Assembly: GCF_032444005.1 (NCBI RefSeq)
Contig: NC_091283.1
Location: 307,272,001-307,336,000 of the forward strand
Source: Ranitomeya imitator
Lineage: Eukaryota
Length of the DNA: 64,000 nt
Direction of reading: 5' to 3'
Shown here: positions 1 to 64,000 of the stretch, piece after piece
How the letters are laid out: each line of letters begins with the position of its first letter
Position numbering within the stretch: position 1 is the first letter of the stretch
Program-made: the position numbers and the translations under genes
Notes under the pieces: model-generated
What the model was told of the DNA's origin: nothing
What the model saw: the letters and a program-made list of their open reading frames with translations, nothing else
Database searches by the model: none

Positions 1-320
1 TAATAATCACTGTATCAAGTCACAATTTTGCACTATATGTGCTCATTGGTAATAAAACACACTGCCCTGATTACAGAATGCAATATACATTCTCACAACA
101 ACCACAAACAGCTACAAATAATATGAAAATATAATATAAAAACAAATACTGGGATAATAATCACTGCATCAAGTCACAATTTTGCACTATATGTGCTCAT
201 TGGTAATAAAACACACTGCCCTGATTACAGAATGCAATATACATTCTCCCAACAACCACAAACAGCTACAAATGATATGAAAATCTAATATAAAAAAAAT
301 ACTGGGATAATAATCACTGG
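1..320. repeat. Tandem repeat, ~153-154 bp unit, two full copies plus the start of a third (may continue left of the window)
   Basis: TAATAATCACTG recurs at 1, 155 and 308, and the intervening sequences are nearly identical. Confidence 0.9.
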
Positions 321-918
321 ATCAAATTAACAATATCAAACTATATCAAAAGGGGAAGTCAGCCAGACACAGGGACAGCTGGCTGACAGGGGTCGGGGAG
401 GGGTTACAGACTTTGATACACTTTGATAGGGGCGGGGCACCTGTCAGATTGAGTTTGACGAATCATTCCGATGCTACACTACTGAGGCGTCAATAAGACA
501 CCTATCCATTAGTAATCCTATAGTGGTTAAAGGGTTAAATAAAGACATTATTAAGACAAGTATTTTAATGAAATAAAACAACACACAATTTTGACCATAT
601 TTTTATTGTTCTGCTATTCCAAAGCGAAGCCCTCGATCTTCTGTAATAAAAATAAAATAAAAAAGTATACTCCCTGATCCGCCATAGTCCAATATATCGA
701 GTGTCCCACCCAGAATCTGGGGGAGATAAAGCTTACAACCAGGAGCGCTTCTAATGCGACCACTCCCGGCTGTAAGCGACTGGGGAATGAATGAGAGAGA
801 GCCGGCACAGGCTCAGTAACTAGCGGTGACGTCACCGAGCCTGCGCTCGCTCACTGCCTGACCGGAGGTAACCTCTGCACCGTGGGAAAATGCCGGGGAA
901 GAGGATACAGCAGGTAAT

Positions 919-1035
919 TTATCTATTCCATCAATCTATTCTATCAATCCATCAATTCTATTCTATCAATCTATCTATTCTATCAATCTATTTTTTCATT
1001 CTATCTATTCAATCAATTTATCTATTCATTCTATC
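919..1035. repeat. Degenerate (TCTA/TCTAT)n low-complexity repeat
   Basis: Run of atctattc/tcaatcta motifs. Confidence 0.8.
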
Positions 1036-1219
1036 TTCAGGAAGTTGTTTTTTTTTCTCTGTGTGCACTTTGTCATGCGCAAAGAGAAAAAAAAAAGCAT
1101 GAAAAAAAAAAACGCACCTAAACCTGCATTTTTTGGTGCAGCTTCTTTCCTGCCAAGATGATCAGGTTTTGCTGCAGAAAAAAAACGCAGCAAAAACGCC
1201 CTGTGTGAACTTACCCTTA

Positions 1220-1965
1220 GGGTACCGTCACACTTAGCGATGCTGCAGCGATACCAACAACGATGACGATCGCTGCAGCGTCGCTGTTTAGTCGCTGGAG
1301 AGCTGTCACACAGAGAGCTCTCCAGCGACCAACGATCCCGAAGTCCCCGGGTAACCAGGGCAAACATTGGGTTACTAAGCGCAGGGCCGCGCTTAGTAAC
1401 CCGATGTTTACCCTGGTTACCAGCGTAAACGTAAAAAAAACAAACAGTACATACTTACCTACCGCTGTCTGTCCCCGGCGCTCTGCTTCTCTGCACTCCT
1501 CTGCACGGACTGTGAGCACAGCGGCCGGAAAGCAGAGCGGTGACGTCACCGCTCTGCTTTCCGGCTGACCGACGCTCACAGCCAGTGCAGGAGGAGTGCA
1601 GAGAAGCAGAGCGCCGGGGACAGACAGCGGTAGGTAAGTATGTACTGTTTGTTTTTTTACGTTTACGCTGGTAACCAGGGTAAACATCGGGTTACTAAGC
1701 GCGGCCCTGCGCTTAGTTACCCGATGTTTACCCTGGTTACCAGTGAAGACATCGCTGGATCGGTGTCACACACGCCGATCCAACGATGTCCACGGGAGAT
1801 CCAGTGACGAAATAAAGTTCTGCACTTTCTTCAGCGACCAACGATCTCCCAGCAGGGGCCTGATCGTTGGTCGCTGTCACACATAACGATTTCCTTAACG
1901 ATATCATTGCTACATCACAAAAAGCAACAATATCGTTAACGATATCGTTATGTGTGACGGTACCT
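1220..1965. mobile_element. PIF/Harbinger-like MITE with internal nested palindromes
   Basis: TIRs GGGTACCGTCACAC / GTGTGACGGTACCT; 3-bp TTA TSD at 1217-1219 and 1966-1968; no transposase ORF; large internal hairpin centred near 1545. Confidence 0.85.
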
Positions 1966-1989
1966 TTAGATGTAATAAAAAGTGGAGAG

Positions 1990-2400
1990 AATAAAAGTGA
2001 TAGTTGCATTAGACGCAGAGAAGGAGTTTGATAAGGTAAAGTGGAACTGGATAAGACAGGTACTAGACAAAGTAGGTATGACATGTAATTTCAGAAACTT
2101 TGTAAGAGTCTTGTATACAAAATCCCACGGTAAAAATTAAAACCTCTGAACCTCTAGGAGTGTCCTTTGTCAACGTTTATATTTGATTTAGCACTTGAAC
2201 CCTTGGCACACTACTTGGAGTAACAGAGGGAATTTGAAGGGATAAAAATAGGGGTCATGAGGATCAAAGCCTCATATTTTGCGGATGACATAATACTTTA
2301 CATGGCAGATGTGGAGAGATTTGTCAGAAGTATTAGATTTTCAGGCTTCACCTTCAATAAAAGTAAATTTAGAAAATTATACAATTGTCAGAAAAAAATA
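1990..2400 (+). pseudogene. L1-clade LINE ORF2 reverse-transcriptase fragment (degraded)
   Basis: Translates to VALDAEKEFDKVKW..., FDLALEPLAHYL and KASYFADDIILY, matching L1 RT motifs LDAEKAFD, LAIEPLA and YADD. Confidence 0.85.
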
Positions 2401-2549
2401 GAAATGAGTGCTAGAAGGCTGTGTGGCTCTCTTGTAGGGTGCTCAAATAGGGTTCCACTCCATAAATAGGAAAAAGGGAATTTGGCACTGCAGCATGAGA
2501 TGCTGAAATCATATAAATTTATTGCACATAAAAAAATAATCCAGTTATG

Positions 2550-2589
2550 TAATTGACGTTTCGCCCTGTACTGGCCTTCTTCAGAACTA
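2550..2589 (-). ncRNA. Minimal type I hammerhead ribozyme motif (PLE-type)
   Basis: Minus strand reads TAGTT-CTGAAGA-A-GGCCAGTACAGGGC-GAAAC-GTC-AATTA: CUGANGA and GAAA cores, ACGU palindromic stem III, and a 5-bp stem I with one GU pair. Confidence 0.6.
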
Positions 2590-2715
2590 AAATACAACAG
2601 ATAAATAAAATTATATATATATATATATACACAAAATAAGCAAAAGAAGGCAGCACTCCAAGTCCTTTTCATCGTGAAAAAAAGTGTGACGTTTATTCAA
2701 CCCACATCTCTGTGC

Positions 2716-2749
2716 GACGTTTCGGCTCACACTGAGCCTTTCTCAAGCA
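2716..2749 (-). ncRNA. Hammerhead-like motif, U3-A8 core variant (left pseudo-LTR arm)
   Basis: TGC-TTGAGAA-A-GGCTCA GTG TGAGCC-GAAAC-GTC-GCA on the minus strand; mirror of 4982-5018. Confidence 0.5.
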
Positions 2750-2840
2750 GTGAGTGTTACTGACAATTGTGTTTTTATAGGCAAAATCTACATTCATTTG
2801 CATATTATATTGGCCATCAATCATTAATACATATCTACAT

Positions 2841-3481
2841 ATGTACGCGTCCACTCTTCGCCAGTCGTTACACTGGCTACCCATTCATTACAGGATACAA
2901 TTCAAAGTACTTGTTCTCACCCACAAAGCTCTCCACAGTGCGGCACCCCCTTACATCTCCTCCCTCATTTCTGTCTATCGGCCTAACAGACCACTGCGCT
3001 CTGCAAATGACTTTCAACTAACCTCTGCACTAATCCGTACATCCCACTCCCGACTCCAAGACTTCTCCTGTGCTGCGCCAATCCTCTGGAATGCTCTACC
3101 CCAAGAAATTAGGACCATCCACAATTTGCATAGTTTTAGGCGCTCGCTGAAAACATATTTGTTCAGAGCGGCCTGTCACATTCAGTAATCAAAGTCATTT
3201 TATGTCTGTGTGTGTGTGTAGCCCACTCACTATCTCCATCTATCCCCCAGCCCCTGAAGATGGCTGGACCATGATTGTAAATACATCATTGGAAATACAC
3301 ACCTGTGCTTTGTATCTCCCCCACCTCATTGTAGATTGTAAGCTCTCACGAGCTGGGTCATTTTATTTCGCTTTTATTATTGTATTGTTAACGTTGTTAC
3401 TGTTTGTGTTTGAAACTGTTAAACTGTAAAGCGCTGCGGAATATGTTGGCGCTATATAAATAAAGATTATTATTATTATTA
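2841..3481 (+). mobile_element. L2-clade LINE, 5'-truncated 3' end
   Basis: ORF 2841-3188 (LHWLPIHYRIQFKVLVLTHKALH...APILWNALP...FRRSLKTYLF) is the L2 RT C-terminus; AATAAA followed by (TTA)n tail; ~6-bp TACATA duplication at its flanks inside the PLE arm. Confidence 0.9.
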
Positions 3482-4529
3482 TACATAAATTTTTACAACA
3501 CATGTGCAAAAAGTCCTTTGTGTAATCCATATCTGGTAAAGTGCACTGTGCTAAGGTGCTAATATAATCATATATCTTCACAATTATTTCTCTTGTTTTT
3601 AACATACTCTTACTAAACATTTGTCTCATAATACACATGTTGTGATTGTTTACATCTCTTACCCTGCCGCACGCCGGTCAGACCACATGAGGACGCTTTC
3701 TCTGCCATTTTCGGCGTTCTATCACCTCTACTGCGCATGTCCTGACATCATTTTACTCTGTCATAGCCTGCCGGCCAATCACAATCTATTTGCGGTTTAT
3801 TTCCCTTGGCGCATGCGCACTATCCTTCTGTCAGTGCCGAAGCGCCATCTTGGATGTGGCTTAATGTCTTCTTATGCTCCTCACTTTTAAAAATGCCTCT
3901 GTTATATGTATACAGCGATACACACCTGGTATGATCGTATCCCTAGGAAACTATATATTTTTAGTTATATTTTCTAATGATAGATACTATATGGCTTCAT
4001 GGCTTTAGTTGACAGTCTGACACAACGGACGGCACCTTCCTCAGGCTGTCTCAGTTTGCCGATGTCCCTCCAACTTGATACATAGCCCTTCAAGGCCATA
4101 CCATCACTATTGGAGTATCCATATAAGTGATTATATATTGCCAAATATCTATTCATATAATAGGCTTTCTTACACCACTATCTTTTACCATGCATTACTT
4201 TTATTAGATTAATAGGGCATTGTTACTGGCCGACAGTTATGACACCTTAATTATAAAAAATAAACAAAACATTTAAAAAAAAAAAAAGAAGAAAAAAGCA
4301 GTAGAAGAAAAAAATTTAATTCATCCTCCATGCGGTTATATTCCATCCGCCGGCAGGCTGAAGATTGCGTGCAAGTTGCTAAACGTGAAGATATCACTAA
4401 AACAATATAAAATAATATTAAAGTTGTAGCGCTATAACAAGATGACAAAATTCATTTATATACCATGCTCCAAACCTTAAACTAGGAGTCCATATACACC
4501 CGACTCCTAGTTATACCTTTACGGGGCTA

Positions 4530-4720
4530 ATACATGTTAGGGTGAATTTTAAATTCCACATTGAGTCCTTTCGGCTTTAAAGTGTTAAGTTCATAAATCC
4601 ATCTAAGATCTTGTTTTTTTAGAAGGCATACTCTGTCCCCTCCTCTCCTTTGTACGGGGATCTTATCTATGATCCTAAATCTGAGATCTTTCTCTGTGTG
4701 TCTCAATTCTGTGAAGTGTT
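4530..4720 (-). pseudogene. PLE GIY-YIG endonuclease C-terminal fragment
   Basis: Minus strand translates ...HFTELRHTEKDLRFRIIDKIP...LKKQDLRWIYELNTLKPKGLNVEF, the typical WI..L.TL.P.GLN end of Penelope ORFs. Confidence 0.8.
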
Positions 4721-4981
4721 TACAACATGTGTATTATGAGACAAATGTTTAGTAAGAAAGGAATAATAAGAGTATGTTAAAAACAAGAGAAATAATTGTG
4801 AAGATATATGATTATATTAGCACCTTAGCACAGTGCACTTTACCAGATATGGATTACACAAAGGACTTTTTGCACGTGTTGTAAAAATTTATGTATATAT
4901 GTATTAATGATTGATGGCCAATATAATATGCAAATGATTGTAGATTTTGCCTATAAGAACACAATTGTCAGTAACACTCAC

Positions 4982-5018
4982 TGCTTGAGAAAGGCTCAGT
5001 GTGAGCCGAAACGTCGCA
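4982..5018 (+). ncRNA. Hammerhead-like motif, U3-A8 core variant (right pseudo-LTR arm)
   Basis: TGC-TTGAGAA-A-GGCTCA GTG TGAGCC-GAAAC-GTC-GCA: 6-bp stem II and 3-bp stem I. Confidence 0.5.
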
Positions 5019-5884
5019 CAGAGATGTGGGTTGAATAAACGTCACACTTTTTTCACTTTGAAAAGGACTTGGAGTGCTGCCTTCTTTTGCTTATTGTGTA
5101 TACATGTTGGGTAGATGAGTGGACCATTCTACCCAGGAGGCCAAGCACCCACCGGTGAGCATTGTGCTGTTCCAATTTTTCCATATATATATATATACTG
5201 GAGGGTGAACATGTTGTGTGTATTGTGATTACCTGATAAAAGATATCCTTCATCGCTTCCAAACGTAACATCACTCTCCCCATGAGGAAAGCAATGCCAC
5301 TGTACCCAGGACCCTGGGGTGTTACACTTGATTGCAGTTGTTGCTGCTAAGGGCGGCCCAACCAGTTATTAGGTTTAGGGGGCAATAACTTTTCACACAG
5401 GGCCCTGTAGGTTTGCATTTTTTTCCTGTAATAATAAAGACCTTCATTTAAAAACTATATTTTGTGTTATCTTTGTCTAATATTTACTTTTGTTTGGTGA
5501 TCTGACACATGTACGTGTGACAAACATGCAAAAGAATAGGAAATGTGTGTGCATATGTCTATGTATACACATATATATGTGTGTGGAAAATGGATAAGAA
5601 GTGCTAAGTGCTGGCTCACAGGCCACTGCAACGCATGATGGAGCTTGTAGTATTAGAAAACAGTATGCCTGGGGACAAGAAGTGATGAAAAACATCAGAG
5701 TTGCATCTGGCAGACACCAAGTGATGCTATCTGCATGATAAAGGTATATATCTATAATAGGAGTATGGATACATTTACTGGTCTATAATAGATTAATGAA
5801 TAAAAAATGAAACGAATTAGGGTAGTGGATAACGTTTTAAATATTTGGTACAGAAACCTTTGTTTGAAATTACAGAGGTCAGAC

Positions 5885-6490
5885 ATTTCCTGTAGTTCTT
5901 GACCAAGTTTACACACACTGCAGCAGGGATTTTGACCCATTCCTCCATACAGATCTGCTCCAAATCTTTCAGGTTTCAGGGCTGTTGCTGTGTAACATTG
6001 ATATTCAGCTCTCTCCAAAGGTTTTCTATTGGTTTCAGTTCTGGAGACTGGCTAAGCACACCAGGACCTTGAAATGCTTCTTACGGAGCCATTCCTTAGT
6101 TGCTCTTGCTTTGTGTTTTGGGTCATTGCCACGCTGAAAGACCCAGCCACGACCTATCTTCAATGCTCCTACTGAAAGAAGGAGGTTGTTGGCCAAAATC
6201 TTGCGATCCACGACCCATTCATCCTCCCTTCAATATAGTGCAGTTATCCTGTCTGCTTTGCAGAAAAGCACCCCCCAAGTATGGTGTTCTTGGAGTTGCA
6301 CTCATTTTTCTTCCTCCAAACATGGCGAGAGGAGTTGATAGCAAAAAGTACTATTTTGTCTCATCTGACCACATGATCTTCTCCTTTGCCTCACCTGGAT
6401 CAACCAGATGGCCATTGGTGAACTTCTAACAGGCCTTGACATATGCTGGCGTGAACATCAGGACCTTGCGTGCCCTGAAAGATTTTACTC
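5885..6490 (-). pseudogene. Tc1-family transposase remnant
   Basis: Minus strand gives WSDETK..., FQRGNDPKH...[13 protein letters not shown] and [11 protein letters not shown] (Tc1 DDE motifs). A Tc1-like terminal segment also lies at ~5345-5545. Confidence 0.85.
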
Positions 6491-8412
6491 CATGATGGCG
6501 TAGTGTGTTTGTAGTACTACTACTGGCATCCCTGCATGGTGTCCCTTCCCCCCTCCATGCAGAGACGCCGGCTTACTCACTGCCCCAGACCCTCGGCACA
6601 ATCCTCTGCATTTTCCTTCCTAGTTGTGTGAGTGCTGCAACGGCGCACCTAGTACACACATGTGCACACTCCTTCATTCTTAAAGGGGCAGCACAAGCAT
6701 ATACTAAATACCCTCCAGCTTGTTTTTCAGAGCTATTTAGTATAATTACTACACCTGTAAGATGGCTTCCAGCCAATTGCTGGGAGTTATCCTGTTGAGA
6801 CCTTAGAAATGATGTACAATGTGTGGGACAGAGGAGAGACTGTTGGAGAAAAGGGAATACTCTAATTTTACCCCATTATGGGAAAATCAGCGACTGGTGG
6901 ACTTTAACAAATTTACTGGTTTCAGAGGTTGGGAATCAAGGGGAATTCAGACTTTAGATCAGTTAGTAGGAAATGGAACACTTAACCCCTTAATCCCATA
7001 TGACGTACTATCCCGTCCAGGTGACCTGGGACTTAATTCCCATGGACGGGATAGTACGTCATATGCGATCGGCCGCGCTCACGGGGGGAGCGCGGCCGAT
7101 CGCGGCCGGGTGTCAGCTGCCTATCGCAGCTGACATCCGGCACTATGTGCCAGGAGCGGTCACGGACCGCTCCCGGCACATTAACCCCCGGCACACCGCG
7201 ATCAAAGATGATCGCGGTGTGCCGGCGGTGCAGGGAAGCATCGCGCAGGGAGGGGGCTCCCTGCGGGCTTCCCTGAGACGATCGGTACACGGTGATGTGC
7301 TCACCGTGTACCGAGCGTCTTCTCCCTGCAGTCCCCGGATCCAAAATGGCCGCCGGGCTGCATCCGGGTCCTGCAGGGAGCACTTCCGGGTCAGGATCAG
7401 GCTGCAGCTGCAGCTCTAATCCTGCCCGGCTGTATGTCAGATCACCGATCTAACAGAGTGCTGTGCACACTGTCAGATCGGTGATCTGTGATGTCCCCCC
7501 CTGGGACAAAGTGAAAAAGTAAAAAAAAAAATTTCCACACTTGTAAAAAAAAATAAAAAAAAAATTCCTAAATAAAGCAGAAAAAAAAAAATATTATTCC
7601 CATAAATACATTTCTTTACATAAAAAAAAAACAAAAAAAACAATAAAAGTACACATATTTAGTATCGCCGCGTCCGTAACGACCCGACCTATAAAACTGG
7701 CCCACTAGTTAACCCCTTCAGTGAACACCGTAAGAAAAAAAAAAAAAAAACGAGCCAAAAAACAACGCTTTATTATCATAACGCTGAACAAAAAGTGGAA
7801 TAACACGCGATCAAAAAGACGGATATAAATAACCATGGTACCTCTGAAAACGTCATCTTGTCCCGCAAAAAACGAGCCGCCATATAGCATCATAACCAAA
7901 AAAATAAAAAAGTTATAGTCCTGAGAATAAAGCGATGCCAAAATAATTATTTTTTCTATAAAATAGCTTTTATCGTATAAAAGCGCCAAAACATAAAAAA
8001 AATGATATAAATGAGGTATCGCTGTAATCGTACTGACCCGAAGAATAAAACTGCTTCATCAATTTTACCAAACGCGGAACGGTATAAACGCCTCCCCCAA
8101 AAGAAATTCATGAATAGCTGGTTTTTGGTCATTCTGCCTCACAAAAAATCGGAATAAAAAGCGATCAAAAACTGTCACATGTCCGAAAATGTAACCGATA
8201 AAAACGTCAACTCGTCCCGCAAAAAACAAGACCTCACATGACTCTGTGGACCAAAATATGGAAAAATTATAGGTCTCAAAATGTGGAGACGCAAAAACTT
8301 TTTTGCTATAAAAAGCGTCTTTTAGTGTGTGACGGCTGCCAATCATAAAAATCCGATATAAAAAACTCGCTATAAAAGTAAATCAAACCCCCCTTCATCA
8401 CCCCCTTAGTTA

Positions 8413-8766
8413 GGCTAGGTTCACATTGCGTTAATGGGTTAACGCTAACGGACAGCGTTGCACGGCGAAAATGTCACAATTAACGCCGTGCAACGGGTCC
8501 GTTAGCACAACCATTGACAGCAATGTGATTTTCGGGTGTAGCGCATCGCTAGAGCGTGCCATTTTCGGCTCGCGCTAGCAAGGTGCCGTTCTTTTGTGGC
8601 GCGCCTCAGACGCTGCTTGCAGCGTCCGCGGCGCGCCCGAGGTCCGATCCCCGATCTTCCAGAGCGGGGACGTTAACGCGACCACTAAACACGACACCTA
8701 AAAAGATTGCGTTAGCGCAATCCGCTAGTGCTAAACGGATTTCCCTAATGCAATGTGAACCTAGCC
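8413..8766. mobile_element. Harbinger-like MITE nested in the piggyBac-like element
   Basis: TIR GGCTAGGTTCACATTGC / GCAATGTGAACCTAGCC; TTA TSD at 8410-8412 and 8767-8769. Confidence 0.9.
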
Positions 8767-8817
8767 TTAGGGAAAAATAATAAAATTTAAAAAAATGTAT
8801 TTATTTCCATTTTCCCA

Positions 8818-8975
8818 TTAGGGTTAGGGTTAGGGCTAGGGTTAGGGTTAGGGTTTGTATTACATTTACGGTTGGGATTAGGGTTGGGATTAGAATTAGG
8901 GGTGTGTCAGGGTTAGGTGTGTGGTTAGGGTTACAGTTGGGATTAGGGTTAGGGGTGCGTTTGGATTAGGGTTTC
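8818..8975 (+). repeat. Interstitial telomere-like (TTAGGG)n tract, degenerating rightward
   Basis: 8818-8853 is TTAGGG x3, CTAGGG, TTAGGG x2; GGGATTAGGG-type variants follow. Confidence 0.85.
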
Positions 8976-8989
8976 AGTTATAATTGGGG

Positions 8990-11250
8990 GTTTCCACTGT
9001 TTAGACACATCAGGGGCTCTCCAAACGCGACATGGCGTCCGATCTCAATTCCAGCCAATTCTGCATTGAAAAAGTAAAACAGTGCTCCTTCACTTCCGAG
9101 CTCTCCCGTGCGCCCAAACAGGGGTTTACCCCAACATATGGGGTATCATCGTACTCGAGACAAATTGGACAACAACTTTTTGGGTCCAAGTTCTCTTGTT
9201 ATCCTTGGGAAAATAAAAATTTGGGGGGCTAAAAATCATTTTTGTGGGAAAAAAAAGGATTTTTTATTTTCACGGCTCTGCGTTGTAAACTGTAGTGAAA
9301 CACTTGGGGGTTCAAAGTTTTCACAACACATCTAGATAAGTTCCATGGGAGGTCTAGTTTCAATATGGGGTCACTTGTGGGTGGTTTCTACTGTTTGGGT
9401 ACATCAGGGGCTCTGCAAATGCAACGTGACGCCTGCAGACCAATCCATCTAAGTCTGCATTCCAAATGGCGCTCCTTCCCTTCCGAGCTCTGCCATGCGC
9501 CCAAACAGTGGTTCCCCCCCACATACGGGGTATCAGCGTACTCAGGACAAATTGAACAACAACTTTTGGGGTCCAATTTATTCTGTTACCCTTGTAAAAA
9601 TACAAAGCTGGGGGCTAAAAAATCATTTTTGTGAAAAAAAAAAGAATTTTTATTTTCACGGCTCTGCGTTATAAACTGTAGTGAAACACTTAGGGGTTCA
9701 AAGTTCTCACAACACATCTAGATAAGTTCCTTGGGAGGTCTAGTTTCTAATATGGGGTCACTTGTGGGGGGTTTGTACTGTTTGGGTACATCAGGGGCTC
9801 TGCAAATGCAACGTGACTCCTGCAGACCAATCCATCTAAGTCTGCATTCCAATTGGCGCTCCTTCCCTTCCGAGCTCTGCCATGCGCCCAAACAGTGGTT
9901 CCCCCCCACATATGGGGTATCAGCGTACTCAGGACAAATTGGACAACAACTTTTGGGGTCCAATTTATTATGTTACCCTTGTGAAAATACAAAACTGGGG
10001 GCTAAAAAATAATTTTTGCGAAAAAAAAAAAAAATTATTTTAACGGCTCTGCGTTATAAACTGTAGTGAAACATTTGGGGGTTCAAAGCTCTCAAAACAC
10101 ATCTAGATAAGTTCCTTATGGGGTCTAGTTTCCAAAATGGTGTCACTTGTGGGGGGTTTTAATGTTTAGGCACATCAGGGGCTCTCCAAACCAACATGGC
10201 GTCCCAACTTAATTCCAGTCAATTTTGCATTGAAAAGTCAAATGGCGCTCCTTCCCTTCCGAGCTCTGCTATGCACCCAAAAAGTGGTTTACCCCCACAT
10301 ATGGGGTATCGTCGCACTCAGGACAAATTGCACAACAACTTTTGTGGTCTAATTTCTTCTCTTACCCTTGGGAAAATAAAAAATTGGGGGCGAAAAGATC
10401 ATTTTTGTGAAAAAATAAGATTTTTTATTTTTACGGCTCTGCATTATAAACTTCTCTGAAGCACTTGTTGGGTCAAAGTGCTCACCACACATCTAGATAA
10501 GTTCCTTAAGGGGTCTACTTTTCAAAATGGTGTCACTTGTGAGGGGTTCCAATGTTTAGGCACATCAGGGGCTCTCCAAACGCAACATGGCGTCCCATCT
10601 CAATTCCAGTCAATTTTGCATTGAAAAGTCAAATGGCGCTCCTTCCCTTCCGAGCTCTGCCATACGCCCAAACAATGGTTTACACCCATATATGGGGTAT
10701 CAGCGTACTCAGGACAAATTGGCCAACAATTTTTGAGGTCCAATTTCTTCTCTTACTCTTGGGAAAATAAAAAATTGGGGGCGAAAAGATCATTTTTGTG
10801 AAAAAATATGATTTTTTATTTTTACGGCTCTGCATTATAAACTTCTGTGAAGCAATTGGTGGGTCAAAGTGGTCACCACACATCTAGATAAGTTCCTTAG
10901 GGTGTCTACTTTCCAAAATGGTGTCACTTGTGGGGGGGTTTCAATGTTTAGGCACATCAGTGGCTCTCCAAACGCAACATGGTGTCCCATCTCAATTCCT
11001 GTCAATTTTGCATTTAAAAGTCAAATGGCGCTCCTTCCCTTCCGAGCTCTGCCATGCGCCCAAACAGTGGTTTACTCCCACATATGGGCTATCAGCGTAC
11101 TCAGTACAGATTGTACAACAATGTTTGGCATCCATTTTATCCTGTTACCCTTGGTAAAATAAAACAAATTGGAGCTGAAATAAATTTTGTGTGAAAAAAA
11201 AGTTAAATATTCATTCTTATTTAAACATTCCAAAAATTCCTGTGAAACCC
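8990..11250. repeat. Tandem array, ~385-391 bp unit, ~6 copies, internal to the piggyBac-like element
   Basis: TCTAGATAAGTTCC anchor at 9331, 9717, 10102, 10492 and 10883. Confidence 0.9.
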
Positions 11251-11879
11251 CTGAAGGGTTAATAAACTTCTTGAATGTGGTTTTGAGCACCTTGAGGGGT
11301 GCAGTTTTTAGAATGGTCTCACACTTGGGTATTTTCTATCATATAGACCCCTCAAAATGACATCAAATGAGATGTGGTCCCTAAAAAAAAATGGTGTTGT
11401 AAAAATGAGAAATTGCTGGTCAACTTTTAACCCTTATAACTCCCTAACAAAAAAAAATTTTGGTTCCAAAATTGTGCTGATGTAAAGTAGACATGTGGGA
11501 AATGTTACTTATTAAGTATTTTGCGTGAGATATCTCTGTGATTTAAGGGCATAAAAATTTAAAGTTGGAAAATTGCGAAACTTTCTAAATTTTTGCCAAA
11601 TTTCCGTTTTTTTCACAAATAAACGCAAGTTATATCGAATAAATGTTACTACTAAAATGAAGTACAATATGTCACGAGAAAACAATGTCAGAATCGCCAA
11701 GATCCGTTGAAGCGTTCCAGAGTTATAACCTCATAAAGGGACAGTGGTCAGAATTGTAAAAATTGGCCCGGTCATTAACGTGCAAACCACCCTCGGGGCT
11801 TAAGGGGTTAAAAGCTTCAACAAACTACAAAAAGAGTTTGGATTGCCTCACGGCCTCTTCTTTCGATACCTACAACTTA

Positions 11880-12661
11880 AGGTACCTTCACACATAACGA
11901 TTTAGTTAACGATATCGTTGCAACATCACGCTTTTTGTGACGTAGCAACGATCCCGCTAACGATCTCGTTATGTGTGACAGCGACCAACGATCAGGCCCT
12001 TGCTGGGAGATCGTTGGTCGTGGAGAATGATCAGGACCTTTTTTTGGTCGCTGATCACCCGCTGTCATCGCTGGATCGGCGTGTGTGACGCCGATCCAGC
12101 GATGTGTTCACTTGTAACCAGGGTAAATATTGGGTTACTAAGCGCAGGGCCACGCTTAGTAACCCGATATTTACCCTGGTTACCATTGTAAAAGTAAAAA
12201 AAAAAAAACACTACATACTTACATTCCGATGTCAGTCACGTCCCCCGCTGTCAGCTTACCTGCACTGACTGTCAGCGCCGGCCGTAAAGCACGCTGAGCA
12301 CAGCAGTGACATCACTGCTGTGCTCTGCTTTACAGCCGCTGCTGACACAGTCAGTGCGGGAAGCTGACGGCGGGGGACATGACAGAAATCGGAATGTAAG
12401 TATGTGTTTTTTTTTTTTACTTTTACAATGGTAACCAGGGTAAATATCGGGTTACTAAGCACGGCCCTGCCCTACCCGGGGACTTCGGCATCGTTAAAGA
12501 CAGTTTCAATGATGCCGAAGTCGTTCCCCTGATCGTTAGTCGCTGGAGAGAACTGTCTGTGTGACAGCTCTGCAGTCACCACACAATGACTTACCAACGA
12601 TCATGGCCAGGTCGTATCGCTGGTCGTGATCGTTGGTAAGTCGTTTAGTGTAACTGTACCT
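11880..12661. mobile_element. PIF/Harbinger-like MITE related to 1220-1965, opposite orientation
   Basis: AGGTACCTTCACAC...GTGTAACTGTACCT termini; TTA TSD at 11877-11879 and 12662-12664; shares the GGTAACCAGGGTAAA...GGGTTACTAAGCGC hairpin modules. Confidence 0.85.
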
Positions 12662-13499
12662 TTAGGCATGCAGATCTAACTCAGTTTAGTGCTTTGGCAC
12701 TGGATATACGAAATAAATATTTACTAGACTCAATAGCAGCGGCAAAATACACGACCGGCTTAATTTCAAACGTCTATCAGAACCTCTCTCACAGTCTCGT
12801 ATGGGAGACCATCCCCTGACAGCTACATTAAAATAGGAAGCAGATGTGATGCGGATTATGGAAGTTTTGAATCCCCAATGGCTGTAGATCTTTAGCGAAC
12901 ATTGTATCAAGCTTACAAACTTATTGCACAACATTGGCCAGATGATCAACCACTGACAGTTAATGAATTAATAAATAAGCAAAACAATATTATTTGGTTG
13001 GAAATTTGACAACAACTGGGGAACCTGGTTGAATGTTCCACGTCTACCATCTGGAGTACTCCAGAGAAATAACATATGGCAATTTCTGGCTTCATGAACA
13101 CTTGTAGTATCATCAATCCAGGTTAAATGAGATAAGTAGGGCGAGTACACATGCAAACTAATTATGATAACTGAATGGCAGATATTCTAATGTATACACA
13201 TCATAAAAAAGTAATATGAATACAGATTTCTCTGGAGTATTATCGGGGGAGGGATGGTTGTATTAGTTTGAATGAAAAAAAAAATCAAATCCTTGGAAGA
13301 AGATGACAACTTTATTATATTTTATGTAGAACAATAACATATAATGATACCATGTAACATTGAAAATATCTTTGTCCTACTGATGTCTCTTTGTAAAAAC
13401 TATTGTGTAATTTTCCTAATAAAAATTGTCTCATAAAAAAGTGTGTCTTATTGACCAAGAAATATAGTAATTTCTAAAGTAATTTCCCTTTCTCATTAA

Positions 13500-13827
13500 A
13501 GGGAACCTGTCACCTGAATTTGGCGGGACCAGTTTTGGGTCATATGGGCGGAGTTTTCGGGTGTTTGATTCACCCTTTCCTTACCTGCTGGCTGCATGCT
13601 GGCCGAAATATTGGATTGAAGTTCATTCTCTGTCTTCCATAGTACACGCCTGCGCAAGGTAAGATTACTTTGCACAGGCATGTACTATGGAGGACAGAGA
13701 ATGGACTTCAATCCAATATTTCGGCCAGTATGCAGCCAGCAGGTAAGGAAAGGGTGAATCAAACACCCGAAAACTCCGCCCATATGACCCAAAACTGGTC
13801 CCGCCAAATTCAGTTGACAGGTTCCCT
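13500..13827. mobile_element. T2/Kolobok-type MITE, near-perfect palindrome
   Basis: TTAA TSD at 13496-13499 and 13828-13831; TIR AGGGAACCTGTCA / TGACAGGTTCCCT extended over almost the whole element. Confidence 0.9.
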
Positions 13828-14029
13828 TTAAATAATAGGTCTGTCTGTTATATGTTTTTGTACAATTTGTCAATAATGTATATAGTTTCTGAGTTATTTT
13901 TGATGGTCAACAAAATACTATTTTCCAGTAATTCATTTTTCACACTCTAGGTATGATAATGTCATTTCCTCTGTGTGGGATTTTGACTTCTCATTCCTCA
14001 TGTTTGGTCCTGTTAAAATATAAACACTT

Positions 14030-14394
14030 CTATAAACCTCCCATGCTGGCGCGGTTCCAGCAGTGTAAGCACTTGCATTTCGGGGGCTCAGGTTTTTATG
14101 TCATATGAGCCCTGCTTCCAATTAGCGCTGGCTTCACTGTTCTCACCTTCAGACAAATCGAACAATAAGAAGAAGTCAAAGAGAAGTCACAGCACTGGCT
14201 TCATGTTCATGTTCAATACATCGAGGTCGGGGACAGTGAAGCTGGGGCTGAATGGGCACAGGGCTTGTGTGATGCAACAACCTCATATGAGCCCCAGGAA
14301 TGTGAGTGACGATACCACTGGAACAGCACCGGTACGGAAGGTGAATATGATTTTTTTTTTTATTTTAAGAAGGCAAAACATGATGACAACTCCT
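14030..14394. mobile_element. Partial T2-type MITE just downstream of the zinc-finger stop codon
   Basis: Ends in ACAACTCCT-TTAA (reverse complement TTAA-AGGAGTTGT); the other end is not recognisable. Confidence 0.45.
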
Positions 14395-14432
14395 TTAAGA
14401 AAATACAATTTCCGTTTAAAACATTTCCAACA

Positions 14433-16633
14433 TTAAGAAGGTGAAAAAGGCTTTTCCCCTGTGTGAATTCTCTGGTGCTTAAGCAAATCTGATTTCTGGT
14501 TAAAACATTTCCCACATTCTGAGCATGAAAAAGGCTTCTCCCCTGTGTGGGTTCTCTGGTGGTGAACAAGAACCGATTTCCGGATAAAACATTTCCCACA
14601 TTCTGAACAGGAGAAAGGTTTCTCCCCTGTATGAATTCTCTGGTGCTTAAGCAAATCTGATTTCTGGTTAAAACATTTCTCACATTCTGAGCATGAAAAA
14701 GGCTTCTCCCCTGTGTGGGTTCTCTGGTGGTGATCAAGAACCGATTTTCGGTTAAAACATTTCCCACATTCTGAACAGGAAAAAGGCTTCTCCCCTGTGT
14801 GAATTCTCTGGTGCTTAAGCAAATCTGATTTATGGCTAAAACATTTCCCACATTTTGAACAGGAAAAAGGCTTCTCCCCTGTGTGAATTCTCTGGTGCTT
14901 AAGCAAATCTGATTTCTGGCTAAAACATTTCCCACATTCTGAGCATGAAAAAGGCTTCTCCCCTGTGTGGGTTCTCTGGTGGTGAGAAAGATGCGCTTTC
15001 TCGTTAAAACATTTCCCACATTCTGAACAGGAAAAAGGCTTCTCCCCTGTGTGGGTTCTCTGGTGGTGATCAAGAACCGATTTCCGGATAAAACATTTCC
15101 CACATTCTGAACATGAAAAAGGCTTGTCCCCTGTGTGGGTTCTCTGGTGGTGAACAAGATGCGCTTTCTCGTTAAAACATTTTCCACATTCTGAACATGA
15201 AAAAGGCTTCTCCCCTGTGTGAATTCTCTGATGCTTAAGCAAACCTGATTTCTGGTTAAAACATTTCCCACATTCTGAACATGAAAAAGGCTTCTCCCCT
15301 GTGTGGGTTCTCTGGTGGTGATCAAGATGCGCTTTCTGGGTAAAACATTTCCCACATTCTGAACAGGAAAAAGGCTTATCCCCTGTGTGGGTTCTCTGGT
15401 GCTTAAGCAAATCTGAATTCTGGTTAAAACATTTCCCACATTCTGAACAGGAAAAAGATTTCTCCCCTGTGTGAATTCTCTGGTGGTGATCAAGAACCGA
15501 TTTTCGGTTAAAACATTTACCACATTCTGAACAGGAAAAAGGCTTCTCCCCTGTGTGACTTCTCTGGTGCGTAAGCAAATCTGATTTCTGGTTAAAACAT
15601 TTCCCACATTCTGAACAGGAAAAAGGTTTCTCCCCTGTGTGAATTCTCTGGTGGTAATCAAGAACTGATTTTCGGTTAAAGCATTTCCCACATTCTAAAC
15701 AGGAAAATGGTTTCTCCCCTGTGTGAATTCTCTGGTGGTGATCAAGAACCGATTTTCGGTTAAAACATTTCCCACATTCTGAACAGGAAAAAGGCTTCTC
15801 CCCTGTGTGACTTCTCTGGTGCGTAAGCAAATATGATTTCTGGTTAAAACATTTCCCACATTCTGAACAGGAAAAAGGTTTCTCCCCTGTGTGAATTCTC
15901 TGGTGGTAATCAAGAACTGATTTTCGGTTAAAGCATTTCCCACATTCTGAACAGGAAAAAGGTTTCTCCCCTGTGTGAATTCTCTGGTGGTAATCAAGAA
16001 CCGATTTTCGGTTAAAACATTTCCCACATTCTGAACAGGAAAAAGGCTTCTCCCCTGTGTGAATTCTCTGGTGCTTAAGCAAATCTGATTTCTGGCTAAA
16101 ACATTTCCCACATTCTGAACATGATAAAGGCTTCTTCCCTGTGTGAATTCTCTGGTGCTTAAGCAAATCTGATTTCTGGCTAAAACATTTCCCACATTCT
16201 GAACATGAAAAAGGCTTCTCCCCTGTGTGGGTTCTTTGGTGTATAACAAAATCTGATTTGTGGTTAAAACATTTCCCACATTTTGAACAAGAACATCTGT
16301 TCTCTGCTGTGTGAATTGTTTTATGTTTAAGAAAATGCTTTTCAAGGGGAAAGCTATTTCCATATTCGGAAGGTGAAAACGGCTTCTTTGATTTAGGAGC
16401 AATTCGTTTCTTAATGCTTATTTTGTGACTTTGATTTTCCTTAGTAGTTGGTAAGGAATCAGAAGACAGGACCCATTTCAAAGGATCAGATGAGAGATCT
16501 TTGCTGTGAAGGCATGATGGTATATCTGGCGTAATGACATTCACTTCAATTGTATCCCGTGTGATCTCAAGATCATGTGATTTAAAAATTGAAGATGACA
16601 GCTGCCCCTCTGATCTCCTGGTACAGTAATCTG
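14433..16633 (-). CDS. C2H2 zinc-finger gene, terminal coding exon (spacer, 22 intact fingers and one degenerate finger)
   Basis: Open frame with 22 CxxC...HxxxH units joined by TGEKPF linkers; acceptor ttattcttag|CAGAT (NAGNAG) in phase 1, matching the upstream exon. Confidence 0.95.
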
Positions 16634-18818
16634 CTAAGAATAAAACCAATTATTTTTCCACAAAATATCAAATTTAATATTTTTTGAACATTTCTACTTA
16701 AACGGTCATTAAAAATGGCAAGTTATGTAATATATTTGAATTATTCACCAACAAAATGACAGTTCACAGTCTAATAGAAAACATCATAGGATGAACCAGT
16801 GGAGCGTGGCGTTCAACAGTCAACAGTTTGTTCATCCTGCCTCCCAAATATGGAATAAAAAGCCACCAAACGATGTTATGTAGACAAAATAATACCAATG
16901 AAAAGTTCTACTCATCTTACAAAAAACAAGTCCCCTCTCAGGTCCATCATCTGTCAATGGAAAAACAGAGGTTTCTACATTATTAGTGGCTTGAAAAGCA
17001 ACATCGCTTCCATAAACCAATCTAGCAAAATCCACTCTTCAAAAGTTAAATCTCCCCCTCGCTTCCGAGCCTTGCAGTGTGCTCAAACCACATTTAGCAT
17101 CCATGTATTTGGCATTACTATAGCGAGAAGAACCCACTTAATTTATGGTGCGTGTGTCTTCTGGAGCACAATCTGGGCACTATGTGTTGGGTAATAAAAT
17201 GGCTTATTTTCCATTTTTACTCTCCGACATCCACTGCGCGCTAATTAACGGACAGTGGCTGTGGAGTCAAAATTGTCACTACTCCTAAAGATTAATTCAC
17301 AGAGGGTTATACTGTCCAAAATGGAGTCACTTTATGGGGATTTCTACTGCTCTGGTTTTCTGACATTTTGTCATATTAGGGCTTTTACAAATGCTGTGTC
17401 CCATCTTCTCTGGGATCTGCTCTTATGCCGTCTGCTTATCAAATAATAATTGTGATGTAATTTCCATGTTCAACCTCTTCAGCCAGATATCCTCATTAAT
17501 ATTAAATAAAGACACACACCAGCCTATGTAGGAGCATTAACATAATTAACCTACATATGCTGTAACAAAAAAGCAATTGTCAGAAATCTGCATGAAATGC
17601 AATATCTGTTTTATATTTCAAAATATTTTTTTAAAAATTGCCTGGGCTCCCGCATAATTTTCATAACCAGCAGAGGGAAAGCCGACAGCTGATGTAAATA
17701 TTCTGGGAAGGAGCCAATAGCCAAAGATTCGCAGGCTACGACTATAAATATCAGCTCACAGCTATTTGCTTAGCCTTTACTGGCTAGTTTACAAGGAAAC
17801 CCCAGAAAAAAAATTGACATGGGTTCCTCCTATAAGCTCGCACCAGCTAAGGCTTGACAGACAGCTGCGGGCTGTTATTAATAGCCTGGAAAGGGACCAT
17901 GGATATTGGCATCCCCCAGGTTAGAAACTTCAGCTCTCAGCCACCCGAGAAATGGCGCATCTTATAGATGTGCCAGTTCTGGCACTTAGCCTCGCTCTTC
18001 CCACTTGCCCTGTAGCGTTGGCAAGTGGGGTTCATATTTGTGGGGTTGATTTCGCCTTTGTATTATCAGGTGACATCAAGCCCACAGGTTAGTAATGAAG
18101 AGACTTCTATAAGACACCTATCCATTACTAGCCCTAATGATAATGTATAAAACACAGACACCCAGAATAAAGTCCTTTATTTGAAATAATCACAGACTCC
18201 TTTATTGAATCAAAGTGTACTATATTTACTGAATGCCTAATCTCCAACTCCCTTGTCTCCTGCAAACAATCAAAAAAATAATAAACCAACATATACTATT
18301 TTGTCCGCCGTAGTCCATTTAATACCAAGTGTCCCACGGCGATCTCACGTGTAGAACAGTCACATCAGGAGATGTGACTGCTATACCCGGCCTCCAGCGA
18401 TATGTTGACAGGAGGTAATTATTCCCGCAGTGTATCACTGCGCTGCTGTGAGAGTTCACAGGAGTTCATCAGCTGATCAGCTGCGATTCTCTCACTTAGG
18501 GCACTACTGCTGTGTGAGAACTTTCCCGCGCAGCGATGCCGTAAGTGAGAGCACCGGAGCTGATCAGCTAATCAACTCCAGTGAACTCTCACGGTGGCTC
18601 AGTGGTACACTGCGGGAGCGACTACCTCCTGTCAAAAGATGTAGCCAGATGGGCGTAGTAGTCCCACCAGACGATGCCAGGGTATACATGTCCGTCGCAT
18701 GAGAACACACACACAAACACACATATATTTTCCGCCCACACACAGAGACACACGCACGTATTCTCCGCCCACACACAGACGCATACATATTCTCCGCCTA
18801 CACTCTTCCTCCTTTTGA

Positions 18819-19035
18819 GGGTATGTGTCCACGTTCAGGATTGCATCAGGATTTGGTCAGGATTTTCCATCAGTTTTTGTAAGCCAAAACCAGGAGTGGA
18901 TGATAAATACAGAAGTTGTGCACATGTTTCTATTATACTATTCCGCTAATTGTTCCACTCCTGGTTTTGGCTTACAAATACTGATGAAAAATCCTGACCA
19001 AATCCTGATGCAATCCTGAACGTGGACACATACCC
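18819..19035. mobile_element. Harbinger-like palindromic MITE
   Basis: TIR GGGTATGTGTCCACGTTCAGGATTGCATCAGGATTTGGTCAGG with its exact complement; 3-bp TGA TSD at 18816-18818 and 19036-19038. Confidence 0.85.
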
Positions 19036-19440
19036 TGACAGTATTTCCCTTTGACAATTTGCAGCATTTTTGACAGCAAATCTGAAGCTAGTCCGTAAAC
19101 CTTTTTACACCTGTGTTTTTGCTGCAGATTTTACTGACTCAGTTGAAGTCAATGAGTCCAAAACGCAGCAGAAACGCAAAAAGGATTGACATGCTGCAGA
19201 AAATAAAACAATACAAATAAGGACAGAAATTTACTGATAATGTGCAGTACACTTCAGGATTGTCTTTGATTTCCCTTGTTTTAGTATTCCATTGCATTTT
19301 TGGAGCATTTACAGAAGTAAAAACAAAAATGCCACGAAAATGGATTGTGTGCATGTAGCCCAATAGTGTAGAGCAGACGTTTGATAAATCTAGATCTCAA
19401 GCATTTGCAAAAGGGAATGGAGACCTTTCTAACCTCTTAA

Positions 19441-20427
19441 CTACCAGAGGTATTTTTGGTTTTGCATTTTCATTTTTTGCTCCCCTTCTTCCCAGAGCCA
19501 TAACTTTTTTATTTTTTGTTAAATATTGTAATGTGAGGGCTTGTTTTTTGTGGGTTGAGCTGTATTTTTGAACGAGAGCTTAGTTTTAACATATTGTGTA
19601 CTGGAAAACGGGGGAAAAAATTCCAAGTGCGGTGAAATTGAAAAAAAAGGGCAATCCCACAGTTGTTTCTTGTCTTGCTTTTTTACTATATTCACTAAAT
19701 ACTAAAACTGACCTGCCAGTATGATTCTCCAGGTTACCACTAATTCATAGACACCAAACATGTCTACGTTCTTTTTTATCTAAGTGGTAAAAAAAAAATT
19801 CCAAACTTTGTTAAAAAATAAATAGCACCATTTTCCGATACCCGTAGCTTCTCCATTTTTCGTGATCTTGGGTTGGGTGAGGGCTGATTTTTTGCGCACT
19901 GAGCTGACGTTTTTAGTTATACCATTTTGGTGCATATACAATGTTTTTATCGTCAGTTATTGCATTTTAATGCAATGTCATGGAAACCAAAAAAAGAAAG
20001 TAATTCTGGCACTTTTACTTTTTTTGTTGCTACGCCGTTTAGCAATCAGGTTAATTCTTTTTTAATATTGATATATTGGGTGATTCTGAACTCGGCGATA
20101 TCAAATAGGTTTATGTTTGATTTTTTTATTGTTTTAAATAGGGCAAAAGGGGGTGATTTAAACTTTTATATTTTTTTTAAAACATTTTTTTTTCTACTTT
20201 TGGCATGCTTCAATAGTCTCCATGGACACTTCTATTTTTGACTAGAAACGGCCATCACCCGATCGGCTCAGCTACATTCAAGCGATGATCAGATCACCAG
20301 GATGTAGCAGGATTACTCACTTGTATGTGCTCCCACCACATGCAAGCCAGCAGTGACAACGATAGAGGTCTCCAGGAGACCTCTGGTTGTCATGCCAACC
20401 CATCGGTGACCCGATGTCGGAAAGGGG
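19441..20427. mobile_element. Degraded non-autonomous piggyBac-like element
   Basis: Right end GGAAAGGGG-TTAA (TTAA at 20428-20431); the left end at TTAA 19437-19440 is degenerate. Confidence 0.5.
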
Positions 20428-20729
20428 TTAAGGACTACCACGGAGTTACAGACTCAGATAACTGAGGCAGGGTGATCCCACCACAATCAAAATATCATGC
20501 AGATGAACAGGTAAAAAATAGACAGTTTTTTTATTCTATGATACATCCCTAACAACAACGTATGTATGAGGGGAGAGCTCAAACACTAAACCAGAGTTGC
20601 ACCCATTTATGGTGAACCACTGGAGAAATTATGAGTCCTGTCTAGAAGAGTAGAGAAAGTATTAGTGCCCCCCATTTCAGGAGAGATTGTACATTAATCA
20701 GAATTATTGAGGATTGTAAGCCTAATGTA

Positions 20730-22617
20730 CCGCATATACTCGAGTATAAGCCGACACGATAATAAGCCGACCCCCCTAATTTTGCCACAAAAAAACTGGG
20801 AAAACTTAATGACTCGAGTATAAGCCTAGGGTGGGAAATGCAGCAGCTACCGGTAAATGTCAAAAGTAAAAATAGATACCAATAAAAGTAAAATTAACTG
20901 AGACATCAGTAGGTTAAGTGTTTTTGAATATCCTTATTGAATCAGGAGCCCCATATAATGCTCCATAAAGTTTATGATGGCCCTTTAGATGCTCCATATT
21001 AAAATATGCCCCATATAATCCTGTATAAAGGTTAATAATGGACCCATAAGATGCTCCATAGACACATTTGCCCAATATAATGCTGCACAAACCTTGATTA
21101 TGGCCCCATAAGATGCTCCTTACAGACACTTGCCCCATATAGTGCTGAACAAACGTTGATTATGGCCCCATACAGACACTTGCCCCATATAGAGCTGCAC
21201 AAACGTTATGGCCCCATAAGATGCTCCATACAGACACTTGCCCCATTTGCTGTTGCTGCGAGAAAAAAAAAAATCACATACTCACCTCTCCATCGCTCAG
21301 GCCCCCGGCTGTTATGAACTGGTGGTTTAGGAGCAACATGGGACGAGCTCTGAAGGAGGTGGTACCTGTACTGACCGCAGTTCCTAAGCTCAACACAACA
21401 CTAGAAGTAGCCGTGGGATGTTCCTGTCACTCCCTAGACACCTCGTCACAGCCTGAGAACTAACTACCCCTAAAGATAGAAACAGGAAAGCTATCTTGCC
21501 TCAGAGAAAATCCCCAAAGAATAGATAGCCCCCCACAAATAATGACTGTGAGTGGAGAGGGAAAAGACATACGTAGAATGAAACCAGGATATAGCATAGG
21601 AGGCCAGTCTAGCTAGACAGATAGGACAGGACGGAATACTGTGCGGTCAGTATCAAAAACTACAAAAATCTCCACACCTGACTAAAGGTGTGGAGGGTAA
21701 ATCTGCTTCCCAGAGCTTCCAGCTTAACTGAAAAAATCCATACTGACAAGCTGGACAAAAACATAGAATGTACAGAACAATAAAGTCCACAACATGTGGA
21801 CAAAAAAAGAGCAAAGCAAGAAATTATCTTTGCTGAACTGGTCAGGATATCAGGGAAATCAAAGCAGAGATGTGAATCCAACCAGGAACCATTGACAAGT
21901 GGCACAAGCTGAAGGAAAGAGCCAGGCTAAATAGCCGAGCAGAATAGACAATCAGTGGAAGCAGCTGCTGACTGCTAAATCCAAGGAGCAGCCATACCAC
22001 TTAAAACCACAGGAGGGAGCCCAAGAGCAGAACTCACAAAAGTGCCACTTACAACCACCGGAGGGAGCCCAAGAGCGGAATTCACAACACCCGGCACTTT
22101 CAATATTCACCTGACTTCGCTCCGGCGCCACTCCTTCTTAAGCGTCTTCTGCACTGACGTTTAGGCAGAGGGCGCGCACTAACCACGTCATCGTGCCCTC
22201 TGTCCTGAGCGTCACTGCAGAAGATGCTGAAGACGGAGCGGCGCTGCGCTCCCCGTTATACTCACCTGCTCCTGGTGCTGTGAAGTTCCTGTTTCCCCGG
22301 TGCTGCAGCTTCTTCCTGTACTGAACGGTCACCGTTACCGCTCATTACAGTAATGAATATGCGGCTCCATCCCTATGGGAGGTAGAGCAAGCATATTCAT
22401 TACTGTAATGAGCGGTACCATGTGATCGCTAAGTACAGGAAGAAGCTGGGGTGCCGGGGAGCCAGGGACCGCGCCAGGAGCAGGTGAGTATAATTAGACG
22501 CCACCTCTCCCCCTCCCCTGACGACCCCTGGGTATGACTCGAGTATAAGCCGGAAGGGGGACTTTCAGCCCCCCAAAAATGGGCTGAAAATCTTGGCTTA
22601 TACTCTAGTATATACGG
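20730..22617. mobile_element. Non-autonomous Tc1/mariner (pogo/Tc2-like) element carrying a solo LTR
   Basis: TA TSD at 20728-20729 and 22618-22619; TIR CCGCATATACTCGAGTATAAGCC / GGCTTATACTCTAGTATATACGG; internal GCCCCATATA-type minisatellite at ~20950-21240. Confidence 0.85.
21310..22089 (-). mobile_element. Solo LTR related to the Gypsy chromovirus LTRs at 28450 and 32993
   Basis: TGTTATGAA...TTCACAACA termini and shared internal blocks (GCCCCCCACAAATAATGACTGTGAG; CCAGAGCTTCCAGC); CCCGGC duplicated on both sides. Confidence 0.9.
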
Positions 22618-22697
22618 TATTTTATGATGTGGAGTGAATCCATGAAACCAGGGCTCGAGCCATGCCAACACATCTCCTGCAGGGATGAATAAATGTA

Positions 22698-22844
22698 CAG
22701 TACAGACCTAAAGTTTGGACATATAATTCCACGTGTTAATTCATAGTTTTGATGCCTTCAGTGTGAATGTACAATTTTCATAGTCATGAAAATACAGAAA
22801 AATCTTTAAATGAGTAGGTGTGTCCAAACTTTTGGTGTATACTG
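22698..22844. mobile_element. Miniature Tc1 derivative
   Basis: TA-CAGTACAGACCTAAAGTTTGGACA ... TGTCCAAACTTTTGGTGTATACTG-TA. Confidence 0.8.
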
Positions 22845-23030
22845 TATATCACAGCCATCAGCGCCACACAGCTTAGAGATATATCATGGCACAGGTGTAA
22901 TGTTTTTTATGTAGTTTATCACAATTCTCCTTGAAGTTATTTGGTTTTAAAAGAAAAGCCGGATTGCTTACCGGTAATGCCCTTTTAATGAGCCACGACA
23001 GCACCCACTTGAGAGATTTACAGCGAACCT

Positions 23031-24480
23031 TCACCTGGGTGGGATCACCGTGCTGAGGACAGCCCTCCCGAATGCCAAGTCAGATGTAGAAGATAGATCA
23101 AGTCTATAATGCTTATAAAAGGTCAAGGGTGATGACCAGGTTGTGGCCTTACATATGAGCTCGATTGAGATGTCTTTATTCTCTGCCCACGAGGATGATA
23201 CAGCCCGGGCCGAATGCGCTTTCACTCCTTCTGGAGGATTTTTGCTTTTTGATAAGTAGGCCAGACAGATGGCATCTCTGATTCAGCGGGACAAGGTAGC
23301 CTTCGTAACCCCGTGGCCTTTTCTGTGACCCTGAAAACATACAAACAGAGCCCTACTCTGTCTGCAGGACTGGGTGCTCTCTCTCTTTGTAATTTAAGAC
23401 TGCTCTTTTCACATCCAACATATGTAGCTTCTCTTCCTCTGGATTTGATGGATTGTCATAAAAAAAAGGCAACACGATCTCTTGAGATCTATGGTTGCAG
23501 GATGCTACTTTGGGAATATATGATGGATCAGGCTTGAGAACCACCCTGTCCTGGTATATCATTAAGAAAGAAGGGTCTATGGAGAGCGCTTGGATGTCCC
23601 CTACTCTTCTGGCTGAGGTCAAGGCTATCAATAAGGCGACCTTATACGTGAGATTTTTTAGAGGAATAGAAAGTAAGGGCTCAAAAGGGGGTTCAGTTAA
23701 AGCATCAAGAACTAGATTCAAGTCCCAGGGAGGTCCCAGGGAGTCTTTTTTGCAATCACATGCTGGGGTAGTAGTGTGCGGGCCTCTGATGCTAATAAGC
23801 TGAATAAGATTATCAAGAAGGCAAGTTCTGCTGTGGGCTGTAATCTGGACTCTTTTGGGGAGGTAGTGGAGAAAAGAACTCTGAAAAAGTGTATGGCAAT
23901 TATGAACAATAATGCACATCCACTATATGAGCTATTCATGAGACAGAAGAGCACCTTCAGCAATCGACTAATACTTCTGAGGTGTAAGAAGGAAAAATAT
24001 AGGAAATCGTTTGTGCCAACTGCCATGGGAATGTACAACAATAACATTAGGGTTAAACCACCAAGGTGAATGTCTACTTATTTCTCCACATTTCAGTTCA
24101 CTCGTTGTGTATGTCCTATTCTAATGTATAATGTATAATGTTCTTATGTCAACTCTACTGTCATGTCAACTATGTAATTCTTTTATGATTTTTATGATTT
24201 AAGTTGTGCTGCTGTGATACTATAATTTCCCACGGGATCAATAAAGTGTATCGTATCGTATCGTAAATATGGGATATGTACTGGGGTACATCTTTCGTAT
24301 GCTCTAATGAATCTTGTTATTCACCTGTCCCCCGCTATGTTAGCACTATAGAGGGCTCCTAAAGCGGACACCTGAACCCTTAACGTATTGACTGACAAAC
24401 CCAATGCGTGGCCTTTTTGTAGGAACTCTAGGATGGCTTTAATAGGAACCTTGCTAGAGAAGGGTTTTGTATAGAAAGTC
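23031..24480 (-). pseudogene. DIRS tyrosine recombinase (split by Rex1)
   Basis: PPWDLNLVLDAL, TYKVALLIALTSARRVGDIQAL and HSARAVSSSWA...ATWSSPLTFYKHYRL motifs. Confidence 0.9.
23740..24265 (+). mobile_element. Rex1/Babar-type LINE, 5'-truncated 3' end
   Basis: FFAITCWGSSVRASDANKL...HPLYELF...RLILLRCKKEKYRKSFVPTAMGMYN; AATAAA and a (TATCG)n tail. Confidence 0.8.
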
Positions 24481-24578
24481 AGGAACTTTTTTTCATACTC
24501 TACTGTATATTAAAGTTGTAGATTTCTTCCTGCTTAACAGTAAGGTGTTAATTAGTTCTCGAGAAAACCCTCTTAATG

Positions 24579-25799
24579 TCAGTATTTGCCTCTCAAGTTC
24601 CACGCCGTTAGGTGAAGGCCTTTCACTTGTGGATAGTAAAATGGACCCTGAGACAGTAGGTCTGGGATCACTGCCAGAATCCAGGGATCGCAAACTGACA
24701 TCGCTCGAAGACAAGAGAACCAAGGCCTTTTTGGCCAGAATGGTGCCATCAGAATGATCCTGGCCTTTTCTTCCCTTATCTTCTTGATGACCAACGGAAT
24801 CAGCGTCATTGGAGGAAAGGCATAGGCTAGGTCGTAGTTCAACAGGTACTGGAGCGAGTCTATTATGTCTGGATGATCTACTACATTTAAGGAGGCGAAC
24901 ATCTGCACTTGTCTGTTTTTTCTGGTGGCGAACAGGTCTATTTGTGGAAGACCCCATATCTTCACTATGCTCCTGAATATTTGAGGATTGAGAGTCCATT
25001 CTCCTTGGCGGAGTGCATGGCGACTTAGGAAGTCGGCTTTTGAATTTTCTACTCCTCTAATATGGAGAGCCGTGAGTGACAGAAAATTGGGTTCTGCTAG
25101 GTTGAAAATGTTTGCCGCTGAAGACATTAGACTTCCTGATCGCGTTCCACCTTGACGATTTAAATATGCGACGGTTGTTGTGTTGTCTGATAGGATTCTC
25201 ATATGGGATCCTTGGAGCTGAGTAAGGAAAGCATTTAAGGCATAATTAACCGCTTTTAGTTCCTTCCAGTTGGAGGACTGCTGAATCTCTACCGTATTCC
25301 AGCGACCTTGAGCTATATTTTTACCGAAATGGGCTCCCCACCCCTCTGGGCCTGAGTCAGTGGTGACTATTTTAGAGGGGATTATTGTCCATGAGACACC
25401 TCTGGACAAATGATTTTTATCTAACCACCAATGCAGTGAATTAATCAAGTCGTTTGATAGGGTAATTTTTGTATATAAATGACCCTGACAATGTGATTGT
25501 GCATACAGAATCTCATGTTGCAAGGCCCTAGTATGATATTGGGCCCATTGAACCACAGGGATGCAGGAGGAGAGTGAGCCTAAAAGAGACATGGCATCTC
25601 TTAGGGACATTTGAGGATTAGACCTTGCCATAGTAACTTTTGAAATTATGGTTAATTTTTTGGATTCTGGTAAGAAACATTTTTCACTTAGAGAGTCCAA
25701 GATTAGTCCTAGGAAGGACTGAAGTGTTTCTGGATGAAGCCTGGAAAGATGAAATGGTATTAGCCAAACGTTCTTAACATTGCAAGGCTGAATTTCCAA
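24579..25799 (-). pseudogene. DIRS RT C-terminus, RNase H and methyltransferase-like (MT) domain
   Basis: IVTTDSGPEGWGAH, SSNWKELKAV, ILSDNTTTVAYLNRQGGTRS (RNase H); IDLFAT...LAYAFPP...APFWPKRPWF (MT). Confidence 0.9.
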
Positions 25800-26420
25800 T
25801 TATTAAAAAGTCATTTAGGTAAGGTACGATTAACGTATCCTGATGAAGCAGATAAACCATCACCTCGAGCATGACTTTTGTGAAAAGCCGAGGAGCCATG
25901 GAAAGGCTGAATGGCGTAGCCGTAAATTGGAAGGGACGGATCCGGCCCTGTAGGTTGATCGCCACTCTGAGGTATTGTTGATGTTCTGCATAGATGGGAA
26001 GATGGTAGTACTCATCCTTCAAATCTAGACCCATCATGAAACATCTAGGAAACAAGAGTTTAATAGTGGACCTTATTGACTCCATCTTGAAGATGTGGTC
26101 ATGCAAAAAGGAATTTGATCTTTTTAGGTTAATTATAGTACGAAAAGAACCATCTGGTTTAGGAACCAGAAAGAAAGGAATAAATCCTCTCCCTTCCTGA
26201 TCCTTTGGTACTTCTATAAGAACATTCTTAGCCAAAAGACTCAGAATTTCTGACTGGAGTGCTTCTTGCTGTTCCGGCACTCTCAGTGATGTTACAATAA
26301 AATTATCCCTTGGTAGTTGGGAAAATTCTAATTTTAGTCCGGATTTTACTAGACGAAGGATCCACTGGTTTGAAGTTATGCGTTCCCATTTGTGGTGAAA
26401 ATATTTCAGTCTTCCATCCA
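25774..26420 (-). pseudogene. DIRS reverse transcriptase (frameshifted)
   Basis: FLVPKPDGSFRTIINLK, LDLKDEYYHLPI, PFSLSMAPRLFTK and VPYLNDFLI (YLDD variant). Confidence 0.9.
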
Positions 26421-26681
26421 CTGGGATTTCATTACTGATGGTATCTACCACATCTGGATGTTTCGGGATTACTAAATAAGGCACCTTTCTGTTTTGTTTC
26501 CTTTGTTTCCCAGCGATCCCTTTGTGGCTCATATGGCCTTCTCCTGTTAAATGGCCGTCTTCTAAACGCTCTCCTATAAGAAGGAAGAAACTGTTTAGGA
26601 AATCCCTTCCTTCTTTCTCCTGCTTTATTGAGTAGGTCGTCAAGAACCTTTCCAAACAGGAACTCACCCTGGCACGGGATT

Positions 26682-27680
26682 TTACATAGTCTGGATTTTG
26701 ACTGTGCATCCCCCTTCCATCCTTTCAGCCAGAGGGCTCGACGAGCCGTGTTGACCAGGCCTGCTGATCTCGCTGCCAGTCGGAGAGAATCCGCTGAAGC
26801 GTCCGCTAAAAATGCCGCAGCACTTCTGATCAGTGGAACTGTCTTGAGAATTTTTTCTCATGTGATCTTGCCTTTTACCTGTTGCTCCAGCTGGTCTATC
26901 CAAACTAATAGTGACCTAGCAGTGCATGTGCCTGATATGGCCAGTTTAAAGGCTCCCGTGTTCGTCTCCCAAGATCTTTTAAGGGGAGCTTCAGTCTTAC
27001 GATCTAGTGAATCTAGTAAGATTCCTGCGTCTTCTACTGGAAGGGAAGATTGCTTTGAGGTGGATGCTACCGCCGCAGCTACCTTAGGGACTTTAGACCA
27101 CACTGCTAATTCCTCATCACTAAAAGGGTAACGCCTTTTGGAAGATGATGGGAGAAACCCTTTGCCCTGTTTGTCCCATTCTTTTTTGACAGGGTCTTTA
27201 ATAGCGGAAATGACTGGAAAGGCACGCTGTTTTTTCTGGCCTAGTCCTGCAAACATGATATTCTGAACCGACCTGACCTCCTTAGTATCTGGACACCCCA
27301 TAGTGTTCCTAACGGATTTTATAAGGTTGTCTATACTGTCGACTGGAAAACATGCTCTGCTTTCATCCTCAGAAGAGCTTGGAGATGATCTGAGGTATTG
27401 GAGGATCAGATTAAGCCCTCTCCAGACTCTGAACTGGAGACGGGAGAAAGGCGCTTACTTCCATGTTTCTTTAGGGATTTTGATCCCGGAGACTGGATCT
27501 CCTGCCTTATTATGGCTCTGATATTTGTGGTCGTAACAGCCGCCTCATCCTGTAAGGTCTGATCTATACAGCTTTGACACAACCTTTTAAGATACGTGTC
27601 GGGCAGGGGTTGCATACACAGGGCACACTCCTTATGCTTAGATTTATTGGTCTTCTTAGCCTAAGGGGAGAGGCAGAGAA
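26682..27680 (-). pseudogene. DIRS ORF1 (gag-like) fragments
   Basis: N-terminal CxxC...CxxC (ECALC...LCQSC); KRRYPF...WSKVPKV...LDRKTE conserved blocks. Confidence 0.75.
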
Positions 27681-29089
27681 GGAAGGGATCAGCTTATAGG
27701 TAGAGGATCATAAACAATCACCCAGTGAAGCTATCATCTTCATCATCATCATCATACCGGTTTTGGAGGTGGAGACGCTGTGTGGGGTCTGAGTAGATCT
27801 GCATCTCTACTCCTCGTTTTACTGCTCATGTGAGTGTCAGATCCTTCCATGGAACGACCACTCCTTTTTGCCGATGATTTTGAGCCATTAGCGCTGCTTT
27901 TGACAGCGCTATCTTGCTCCACCGCTGGTGGATGCTCGTTATGCAATGGGGACAGCATACTGATCGAATAGCTCTGTGCCCCGGCCTGCCATTTCAATTG
28001 CGTGGTCATCTGCATTGCGCCGCCCGCCGCGAACCGGAAGTGCTCCGACTACTTCCGGTTCAATGAAGCAGCACGGACTTTCCCGCACGACGGAGCCTCC
28101 ACCGCCTCCTAGCAGCGCACTCCACCGCTGGTAACTGGAAGATCGGCCCCACACACATGCCTCCTCCATAGGCCGGGCTTTGTCGCCCGGAACCTGCCGG
28201 ATGGTGACCAGACGAGGGGGGAGGCTGCATGCAGTGGCTCCCCTGCCGCTGCTACTGATGTCGCAGCCCCTGCTGTCATCGAGAGGACCACACAGGTGGG
28301 TGCACAGGCTCAGGTAATCTGGAGGTGCTCCAACCACCTCCATCTGTAGGAATCCAGGGATTTCTGATAGGAACAGGAAACCAACTGAGGAGGAGAAGGG
28401 GACCGCCATTTTTATCTCTGTAGGTTTCCTGTTCCTATGGGCGGGTCCCTGTTATGAAAGGTAATTCAGTACCACAATGGACATAGAGGTCAGCGCACAT
28501 ACAGTGACCTGGCAATAACCCAAAAAACAAGAACGAGCTCTGAGACGTGGGAACTCTGTTGACCGCAATCCCTAATCCTCTCAAACCACACTAAAGGCAG
28601 CCGTGGATTGCGCCTAACGCTGCCTATGCAACTCGGCACGGCCTGAGAAACTAGCTAGCCTGAAGATAGAAAATAAGCCTACCTTGCCAGAGAAATACCC
28701 CAAAGGAGAAGGCAGCCCCCACATATAATGACTGTGAGTTAAGATGAAAAGACAAACGTAGAGATGAAATAGATTTAGCAAAGTGAGGCCCAACTTTCTG
28801 AACAGAGCGAGGATAGGAAAGGTAACTTTGCGGTCAACACAAAACCCTACAAAAACCACGCAAAGGGGGCAAAAAGACCCTCCGTACCGAACTAACGGCA
28901 CGGAGGTACACCCTCTGCGTCCCAGAGCTTCCAGCAAGCAGAAAAAAACAAATTGACAAGCTGGACTGAAAAAAACAGCAAACAAATAGCAAAGAGGAAC
29001 TTAGCTATGCAGAGCAGCAGGCCACAGGAACGATCCAGGAGGAAACAGGTCCAATACTAGAACACTGACTGGAGGCCAGGATCAAAGCA

Positions 29090-32000
29090 CTAGGTGGAGT
29101 TAAATAGAGCAGCACCTAACGACTTCACCACATCACCTGAGGAAGGAAACTCAGAAGCCGCAGTACCACTTTCCTCCACCAACGGAAGCTCACAGAGAGA
29201 ACCAGCCGAAGTACCACTTGTGACCACAGGAGGGAGCTCTGCCACAGAATTCACAACAGTACCCCCTCCTTGAGGAGGGGTCACCGAACCCTCACCAGAG
29301 CTCCCAGGACGACCAGGATGAGCCATATGAAAGGCACGAACAAGATCGGGAGCATGGACATCAGAAGCAAAGACCCAGGAATTATCTTCCTGAGCATAAC
29401 CCTTCCACTTAACCAGATACTGGAGTTTCCGCCTTGAAACACGAGAATCCAAAATCTTCTCCACAATATACTCCAACTCCCCCTCCACCAAAACCGGGGC
29501 AGGAGGATCAACAGATGGAACCATAGGTGCCACGTATCTCCGCAACAATGACCTATGGAATACGTTATGTATGGAAAAAGAATCTGGAAGGGTCAGACGA
29601 AAAGACACAGGATTAAGAACCTCAGAAATCCTATACGGACCAATATAACGAGGTTTAAACTTAGGAGAGGAAACCTTCATAGGAATATGACGAGAAGACA
29701 ACCAAACCAAGTCCCCAACCCGAAGTCGGGGACCCACACAGCGTCTGCGATTAGCGAAACGTTGAGCCTTCTCCTGGGACAAAGTCAAATTGTCCACTAC
29801 ATGAGTCCAAATCTGCTGCAACCTGTCCACCACAGTATCCACACCAGGACAGTCCGAAGACTCAACCTGCCCTGAAGAGAAACGAGGATGGAACCCAGAG
29901 TTGCAGAAAAACGGTGAAACCAAGGTAGCCGAGCTGGCCCGATTATTAAGGGCGAACTCAGCCAAAGGCAAAAAGGACACCCAGTCATCCTGATCAGCAG
30001 AAAGAAAGCATCTCAGATATGTTTCCAAGGTCTGATTGGTTCGTTCGGTCTGGCCATTAGTCTGAGGATGGAAAGCCGAGGAAAAAGACAAGTCAATGCC
30101 CATCCTACCACAAAAGGCTCGCCAAAACATCGAAACAAACTGGGAACCTCTGTCAGAAACGATATTCTCTGGAATGCCATGTAAACGAACCACATGCTGG
30201 AAAAACAATGGCACCAAATCAGAGGAGGAAGGCAATTTAGACAAGGGTACCAAATGGACCATCTTAGAGAAGCGATCACAGACCACCCAAATGACTGACA
30301 TCTTTTGAGAGACGGGAAGATCTGAAATAAAATCCATAGAGATATGTGTCCAAGGCCTCTTCGGGACCGGCAAGGGCAAAAGCAACCCACTGGCACGAGA
30401 ACAGCAGGGCTTAGCCCGAGCACAAATCCCACAGGACTGCACAAAAGTACGCACATCCCGCGACAGAGATGGCCACCAAATGGATCTAGCCACTAACTCT
30501 CTGGTACCAAAGATTCCAGGATGACCAGCCAACACCGAACAATGAACCTCAGAGATAACTTTATTCGTCCACCTATCAGGGACAAACAGTTTCTCCGGTG
30601 GGCAACGATCAGGTTTATTAGCCTGAAATTTTTGCAGCACCCGCCGCAAATCAGGGGAGATGGCAGACACAATTACTCCCTCTTTGAGGATACCCGCCGG
30701 CTCAGATACACCCAGAGAGTCGGGCACAAAACTCCTAGACAGAGCATCCGCCTTCACATTTTTAGAGCCCGGAAGGTATGAAATCACAAAGTCAAAACGG
30801 GCAAAAAACAACGACCAACGAGCCTGTCTAGGATTCAACCGCTTGGCGGACTCGAGATAAGTCAAGTTCTTATGATCAGTCAAGACCACCACGCGATGCT
30901 TAGCTCCTTCAAGCCAATGACGCCACTCCTCGAATGCCCACTTCATGGCCAGCAACTCTCGATTGCCCACATCATAATTTCGCTCAGCAGGCTAAAACTT
31001 CCTGGAAAAGAAGGCGCATGGTTTCATCACCGAGCAATCAGAGCTTCTCTGCGACAAAACAGCCCCTGCTCCAATCTCAGAAGCATCAACCTCGACCTGG
31101 AACGGAAGCGAAACATCTGGCTGACACAACACAGGGGCAGAAGAAAAACGACGCTTCAACTCTTGAAAAGCTTCCACTGCAGCAGAAGACCAATTGACCA
31201 AATCAGCACCTTTCTTGGTCAAATCGGTCAATGGTTTAGCAATACTAGAAAAATTGCAGATGAAGCGATGATAAAAATTAGCAAAGCCCAGGAACTTTTG
31301 CAGACTTTTCAGAGATGTCGGCTGAGTCCAATTATGGATGGCTTGGACCTTAACAGGGTCCATCTCGATAGTAGAAGGGGAAAAGATGAACCCCAAAAAT
31401 GAAACCTTCTGAACACCAAAGAGACACTTTGATCCCTTCACAAACAAAGAATTAGCACGCAGGACCTGAAACACCGTTCTGACCTGCTTCACATGAGACT
31501 CCCAATCATCCGAGAAGATCAAAATGTCATCTAAGTACACAATCAGGAATTTATCCAGGTACTCTCGGAAGATGTCATGCATAAAGGACTGAAACACTGA
31601 TGGAGCATTGGCAAGTCCGAATGGCATTACTAGATACTCAAAATGGCCCTCGGGCGTATTAAATGCAGTTTTCCACTCATCGCCTCGCTTAATACGCACA
31701 AGATTATACGCACCACGAAGATCTATCTTGGTGAACCAACTAGCCCCCTTAATCCGAGCAAACAAATCAGATAACAATGGCAAGGGGTACTGAAATTTAA
31801 CCGTGATCTTATTTAGAAGGTGGTAATCTATACAAGGTCTCAGTGAACCATCCTTCTTGGCTACAAAAAAGAACCCTGCTCCTAATGGCGACGATGACGG
31901 GCGAATATGCCCCTTCTCCAAAGACTCCTTCACATAACTCCGCATAGCGGCGTGCTCAGGCACAGATAAATTAAACAGTCGACCTTTTGGGAATTTACTA

Positions 32001-32404
32001 CCAGGAATCAAATCGATAGCACAATCACAGTCCCTATGCGGAGGTAGGGTATCGGACTTGGGCTCATCAAATAAATCCCGGTAATCAGACAAGAACTCAG
32101 GAACCTCAGAAGGGGTGGATGACGAAATAGTCAGAAATGGGACATCACCATGTACCCCCTGACAACCCCAGCTGGACACAGACATGGATTTCCAATCTAA
32201 TACTGGATTATGGACTTGTAGCCATGGCAACCCCAACACGACCACATCATGCAGATTATGACACACCAGAAAGCGAATAACCTCCTGATGTGCAGGAGCC
32301 ATGCACATGGTCAGCTGGGTCCAGTACTGAGGCTTATTCTTGGCCAAAGGCATAGCATCAATTCCTCTCACCTTTTCTGAAAATAGCTGCGAGCGCACCT
32401 TCAT
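29090..32404 (-). pseudogene. Gypsy pol: partial protease, RT, RNase H, integrase and chromodomain; one in-frame TAG at 30992
   Basis: YLDD RT; RKF*PAERNYDVGNRELLA; integrase HHCC and D,D(35)E (SMDF, SDRG, TERTN); GPY motif; chromodomain YIVEKILDSR...YLVKWKGY...NSW. Confidence 0.95.
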
Positions 32405-32855
32405 TCCACTGAGTGAGTACGGACCACTTTCTAAATTTCTGACAATATACCTCTATTTCATCCTGACCCTGACACAGAGCCAGCAAATTCTTCTCTGCCT
32501 GATCCACAGAATTAGGCTCATCGTACAGCAATCCAAGCGCCAGGAAAAATGCATCGATATTACTTAATGCAGGATCTCCTGACGCAAGAGAAAATGCCCA
32601 GTCCTGAGGGTCGCCACGCAAAAAAGAAATAACGATCCTAACTTGTTGAACTGGGTCACCAGAGGAGCGAGGTTTCAAAGCCAGAAATAGTTTACAATTA
32701 TTTTTGAAACTCAGAAATTTAGTTCTATCTCCAAAAAACAAATCAGGAATAGGAATTCTCAGTTCTAACATAGAATTCTGAACCACAAAGTCTTGAATAC
32801 TTTGTACTCTTGCCGTGAGCTGATCCACACATGAAGACAGACCTTTAATGTCCAT
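32358..32855 (-). pseudogene. Gypsy gag N-terminal half (truncated by an internal deletion)
   Basis: MDIKGL...PDLFFGDRTKFLSFKNNCKLF...ISFLRGDPQDWA...LCQG, a retrotransposon capsid-like sequence; it jumps into mid-protease near 32400. Confidence 0.85.
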
Positions 32856-34421
32856 TGCTACACCTGTGTCCTGAACCACCCAAATGTCTAGGGGAAAAAA
32901 AAGGCAAAACACAGTGCAGAGAAAAAAAAAATGGTCTCAGAACTTCTTTTTTCCCTCTATTGAGAATCATTAGTACTTTTGGCCTCCAGTACTGTTATGA
33001 AAGGTAATTCAGTACCACAATGGACATAGAGGTCAGCGCACATACAGTGACCTGGCAATAACCCAAAAAACAAGAACGAGCTCTGAGACGTGGGAACTCT
33101 GTTGACCGCAATCCCTAATCCTCTCAAACCACACTAAAGGCAGCCGTGGATTGCGCCTAACGCTCCCTATGCAACTCGGCACGGCCTGAGAAACTAGCTA
33201 GCCTGAAGATAGAAAATAAGCCTACCTTGCCAGAGAAATACCCCAAAGGAGAAGGCAGCCCCCACATATAATGACTGTGAGTTAAGATGAAAAGACAAAC
33301 GTAGAGATGAAATAGATTTAGCAAAGTGAGGCCCAACTTTCTGAACAGAGCGAGGATAGGAAAGGTAACTTTGCGGTCAACACAAAACCCTACAAAAACC
33401 ACGCAAAGGGGGCAAAAAGACCCTCCGTACCGAACTAACGGCACGGAGGTACACCCTCTGCGTCCCAGAGCTTCCAGCAAGCAGAAAAAAACAAATTGAC
33501 AAGCTGGACAGAAAAAAAACAGCAAACAAATAGCAAAGAGGAACTTAGCTATGCAGAGCAGCAGGCCACAGGAACGATCCAGGAGGAAACAGGTCCAATA
33601 CTAGAACATTGACTGGAGGCCAGGATCAAAGCACTAGGTGGAGTTAAATAGAGCAGCACCTAACGACTTCACCACATCACCTGAGGAAGGAAACTCAGAA
33701 GCCGCAGTACCACTTTCCTCCACCAACGGAAGCTCACAGAGAGAACCAGCCGAAGTACCACTTGTGACCACAGGAGGGAGCTCTGCCACAGAATTCACAA
33801 CAGGTCCCTCTCTCAAGTGAGTGCGGTCGTGGCGAGGGGTAAAATTGAAAATTCAGTATAAAGGGAAACTGTTACAGTACAGAAATTCACACTTGGCCCT
33901 CACTGCACATTTAATGTTGTCGATCATAAAAGCAAAGTTTGTCCAGAAAGACTGGACCTGGACTTGTAGGGACCATATGAGCACATTCAGCAGCACAGAA
34001 GGGGGAGAATGTAAATTCATCCAATAAGATAACAGGGTTATAGGAAGCCAACAGCATCATTACCCTCCGATTTCTCTTACAGGCCCATCATAGTATTTTT
34101 CTTCAAGTGGCTTTCTAACTTGTCAGCACATTCTACGTACACTGTCATTTGACTTTGCAGTTTACAGATCTGGGCAGGTTACGACCAGCATCTCCTGATT
34201 TCAGGGTGTAGGTTGGCCCTCCAGGCTATATATTCTATAGAAAGGGCTTTTAAAGTCCAAAGTCATTTGAACAGTTTTGGGTGGAGGAGAATGTTGTGGT
34301 CTAGAGGCGAAATGGTGATCACACGATTGTGATACAGCAAGACTACACCACCGATAAAGCAGCCACAGACAGTGGCTGAGAAGAATCTGTGACTTCTCTG
34401 CATTTAGTGGTCACTACTCAC

Positions 34422-34512
34422 CTGGGTAGTCATCTGTAGGAGTCTCCTCTTTACACCAGTCATCACCCCTCAAATATGTCTCTGCAGTATTAATACGGGT
34501 CAGATCTTCACC
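34422..34512 (-). CDS. Zinc-finger gene coding exon 5 (GEDLTRINTAETYLRGDDWCKEETPTDDYP)
   Basis: ttcag| acceptor and |gtgag donor; 91 nt (phase 0 to 1); open frame. Confidence 0.85.
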
Positions 34513-34610
34513 CTGAAACAAATATTGTAAAAGTCACAGACAGATGGAGAAGTCACATCTATGATCAGCTCTAATCCTGCCATCTCCACCATTCTTATTA
34601 CAAACCGGAT

Positions 34611-37600
34611 AAACCGGATTACTTACCGGTAATTGTATTTTAAGGAGTCCACGATAGCACCCACTGAGAGAGGGGATCCACCCCCAGGAACAGGAAGCTT
34701 ACAGATAAAAAGGGGTGGTCCCCCTCCTCAGTTGGATTACAGAGTACAGGAAAAACCGCAAAGAAAACATTAGAACATCTTCATAAAACCTACTCAATAT
34801 GTATAAACATATGCCACCATCACCCGGAGTGAATTACATACACATCTCTATTATGTGCTACTAAGGGAGGGAAGTGGGTTCTTTCATGGACTCCATAAAA
34901 TACAATTACGGTAAGTAATCCGTTTTTTTATTCTCGCCATGACAGCACCCACTGAGAGATTTCAGGGAACCATCATCTGGGAGGGACCACTGTATTGAGG
35001 ACAGGTCTCCTGAAAACCAAGTCAGAAGATGATGACAAATTGAGTCCATAGTGGCTGTAAAAGGTAGATGGTGAAGAACATGTTGCAGCATTACATATCC
35101 GATCAATCAATATGTCCGCCTTCTTAGCCCAGGAGAATGCCATAGACCGTGCCAAATGTGCCCTTATTCCATCCGGAGGACCTTCACTCTTTGCTGAGTA
35201 AGCCAGACAGATTGTATATGTGATCCAACGTGATAAAGTGCTCCTTGTGACTCCAAACCCCTTCCTGTGGCTCTGAAAAGACACAAACTGAGCCCTACTC
35301 TGCCTTCAGGGATATTTAATATGTACTTTAATGATATGTACGTTAATGTGACAGACAGACGACGGACCTATCAGGGCATCAAAGACCAGTTTCAGGTCCT
35401 AGGGAGGCAAGCGAGCAATGTGTACAGAGTCGCTACGCTCACACGCTGAAATAAACCATGCAACCCATCTAACTCCCGCAATATTACGACTATATAGGGC
35501 TCCCAAAGCTGATATCTGAACCTTTAATGTGTTAACTGAAAAACCCAGCTCCCAACCCTCGAAAATTGCAGCAACTGGAACCTCACTAGAGAAAGGCCCA
35601 GTATGAAAATTAAGGAACTTCCTCCACACTCTACTGTATATCTTGGTCGTGGATTCTTTCCTACTCTGCAGACTGGTACTAATCAGGTTGTCAGAAAACC
35701 CCCTTAATCTCAACAACTGCCTGAAGTTCCACGCCTTCAAGTGGAGACCTCTCACCCAAGGATGATAGGATGGACCCCAAGAGAGCAGGCCCGGATCTGA
35801 TGGGAAGATCCAGGGGTCGGATATGGACATGGCCCTGAGCCATGACAACCAAGGTCTCTTGTGCCAGAAAGGAGCGAAGAGAATTATCCTTGCTCTCTCG
35901 TCCCTGATCTTCCTGATGACTTGTGCAAGCACCATCATTGGAGGAAACGCATAGGCCAGACTGAAGCGACAAGGGAACTGGAGGGAGTCGACTAACTCTG
36001 GCTGATATGCCCTGTTTAGGGAAGCAAATCTTTGGACCTTTCTGTTGTCCCTGGTAGCAAACAAGTCTATTTCCGGAAGACCCCACAAGTCCACTAAATT
36101 ACTGAATACTTGGTGACTGAGACCCCATTCTCTCTGATATAACGTATGGCGACTGAGGAAGCCGCTTTAAGATATTCCACTCCCCTGATGTGAAGGGCTG
36201 AGAGGGACAAGAGATGGGCTTCGGCCAGTTCGAGAATATCCACCACAGTAGACATCAGCACTTTTGATCAAGTTCCGCCTTGCCAATTTACGTATGCAAC
36301 TGACATGGTATTGTCCGACAAAACTCTCACATGCGTCCCCCACAGCTGTGGGAGAAAGTGATGTAGAGCATGACTGACTGCCTTTAATTCCTTTAGATTT
36401 GAGGAGGCATCAGCCTCCTCTATGGACCTCTGCCCCTGGGCCAGGTTATCGTCCATATGAGCTCCCCATCCATCAGGGCTAGCATCCGTAGTAACTATCC
36501 TGGACGGTTTCACTACCCATGGAATCCCCTTCCCTCCTGGTCTCCCGGGACCTCCACCACGACATGCTTAGATAACAGACATAAAACCTCCAACTCAAGA
36601 GCCTCCTGTTGTGCCGGGGATCTAAGAGAGGTGATGACAAAGGAATCTGAGGGAATTCGACAAAACTCTAGTTTCAACCCCGATGTTACTAAGCCCAGGG
36701 TCCAGGGATTAGAAGTGATCTCCCGCCATCTGTGTCAAAATTTTTTTAACCTGCCGCCCACAGGAGGGTCAGGGTCAATGGAATTTATTACTCTTCCTGG
36801 AAGAGGATCCGCTAAAATGGGCACTTTTTTGTTTGGTCTCCTTTGTCTCCCAGCGATCTCGGTTTTCATAATTCCACCTTCTACCGAATGGTCACTTTCT
36901 GAAGGCCCTCCTGTAGGATGGAACAGACTGGTTAGGGAACCCCTTCTTTCTCTCTCCCGCCTTGGTGAGGATCTAATCGAGCACGCTGCCAAACAGGAAC
37001 TCACCCTGGCATGGAATTGTGCACAATTTAGACTTTGCGCATCCCCCTTCCAGCCCTTCAGCCATAGGACACGACGAACAGAATTCACAAGACCAGCTGA
37101 CCTTGTTGCCAGGCGTAGGGAGTCCACAGAAGCATCAGCTAGATATGCTGTAGTTCCCCTGATCAATGGACTAGAGGACATCAGCCTCTCTCTAGACAAT
37201 CCTTTCTTGATCTGTTCCTCCAGCTAGTCCACCCAAACAAGCATTGACCTTCCTGTACATGTGCTGGATATAGCCGGTCTAAAGGCTCTGGTGCAGGACT
37301 CCCATGATCTTTTAAGTAATGTCTCTGCTTTGCAGTCTAGAGCAGTGTTTCTCAACTCCAGTCCTCAAGACCCACCAACAGGTCATGTTTTCAGGATTTA
37401 CTTAGTATTGCACAGGTGATAATTTCATTACCTGCACAAGCATTAATTCCATCACCTGGACAATACTAAGGAAATTCTGAAAACATGACCTGTTGGTGGG
37501 TCTTGAGGATTGGAGTTGAGAAACACTGGTCTAGAGGGTCAAGTAGGACCACAGAATCTTCTACAGGCAGGACAAAATGTCTAGAAGTCGAGGCCACTGC

Positions 37601-38997
37601 GGAGTCCACCTTGGGAACCTTGGACCAAGCTGTCAGGTCATCTTCCTCAAAGGGACAAAGGGATACCTCCTCCTGGAAGATGAAGAGAGGAATCCCCGCG
37701 CTGTCCCTACTTGCTCCATTCCATCCTGACCAAATCCTTCACCACACCAATAAACAGGAAAGCTCGTATCTTTTTCTGCGAGAGACCTGCAAACATAATT
37801 TCGTTTGTAGATCTAACCTCTTTCACCTCTAAAAGCCCCATAGTATTTCTAACTGATTTCACCAGGTTATCCATACTCTCTTTGGGAAAACACGATAGCT
37901 CTTCTTCACCAGATGACGATGAATCAGAAGCACCAGAGAATCCAGCCTGGTCATTACCGGAAGCAGAACTGGAGACAGGGGTAACACTCCTTGCTTTAGA
38001 CTTATGTTTGTTAGGCCTGTTTGAGCATCCTAAGGACTGAAGTTCCTCTCATCATTAATCGTATATCAGCGCATCTAACTGAGGACTCCTCCTCTAAAGT
38101 CTGGCTGATACAACTCTGACACAGTCTTTTAAGATAGAGGTCAGGAAGGGGTTGTGAGCACAAGGCACATTCTTTGTGCTTGGCTTTTTTAGTTTTCTTA
38201 GCCTGATAGGGAGGTACACAGAAAGAAGGTGAATCAGCTTAGTAGGCAGAGTCATGTAACACTCACCCAGTGAAGCTGTGATGTGGTACCGGTTCTGGAA
38301 GCGGAGGCACAGCACGAGTTCTAGATGGTACAGCTTACTCCGTACACTCTTGTTAGTGGAGTTGCCCTCTTGGGAGCGCCCAATGCTGTTCTTGGGATTG
38401 CTGTCCGGCTGCACTTCCACCACCTATGGGTGCACCACAGATTCTCCTGGAGAGGACATCTTTGGGACACATTGGCAGCAGGACGCCGCCGGATCTTATA
38501 TTTACAGCCCGTCCATCTCCAGAACAAGCCTCCCCGGACCCCTGGAAGTGAACCCAAGCAATTTCAGTTCAGTAATGCTGAATGGGCAGTGCGCATGCGT
38601 GGGCCTAAACTCGGAAGCACTGCCCGATGGAAGAGCAGGGCAGCCGATGCATGCATCCCGCTCCACAAGATGAGTGCCGGTCTGGTCCTACTGCACCGCG
38701 TGAGCCAGGACACCCTCTTCCGGATCCTGGCCTCACATCATCCACCATCAGACGAGGGTGAAGACTGACAGGCAGAGATCTCCAGACGCTGCTTCTGGTG
38801 CCGCAGCCCCTGGCGCTCCCCAGACACCACACAGGTGGCATGCACAGGCCCAGGTAACCTTTCCTGTGCAGGATCCCGCAGGAACAAGAAACCAACTGAG
38901 GAGGTGAGGGGGACAGCCCCTTTTTATCTGTAGGTTTCCTGTTCGGGGGGGCGGATCCTCTCTCTCAGTGGGTGCTGTCAGCGATAATAAAAAAAAA
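34611..38997 (-). mobile_element. DIRS1-type retrotransposon (copy 2) with ITRs and ICR, RT core deleted
   Basis: Inverted terminal repeats at ~34645-34735 and ~38893-38980; internal complementary region at ~34906-34958; YR (34973-35284, 35399-35700), MT (~35800-36094), RNase H (36268-36513) and ORF1 fragments (~36735-38040). Confidence 0.9.
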
Positions 38998-39092
38998 CAA
39001 CATAATACTGGTGGATAAAACAAAACTGAGCACAAAGCCTTCACAGTTGTCTACACATCATAGGGGAGATCTCATGACACCTCTCTATCTAC

Positions 39093-39190
39093 CTGATGAT
39101 CCTGAGGAACATTGGGATCTTCTTGTTTACTGTCCTGTGGTAGAAGAGGACGGGGACATCTCTCTGGTGTTGTCCTCCTACTGGATAGAT
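39093..39190 (-). CDS. Zinc-finger gene coding exon 4 (DLSSRRTTPERCPRPLLPQDSKQEDPNVPQDHQ)
   Basis: ttccag| acceptor and |gtaga donor; 98 nt (phase 1 to 0). Confidence 0.85.
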
Positions 39191-39269
39191 CTGGAAGAAA
39201 CACACACAGGGACTGAATTCATTCTTTACATACAGATAATTATAGGCTGTGTGTATTTAGTTCTATTAC

Positions 39270-39393
39270 CTGGTGATGTGAGGGGCTGGGGAATCTCCAT
39301 CATGATGTCCTTGTACAGATCTTTGTGTCCTTCTAAATACTCCCACTCCTCCATGGAGAAATAGACAGCGACATCCTGATACCTTATAGGAAC
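39270..39393 (-). CDS. Zinc-finger gene coding exon 3, KRAB-A-like box ([33 protein letters not shown])
   Basis: gtcag| acceptor and |gtaat donor; 124 nt; DVAVYFS.EEW..L...LY.D.M.E pattern. Confidence 0.9.
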
Positions 39394-39476
39394 CTGACAC
39401 ATACAATGATACCGTCATCCCCCCGATCCCTTCATAGCATTACTGTATAATGTCCCAGCATTCCCAGCAGTGTCAC

Positions 39477-39656
39477 CTCTCCAGTCAGCAGCTCAATCAT
39501 TTTGTAGGTGAGTTCTAGGATCTTCTGGTCATTGATGTCCTCATGTATCAGGGGGTGAGGTGGAGGCCTCGTGATTGGGCTCAGGGGTCTTCCCCATCCC
39601 TCAGACACAGGGTCCTGACAGCGCTCACTAGAGGTCTTCTTCACTACTGTGTAATC
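39477..39656 (-). CDS. Zinc-finger gene coding exon 2 (DYTVVKK...KILELTYKMIELLTGE), FAX-type box
   Basis: accag| acceptor and |gtgac donor; 180 nt, open frame. Confidence 0.9.
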
Positions 39657-39785
39657 CTGGTTATGGAGAGACACATTAATAAATCTCACTACAGACATTT
39701 CCAGAGTCCTCACCTCTCCAGTTCTGTCCATCTGTTATTCCCATAGATAAGAATGATGTAATGTGACGTCATCAGAATCTCTCAC

Positions 39786-39863
39786 CTCTCCAGTAAGCCG
39801 GAAGAGGATCTCTAGGGTGAGGTGTAATATCCTCTCTGCCATCTTGTCTCTGTCCATATCCAT
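39786..39863 (-). CDS. Zinc-finger gene coding exon 1 (MDMDRDKMAERILHLTLEILFRLTGE); exon begins at 39932
   Basis: ATG at 39863 with an in-frame upstream TGA; |gtgag donor. The six exons sum to 2772 nt (923 aa plus stop). Confidence 0.85.
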
Positions 39864-40910
39864 CTTTGATTGGTTAATAAGGAAAATTCCCTCAATAGTA
39901 GATCTTCACAGAGGATCGGATATTGTAAATACCTGAATGAGAAGAAGATGAGCCGATGTAACATCATAAAATTCCTGTAGATAATAAGGGGAAACATATA
40001 AGAAGATAGAACTTGTAGATGTTGTACTCTCTAGTCTTGTATGGACTGGAACGTAAGTTGAATTACTGACTAAGACATCTCCTCCATGCTCCCAATCACT
40101 GCCTATATTACTCACTGCCTTGGTGACTGATTGGCTGTAAGAATCATAACTTCGTTAGGACTGAGCAGAAAATACAGAGATTGGCGGGAACCCAAGCAGC
40201 AATGGTATATTTGCTATTTTACAGTGTTTAGTTTTCTTCTTTCCATCTACTAATAAAACCTATATATTTAGGCCACAGACAACAAGCAGTTTCTCCCTCG
40301 GAGTCGGCAGCTGAATACGTTTCTCATAGACTCATCTTCCATAACGCTAATTCTCGTCTCATTTACCGACCCTGGAATCGGCATTAGTAATACTGCAGGA
40401 GATATTCATTACACGTGACAGGAGAAATAACTACTTCATGATGAGGACGACATCTTCATCTTCTACTACGGCTCTAGAAACAGATTTGTCCACAGTCCGT
40501 CACTGACTTCATCACCACCGGCCTCTATATGAAGGTTTCCCGACAATACTGTGTGGGGCCCCGTACTATGAGAGTATTACAGGTTTCCTTGGTTCCCGAC
40601 TTTCATAGTTGGGTCGTTTGTATCTATCAGCGGAAAAGGAACAAAACCATTGTGATTCTTATAAGGAGACAACACAAACCCCCTAAATATAACATTTTAT
40701 AACAACCCCACAATCTGTGACTCTTCAGGGTAAATCGCTCTCTCCCCATTGGATTAGAGCTGATACTATGAAGCTAAAGGGACTAAACAGACTTTCTGTC
40801 ACCTCCATAAAGGGGCACTTTGCCGTGTTTGTCAGAACTGTCCGAGGATTAATAGAGGTGATAGCTTCCCCCCAATTAGAAGGGACACCTGTGGATATTG
40901 GGGTCTTTAC

Positions 40911-41110
40911 CTGCTAAAGTCCTGGTGTGGATCCTCCACCTGCAGAGCCGCACTCCACCTATATGGCAGTTCTGTGCGCACAGGACCTGTGATGAGGTCA
41001 CAGGAGGGGAGGAGTCAGGGGTCACATGATCAGGGGCCTCAGTGTATGCAGGACTCTGCTGTGCTGGTTGCCATGGTGCTGGATGAGGGGAAGTTTATAT
41101 GTGGGGTCAG
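40911..41110 (-). promoter_or_regulatory. Putative non-coding first exon and promoter of the zinc-finger gene
   Basis: CAG|GTAAAG donor at 40911/40910; upstream GTTGCCATGG (RFX X-box-like) and TCACATGA motifs. The transcription start site is inferred, not shown. Confidence 0.45.
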
Positions 41111-41134
41111 GAGGGGTTTACAGTGTGGATGTAG

Positions 41135-41420
41135 CAGAGCCGTGTGTGTACAAGGTGTACGGAGCGGAGCCATGTGTGTACGGGGTGTACGTAGCGGAGC
41201 CGTGTGTGTACGAGGTGTACGGAGTAGAGCCGTGTGTGTACGGGGTGTATGGAGCAGAGCCGTGTGTGTACAAGGTGTACGGAGCGGAGCCATGTGTGTA
41301 CGGGGTGTACGTAGCGGAGCCGTGTGTGTACGAGGTGTACGGAGTAGAGCCGTGTGTGTACGGGGTGTACGTAGCGGAGCCATGTGTGTACGGGGTGTAT
41401 GGAGCAGAGCCGTGTGTGTT
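41135..41420. repeat. 30-bp CpG-rich minisatellite (left part)
   Basis: GTGTGTGTACGAGGTGTACGGAGCAGAGCC variants; continues after the provirus. Confidence 0.95.
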
Positions 41421-42001
41421 TGTTAGAAAAAGTAACCGTTCCTTATTTTTTCAAGTAATACGGTGAGAATAGGAAAGATAAGCAAAATTGAATTGTGTGG
41501 ATAAAACAAGTCTTATTTAATGTCCATTCAAAAAGTGATTACAAAAATGAAGAAAAAGTAAGTTTATCAGTTCATAGCACACAAATCAAGTATTAGATTA
41601 TAAGAGAAAAATTAAGCATAGGTCTTACGTATGTCTTTGAGGCATGATGTGGTCCATGTGGAGAGTTCTCAAGGAATGAGAAAGTCTGCCCCCTACTGGT
41701 GCTGGGTCTACCCTTATATACTCTTTTGACCCATAGACTTCCATTGGTTACTATCTTTTCCTACCTCCTAGCCACATAAGGTGATCTACCTGGTGCTATA
41801 TCCATAGCTCATACCATATTAGCAAAACCTAGTAATTTGCAAACATACATTGGCTCTTTACATTACTTCATGGTACATCCTAAATATAATTTGCTTTGGT
41901 TACGGGTAACCTAAGCAATCCACATATAGATACAGTTTGACAACTCCACTCATTAGTTTTGACATACAAACAACAGATGCGAAAGCCAAGGTCTTCAGGA
42001 T

Positions 42002-42328
42002 CAAGATAAGTGAAAGCAGTCACAGGGGAGCGCAGAGGAATAGACCCAGGGAAGGGGAGATGAAAGGGAGTTGTCGAGCACCACTGCAGCTCCAGCTGAA
42101 TACCTCCAAGGGAGGATAAGAATGCGTGTCAAACAGAAATCAGTCCCAGGAGCGCTGAAGGAAACTCAGACAACATATGTCGTTTGCCACAACGCGTTTC
42201 AACGGTAAACACCGTCTTCTTCAGGTGGGAGAAGAAGACGGTGTTTACCATTGAAACGCGTTGTGGCAAACGACATATGTTGTCTGAGTTTCCTTCAGCG
42301 CTCCTAGGACTGATTTCTGTTTGACACG
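42002..42328 (-). mobile_element. Short Penelope-like fold-back insertion
   Basis: 15-bp TSD CAAGGTCTTCAGGAT at 41987-42001 and 42329-42343; ~100-bp inverted arms at 42123-42222 and 42231-42330; absent from the 5' LTR. Confidence 0.8.
42187..42228 (-). ncRNA. Minimal type I hammerhead ribozyme
   Basis: CCAC-CTGAAGA-A-GACGGT GTTT ACCGTT-GAAAC-GC-GTT-GTGG: 4-bp stem I (CCAC/GTGG), stem II hairpin, AACGCGTT palindromic stem III, GUU cleavage triplet. Confidence 0.7.
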
Positions 42329-42592
42329 CAAGGTCTTCAGGATAGCTGACACACACACTAGAGTTCAGAGCTACTGTTCAATAATTGATCGTTGCATTAT
42401 TATTTTATTATTTTTATTATATTATTGTTTTACATTCCCCCCTGATTATGATTTGAGAAATATCATAATCAATCCTAAACTCTTTCTCTCACCATTCGTA
42501 TCACATTCATTCTTTATTCTGAAAACCTTGTATCAACATCTGTTTTGAATGTCATCTAAATTTTGGAGACTAAAATCAAATTAAATCAAAGA

Positions 42593-43305
42593 TTATATTT
42601 TTCTTTTTAGCATTTCTCTCAAAATATCATCCTCCTTTTTCATTTCTATCTTTATCTTTTTGTAAATATTTTTAATTTTACACATAATAACTATTTGATA
42701 TATGATACACAGCAAAACTATAATAAATATAATAACAATCGGATTAGATAATACATTTCCTGCTGCCATTTTCGCTGAAGACTGTGACCAACTATTTACT
42801 GATTTTCCTAAATTTCTCCACCAAGATGAGCCTAACATACTCGTTCATTCATGTTCAATATCATTTAGATTCCCTTGCTCATGTCTGAATACAATTTCAG
42901 CTTCTTTTAGCTGTTTTGTTAACAAATTTAACAAACCCTTGTCTTTCTTTATCTCATTTGTCCACATATTCCAAGGAAAATTATTAATTTGGGACAAATT
43001 GAACTGTATTGGAAGGATTTTTAGGTTTCTTGAACCTATTGACGTAATATTAATACTTCCTTCCTTCTTTGAGAGAGTTTTCACATTTCCCTCAATACAA
43101 TATAAACCTATTGTCAGACTTTCAGCATGTACACAAGATGAAAAGAATGCAGAAACAGCTTCTTTTTCTGACATAACTTGGAAACAAATCTTATTAGCGC
43201 TTACTGGTGTCACCAAGTCATGGATCGTGTGTACATTCTCAACTCTGGCATGACATGAGGTATGATTATGGAAACATGAATGGTATATGACTTTGTCCTG
43301 TCCAG
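42593..43305 (-). pseudogene. env C-terminal remnant (Cys-rich ectodomain piece, heptad-like segment, TM helix, basic tail) with one in-frame TGA at 42845
   Basis: ORFs 42845-43309 and 42593-42838 are in the same frame (DIEHE*TSMLGSSWW); hydrophobic PIVIIFIIVLLCIIYQIVIMC; lies directly upstream of the PPT. Confidence 0.7.
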
Positions 43306-46300
43306 GCAATTCTGGATTTTATTGTTCTATTCATCCTTTCCACAATACCAGCAGACTGTGGATGGTAGGGTACATGGAACTGTTGTTGTACCCCTAGAAT
43401 AGTACAAACGGCTTGCATGATTTTTCCTGTAAAGTGACTTCCTCTATCGGAGGAGATCATTCTTGGGATCCCCCAAGTACAAAAGACATGGTTAACTAAT
43501 GCTCTAGCTGTAGACAAAGCATCATCTTTTCTGACAGGTAAAATTTCAACCCATTTAGAAAAAAACATCTACTACCACCAATGCATACCTGAGACCATTT
43601 TTACCTGATGGTAGCGGACCAATGTAGTCAATTTGTAGTGTAGACCATGGACCATCTGCAGGTGCGGTTCGGAGTAGTGGCGGTTTCTGTCCTTTTGGTC
43701 TTGGATTAATTTGGGCACAAATGAGACATGATTGGACAACACCTTGTACTGTCTCTTCCATCTTTTCCCAGTAAAATTTTTCTCTGAGAATGTCTAACAA
43801 TTTTTGCTGGCCCAAATGACCCAAGCTTTCATGATTATATTTTGTGAACTCGGCCTGTAGATGTTTTGGTACAACAGGACGCAACTCCCCATTTAAGTCA
43901 TGACACAAAACACCGTTTTCACAAACAAAGGGAGGTTTTGGATCAACCCGGGAAGCAACAAGAGATTTGTCTTTTTCTTGTTCTTCCGCAAAAGAAGGGA
44001 TATGCGTGTCTGTTCTTTGAACTGCTCTAACCTCGAGAAGTTCGGATTGAAACACTTCTTCTCCTGTCAGGGCTGCCTCTTTGGCTAACCTATCTGCGGT
44101 GGCATTTCCAACGGATAATTCGTCATCAGATTTTTTATGGGCAGGAACTTTAACAATAGCAAAACCATTAGGGGTTTTTGATGCTATCACAAAGATTGTT
44201 TTCAGTGTGTCACTATGTACAAGAGTCTTATTGGAAGAATCTACATAGCCTCTTTTCTCCCAAACTGGCAGATAATCTGTCAGTGACCTAACAACATAGG
44301 AGCTATCACTGTGGATTACAATGGGACACTGATCATCAGCTTCATTCAGCTGTAGCACCATTTTTACTGCTTCTAGCTCTGCCCTTTGAGCTGAAAAATG
44401 ACTTGGTAATTTGTGTTTTACAACCTGTTCTCTTTTGGGATAAAAAATGACATATCCTGAATAGTAGTGTCCATCTGCATAGAATCTGGAACCATCCACA
44501 AAAATTGGTACATCTGTTGCTTCTGCCTCTGAAAAGCGATGGACTAGGATCCTGAAAAGACTGTAAACAATCATGAGTTTGTCCTTCATATTGCATCAAC
44601 TGAGGAAGAACATATTTGGCCTTATAATCTACCTCAATTTGTTTGGGAGACAATGACAATAACCAATGAGCAAATCTCTGATGTGACACACCTGGGATAT
44701 TATTCTCAAAGAAAAGTTTTAGTGTAGAATGGGGAGTTTGCAAAGTGATTTTGTTGAACCCAACAATGTGTTCAGTTGCTTTGACTGCAAAGTACACACC
44801 AACCAGGTGTCTTGCACATGTCTCAAAACCTCTTTCAACAGGTGAGAGAAGCTTAGAAAAGTAGCCCAAAATTCTCCACTCTTCTCCCTGCAACTGTAGC
44901 AGCACAGCAGATACAGAAGTCTCTGATGTGTGCAATTGCAAAGCAAATGGCGCGGAAGGATCTACTGTGGACAAAGCAGGTGCAGTTTGTAAATTCATTT
45001 TCAATTGTTCAAATGAGGTTTGTTGTTCATCACCCCAGGGACCAAAGTAATCACTATTTTCACCTTTTAGAAGATCGTACAAAGGCCTGGCCTTGTCTGC
45101 AAAATTTTCAATGAAGTCCCTTGAAAAGTTTATAAGACCCAAAAAATGTCTCAATGCCTTGTGTGATGTTGGAACTGGTAGAGAAGCAATTGCCTCTATT
45201 CTTTCCTGCAGTGGCTGTCTTTTTCCTGGACTCAACAACACTCCTAAAAATCTGACCTCAGTCTGCATCAATTTGACCTTTTTAGTGTTTAATTTCAACC
45301 CTGCATCATGCAGCAGCTCAAACAATTCTTTCAGAAGTGAAACATGTGACTCTTTGTCCTCAGTAGACAATAGGATATCATCCACATACTGCAAAATACA
45401 ATCAGGCCTCGAAAATTTAGATAATACCTTTGCCAATGCCTGATGGAACACACTGGGTGACAAATGCGCCCCTTGAGGTAGCCTGCAGAACAAATATTGC
45501 TCATCCAAGAAGGTAAATGCAAACTTATACTGACAACTCTTTTCAAGAGGTATGCTGAAAAAACCATTACTGATGTCTAGTACAGAGAAATATTTTGCTT
45601 TTGCATTCAGCCTTGCCATCATATCATGAGTATCTGCAACAATGGGTGCTACATTGGGAGTATGTTTATTAAACATCCGCAAATCCAATATCATTCGATA
45701 AGAACCATCAGATTTTAAGACACACCACAAAGGATTGTTACTGACAGAATTAGCCTTTCGGATGACACCTTGTTTTAACAATTCCTGTATGATCTCTGAC
45801 ATAGACTCAATTGATTCTGGAGGCAATTTATACTGACGCTGAGGGGGTGGATCCTTTCCCTCGACATTTACAACAACATTTTTCATCAAACCCACTTCAT
45901 TCCTGAACTGAGCCCAAAGAGAAGGCAAAAGCTGTACAATTTCTGTCAATACCTCATCACCACCAGTTTCAGGCCACAGGTGTTCTGCTGACACAACATC
46001 ATTTAAGCAAATACTTCCAACATGGCTATAATCAATAGGATCAATAACTACAAGTTTACAACCATTAGAATCTTTCCAGATCACTTGATTCCCTAGATCA
46101 ACAACCCATCCAAATTTCTGCATAAAATCTGTGCCAAGTATATTTTCAGAATCACGACAATACCAAATGTCAATTGTTGTTTTGAAAGAACTAGGTATTT
46201 CCAATGTCACATCCGTAACTAAGGTTGCTTTAGTTCCACCTTTTTCACTAAAACCAACAATTGTACAAACTGGTGAATCTGGTTGTAACTTCAAATCAAG

Positions 46301-46450
46301 ATTTGTTACGCTTAATTGGGCTCCTGTATCAATCAAAAATACAACAGTCTGTCCTGCTAGATTTACCTTGATAAAAGGTCTCCCACAATTATCTAATGTC
46401 ACTCGAGCCACAAATTCCAATGGATGAGGTGTAGGAATTGTCTGTGATTG
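43305..46450 (-). pseudogene. Retroviral-type pro-pol: protease, RT, degenerate RNase H (tether), active RNase H and integrase; two frameshifts, integrase C-terminus deleted
   Basis: FLIDTGAQ and ILGTDF; LPQG..SP and YVDD; tether lacking catalytic acids (QLHTS, RHL, TPHS); FVDGS, AELEA, HSDS, NATAD; HHCC, IDYIGP, SSDRG, IVERMN. Frameshifts near 44550 and at the A-run near 43560. Confidence 0.92.
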
Positions 46451-48010
46451 TCAGAAAGATGGAGGAGACGGGAGAAGTCCAATGTCCTTTTTAAAAGCAC
46501 TTGGAGTTCTATTTCTGGCCTCAGTCTCCTTCACGGTCATCTCTCTGATCTGTCTGATTAATGGTGCATACGGTGACTGCGTTTGTCTGTTGTCAGTGTG
46601 AGTGGGTGCATTTGATTGTAATGGAGGTGCAGAAGGCCTAGTGGATAGTTTTGGCATGAGTCCGTTTTCCCTTCCAAGTTTTTCTGTCCCTTGTGTACCT
46701 GTCTCTGATTCTGCTCTCAGGAATTTTCTGCACTGCCACTTTAAGTGTCCAGGTATACCACAGAAATAACAATGGATATTGTTCCTTTGTGTAGTATTTT
46801 TACCTCTATGATCTACATAATCTCTGCTCTGGAAGGTTACTGTAGGTCTAGGTTTCAACTGGCTATCTTCTTTCTCATGAACTACCGCTATTTTTGCCTT
46901 CACCTGATTTTGTTTCATGGATCTCCTTACTCTGTCGATAAAAACTGTTGCTTTTTGTAATGATGGCTGAGCACTAGCCATTTGCTCTGAGGCAGGATCC
47001 AAATATTTGAACTTTTTTACAAAAAATCTGATCATGGATGTTGGCTCCTGATTAGGCCCAATTTCCATCACCATTCTATAGGCCTGCTCAAATTTTACCA
47101 AAAATGCAAATGGATCCTCATTAATATTGGTACAAAGTGATTCCAATATTTCAGCTGTCGGGGTAGATTCTCCCGTAAAGAATAAATTTAATTGCCTAAG
47201 TCTGTCTTCTCTTGTACTATGAATCTGCTCATGCTCCTAATTCAATCTGGGTGTGGTCTGTAATCTTTTTCCCATATGTGAGGGTAACCATACTTTGAAT
47301 ATTTTATTTTTTTGTTCATCATTAAGATTGTATTTGTCTGTATTTGATTAAAAAATGTCTGCATTATAAAAGGCATCCATCTTGTCATTGAAGTTTGGAA
47401 TGTCTTTTACAATTTTCATTAACTGATCGTGTATTTTCAGATTAATGCGTGCTGCTCTGTCATGGAATTTTTTCCGTTGTAATTCTTCTGCCTGAATATC
47501 TACTGACTCATCCAAATCTTGTGTATCAGGGACAAATGATACAGCGGCATTGTCTTCATGTTGGCCTGATCGTGTAAGAACAGAAGCCTTCTTTATATCT
47601 TGTCTCAATTTGGACAATAATTCTGTTCGAACATCAATCTGATCTTCCAATTGTTCAATATGTTCTGACAATATTAAACAATTTGGACAATCAAAGTAAT
47701 CCTTGTCAGATTCGTGTGTGTCACCTTGTGTATCAGTATGACCAGTGTCTTGTGTGACAGTACATATCTCATGTGTCTGTGTGTCAGTTTTCTCAAAAAC
47801 TAAATTATTGTATACTCGGACCATATGCATGACATTTTGAAGCTTCCTTTGTAACTTTTTTACTGAAAAAAACTTTTTATCAATTTTAAGATTCTCTGTT
47901 TCACATTGACTATACAAACTAGACCATAATTGTGAATCTGTATAGCTATGAACAAACAAACTGTATATTACTTTTCTTAGAATATTCATGAATAAAATCC
48001 ATTTTCTCAC
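46451..48010 (-). pseudogene. gag (frameshifted between 47348 and 47146) with a CCHC zinc knuckle
   Basis: CYFCGIPGHLKWQC; position between the 5' leader and pol; ends with TGA in frame with pol. Confidence 0.85.
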
Positions 48011-48286
48011 CTAAGGATTTTCTTTTTCCTCCTGGAATGATCCGACCGTCAATGGATGGTCCTCTGTGTCTTTTCACTGATCTTCCGTCTGGATGAGTCG
48101 TGCAGCTTTCTGAAGACACGAATGCTCACTCCTCTGTAGGCCCTTCTGACTCTTGTGACGTGATATAGTGGAATTTCTGCGCCTTGAACAACAGGTGTTT
48201 AGCAAACCTCCCTTCCCCCCTGTACAAGGGGTGGAATTCCACACAAAAGCACAAAAAAATCAGATCTGGCTTAAGGCTTGCCAAAA

Positions 48287-48955
48287 TGTTAGAAAAAGTA
48301 ACCGTTCCTTATTTTTTCAAGTAATACGGTGAGAGTAGGAAAGATAAGCAAAATTGAATTGTGTGGATAAAACAAGTCTTATTTAATGTCCATTCAAAAA
48401 GTGATTACAAAAATGAAGAAAAAGTAAGTTTATCAGTTCATAGCACACAAATCAAGTATTAGATTATAAGAGAAAAATTAAGCATAGGTCTTACGTATGT
48501 CTTTGAGGCATGATGTGGTCCATGTGGAGAGTTCTCAAGGAATGAGAAAGTCTGCCCCCTACTGGTGCTGGGTCTACCCTTATATACTCTTTTGACCCAT
48601 AGACTTCCATTGGTTACTATCTTTTCCTACCTCCTAGCCACATAAGGTGATCTACCTGGTACTATATCCATAGCTTATACCATATTAGCAAAACCTAGTA
48701 ATTTGCAAACATACATTGGCTCTTTACATTACTTCATGGTACATCCTAAATATAATTTGCTTTGGTTACGGGTAACCTAAGCAATCCACATATAGATACA
48801 GTTTGACAACCCCACTCATTAGTTTTGACATACAAACAACAGATGCGAAAGCCAAGGTCTTCAGGATAGCTGACACACACACTAGAGTTCAGAGCTACTG
48901 TTCAATAATTGATCGTTGCATTATTTTATTATTTTTATTATATTATTATTTTACA
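48287..48955 (-). repeat. 5' LTR (669 bp)
   Basis: TGTTAGAAAAAG...ATTTTACA; followed on the minus strand by TTT-TGGCAAGCC at the expected PBS position. Confidence 0.95.
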
Positions 48956-49280
48956 GTGTTCAAGGTGTACGGAGTGGAGCCGTGTGTGTACGAGGTGTAT
49001 AGAGTGGAGCCGTGTGTACAATGTGTACGGAGCGGAGCCGTGTGTGTACAAGGTGTACGGAGCGGCGCCTTGTGTGTATGAGGTGTACGAAGCAGAGCCG
49101 TGTGTGTACGAGGTGTACGGAGCAGAGCCGTGTGTACGAGGTGGATGGAGCAGAGCAATGTGTGTACGAGGTGGACGGAGTGGAGCCGCATGTGTACGAG
49201 GTGTATGGATTGGAGCCATGTGTGTACGAGGTGGATGGACCAGAGCATTTTGTGTACGAGGTGTAAGGAGCGGAGCCGTG
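48956..49280. repeat. 30-bp minisatellite (right part, more diverged)
   Basis: Same GTGTGTACGAGGTGTACGGAGC unit as 41135-41420. Confidence 0.9.
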
Positions 49281-49666
49281 ATTACAATCAGCCTTTGGGG
49301 GCTAAATGGTTTTCTATCCTTGACCTTAGAGGGCTTATAATTTGATACGCATCAAGAAGGTTGATGTGTGGTGATGGGAGAGCGTGCTCAGTATTTGATC
49401 GAGTATCCGGGTATTTGGGGGTCACACTCACGTGTTTACCACCTATTAGACAGCCAAAAAACACTCAGGGATTGCCCGCCATACACAGTAATGACATAAA
49501 CATGTTGGCTACTGGCATTACTGTGACTGCCCGCCGCATAGTACCATTAAGTCTGTATAAGACCTGGTGACGCCATGTTTGGATCATTGTACACGGACAT
49601 AGTGTAGGGAGAGTTTCTGCTGGTGTTACATTAAACCAACAGCCCTTTTCCAGACTAACTCAAATA

Positions 49667-50745
49667 CAAGTGATTCTCACAAAATTAGAATATCATCAAA
49701 AAGTTAATTTATTTCTGTTCTTCAATACAAAAAGTGAAACTCATATTATCTAGAGTTATTACAAACAAAGTGATCTATTTCACGTATTTATTTATGTTAA
49801 TGTTGATGATTATGGCTTACAGCCAATGAAAACCCATAAGTCATTATCTCAGTAAATTAGAATAATTAACAAAAAACACCTGCAAAGGCTTCCTAAGCGT
49901 TTAAAAAGGTCCCATAGTCTGTCTCAGTAGCTCCACAATCATGGGGAAGACTGCTGACTTGACAGATGTCCAGAAGGCAGTCACTGACACACTCCACAAG
50001 GAGGGTAAGCCACAAAAGGCCATTGCTAATGAAGCTGGCTGTTCACAGAGTGCTGTATCCAAGCATATTAATGGGAAGTTGAGTGGAAGAAAAAAGTGTG
50101 GTAAAAAAAAGGTGCACAAGCAATCGGGATAACCGCAGCTTTGAAAGGATTGCTACGAAAAGGCCACTCATAAAATTGGGGAAATTCACAAGGAGTGGAC
50201 TGCTGCTGGAGTCGCTCGTTCAAGAGCCACCACACACAGACATCTCCAGGACATGGGCTACAAGTGTCGCATTCCTTGTCTCAAGCCACTAGTGACCAAT
50301 AGACAACGCCAGAAGAGTCTTACCTGATCCAAGGAGAAAAAGAACTGGACTGTTGTCAGTGATCCAAGGTGTTGCTTTCAGATGAAAGTAAATTTTCCAT
50401 TTCATTTGGAAATCGAGGTCCCAGAGTCTGGAGGAAGAGTGGAGAGGCCACAATCCAAGCTGCTTGAGGTTTGGTGGGAAGTACCACAATCAGTGATGGT
50501 TTGGGGAGTCATGTCATCTGCTGGTGTAGGTCCACTGTTTTATCAAGACCGAAGTCAGTGCAGCCGTCTACCAGGAAACTTTAGAGCATTTCATGCTTCC
50601 CTTGCTTTTTGGAGATTAAAATTTCATTCTCCAGCAGGACTTGACACCTGTCCACACTGCAAGAAGTACCAATACTTGGTTTACAAACAACAGTATCACT
50701 GTGCTTGATTGGCAGCAAACTCGCCTGACCTTAGCCCCACAGAGC
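49667..50745 (+). mobile_element. Tc1 transposon, 3'-truncated, with a degraded transposase from 49941
   Basis: TA-CAAGTGATTCTCACAAAATTAGAATATC terminus; MGKTADLTDVQKAVTDTLHKEGKPQKAIANEAGCSQSAVSKHI helix-turn-helix; FSDESKF and SPDLSPTE motifs. Confidence 0.9.
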
Positions 50746-51032
50746 TGAGCTGTGGAGTCTATAGTTTTGACTTGAGATGTGGATACTGTATATATATTTT
50801 TAAACATGTCTTTCCCTCTTGCGGGCAGCATGTGCAGATGGCCGTGTGTATCCTTTGTAGACACCCATATATTTTGCAATTAATATCTTATGATGTGTGT
50901 ATGCATCTATATATTCATCTTCTGAAGTGCAGGCAGTATTTGCATATCAATAATTTGCATATTTTACTTACATTTTCTGCTGCATTAAAGGGACACAAAA
51001 GCCTCTCAGTATAGCTTGCTACCAGTCCCCTT

Positions 51033-52989
51033 TGTTACAGCTGCGAACGCAGACGCATCCACGTCGCCAGACCACGATGACGTGGGGTGAGCGTCCCAGG
51101 TGGGAATGGAATGTGGACCCACTGGACCACAGAAGGGAACCTGGACCTATCCAGACTAGGGAAGGGCAGTGAGCAGGGACTGTGGCAGCTGAGCTTGTGG
51201 ACAAGATGGTGACATGCAGAACTAGATAACACCGCACAATATCAGGTAAGAAAGATAAAGTTTACTCTAACAAAATCACAGTACATAAACAGAACATAAC
51301 TATGCCAGGCTCCAGATTACTCACGTCAAGAAAGGGTACATGTCTCTGGGAAACAGACGAAGGCAGGAGAACATCACGGATTGATGCTGTCCAGGGTTAT
51401 GTGGCACGAGCATACTAGGATGGCCTCTCTCTCAGGCTTCAGCGGGAGAACATCAGACACCGACCTCGGACAGACATCAGACAATAGCATGGGTCATCAC
51501 AGGTTGATGTAATCCAGGGTCATCTGGCACGGGCATACTAGGACTGCCTCTCTATCAGGCCTTAAGCATAGCACAGGCTCAGCAGGATAACATCAGACAC
51601 CGACCCAGGACAGACATTACAGTGTGGACCCCGGGGTACCAGCGGGACATCGGGACACAGGCAGAACATCTGGACACAGGCTGGACATATGCTGTGCATC
51701 TGAACATCAGGACACAGGCTGGACATCTGGACACAGGCTGGACATCAGGACATCTGGAAACGGGCTGGACATCAGGACATCTGAACACAGGCTGAACATC
51801 AGGGCACAGACTGGACATCAGGACATTGGACACAGGCAGGACATTGGAGCACTAGCATGACATCGGGACACCGCTGTGCTGGCCTAGGTCATCAGCTGGG
51901 ACACGGATGGCACAGATCCAGTCAGCGGTGGTTGGTCTCCGGGAACCAGACATTGGACACCATCTCCAGACAGTGGCTGTCAGGTCTCTAACTACGGCTG
52001 TCAGGCTCCAGGAATCGGACCTAGGAAGGTACTCAGGCTGGAATGTGCCAGCACCGCCGAGTTGGACTGGGGCCAGACTGAGTTAGCACTGCATAGCAGG
52101 CTGAGCACAGCATAGTAAAAGCTCAGCAAAAACACCGGATTCCATCTTCAAAGGACGAACCCAGGTTAGTTCACAGTCACTGGGTACAGGGTTTCAGACA
52201 CAGAGGGACTTCAGGAACATAACACAGAGGACACAGTTCAGACAGGGTACAGGAATGGAAACAGGATCAAGGGTTTGTACCTGAGAATTCAGCCCTCAAG
52301 GAGGCGGAAAACAAAACACAACAGAAACGGGCCTGGATTTGTAGCCTCCAGGAAAGGCGGATCTGGGTACTCAGCCCCCAGAGCAGGCGGAAAAACAAGA
52401 CACAAACAGAAACGGATCTGGGTACTCAGCCCCCAGAGCAGGCGGAAGAACAGGGGTCAGCTTTCCCAGAACTGAATGCAGACAGAACAGGAGCTGAACA
52501 CCGCACACACATGGCAAGACTCAGATTTATTGTAAAGCTCTGGCAACGCCCAACAGGAAAGAGGGAGTTTATGTAGGAGCTGCCCCTCAAGAATAGGCTG
52601 GGGAAGGCAACTCAGGTGCACACACTAACCCTAATAAAAGCAGGGAAGGTGTGGCCACGACCACCCTAAGCACAAACAGAAACCATTACAGAACAGTTAA
52701 CACAGGAACTGAGGCTTAGGGCACCTGACAGCGGCTGCAAGCCTGGACACATGTGGAAAGTCATGCACCAGCTGCAGAGGGCCTTGCAATACGTGGATAG
52801 CTTCCACAGCGGCAGCCAGAAACCGCACATGCGGATGGTCATGCAGCAGAGCAAAGCCATCACAACACATGTACAGCTACACAGAGGAGCAGGGAACTGA
52901 GCTGCATCCATACAGGTAACAGACAACAGTATCCCTGCTAGTTAGGCGGAGAGGAGCAAAGGGTTAAAGCAGAGACATGCAGAGTAACA
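51033..52989. mobile_element. LTR-like repeat (~1.95 kb) with an internal minisatellite
   Basis: TGTTAC...GTAACA termini; GGACATC-type repeats at ~51640-51870; a ~35-bp duplication at ~52358 and ~52414. No TSD found. Confidence 0.45.
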
Positions 52990-54499
52990 CCGGAGAAACA
53001 AGGTACAAACCCACTGGCATTACATCCTCTAAAGAAGAAAATTGAGTTTTCCAAAACGTGTAAGACTAGGACTGGTTTTCTTGCTCTGTGGACTATGTGA
53101 CGTCACACGCTGCTGTACCTGTGCCCGTATTGCATTGGTTTTTGTGTTCAGACATGTCACCGTCCAGGCCCGCCTGTTCGCTACATTGCAGCTCTACTTG
53201 CTTCTTTATTTCACCAAGGACCTCCGTACAGCACTGAGTGCAGCTCTTGTTTCAAGTGGATGCAGCTAAGAACTTTGCTGGACTGCATAGCGGGGAATGG
53301 GGTAATTACATACTTCATTACTGTATAGTGTTTCCTCTGTTTGTTGAGGTTTTTAATGTGTAGCTGAATGTGTGAAGGAACAAATTAAGAAAGATTCTCC
53401 ATTTTGTGCTTTGACTCCATTTTCTTGTTGGTTAAAGATAAATTCTTGTTTTTCTTAAGTCTGTTATTCAACTAGGCTATGGTTCATAATTGGTATAAAG
53501 ACCTTGAGTGTTCTGACTCCTGCCAGGGAGGGGACTCTGGGGTGTATCGCTATACAAGACTGAGGCACCTGTTAGTATGTCTTTTCTATGCCAAAAAGAC
53601 ACGACCATATCTGTAGTTTCCGTTTTTTTCTGTATCCTCATGGGTTAAGTTTTTCCTGCATTCTTATAGGTTAAGAACTGTGAGCGTGTTCTTATGCTGA
53701 TTGGTTGAAGTATAATTTCTATGACTATGAAAAGTCATACACAATAAACGGGGGCCAGAGATCTGCTTGATCCCCCATACAGAGGCACATGTCTCCGTAT
53801 GGTCATTTTCAGTTGCCGGCAAAGCCCTGTAGATTAATTTGGAAATCACTGAGTTAACCGTGAAGGATCACTTTAGATCCTCCCTCAACAAATGCATATT
53901 GGCACATACGCTAAGATGGCAGGGCGGGCAGATTAGGCTGATCTCCATACTTTAATTTTTATAAATCACCTGTTTGCAACCTGGTTTGTCACTACCCCAA
54001 AGTTTGCTATTCGGTGTACAGTGCACACAAACTACCTCATATTGTGTTTTTATTGGTTTTCATTTACATATATACCTAGTGTGCTGTTGATGTACTGTAT
54101 ACATAAAGTTTTTTACAATTTAGCATACTCGCTGTGAGTCCTATGTGTTCCTGGGAGTCTGGGACCGACATAATAGTGAGAAAGGTGTATACCTATTTAT
54201 GGTTTCTTGAGTGTATCTTATGTAAATTTGTAGACGTTTGACTGGGTGTGCAATATACCTGTTTGCAGCTTTTGTTTTCTCCCATAGGCTGTCCTTCTCT
54301 GAAGGCTTTTAGCACAGGTGTTTCTCATTTCGTCTAATTGGAAACCCCCCAAAAAATATTTGGTGCGGGCACAGAAGAGCATATCTCACAATTTTGCATC
54401 CCTTACAAAATAATTTTCCTCCTATTGACGCACATTGATTGTCTTTTGATTGCACCTATAAAGAATGATGCCAGCAAAAACTGCCCACCCAAACATGAT

Positions 54500-55070
54500 A
54501 GGATACCCTCACATTGAATTCCACCACATATGCAGTATGATGACCCTCCTGTACCACCAACCTCAACTCCCCTGGAAAACTGTGGTGACCCCAACACTGT
54601 ATGATACCCAACTGTCCAAATATGACCCCCACATAGCCCTACATACATTATAATGGCCCACAGACAGTATAATGGCCCCAACACAACCATCCACACTGTG
54701 TTATGGCCCCGCTAGCCCTTAAAACAATATAATCCACTCTACACAGCCTTCCAAACAGCATAAAAGCTCCTTCCCAGCCCTCCGCACGTTACGATGGACC
54801 CCACATAAACCTTCACAATTTAATTACTCGCATTCATTATAATAGCCTTTCAAACAGTATAATGGGCTCTACATAGCCCTGAACACAGTATAATGGCCCC
54901 CACAAAGTGCTAAAAAAAGTATAATGGCCTTGCAAACAGTACAATGGCCCCCACATATCCCTTCAAATAGTATAATGTTACCACATAGTCCACTATATAG
55001 TATAATGGCCACCACATTGCCTTCCATTTAGTATAATAGTCCACACATACAATATAATGGGCCACAATGT
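54500..55070. repeat. Degenerate minisatellite (CAGTATAATGGCCCCCACA-like unit)
   Basis: Repeated GTATAATGGCC motif; probably internal to a non-autonomous DNA element. Confidence 0.6.
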
Positions 55071-56124
55071 ACTCACTGATTTAAAATAATAAAATACTCA
55101 ACTCTCCTGGTTTCCCCGCTTCTCCAGTCTCCATAGTCTGTGCTCTGAAACTCTTCACTTCTCAGCACAGCGACACAATTAAATGACGCACCTACAAAGG
55201 GAGAATGATGGTGACGGTTTCCCTATTTCATCATTGCTTTCAACTGTACTGGCATCCAGGATGCCGATACAATTCAACCTACGATGTTGGGTGGGACCCT
55301 CTGCCTCACAGACCCCATAGCAGCTGCAAGGTTTGTGCCATTGGCGGTGCGGCACTGCTTCCAAGAACATTCTAGTCACCTCAGTACTCATCTGTCCAGA
55401 TTGGAGTTGATTCAGGAAGATCCTCGCAGAAGTAACTCCAATCTAGCGACAAAGAAGGAGAAAATGGTCAGCTCAGCCACATATAGAAGATCCATGAAGA
55501 GGAAACGTGTGGTGCCACAGGAAAAAGGTAGGTACAGAAATTCCAGCATCCAAATCTTTATAAAACACTATTGAAAAAAATATTTATAAGGTCACAAGTC
55601 CAGTAACCGTCTGTTACACGCAAACACGTTTCCGACTGCTGTCTTTATTCATTGCACATACAATTGTGAATTGGTCACAAACATGATCAAACATGACCAA
55701 TCACAAGGAAAGAAGGTCACAGCAGGTAACAAAGAACTTCAGTAAAAAAGAGATTTGAAAACATGATAATCAGGGGTGCACAAAAAATGATGGGGCCGAG
55801 AAGAGCAGATCTCACTTTACAGCACTTACAGAGTAATTTTCCTCCTAATGAAGCCCTAGATTCCCCTTTAATTGCTCCTATAAAGTGTGATGCCAACTAA
55901 ATTGCCCCCAAACACAGTAAGATACCCCCAAAATAAATTCCAACAGAGTACTCTCCGCATGCACAGTATGATGATCCTACTGTACATGGGGCTGGAACAA
56001 GGCATTTTGTTGCCCTAGGCAGTTGAAGCCGATGCCCCCACCCACATGAACCCTCATCCCCATGTAAAGAAATAGGTCGGAGACTAATTTAACCCCTTAG
56101 TGACAGAGCCAATTTGGTATTTAA

Positions 56125-58033
56125 CCCCTTTACCCCAATGGTGGTTTGCACGTTAATGACCAAGCCAATTTTTACAATTCTGACCACTGTCCCTTTATGA
56201 GGTTATAACTCTGGAACACTTCAACGGATCCCGTTGATTCTGACAATATTTTCTCGTGACATATTGTACTTCTTGATAGTGGTAAAATTTCTTTGATATT
56301 ACCTGCGTTTATTTGTGAAAAAAAAAAACGGAAATTTGGCGAAAATTTTGAAAATTTCGCAATTTTCCAACTTTTAATTTTTATGCAATTAAATCACAGA
56401 GATATGTCACACAAAATACATAATAAATAACATTTCCCACATATCTAATTTACATTAGCACAATTTTGGAACCAAAATTTATTTTTGTTAGGGAGTTAAC
56501 GGTTAAAAGCTGACCAGCAATTTCTCATTTTTACAACACCATTTTTTTAGGGACCAAATCTCATTTAAAGTCATTTTTAGGGGTCTATATGATAGAAAAT
56601 ACCCAAGTGTGACACCATTCTAAAAACTGCACCCCTCCAGGTGCTCAAAACCACATTCAAGAAGTTTATTAACCCTTCAGGTGTTTCACAGGAATTTTTG
56701 GAATGTTTAAATAAAAATGAACATTGAACATTTAACTTTTTTTTTCACAAAAAATTTATTTCAGCTCCAATTTGTTTTATTTTACCGAGGGTAACAGGAG
56801 AAAATGGACCCCAAAAGTTGTTGTACAATTTGTCCTGAGTACGCTGATACCCCATATGTGGGGTAAACCACTGTTTGGGCGCAAGGGAAAGCTCGGAAGG
56901 GAAGGAGCGCCATTTGACTTTTCAATGCAAAATTTACAGGAATTTAGATGGGACGCCATGTTGCGTTTGGAGAGCCACTGATGTGCCTAAACATTGAAAC
57001 CCCCCACAAGTGACACCATTTTGGAAAGTAGACCACCTAAGGAACTTATCTAGATGTGTGGTGAGTACTTTGACCCACCAAGTGCTTCACAGAAGTTTAT
57101 AATGCAGAGCCATAAAAATAAAAAATCATATTTTTTTACAAAAATGATCTTTTTGCCCCCAATTTTTTATTTTCCCAAGAGTAAGAGAAGAAATTGGATG
57201 CCAAAAGTTGTTGTACAATTTGTACTGAGTACGCTGATACCCCATATGTGGGGGTAAACCACTGTTTGGGCGCATGGCAGAGCTCGGAAGGGAAGGAGCG
57301 CCATTTGACTTTTCAATGCAAAATTGACTGGAATTGAGATGGGACACCATGTTGCGTTTGGAGAGCCATTGATGTGCCTAAACATTGAAAGCCACCACAT
57401 GTGACACCATTTTGGAAAGTAGACCCCCTAAGGAACTCATCTAGATGTGTTGTGAGAGCTTTGAACCCCCAAGTGTTTCACTACAGTTTATAACGCAGAG
57501 CCGTGAAAATAAGAAAACAATTTCGCACAAAAATTATTTTTTAGCCCCCCGATTTGTATTTTCCCAAGGGTAGCAGGAGAAATTGGACCCCAAAAGTTGG
57601 TGTCCAATTTGTCCTGAGTACGCTAATATCCCATACGTGGGGGGAACCACCGTTTGGGCGCATGGGAGAGCTTGGAAGGGAAGGAGCGTCATTTGGAATG
57701 CAGACTTAGATGGAATGGTCTGCAGGCGTCACATTGCGTTTGCAGAGCCCCTAATGTACCTAAACAGTAGAAACCCCAAACAAGTGACCCCATAATGGAA
57801 ACTAGACCCCCCAAGGAACTTATCTAGATGTGTTGTGAGAACTTTGAACCCCCAAGTGTTTCACTACAGTTTATAATGCAGAGCCGTGAAAAAAAAAATC
57901 CTTTTTTTTCCACAAAAATTATTATTTAGCCCCAGTTTTGTATTTTCCCAAGAGTAACAGGAGAAATTGGACACCAAAAGTTGTTGTCCAATGTGTCCTG
58001 AGTACGCTGATACCCCATATGTTGGGGTAAACC
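56125..58033 (-). mobile_element. Truncated right end of the same piggyBac-like family as 6986-11807, opposite orientation
   Basis: TTAA (56121-56124)-CCCCTTTACCCC, then the reverse complement of 11807 back into the ~388-bp array (~3 units, ~56770-58033). Confidence 0.9.
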
Positions 58034-59399
58034 CAGGGCCGTATTTAGAGTTTGTGCTGCCCTAGGCACTTTTCATGCTGCCTCCTCCATTGGTGAGTAT
58101 GACTAATGTAGACACTGTCGGCAGTGACTTAGGCTACTTTCACATCACCGATTTTTGCCATTCACGGCAGATCCGGCAGGCAACACAATGGGTCAGCATA
58201 GGCATTTTCCTTTTAACGGGAGCAAACCTGGGGAATGACAAAGGTTTGTCCAAATAGCAATAACAATTAACAGTAAATACCATAATATTAATATACAACA
58301 AGATGCAAACATGAGAATGGACACCAGAGATAAGTGGGGCCAAATTCACTCTGAAGCCGCTTATCCCTCCCTACAAGTGACCCCCACACCACGCCTGTCT
58401 CATTTGCAATTACAAAGCAAAAATGTGTGCAGATGGGAGTAGTAGACCTCACCTTCTTGATATTTCCAAGGCTAGCACTGCATGGCACAGGAAAGTTGAG
58501 GTAAATACAAGACGGTAGGAGGCAATTCACCAAAATGCTCTGCTTCTCCTCTTTGGCACAGAAGTCAACCGGGCAGTAAACTCCAGGCGGCGTCCTACCC
58601 TGTGGCTACCACCCCACCGGCCCTGTGGAGAAATCATACTGTATGTAATGTACAGTGGGCACATTACATACAGAACCAGAGACGACGTCCGGCCCAATAA
58701 CACCTTGCCCGTATGGCCCACTTATGGTCACCGCACCCAAGGCCACCTATGCAGCTATAGCTGTGAGGATGTACACGGGCAGAGCTGCCGTTCCAGAGTC
58801 TGGGAAAGCTGGGTAGAGTTATTGTGGCAAACGTTGCCATTTTTTGGGCTTAGTTTAGACTTTAAGAAGCTGCACAAACATCCCAACTATGACGCAGACC
58901 ATCACCGGACACCACAAACCATCTCAAGCTGATAATCCAAGTGGTCAGACCTGTCCTAGGAAGCCAGCGCTACCCGAGGAAGTCTGTCCCCCCACTACCA
59001 CCATCACGCAGGTATGTGATATTTCAGGTCTTAGAAAAAATGAATGGGAAGAATAAGAAAATGAAAACACCGCCATATTGATCCTTTAGTATGACAGCTA
59101 CCAGCAGAAGAAAAACATATATAGCAAGACCAAATCAGCAGGAGAAAAAGATGACGCCATAATGAGCATATAGTATGAAGGATGTCAGGCAAACAAAGGA
59201 AATCATACTGCTCAAAACAACAAAGGGCTCATGTGTCAGATCTCAGTGGATGAAAGGTTCAAGTTAAAAATTTTTGCTAAAATTAAATTGTAAATTTCGT
59301 TGTCAATAGAAACGAAAGTCATCAACAAGTGAGGGCCGGATCCTGGATCATTCGAAAATCAAAAGGAAAAAGAAAAAAAAAATACATGCAGGCAAATCC

Positions 59400-59720
59400 A
59401 GTGTGTGTGACATTTATCACTCAGCAGTGTGTGCAGCTGCTCCACATCTGGACAGGCTCCTGACGAGACAGCGGATTGTGTCCGGCCGGATCTCCCCCCA
59501 CATCTCGATCATGGCATCAGGGAGCTCCCGGACTGTGGCATTACTTGGTGGCAATTGCTGCACTGATCTAATATACGACATAAAACCCCAGAGACGGCAT
59601 TGGATTCAGATCTAGTGATATGAGAGGGCCAGACACTGGCATCAATGCCGCCATCATCCGTGAGCTGGCTACACCTGCTCACCACATGGGCATTATCTTG
59701 CACCAGGAGGAACACAGGGC
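59400..59720 (-). pseudogene. Tc1-family transposase C-terminal fragment
   Basis: FLLVQDNAH...DDGGIDASVWP resembles the QDNARPH...WPA.SPDLNPIE region. Confidence 0.7.
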
Positions 59721-59869
59721 TGACTGCACCATTTAAAGTCTAATTATGGCTCTCAGAATTTAATCTTGGTACGCAACACCATTACGGCACTGTTGGCATC
59801 TTTTGGAGGTTTATTTAACCCTCCTTGGAACTGCTTACCCGGGTCATCACTGAGTCTGACCCACTACAC

Positions 59870-60385
59870 AAGGCACAGGGTGGGCAGTATGATGGGTGAT
59901 GCCAGGCACAGGGTGGGCAGTATGATGGGTGATGCCAGGCACAGGGTGGACAGTATGATGGTTGATGCCAGGCACAGGGTGGGCAGGGTGATGGTTGATG
60001 CCAGGCACAGGGTGGGCAGGGTGATGGTTGATGCCAGGCACAGGGTGGGCAGGGAGATTTGTGATGCCAGGCACAGGGTGGGCAGGGTGATAAGTGACAG
60101 GTGATGCCAGGCACAGGGTCGGCAGAGTGATGGGTGATGCCAGGCCCAGGGTGGGTAGTATGAGGGTAATGCCAGGCACAGGGTGGGCAGTATGATGGGC
60201 GATGCCAGGCACAGGGTGGACAGTATGATGGGTGATGCCAGGCACAGAGTGAGCAGTATGATGGGTGATGCCAGGCACAGAGTGGGCAGGGTTATGAGTG
60301 ATGCCAGGCACAGGGTAGGCAGGGTGATAAGTGATGCCAAGCACAGGGTAGGCAGTGTGATGGGTGATGCCAGGCACAGGGTGGG
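59870..60385. repeat. 33-bp minisatellite, ~15 copies
   Basis: GATGCCAGGCACAGGGTGGGCAGTATGATGGGT unit (for example at 59898 and 59931). Confidence 0.95.
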
Positions 60386-61012
60386 TATCCCCATAATGTC
60401 CAAACCAGACCAGAGGCAGATATATATATATTACACCCCCCACCCCACTCACTATCTGGGATTGGGTGCAAACAATGCCAGTGCTGCTTCTGCTGTCTGT
60501 GCTCCAGCCTCCAGACAGAAACGAGCCTGAGGAGTCACTGACAGAGCCATGCAGCAAGCAGCGTGGGGGCAGGAGGGAGATCATGTTTACTCACTGTGTA
60601 CTGCTCTGCAGCTGTGAGTCCCAAGCCAACAATGTGTGTCCCAGCCAGGTCGGGAGACAGGGCACCACCATTCCTCCTCAGCCCCACCCCTGGTAAGTGG
60701 ACTGTGTGTCAGCAGGAAGTAGGGAGAGTCAGCACCAGCATCACCTGTACTGACTGCCGCTCTGCCGCCCCTGTCTTCAGGGATGCACCAACATCCTCTC
60801 CTCATTCACTCCTCAGTAGTGATTCGCTGGAGACCCAATCTCCCCACAGCAGCCGGAAGACTGAGGTGGGTGGGCGGGCCATGGGCGGGGCGACCCCGGA
60901 CTTTTGCAAAAAAAAATAAATTTTTTTTTTAAACTTGCTCAGGTGCCGCCCCCCTCGAATTGTCCCGCCCAAGGCACATGCCTTCAAGTGCCTAGTGGCA
61001 AATACAGCCCTG

Positions 61013-61496
61013 CTCCCTGCTGAGCTTCTCTGTGAAGTCCTCACAACTGATGTTGGTGTTCTAGATGTTATTTCTCTCTGTCCCCAGATGGTATGGATAG
61101 GACAAACCCGTATGACTGATGGCCTGAGGCTTTTTACAGGGACCCTACGACGCCCCAGCCCCCACAAGTTGCCACTGTGCCTCCTGGGTGTAAGGTCAGG
61201 CAGCTAACGTGGAATTAACTGTCCTGCCGGTCTCTGAAGCAAAGCTTGGAGACGATTGCTTCCTCAGTGTTCCGGCCACCAGCTTCTGCGCCTCAGAAGG
61301 AGGCAGCCTTTTGCAGGGCACAAATCCTTATGGTTTTCCTCTCTTTGTGCTATGACTTTGTTTCTCACCCGCTACAATACAATTCCCTTTCGTGTCCTTC
61401 CTTAGGATGCTGCCGCACATGGGGCAGGCGCAGCTCCTTGACCCTCTGTCTAGGCCTCTGACAGGATCCCACCCTTGTCCAGGACCTCTCTGTCTA
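61013..61496. repeat. Partial older LTR related to 61497-62520
   Basis: Diverged match to ~61800-62290 (TAGTCCTCACAAC; AATTAACTGTCCTGCCG; TTCGTGTCCTT). Confidence 0.6.
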
Positions 61497-62980
61497 TGGA
61501 GCGCCCCCAGACACAGGGCCACGGGGTACTCGATTCGGGGTTATCACAGTGGCTGGACCCGATCTGTGACCCTGCTAAGGGGTGTCCAATGAAAGGTGAT
61601 GGTGCGTGGTGCAAGGTGCGAGGAATAACGAGGATACAGGGTTGCAGTCTCTTTACCTTTTACTGAAGGTTTCAGGATCCTCAATCCAGAGCACTGTCAA
61701 CAGGGCTGTCTGAGACCGGCCGGTCCAAAGGCACATCCAGAGTTCCCTTTGCAGGTGGAAATCAGTGCCTACCAACTAGCGCCTGTGTGTTGTAGTTCTT
61801 CCCTGCTGGGCATTCGGGATAGTCCTCACAACTTCTGTTCTCGTTCTTTCTAGATCTTTCTCTCTCTGTCCCCCAGGTTTGTTATGGCTAGGACGCACCT
61901 TTATGACACCTAGGCCTGGAGTTATTCTGGGACCCTAGTGTCGCCCCTCTCCCACGATTGCCTCCTATGTCCTTTTTAGGCGATGTTTGGTAGACAGCCA
62001 GCCTGTAATTAACTGTCCTGCCGCTGTTTGAAGTAATGCGTGGAGACTGTTACTTCCTCGGTGCTCCGGCCACCGGCTACGCGCCTCAGTAGGATGTTGC
62101 CGTTCTCGGGGCACGACTCCTACTGGCTCTCCTTTGTACTTGATCTCTTTTCTCACTGTCCACAATATGCTTCGCTTCGTGTCCTTTCTTTAGATACCGC
62201 CGCAAGGTAGTGCAGGCGCGGTTCCGTAACAATCTGTCCTTTCGGCTAGGTACCTGCCAGATTCCCAGTTCTGACAGGTCCTGCCTGGAGCTCTCCCAGG
62301 CAGCATTCTTCCTGACTTCCTGTCCAACCCCTAGTTTTACCAGTGTGAGGAGTGACCTAATAAATAGTGCCTTTTGCTCCCCCTAGTGTCCGGAGTGTGA
62401 AGTGTAATGTGTGCTGTGATACCTGGTCAGATGAACTCCTTTAGTGCAATCAGACATAACATCGCCCTCCTTAGCGGCAGAGCGACATTACTGCAACAAC
62501 CAGGTCTCTGGGGCGCTGCACTCCCCCCCGGTTAAATCCAGTACTCCCGGACTGGGAAAAGAAGAATAACAATACATGTTAATAGAAAACACACAAAATT
62601 CTTGTATACTATGAACAAATAAATATAACAGTGCTTTCCGTTATGGAAGGTAAGGACGCTTGAACGTTGCAAAAGATTGGTCATGCACAGTCCATGACTC
62701 CCAGTTCAGTAGGTGCAACCATAGAACAGCAGGGACCCCGGGTAAACAAAGGGGCCCCTGTGAAAGTTTTGGAGTGATTCACTGTCCATCACACCATTGT
62801 CCATTTTTAAACCTATAACACAGATATTTACACAAGCATTTTCAACCAAATAGCAACTATCGTTAATATCTCCAAGGTCTATAGCAAACTGAAGTCTGAT
62901 CCTTGGTGCTACGCGTAGACCTCCGTGGCGCAGGGGTTGCTACTGGCCTGACAGGACCCGCTACGCTTGCTATCGCTAGT
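61497..62980 (-). mobile_element. LTR (61497-62520) with PPT and adjacent internal sequence of an LTR retrotransposon
   Basis: TGGAGCGCCCC...GGGGCGCTGCA termini; CTCCCCCCC immediately after it (minus-strand purine tract). Confidence 0.65.
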
Positions 62981-62981
62981 T

Positions 62982-63353
62982 ACATAGTTACATAGTTATT
63001 AAGGTTGAAGGAAGACTATAAGTCCATCTAGTTCAACCCATAGCCTAACCTAACATGCCCTAACATGTTGATCCAGAGGAAGGCAAAAAAACCTGTGTGG
63101 CAAAGAGTAAGCTCGACATTGGGGAAAAAAATTCCTTCCCGACTCCACATATGGCAATCAGACTAGTTCCCTGGATCAACGCCCTATCAAGGAATCTAGT
63201 GTATATACCCTGTAACATTATGCTTTTCCAGAAAGGTATCCAGTCCCCTCTTAAATTTAAGTAATGAATCACTCATTACAACATCATACGGCAGAGAGTT
63301 CCATAGTCTCACTGCTTTTACAGTAAAGAATCCGCGTCTGTTATTATGCTTAA
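62982..63353 (-). mobile_element. CR1 LINE 3' end
   Basis: Minus strand KHNNRRGFFTVKAVRLWNSLPYDVV...KFKRGLDTFLEKHNVTGY*; 8-bp (TAACTATG)n tail. Confidence 0.9.
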
Positions 63354-64000
63354 CCCCTTCGCGCCATGCGCCGTACTAGTACTGCGCTGCCGGCACTGCA
63401 TTTGTGCCAGCAGCAGTACTAGTACGGCGCACCGATCACCGCGGTCTTGCGCTGAGCGCCGCGGTGATCGGGTGCGGGTGTCAGCTGTATATGACAGCTG
63501 ACACCCCGCAGCAATGCCCACGATTGGCGCTATCGCCGATCGCGGGCATTTAACCCCTCTGATGCCGCTGTCAGTAGTGACAGCGGCATAGAGGGGGATC
63601 GCGCAGGGACGGGGGCTCCCTGCGCTCTCCCACCGGAGCAACGCAATGAGATCGCGTTGCTCCGGTGACCCGGAAGGAGTCCCCGGATCCAAGATGGCCG
63701 CCGGACTCCTTCCGGGTCATGAAATGACCTGGCTAGCCGGCACCTGCTGAGAGCAGGCGCTGGAAAGCCAGCTAAACTGCCTGTCAGATCGTTGATCTGA
63801 CAGTGTGCTATGCACAGTGTCAGATCAGCGATCTGATCTAATACAGAGATGTCCCACCCTGGGACAATGTTAGAAAGTTAAAAAAAAAAAAAAATAGAAT
63901 GTGTAAAAAAAAAAAAAAAAAAAAATCCCCAAATAAAAAAAAAAAACATTACCCAATAAATCCATTTATTTATGTAAAAAAAAAAAAACAATAAATGTAC
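63354..64000 (+). mobile_element. Left end of a piggyBac-like non-autonomous element (runs off the window)
   Basis: TTAA (63350-63353)-CCCCTT; shares GGGTGTCAGCTG, GATCCAA.ATGGCCGCC and CCCTGGGACAA blocks with 6986-7600. Confidence 0.85.

Follow-up and report, generated by a model that had tools for sequence, protein, structure and literature searches.

The provirus at positions 41421-48955 of the window (the whole stretch of 64,000 nucleotides that was analysed) probably belongs to a frog family of canonical retroviruses whose reverse transcriptase (RT) lies, loosely placed, in a poorly resolved snakehead-retrovirus/class III grade and whose envelope protein (Env) joins a V-set Ig domain to an F-like fusion subunit, RT placement and Env reading being judged here as one. 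Because the RT is without the lokiretroviral motif and falls in a frog clade inside the retroviruses, and because an AU test rejects its union with lokiretroviruses, the family is a retrovirus and not the lokiretrovirus that an initial annotation of this DNA had proposed. No published description of an Ig-plus-F Env was found in a literature search; snakehead-like frog endogenous retroviruses (ERVs) and an F-like foamy virus Env have already been published.

Structure and decay of the provirus

The element occupies the minus strand, its two LTRs with TG...CA ends enclosing gag, protease, RT, tether, RNase H, integrase and an env remnant:

41416..41420: target-site duplication (TSD) GTGTT, left copy
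41421..42434, minus: 3' LTR, split by a later insertion; 5 substitutions and one 3-bp indel relative to the 5' LTR
41987..42328: 342-bp dispersed repeat within the 3' LTR, with a 15-bp duplication of LTR sequence, a 100-bp palindrome and a hammerhead-like core
42435..42449, minus: polypurine tract, a 15-mer identical in the window and in 5/5 two-LTR siblings
42593..43304, minus: env remnant, Env residues 646-882 of 882, with one premature stop (42845-42847)
43304..43305: breakpoint of a 2,452-bp deletion, from alignment to a full-length sibling
43305..43872, minus: integrase, HHCC zinc domain and core, frameshifted and truncated (Pfam Integrase_H2C2 7e-16, rve 2e-10)
44071..44514, minus: RNase H with four of four acidic motifs (Pfam RNase_H 2e-22)
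44648..45037, minus: tether, a degenerate RNase H, first acidic position lost (Pfam RT_RNaseH_2/RT_RNaseH)
45041..45868, minus: RT with LPQG and YVDD (Pfam RVT_1 5e-34)
46109..46381, minus: aspartic protease, DTG (Pfam RVP)
46451..46453, minus: TGA separating gag from pol in one frame, followed by CAATCA, in 7/7 copies examined
46454..48002 (5' end approximate), minus: gag, with one frameshift and two premature stops
48266..48283, minus: primer-binding site of tRNA-Arg(ACG) type, imperfect in the window copy
48287..48955, minus: 5' LTR, 669 bp
48956..48960: TSD GTGTT, right copy

Much of what had been read by eye was borne out. The LTR pair, credited with about five differences in 669 bp, aligns with 663 matches and 5 substitutions over 668 positions, a 3-bp indel besides, and the 5-bp TSD is GTGTT on either side; the insertion is roughly 2-4 million years old. 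Pfam matches and motifs likewise recovered the CCHC gag (one knuckle, 46724-46774, with a weak zf-CCHC match, E 0.015), the protease, the LPQG/YVDD RT, the degenerate and intact RNases H and the integrase. The 342-bp repeat in the 3' LTR and the LTR indel had been overlooked; the former drew just hairpin-driven miRNA matches in Rfam, below gathering scores. The provirus interrupts a 30-bp minisatellite (41133-41419 and 48956-49280).

The provirus is thus real, and the description 'nearly complete' had to be abandoned, since 2,452 bp are missing and gag, pol and env are all broken. Lost with the deletion are the C-terminal end of integrase and env residues 1-645, a stretch that contained the Ig domain, the furin site and the fusion peptide; in 4/4 public sequencing runs loose contig ends fall at 43305-43307, and no contig spanning the junction was present among those listed. 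No RNA run appeared among the sequencing runs listed for this sequence. Relative to a full-length sibling there are three frameshifts, near 43.56, 44.53 and 47.96 kb, and the gag stops lie near 47.35 and 47.24 kb. The env remnant, correctly recognized as such, encodes the end of the beta region, the C-terminal helix, the transmembrane anchor and the tail, and its protein is 96-97% identical to the C-terminal portion of the siblings' 884-codon open frames. With the Env head lost and no working Gag, Pol or Env possible, the window copy is in itself a dead, ordinary remnant.

The primer-binding site matches 14/15 bases of the end of host tRNA-Arg(ACG), and by this complementarity the family primes reverse transcription with that tRNA; SnRV (snakehead retrovirus) reportedly uses an arginine-tRNA primer, the same type. 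Pol would be made by read-through of the single TGA after gag, as the layout suggests, and the family integrates with duplication of 5 bp at the target.

Sibling copies and their envelope

Identical LTRs together with open gag, pol and env were found in 2/14 fetched siblings, and by these identical LTRs the family was still inserting very recently, in keeping with the recent activity and intact relatives that had been anticipated for an amphibian host, itself supported. Full-length siblings carry no accessory ORF of at least 200 codons. Their Env, of 882 aa, has relatives at 45-93% identity in at least 8 frog families according to record labels, which we take to be Dendrobatidae, Aromobatidae, Leptodactylidae, Hylidae, Mantellidae, Ranidae, Hyperoliidae and Pipidae. 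A profile search with 15 Envs, limited by its word index, returned 22 proteins, frog-labelled or unnamed throughout and none from fish or viruses, and a scan of viral contigs with Pol gave no relative. Databases label near relatives 'Gypsy retrotransposon integrase-like'.

Env is a type I membrane protein with a long leader, an N-terminal beta domain and a V-set Ig domain, the last established by its fold. A strand and helix, the furin site, the fusion peptide and heptad helices follow, and after them a beta region rich in cysteines, another helix and the membrane anchor. The Ig assignment draws on matches to Ig_3 in 14/15 members at E<=10 (best 1.5e-7), on an AlphaFold model with pLDDT 75-90 and on its superposition with a V domain in VIA (Z 14.0, rmsd 1.9 over 96 residues); in the genome the domain matched 107 of 124 candidates. 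The beta domain (95-245) had no match in a structure atlas. Together the beta and Ig domains would be a likely receptor-binding head.

From the order of its parts and weak similarity scores, Env may be an F-like (class Ib) fusogen. A comparison of ESM features scored 0.94, with 205/256 features shared, a cluster that is 88% PF00523 and 10/10 best matches in one clan; in Foldseek, RNA-virus glycoproteins account for 4/5 matches of the fusion subunit at E<=0.001, and two of these are named F0, RSV included, at TM-scores <=0.15. The model of the post-Ig part has a mean pLDDT of 40, and in VIA it gave no match at Z>=8, the best being helical bundles (Z 7.4) and RSV F ranking 33rd at a non-significant Z of 5.8 over 59 residues. 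For 15 Env members 25 of 27 Pfam families were listed, and PF00523 is not one of those 25; phmmer found nothing in the PDB. A genome search with PF00523 gave no match either, its controls likewise staying silent. Gamma-type TM motifs are missing: CXXC, ISD and CX6CC do not occur at the expected places. In both Foldseek runs the best BFVD match was A0A384ZVF2, an unnamed protein of 928 aa. Two weak methods thus lend moderate support to the suggestion that the fusion subunit resembles Mononegavirales F, a resemblance that the initial annotation had stated of lokiretroviral Envs; its use as a lokiretroviral marker fails, because the F-like Env sits on a family with a canonical RT.

Among known systems, class Ib foamy virus Envs (PMC11468914) likewise combine an F-like core with a further module for receptor binding and have a long N-terminal leader, but in the frog family the putative module is placed N-terminal to the F2-like part and a V-set Ig domain belongs to it. 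The frog Gag, unlike that of foamy viruses, has a CCHC knuckle, gag and pol lie in one frame, and the RT motif differs, by eye, from the foamy LPQGFLNSP. IgV folds also occur in the surface part of other retroviral Envs, the RBD-C and Env-Dbi domains, which are proposed to bind receptors (bioRxiv 2024.03.17.585361); those sit on gamma/alpha-type Envs with CXXC, ISD and CX6CC, whereas the frog Env is without these in the expected places. XtERV-S (PMC8278194) is likewise a young class III frog ERV but has YIDD, a dUTPase and a gamma-type Env, none of which occurs here.

Placement of the RT and competing readings

The window RT reads RLPQGAHLSP and LQYVDD. Its RLPQG-H-SP and LQYVDD motifs are those of SnRV and the clade Huo ERVs, and SnRV-like ERVs are known from Xenopus and Pelophylax (PMC6001957, PMC4131045, PMC12193657). 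In the section of the published lokiretroviral alignment at hand (PMC7947760), 24/24 RTs carry PFG/PFGY, with a residue other than Q preceding the YVDD-type motif, the RT motif being (C/L/M/T)PFGY..NS. RT identity is 63% and 61% to the nearest sequences, one labelled Xenopus tropicalis, 44% to a snakehead-motif sequence, the best among labelled references, and 37-40% to loki-motif sequences.

In an RT tree of 41 sequences the window RT falls in a clade of six (support 100/100), apart from three loki-motif sequences, all fish-type, and the retrovirus side separates from loki plus Gypsy (100/99); a quick mixture-model tree of 69 sequences has the same split (SH-aLRT 99). Apart from WEHV1, which is named, references were assigned through their motifs, by comparison with the supplement of a paper; foamy, class II and Odin sequences are absent, and the lokiretroviruses are fish-type only. 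An AU test rejected the family plus the loki clade (p 0.008) and did not reject the family plus SnRV (p 0.30). SnRV was not recovered as sister in either free tree (41 and 69 sequences), the base of the retrovirus side being a polytomy; SnRV also differs in its Env tail of 136 aa, that of the family being short, and the siblings in having no long accessory frame. The initial annotation had named groupings inside epsilon-, spuma- or gamma-retroviruses or Gypsy as contrary to its assignment; what emerged is a separate frog clade, in a tree without spuma sequences.

The integrase core is 58% identical to a lokiretroviral sequence and 37% to SnRV, and the tether 29-33% and 27%, a slight difference. 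This integrase identity, the occurrence of lokiretroviruses in frogs and the env swapping that the literature describes as common in amphibian ERVs favour a recombinant, in which a canonical-type RT later gained an F-like env, perhaps with the integrase, from a lokiretrovirus or negative-strand RNA virus. We regard such an origin as possible yet doubtful: the integrase tree places the family in a clade of 14 with SnRV, ERV-L-like and WEHV1 sequences (98/97), away from the single lokiretroviral one, and lokiretroviral Envs, in the published set so far as available, measure ~560-620 aa with a cleavage site near the N-terminus, a layout unlike that of the frog Env. Three conserved Env motifs are absent from the part of the lokiretroviral Env supplement consulted, and since Env is spread over at least 8 frog families any swap would be old. 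This alternative concerns the origin of Env and leaves most of the canonical-retrovirus reading intact.

Membership of the element in the epsilon-like (class I) frog ERVs, such as Xen1/RMERV or ERV-Epsilon-Dti, is very unlikely. The best solved-structure sequence matches are MLV-type and foamy RTs, and the top named Foldseek matches of the whole-Env model are the WEHV1 and WDSV Envs (E 3e-8 and 4e-7), and the frog and epsilon Envs may therefore be of one type; the RT, however, lies outside the clade of WEHV1, Xen1 and gamma-motif sequences (100/98), and in ERV-Epsilon-Dti, a member of the RMERV/Xen1 group, the LTRs measure 495 bp. ERV-Epsilon-Dti and AnERV1-10 were dismissed as earlier descriptions of the family because their published LTR length, clade or type of Env differs.

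A true lokiretrovirus is highly improbable. Lokiretroviruses and lokiorterviruses (PMC7947760, PMC9040795) resemble the family in their LTR-gag-pol-env order, tether plus RNase H, relatively similar integrase core and probably F-like Env, but differ in RT clade and motifs, and the frog Env exceeds theirs by ~300 residues, beta and Ig domains lying ahead of its cleavage site. The tether plus RNase H, offered initially as a marker, is common to all retroviruses and hence undiagnostic (PMC7947760). There is no SMC-like gene, though such a gene is optional. A genome search with a loki-motif RT, in which 150 of 151,754 candidates were scored, reached a top identity of 36-39% and so yielded no lokiretroviral reference, which does not prove lokiretroviruses absent. 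Lastly, a Ty3/Gypsy element of the usual kind that has captured an ORF, as the database labels would have it, is scarcely credible given the dual RNase H, the full Env with furin site and anchor and an RT outside 8/8 Gypsy-type sequences.

Implications for retroviral envelopes

Dual RNase H plus an F-like env is insufficient to identify a lokiretrovirus. On the origin of retroviral env, Wang and Han favoured separate gains by canonical retroviruses and lokiretroviruses, whose Envs seemed unrelated, and foamy Env has since been shown to have an F core (PMC11468914). The frog family adds a third data point, a canonical RT with an F-like Env. Tentatively, it may represent a pan-anuran lineage not described before, which branches near the base of the non-foamy retroviruses, kept an ancestral F-type Env, also used by foamy viruses and lokiretroviruses, and captured a V-set Ig domain as receptor-binding head. 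Such a lineage would continue to invade the germlines of poison frogs and might circulate as a virus. If so, the F-type Env would be the ancestral state of all retroviruses and gamma- and beta-type Envs later replacements, contrary to the published preference; the young open copies across frogs offer natural sequences for a structure-guided Env tree.

Anatomy and decay of the provirus

The provirus has the genome layout of a retrovirus. GTGTT is found on either side, a 30-bp minisatellite is interrupted by the insertion, and the LTR pair differs by one 3-bp indel and, over 668 aligned positions, by 5 substitutions, in line with the approximately five differences over 669 bp counted by eye in the initial annotation.

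41421-48955, minus strand: provirus
48287-48955, minus strand: 5' LTR, 669 bp, TG start and CA end
41421-42434, minus strand: 3' LTR, TG start and CA end

Pfam places, in order, a CCHC knuckle (weak), protease, reverse transcriptase (RT), a tether-type (degenerate) RNase H, a second RNase H, an integrase zinc domain and the integrase core, and DTG, LPQG, YVDD and RNase H acidic motifs are found in pol. From these ordered domains and motifs, the LTRs and the flanking repeats, the anatomy is therefore real, as initially described. Unmentioned there is a 342-bp insertion within the 3' LTR (41987-42328). Its target duplication is 15 bp long, it has a terminal palindrome of 100 bp and a hammerhead-like core of the form CTGANGA...GAAA, and it resembles a Penelope-like or retrozyme fragment that is truncated and inverted. 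All 40 genome candidates scored, out of 988, match it at 97-100% identity, and an Rfam search of the insert gave no hammerhead match.

The internal region is 97.5% identical to a full-length reference sibling (another copy of the family in the R. imitator genome), relative to which 2,452 bp are absent at 43304/43305, a breakpoint where contigs from four of four public sequencing runs run into other sequence. Three frameshifts interrupt the copy, gag and env both contain premature stops, env retains only residues 646-882 of the family Env, and the LTRs are only ∼93% identical to those of siblings. An LTR divergence of 0.75% corresponds to 3.7 My at an amphibian rate (PMC12690878; Poisson range 1.2-8.5 My under this slower rate) or 1.7 My at a mammalian rate (PMC7947760). 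The copy is therefore defunct and young, though not as young as its freshest siblings, so that of the proposed 'young, nearly complete provirus' the youth stands and the completeness does not.

Elsewhere in the window, an 84-bp tandem array encoding 22 C2H2 zinc fingers (14408-16293, minus strand) is a putative KRAB-ZNF-type gene near the provirus, and a degenerate interstitial TTAGGG array and two ∼390-bp tandem repeats occupy 8818-8973, 8986-11201 and 56740-58033.

Placement of the reverse transcriptase

The initial annotation took the tether-plus-RNase H arrangement to mark retroviruses and their sister lineage, the lokiretroviruses (loki); according to PMC7947760 the tether is common to all retroviruses. 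In place of the PFGY-type motif of loki RTs in that paper's alignment, the window RT has RLPQGAHLSP together with LQYVDD, and in this it resembles the entry for snakehead retrovirus (SnRV) in the available supplement. Protein searches gave 171 rows spanning the RT, with references labelled by short-motif match to the same supplement (SnRV, P0101; loki, P0158, P0170 and P0186, two of them fish proteins by name; Xen1, P0163), or by name in the case of WEHV1. The nearest rows share 63-61% identity with the window RT, SnRV shares 44% and loki 37-40%. In an LG+G4 tree of 41 rows (the window RT and 40 of the 171 rows chosen by hand, none of them foamy, class II or Odin) the window RT falls in a six-row clade (100/100), with labelled members from Xenopus and Rana, that lies on the retrovirus side (100/99), apart from loki plus Gypsy; a quick mixture-model tree of 69 rows gives the same placement. 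Counting against a non-loki reading, integrase-core identity is higher with a loki row (58%) than with SnRV (37%), and for the tether loki is slightly nearer; in an integrase tree the family does not join the loki row. Lokiretrovirus identity is not supported by the RT motif or the RT trees, and an AU test rejects a forced family-loki grouping (p 0.008). Grouping with SnRV is not recovered in the RT trees and is not rejected (AU p 0.30). The accessible portions of earlier work describe SnRV-like ERVs in frogs (PMC4131045), a clade Huo (PMC6001957) and an SnRV clade (PMC12193657). RT searches of the genome are dominated by a young, very high-copy Gypsy-like family (L034-L045) with open frames up to ∼1,540 codons.

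Siblings, primer site and gag-pol layout

The env remnant matched the host genome at all 150 scored of 216 candidates. Among 10-kb stretches fetched at the 14 best non-self hits, a sample biased toward well-kept copies, five have two full LTR matches and four of those are ∼9.7 kb. Two of the four have identical LTRs and open frames of 558, 1212 and 884 codons, bearing out the expectation of a recently active family with intact relatives elsewhere in the genome; the third has a single LTR substitution and a pol shorter by 28 codons, and in the fourth gag has a stop and the LTRs differ by six substitutions. The remaining fetched siblings are partial or broken. The 5-bp duplications of the five two-LTR siblings are clear in three, offset by one base in a fourth and mismatched in the fifth. 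A 4.5-kb internally deleted copy (L017:5339-9800), with near-identical LTRs and open env but without gag-pol, suggests mobilisation in trans, and a rearranged locus (L024) holds family sequence on both strands with no LTR match. By hand count ∼120 of the 150 env matches, mostly older, broken and sharing stops, lie within ∼238-390 Mb of one contig (G000:C2), a pattern suggestive of segmental duplication within a cluster of zinc-finger genes.

Sibling primer sites match the 3' end of host tRNA-Arg(ACG) at 14 of 15 bases. A pattern search gave 8 matches, against 0 in a reversed control, and four of four scanned loci are tRNA-Arg(ACG). SnRV reportedly uses an arginine primer. The window site (48266-48283) is an imperfect variant in a form common to two siblings. 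Two variants of the site occur among the window copy and loci L016, L017, L018, L020 and L021, one with a three-base insertion relative to tRNA-Arg(ACG), and each is present in copies whose LTRs are identical or nearly so. In seven of seven copies examined gag and pol share one frame, separated by TGA and then CAATCA, which fits the CARYYA read-through context following a stop codon, and we infer that gag would be read through into pol.

An envelope with an immunoglobulin domain

The sibling Env comprises 882 residues counted from the first Met.

near 33-57: hydrophobic stretch
432: RSKR, then a glycine-rich hydrophobic peptide
near 823-860: anchor

A scan for gamma-type motifs found neither CXXC nor ISD, and the CX6CC pattern only near the N-terminus. 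Pfam and a PDB profile hit (E 6e-5) identify residues 248-356 as a V-set Ig domain, which is modelled at pLDDT 75-90 with a fold match of Z 14.0 and rmsd 1.9 over 96 residues. In front of it lies a beta domain, modelled with confidence, to which no fold was assigned. The nearest of 25 Env-related proteins (100% over the region) is labelled Ranitomeya imitator; the others (45-93%) are from Dendrobates, Phyllobates, Anomaloglossus, Leptodactylus, Dendropsophus, Mantella, Rana, Lithobates, Hyperolius and Xenopus. Annotated frog proteins joining an Env piece to KRAB/zinc-finger or ankyrin domains (P0060, P0061, P0042) may be annotation chimaeras or exonised env. The beta and Ig regions are 24-45% identical to those of non-dendrobatoid, non-leptodactylid frogs vs 51-64% for the part behind, the behaviour expected of a surface head.

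The initial annotation had noted that lokiretrovirus Env resembles Mononegavirales fusion proteins. Residues 360-860 are probably F-like: fusion glycoprotein F0 clusters rank first in a language-model search (0.94, 205/256 features, a score of 0.9 being attained by shuffled proteins in 4-10 of 100), and RNA-virus glycoproteins, RSV F0 among them, make up four of the five matches at E<=0.001 that Foldseek gives for a poor model (pLDDT 40). No significant support for F-likeness came from Pfam PF00523, phmmer or VIA. The whole-Env model also matches WEHV1 and WDSV Env by Foldseek, a hint that epsilon Envs may belong to this type as well. In their accessible parts, earlier papers describe loki Env (PMC7947760, PMC9040795) and foamy virus Env as F-like and class Ib fusogens as modular (PMC11468914), report IgV domains in Env proteins of the gamma/alpha type (bioRxiv 2024.03.17.585361) and give further context (PMC12583693, PMC9967133, PMC11521997, bioRxiv 2023.10.26.564294, bioRxiv 2021.11.05.467493). 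Compared by text rather than sequence, the accessible parts of amphibian surveys (bioRxiv 2024.07.05.601823, PMC12690878, bioRxiv 2021.11.23.469661) do not describe the family Env, and we found no description of an Ig plus F-like combination in freely accessible papers and preprints.

Env would be cut at RSKR, the F-like core would drive membrane fusion, and receptor contact would fall to the beta and Ig domains at the N-terminus, paralleling the modular class Ib scheme of PMC11468914. The open env of the youngest copies suggests that they spread by reinfection.

Follow-up and report, generated by a model that had tools for sequence, protein, structure and literature searches.

A head-to-head pair of Penelope-like leader copies in the 3′ LTR of a Ranitomeya imitator provirus, probably formed by twin priming

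Why does one LTR of an endogenous retrovirus carry a short, almost perfectly self-complementary insert with a hammerhead ribozyme motif, and can that ribozyme act where it stands? The question arises from a stretch of 64,000 nucleotides of the Ranitomeya imitator genome (the window, to which all plain coordinates refer), for which an earlier reading of the letters, here called the original prediction, had proposed consequences for the provirus, which lies beside a zinc-finger promoter. We followed this insert from its position in the provirus to the family of elements to which it belongs, and from there to a proposal for how such inserts are made.

The host provirus lies on the minus strand. 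Its two LTRs, at 41421..42434 (669 bp plus the insert, with CCAAT at 41747, TATA at 41720 and ATTAAA at 41521) and at 48287..48955 (the empty site), are 99.3% alike over 581 bp, differing by five substitutions and one 3-bp indel, and a host duplication of 5 bp, GTGTT, is present on both sides. The pol open reading frames (ORFs) are on the minus strand, and the LTR at 41421-42434 is therefore the 3′ LTR; the insert, about 100 nt within it and upstream of CCAAT, TATA and ATTAAA, falls in U3. The interior (42435..48286, minus strand) contains a split gag followed by protease, reverse transcriptase (RT), two RNase H domains and an integrase N-terminus with a frame break. Both the gag and the pol frames are broken and, compared with a copy of the same family, a deletion of 2,448 bp at 43305/43309 has taken away the core of the integrase together with most of the large ORF that follows. 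The LTRs, the host duplication, the PR-RT-RH-IN order and a retroviral RT identify the element as an endogenous retrovirus; the RT is nearer to RT/RNase H p80 and Pr125Pol chains (E ~1e-56), which we take to be MLV-type and foamy, than to Ty3 (E 4e-44). In the same-family provirus, the large post-pol ORF (L145:1363-3552, minus strand) gives weak immunoglobulin-domain matches below Pfam cut-offs. As the insert occurs in the 3′ LTR only, it presumably arrived at the DNA level after reverse transcription of this provirus.

The insert occupies 42002-42328 (327 bp) between two copies of a 15-bp target-site duplication (TSD), CAAGGTCTTCAGGAT, at 41987..42001 and 42329..42343. These coordinates and the empty 5′ LTR agree with what had been claimed, an insert of this size with its duplication in U3 of the 3′ LTR alone. 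Inverted arms of 100 nt each, at 42123-42222 and 42231-42330, are 98% complementary and separated by an 8-nt gap; the second begins at GAAGAAGA, with the CT absent, and thus starts inside the ribozyme core, likewise as described. The predicted fold of the insert reaches -230 kcal/mol (z = -24), equalled by 0 of 100 shuffles. Matches to miRNA families in an Rfam scan of the insert all fell below gathering scores and reflect its perfect hairpin. With leader positions counted along the minus strand from q1 = 42230, arm B (42002..42231, minus strand) comprises q0-q229 of the leader of a Penelope-like element (PLE) and ends at the second of two family 3′ ends, site B, and arm A (42231..42330, plus strand) runs inverted from q9 to about q106 and ends at the first family 3′ end, site A. 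A single G at the joint is common to both arms.

A search of the genome with the insert returned 988 candidates; the 40 that were scored were 97-100% identical, and 26 of these 40 had an adjacent inverted arm. Exact matches in the genome to a 24-mer immediately 3′ of the ribozyme cut site number 244 (control, 0). The PLE origin of the insert is borne out by longer copies: upstream, they continue into an ORF in which RT motifs, a CX4CxxC linker and a GIY-YIG-like motif can be recognized. By eye, locus L118 has an RT and then a C-terminal GIY-YIG, at FIDD and VVYLLECGCSLQYVGRT, which we take to be the RT and GIY-YIG motifs; the linker between RT and endonuclease (EN) reads CKAPRCLCC in L118 and CKTPRCLCC in L010, and fits CX2-5CxxC. 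Pfam returned only RVT_1, at E 0.001 and under the cut-off, and no GIY-YIG; Pfam and NCBIfam gave no name for the GIY-YIG domain or for a separate upstream ORF, ORF1. The CX2-5CxxC linker is defined for Neptune, and given for Nematis too, in the accessible text of PMC8557442, and, judged by its motifs, the order of RT, linker and GIY-YIG-like domain is the Neptune/Nematis architecture of that paper. A pLTR with a minimal hammerhead (min-HHR), tandem or inverted insertions and a one-sided tail are all present in the set formed by the insert family and a sister family.

ORF1 was found in three copies of the insert family, 93-100% identical and joined to the leader in 0 of 3, so that no copy linking q229 to ORF1 was found among these three. 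The autonomous partner that the original prediction expected for such a family was not found as an intact copy in the genome, although the family itself was. The sister family, whose hammerhead has 80 exact matches in the genome, provides a full-length partial tandem (L191/L192; G000:C6:240624000-240641900) with a unit of 5,257 bp: a leader with the hammerhead, a spacer of about 1.35 kb, ORF1 (about 440 aa, 62% identical to ORF1 of the insert family) and RT-EN in another frame. In the sister family the hammerhead region is thus the 5′ leader of a Neptune-type PLE transcript, and we infer the same for the insert. Two other classes were considered and rejected. A non-LTR retrozyme finds no short head-to-tail array among the 74 loci described below, and a MITE or foldback DNA transposon would not have outer ends that are not mutual inverted repeats, varying joints, TSDs of 13-19 bp and longer copies reaching an RT ORF.

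The window holds further elements of related appearance. A second, unrelated head-to-head PLE-like pair lies at 2623-2841 (minus strand) and 4890-5105 (plus strand), 96% alike, with a hammerhead variant UUGAGAA...GAAACGUC (U3-A8 type) below CCAAT and TATA boxes, and a further min-HHR-like motif is present at 2584 (minus strand). Palindromic repeats with 79-95% self-complementarity at 1330-1765, 12141-12473, 13496-13831, 18405-18635, 18818-19036, 22256-22493 and 37325-37546 are probably non-autonomous DNA transposons, and a gypsy element with a chromodomain, its LTRs 99.1% alike, occupies 28449-33812 (minus strand).

The hammerhead of the insert (42187..42228, minus strand) reads, from 42228 to 42187 on what is also the provirus strand, CCAC-CTGAAGA-A-stem II-GAAAC-GC-GTT-GTGG, with a predicted cut at GUU, after 42191. 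It is a minimal type I hammerhead with a 4-bp stem I, CUGAAGA, a stem II carrying G10.1-U11.1 and a palindromic ACGCGU stem III, so that CUGANGA, GAAA, NUH, stems I and II and the palindromic stem III are all in place. Its identity was set by the min-HHR pattern in the accessible text of PMC4209133 and not by Rfam, which gave 0 hammerhead matches at gathering score and no hammerhead family among 17 weak matches. The motif had been called a complete minimal hammerhead oriented with the provirus; core and orientation hold, but 'complete' is too strong, as stem III has 2 bp and a 2-nt loop (the dimer type) and the pair at 10.1-11.1 is G-U, the conserved G-C being absent. G10.1-U11.1 occurs in 75 of 84 family arms, with G-C in the sister family, and the family with G-U has spread regardless. 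Two sense copies are predicted to co-fold into the dimer form through the 6-bp ACGCGU stem. Proviral RNA would contain one sense copy only, and that copy is paired in the hairpin.

The original prediction saw in this motif a kill-switch or a conformational switch, self-cleaving upstream of R and poly(A) in full-length proviral RNA or toggling with the hairpin. In keeping with such a role, the motif is on the sense strand and upstream of ATTAAA, and among 40 scored of 287 candidates the LTR-insert junction was seen at this locus only, with no daughter provirus found. The predicted energetics argue the other way. Transcription in the provirus sense makes the antisense arm before the ribozyme, and a fold forced to have stems I and II and an open core is worse by 49 kcal/mol at q46, by 55 at q50 and by 61 from there on; without the second arm the same forced fold costs 5.7 kcal/mol. 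The ribozyme fold thus loses 49-61 kcal/mol at every transcript length tested, nascent RNA included, which speaks against a switch between hairpin and ribozyme. Single min-HHRs gave no cleavage in vitro according to the accessible text of PMC4209133, and in that of bioRxiv 10.64898/2026.07.22.740005 eight of nine Xenopus dimer elements did not cleave; the G10.1-U11.1 pair of most family arms adds to these objections. Moreover, a provirus that lacks its integrase core and has broken frames explains the missing daughters by itself, and a unique junction is what a dead provirus would be expected to show. Seven loci with an identical TSD were checked as a possible fold-back carried by an LTR element, but their shared flank is a minisatellite-rich repeat in which no LTR-element ORF was seen, and they therefore provide no test of a kill-switch. 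We consider either kind of ribozyme action at this locus highly improbable; the prediction is that the hairpin keeps the hammerhead locked.

A second proposed consequence concerned the hairpin as double-stranded RNA (dsRNA), a substrate for Dicer or ADAR and a silencing trigger on this provirus; a wider form of the idea would have the neighbouring zinc-finger gene silenced. The zinc-finger gene, beside whose promoter the provirus had been placed, is real: its 5′ end (39789..41115, minus strand) comprises a coding exon at 39863-39789 and a conserved upstream segment at 40900-41115, the latter a putative promoter and first exon. The provirus split a 30-bp minisatellite (41056-41420 and 48956-49280) about 400 bp upstream of this putative promoter. 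Being close to it and in the same orientation, the 3′ LTR could act as an alternative promoter. Both the putative zinc-finger promoter and the TATA of the 3′ LTR are downstream of the insert, so only RNA from the 5′ LTR or from read-through would carry the hairpin, and the insert, upstream of the probable gene start, would lie outside the zinc-finger RNA.

At the level of the family, sequencing runs do contain an editing-type signal. In one contig of run X6, compared with a natural copy of the family, 18 of the 23 T in q39-100 are changed to C, against 0 of 8 before and 0 of 46 after this interval (0 of 54 outside in all); two contigs of run X5, from another study, share seven of these T>C sites, and X1 and X2 show none. 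Among 187 genomic arms there are at most 4 T>C changes, each site being changed in 0-2 of about 170. Such clustering is what A-to-I hyper-editing of the antisense arm would produce, here in low-depth runs that are only guessed to be RNA, none of the runs matching the family being listed as RNA on record. An editing signal is to be expected, since Penelope ranks with the most heavily edited repeats of X. tropicalis (accessible text of PMC10636886) and, in Drosophila, siRNAs arise from its inverted repeats (likewise PMC3681739). Against an effect here, the X6 contig is flanked by sequence from two separate loci, its second arm (51 nt) is without edits, and none of the loose ends shown carries the flank of this LTR (three more ends fall outside this listing). 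The hairpin could well be an ADAR substrate, as had been suggested, but the signal belongs to the family and was not seen for this locus, and silencing of the provirus or of the zinc-finger gene by this route appears unlikely. Taken alone, the locus is unremarkable: a dead provirus with a fragment of a PLE in it.

How the insert was built is better read from the family as a whole. The first 100 of the 244 24-mer matches resolved into 74 loci on C1-C3, all of which were examined; 12 were merged for shared flanks, leaving 62, although the merged pairs L041/L079 and L115/L096 differ in structure and may be independent. Among the matches listed, 44 of the 62 independent loci are two-armed and head-to-head. 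When outer ends at q97-115 are scored as A and those at q224-238 as B, the two-armed loci comprise 2 AA, 33 AB and 0 BB, together with seven of B plus a shortened arm and two others; independent choice of sites predicts about 10:17:8 (chi-square p = 1e-7). Loss of the longer BB palindromes, from the genome or in assembly, could bias the counts, but would leave the shortage of AA unexplained. The 18 single-arm loci end at A in 10 cases, at B in 7 and elsewhere in 1; for five long ones, a partner arm may lie outside the flank examined. In the sister family, for which 24 loci were examined, two-arm insertions are AB in 8 of 8.

TSDs were compared in 45 two-arm loci, 32 from the 62-locus set and 13 from earlier searches: 37 have a TSD of 13-19 bp, seven have none of at least 11 bp, and one 40-bp call is spurious. 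TSD and element end overlap by 2.2 nt on average at B and by 2.9 nt at A, against a rough, unsimulated chance value of 0.7-0.9; site B of the present locus has no microhomology. Single-arm loci with a TSD call (L038, L045, L063, L065, L067, L070, L083, L104 and L052) have duplications of 8-12 bp in eight of nine cases (median 11), compared with 13-19 bp for two-arm loci. Insertions of different build share their exact target base within a repeated sequence at L171/L172 and again at L096/L115, which may point to a preferred target site. Separately, one fold-back has been amplified at least seven times inside minisatellite-rich host repeats (L039, L069, L074, L081, L092, L093 and L106), and one single-arm insertion three times (L024, L025 and L063).

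One A end and one B end could also result from a single priming event at B, provided that the cDNA folds back near its end and is DNA-copied to q105 before an endonuclease resolves the intermediate; the overall shape would be the same. The arms themselves make this snap-back route doubtful. In 17 of 33 AB loci the 5′ end of arm A lies more than 4 nt beyond that of arm B, so that arm A often contains sequence missing from arm B (for example, in L026, L086 and L098), and the arms of L037 and L172 do not overlap at all; arm A is therefore not a snap-back copy of B. Site A also occurs alone, with its own TSD, microhomology is found at both ends, and the extra G described below is possible on either arm. 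Separate priming at A and at B is the reading that we prefer.

The opposite ends of the arms define a boundary in the leader. Of 106 arms, 32 begin at q-7 to q-1, none at q-43 to q-8 and 36 at q0 to q12. The 5′ ends of family arms scatter from -7 to +44, and the junction inside the ribozyme core is hence not special; the idea that the inversion point informs on how short PLE inserts form proved useful nonetheless, through the A+B pairing and this boundary. Starts lie upstream of the ribozyme cut site in 100 of the 106 arms. A start exactly at the cut site (q41) is seen in 1 of 106 (L088), with one more in a merged locus (L079), and from these some templates may have been cleaved. In longer copies an ATTGG box is present and TTTAAAT precedes the 5′ boundary by 30 nt. 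A G precedes the A-run in 12 of 23 arms, at a position where the element itself has T (p = 0.005); about five of the 12 possibly derive from the target or the opposite arm, and about seven are explained by neither. All sister-family insertions that extend to the 5′ boundary have a G in front of it (7 of 7), with TATATA at -28. Reverse transcriptases can copy the cap, and we infer that the boundary is a capped Pol II start and the extra G a copied cap.

These arm and boundary data can be combined with in vitro facts reported for a Poseidon PLE in the accessible text of PMC11167929 to give a twin-priming model. There, both strands are nicked and extended, and the protein, a predicted dimer, begins cDNA synthesis at two internal positions, which delimit the tail, on uncleaved and unprocessed RNA. 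The same source reports no strand preference for either start site in vitro, which counts against a model of fixed pairing. Starting from the observed family identity, two fixed outer ends, A+B pairing, 5′ boundary, TSDs and provirus deletion, the steps would be as follows. Pol II would initiate at T|AAAC, which is 3 nt ahead of q1 and 30 nt downstream of the TATA-like box. The RT-endonuclease of the element would cut both target strands, 13-19 bp apart, and of the two 3′-OH ends one would prime at about q229 and one at about q105, with microhomologies of 0-9 nt. Both cDNAs would then pass through the uncut ribozyme to the cap, which would often be copied as an extra G, and the two cDNA ends would be joined head-to-head with a few bases lost. 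Read-through from host or provirus would produce a duplex of about 100 bp, likely ADAR-edited and without ribozyme action. We put the probability at roughly 75% that the insert is a promoterless head-to-head leader pair of this kind, twin-primed on a capped, uncleaved RNA in the 3′ LTR of an integrated provirus and with its hammerhead locked. For Neptune PLEs in general we lean, with somewhat less assurance, towards obligatory asymmetric twin priming, in which a single RNP would use each of the two fixed internal sites exactly once, on opposite strands of a staggered cut of about 15 bp, and the template would be a capped RNA with an uncut hammerhead.

In LINE-1 twin priming, both target strands prime on the RNA and yield a 5′ inversion, with a variable second site and no duplication; the insert family differs in that both sites are fixed and the overlap is duplicated. 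A close likeness is to Neptune EN+ PLEs which, in the accessible text of PMC8557442 and PMC3846280, share an RT with a C-terminal GIY-YIG and Cys linker, a pLTR with a min-HHR and a TATA, an inverted 5′-truncated neighbour copy, a tail at one end and a TSD. Inverted pLTRs, one-sided tails, TSDs and pLTR promoters are thus already described. The insert family departs from these elements in its tail of about 124 nt (30-40 nt described), its TSDs of 13-19 bp (8-10 bp in Adineta), its separate upstream ORF1 and its main product, a fold-back of about 330 bp without an ORF. Poseidon_Ac of Anolis resembles it in having two internal RT starts bounding the tail, in nicking and extending both strands, and in an unprocessed RNA template for which hammerhead cleavage is dispensable; its start sites are inside the ORF, whereas those of the insert family are in a non-coding leader, and inverted insertions go untreated in the accessible text of PMC11167929, where the word 'inverted' occurs once, for an inverted dT. 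Schistosoma PLEs, as presented in the accessible part of PMC4209133, likewise have two min-HHRs on opposite strands, there 100-700 bp apart, and a dimer-type core with an unpaired base between positions 9 and 10.1. Such pairs are therefore already on record; those of the insert family are dissected at base level and carry G-U at 10.1-11.1. Non-LTR retrozymes (bioRxiv 10.64898/2026.07.22.740005, accessible text) are also short, non-coding, hammerhead-bearing and PLE-derived, but form head-to-tail tandem arrays, unlike the head-to-head insert family, which has no dimer ribozyme in cis. Searches of mainly open-access literature turned up neither the A+B rule nor the cap-G boundary nor a twin-priming model of PLE integration, and the accessible text of PMC8557442 calls the origin of PLE tandem and inverted structures undefined.

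Two young families here give sharp rules: the A+B pairing, the cap-G boundary a short way upstream of the ribozyme, and passage of 100 of 106 arms through the cut site. These rules fit the one available in vitro PLE system, as far as the accessible text of PMC11167929 describes it. Head-to-head fold-backs also offer a structural reason for the heavy A-to-I editing of frog Penelope repeats noted in the accessible text of PMC10636886. If obligatory asymmetric twin priming is true, it alone would explain the inverted ends of PLEs, their one-sided tail and the mass of short fold-backs, and these short fold-backs would seed the genome with ADAR substrates.
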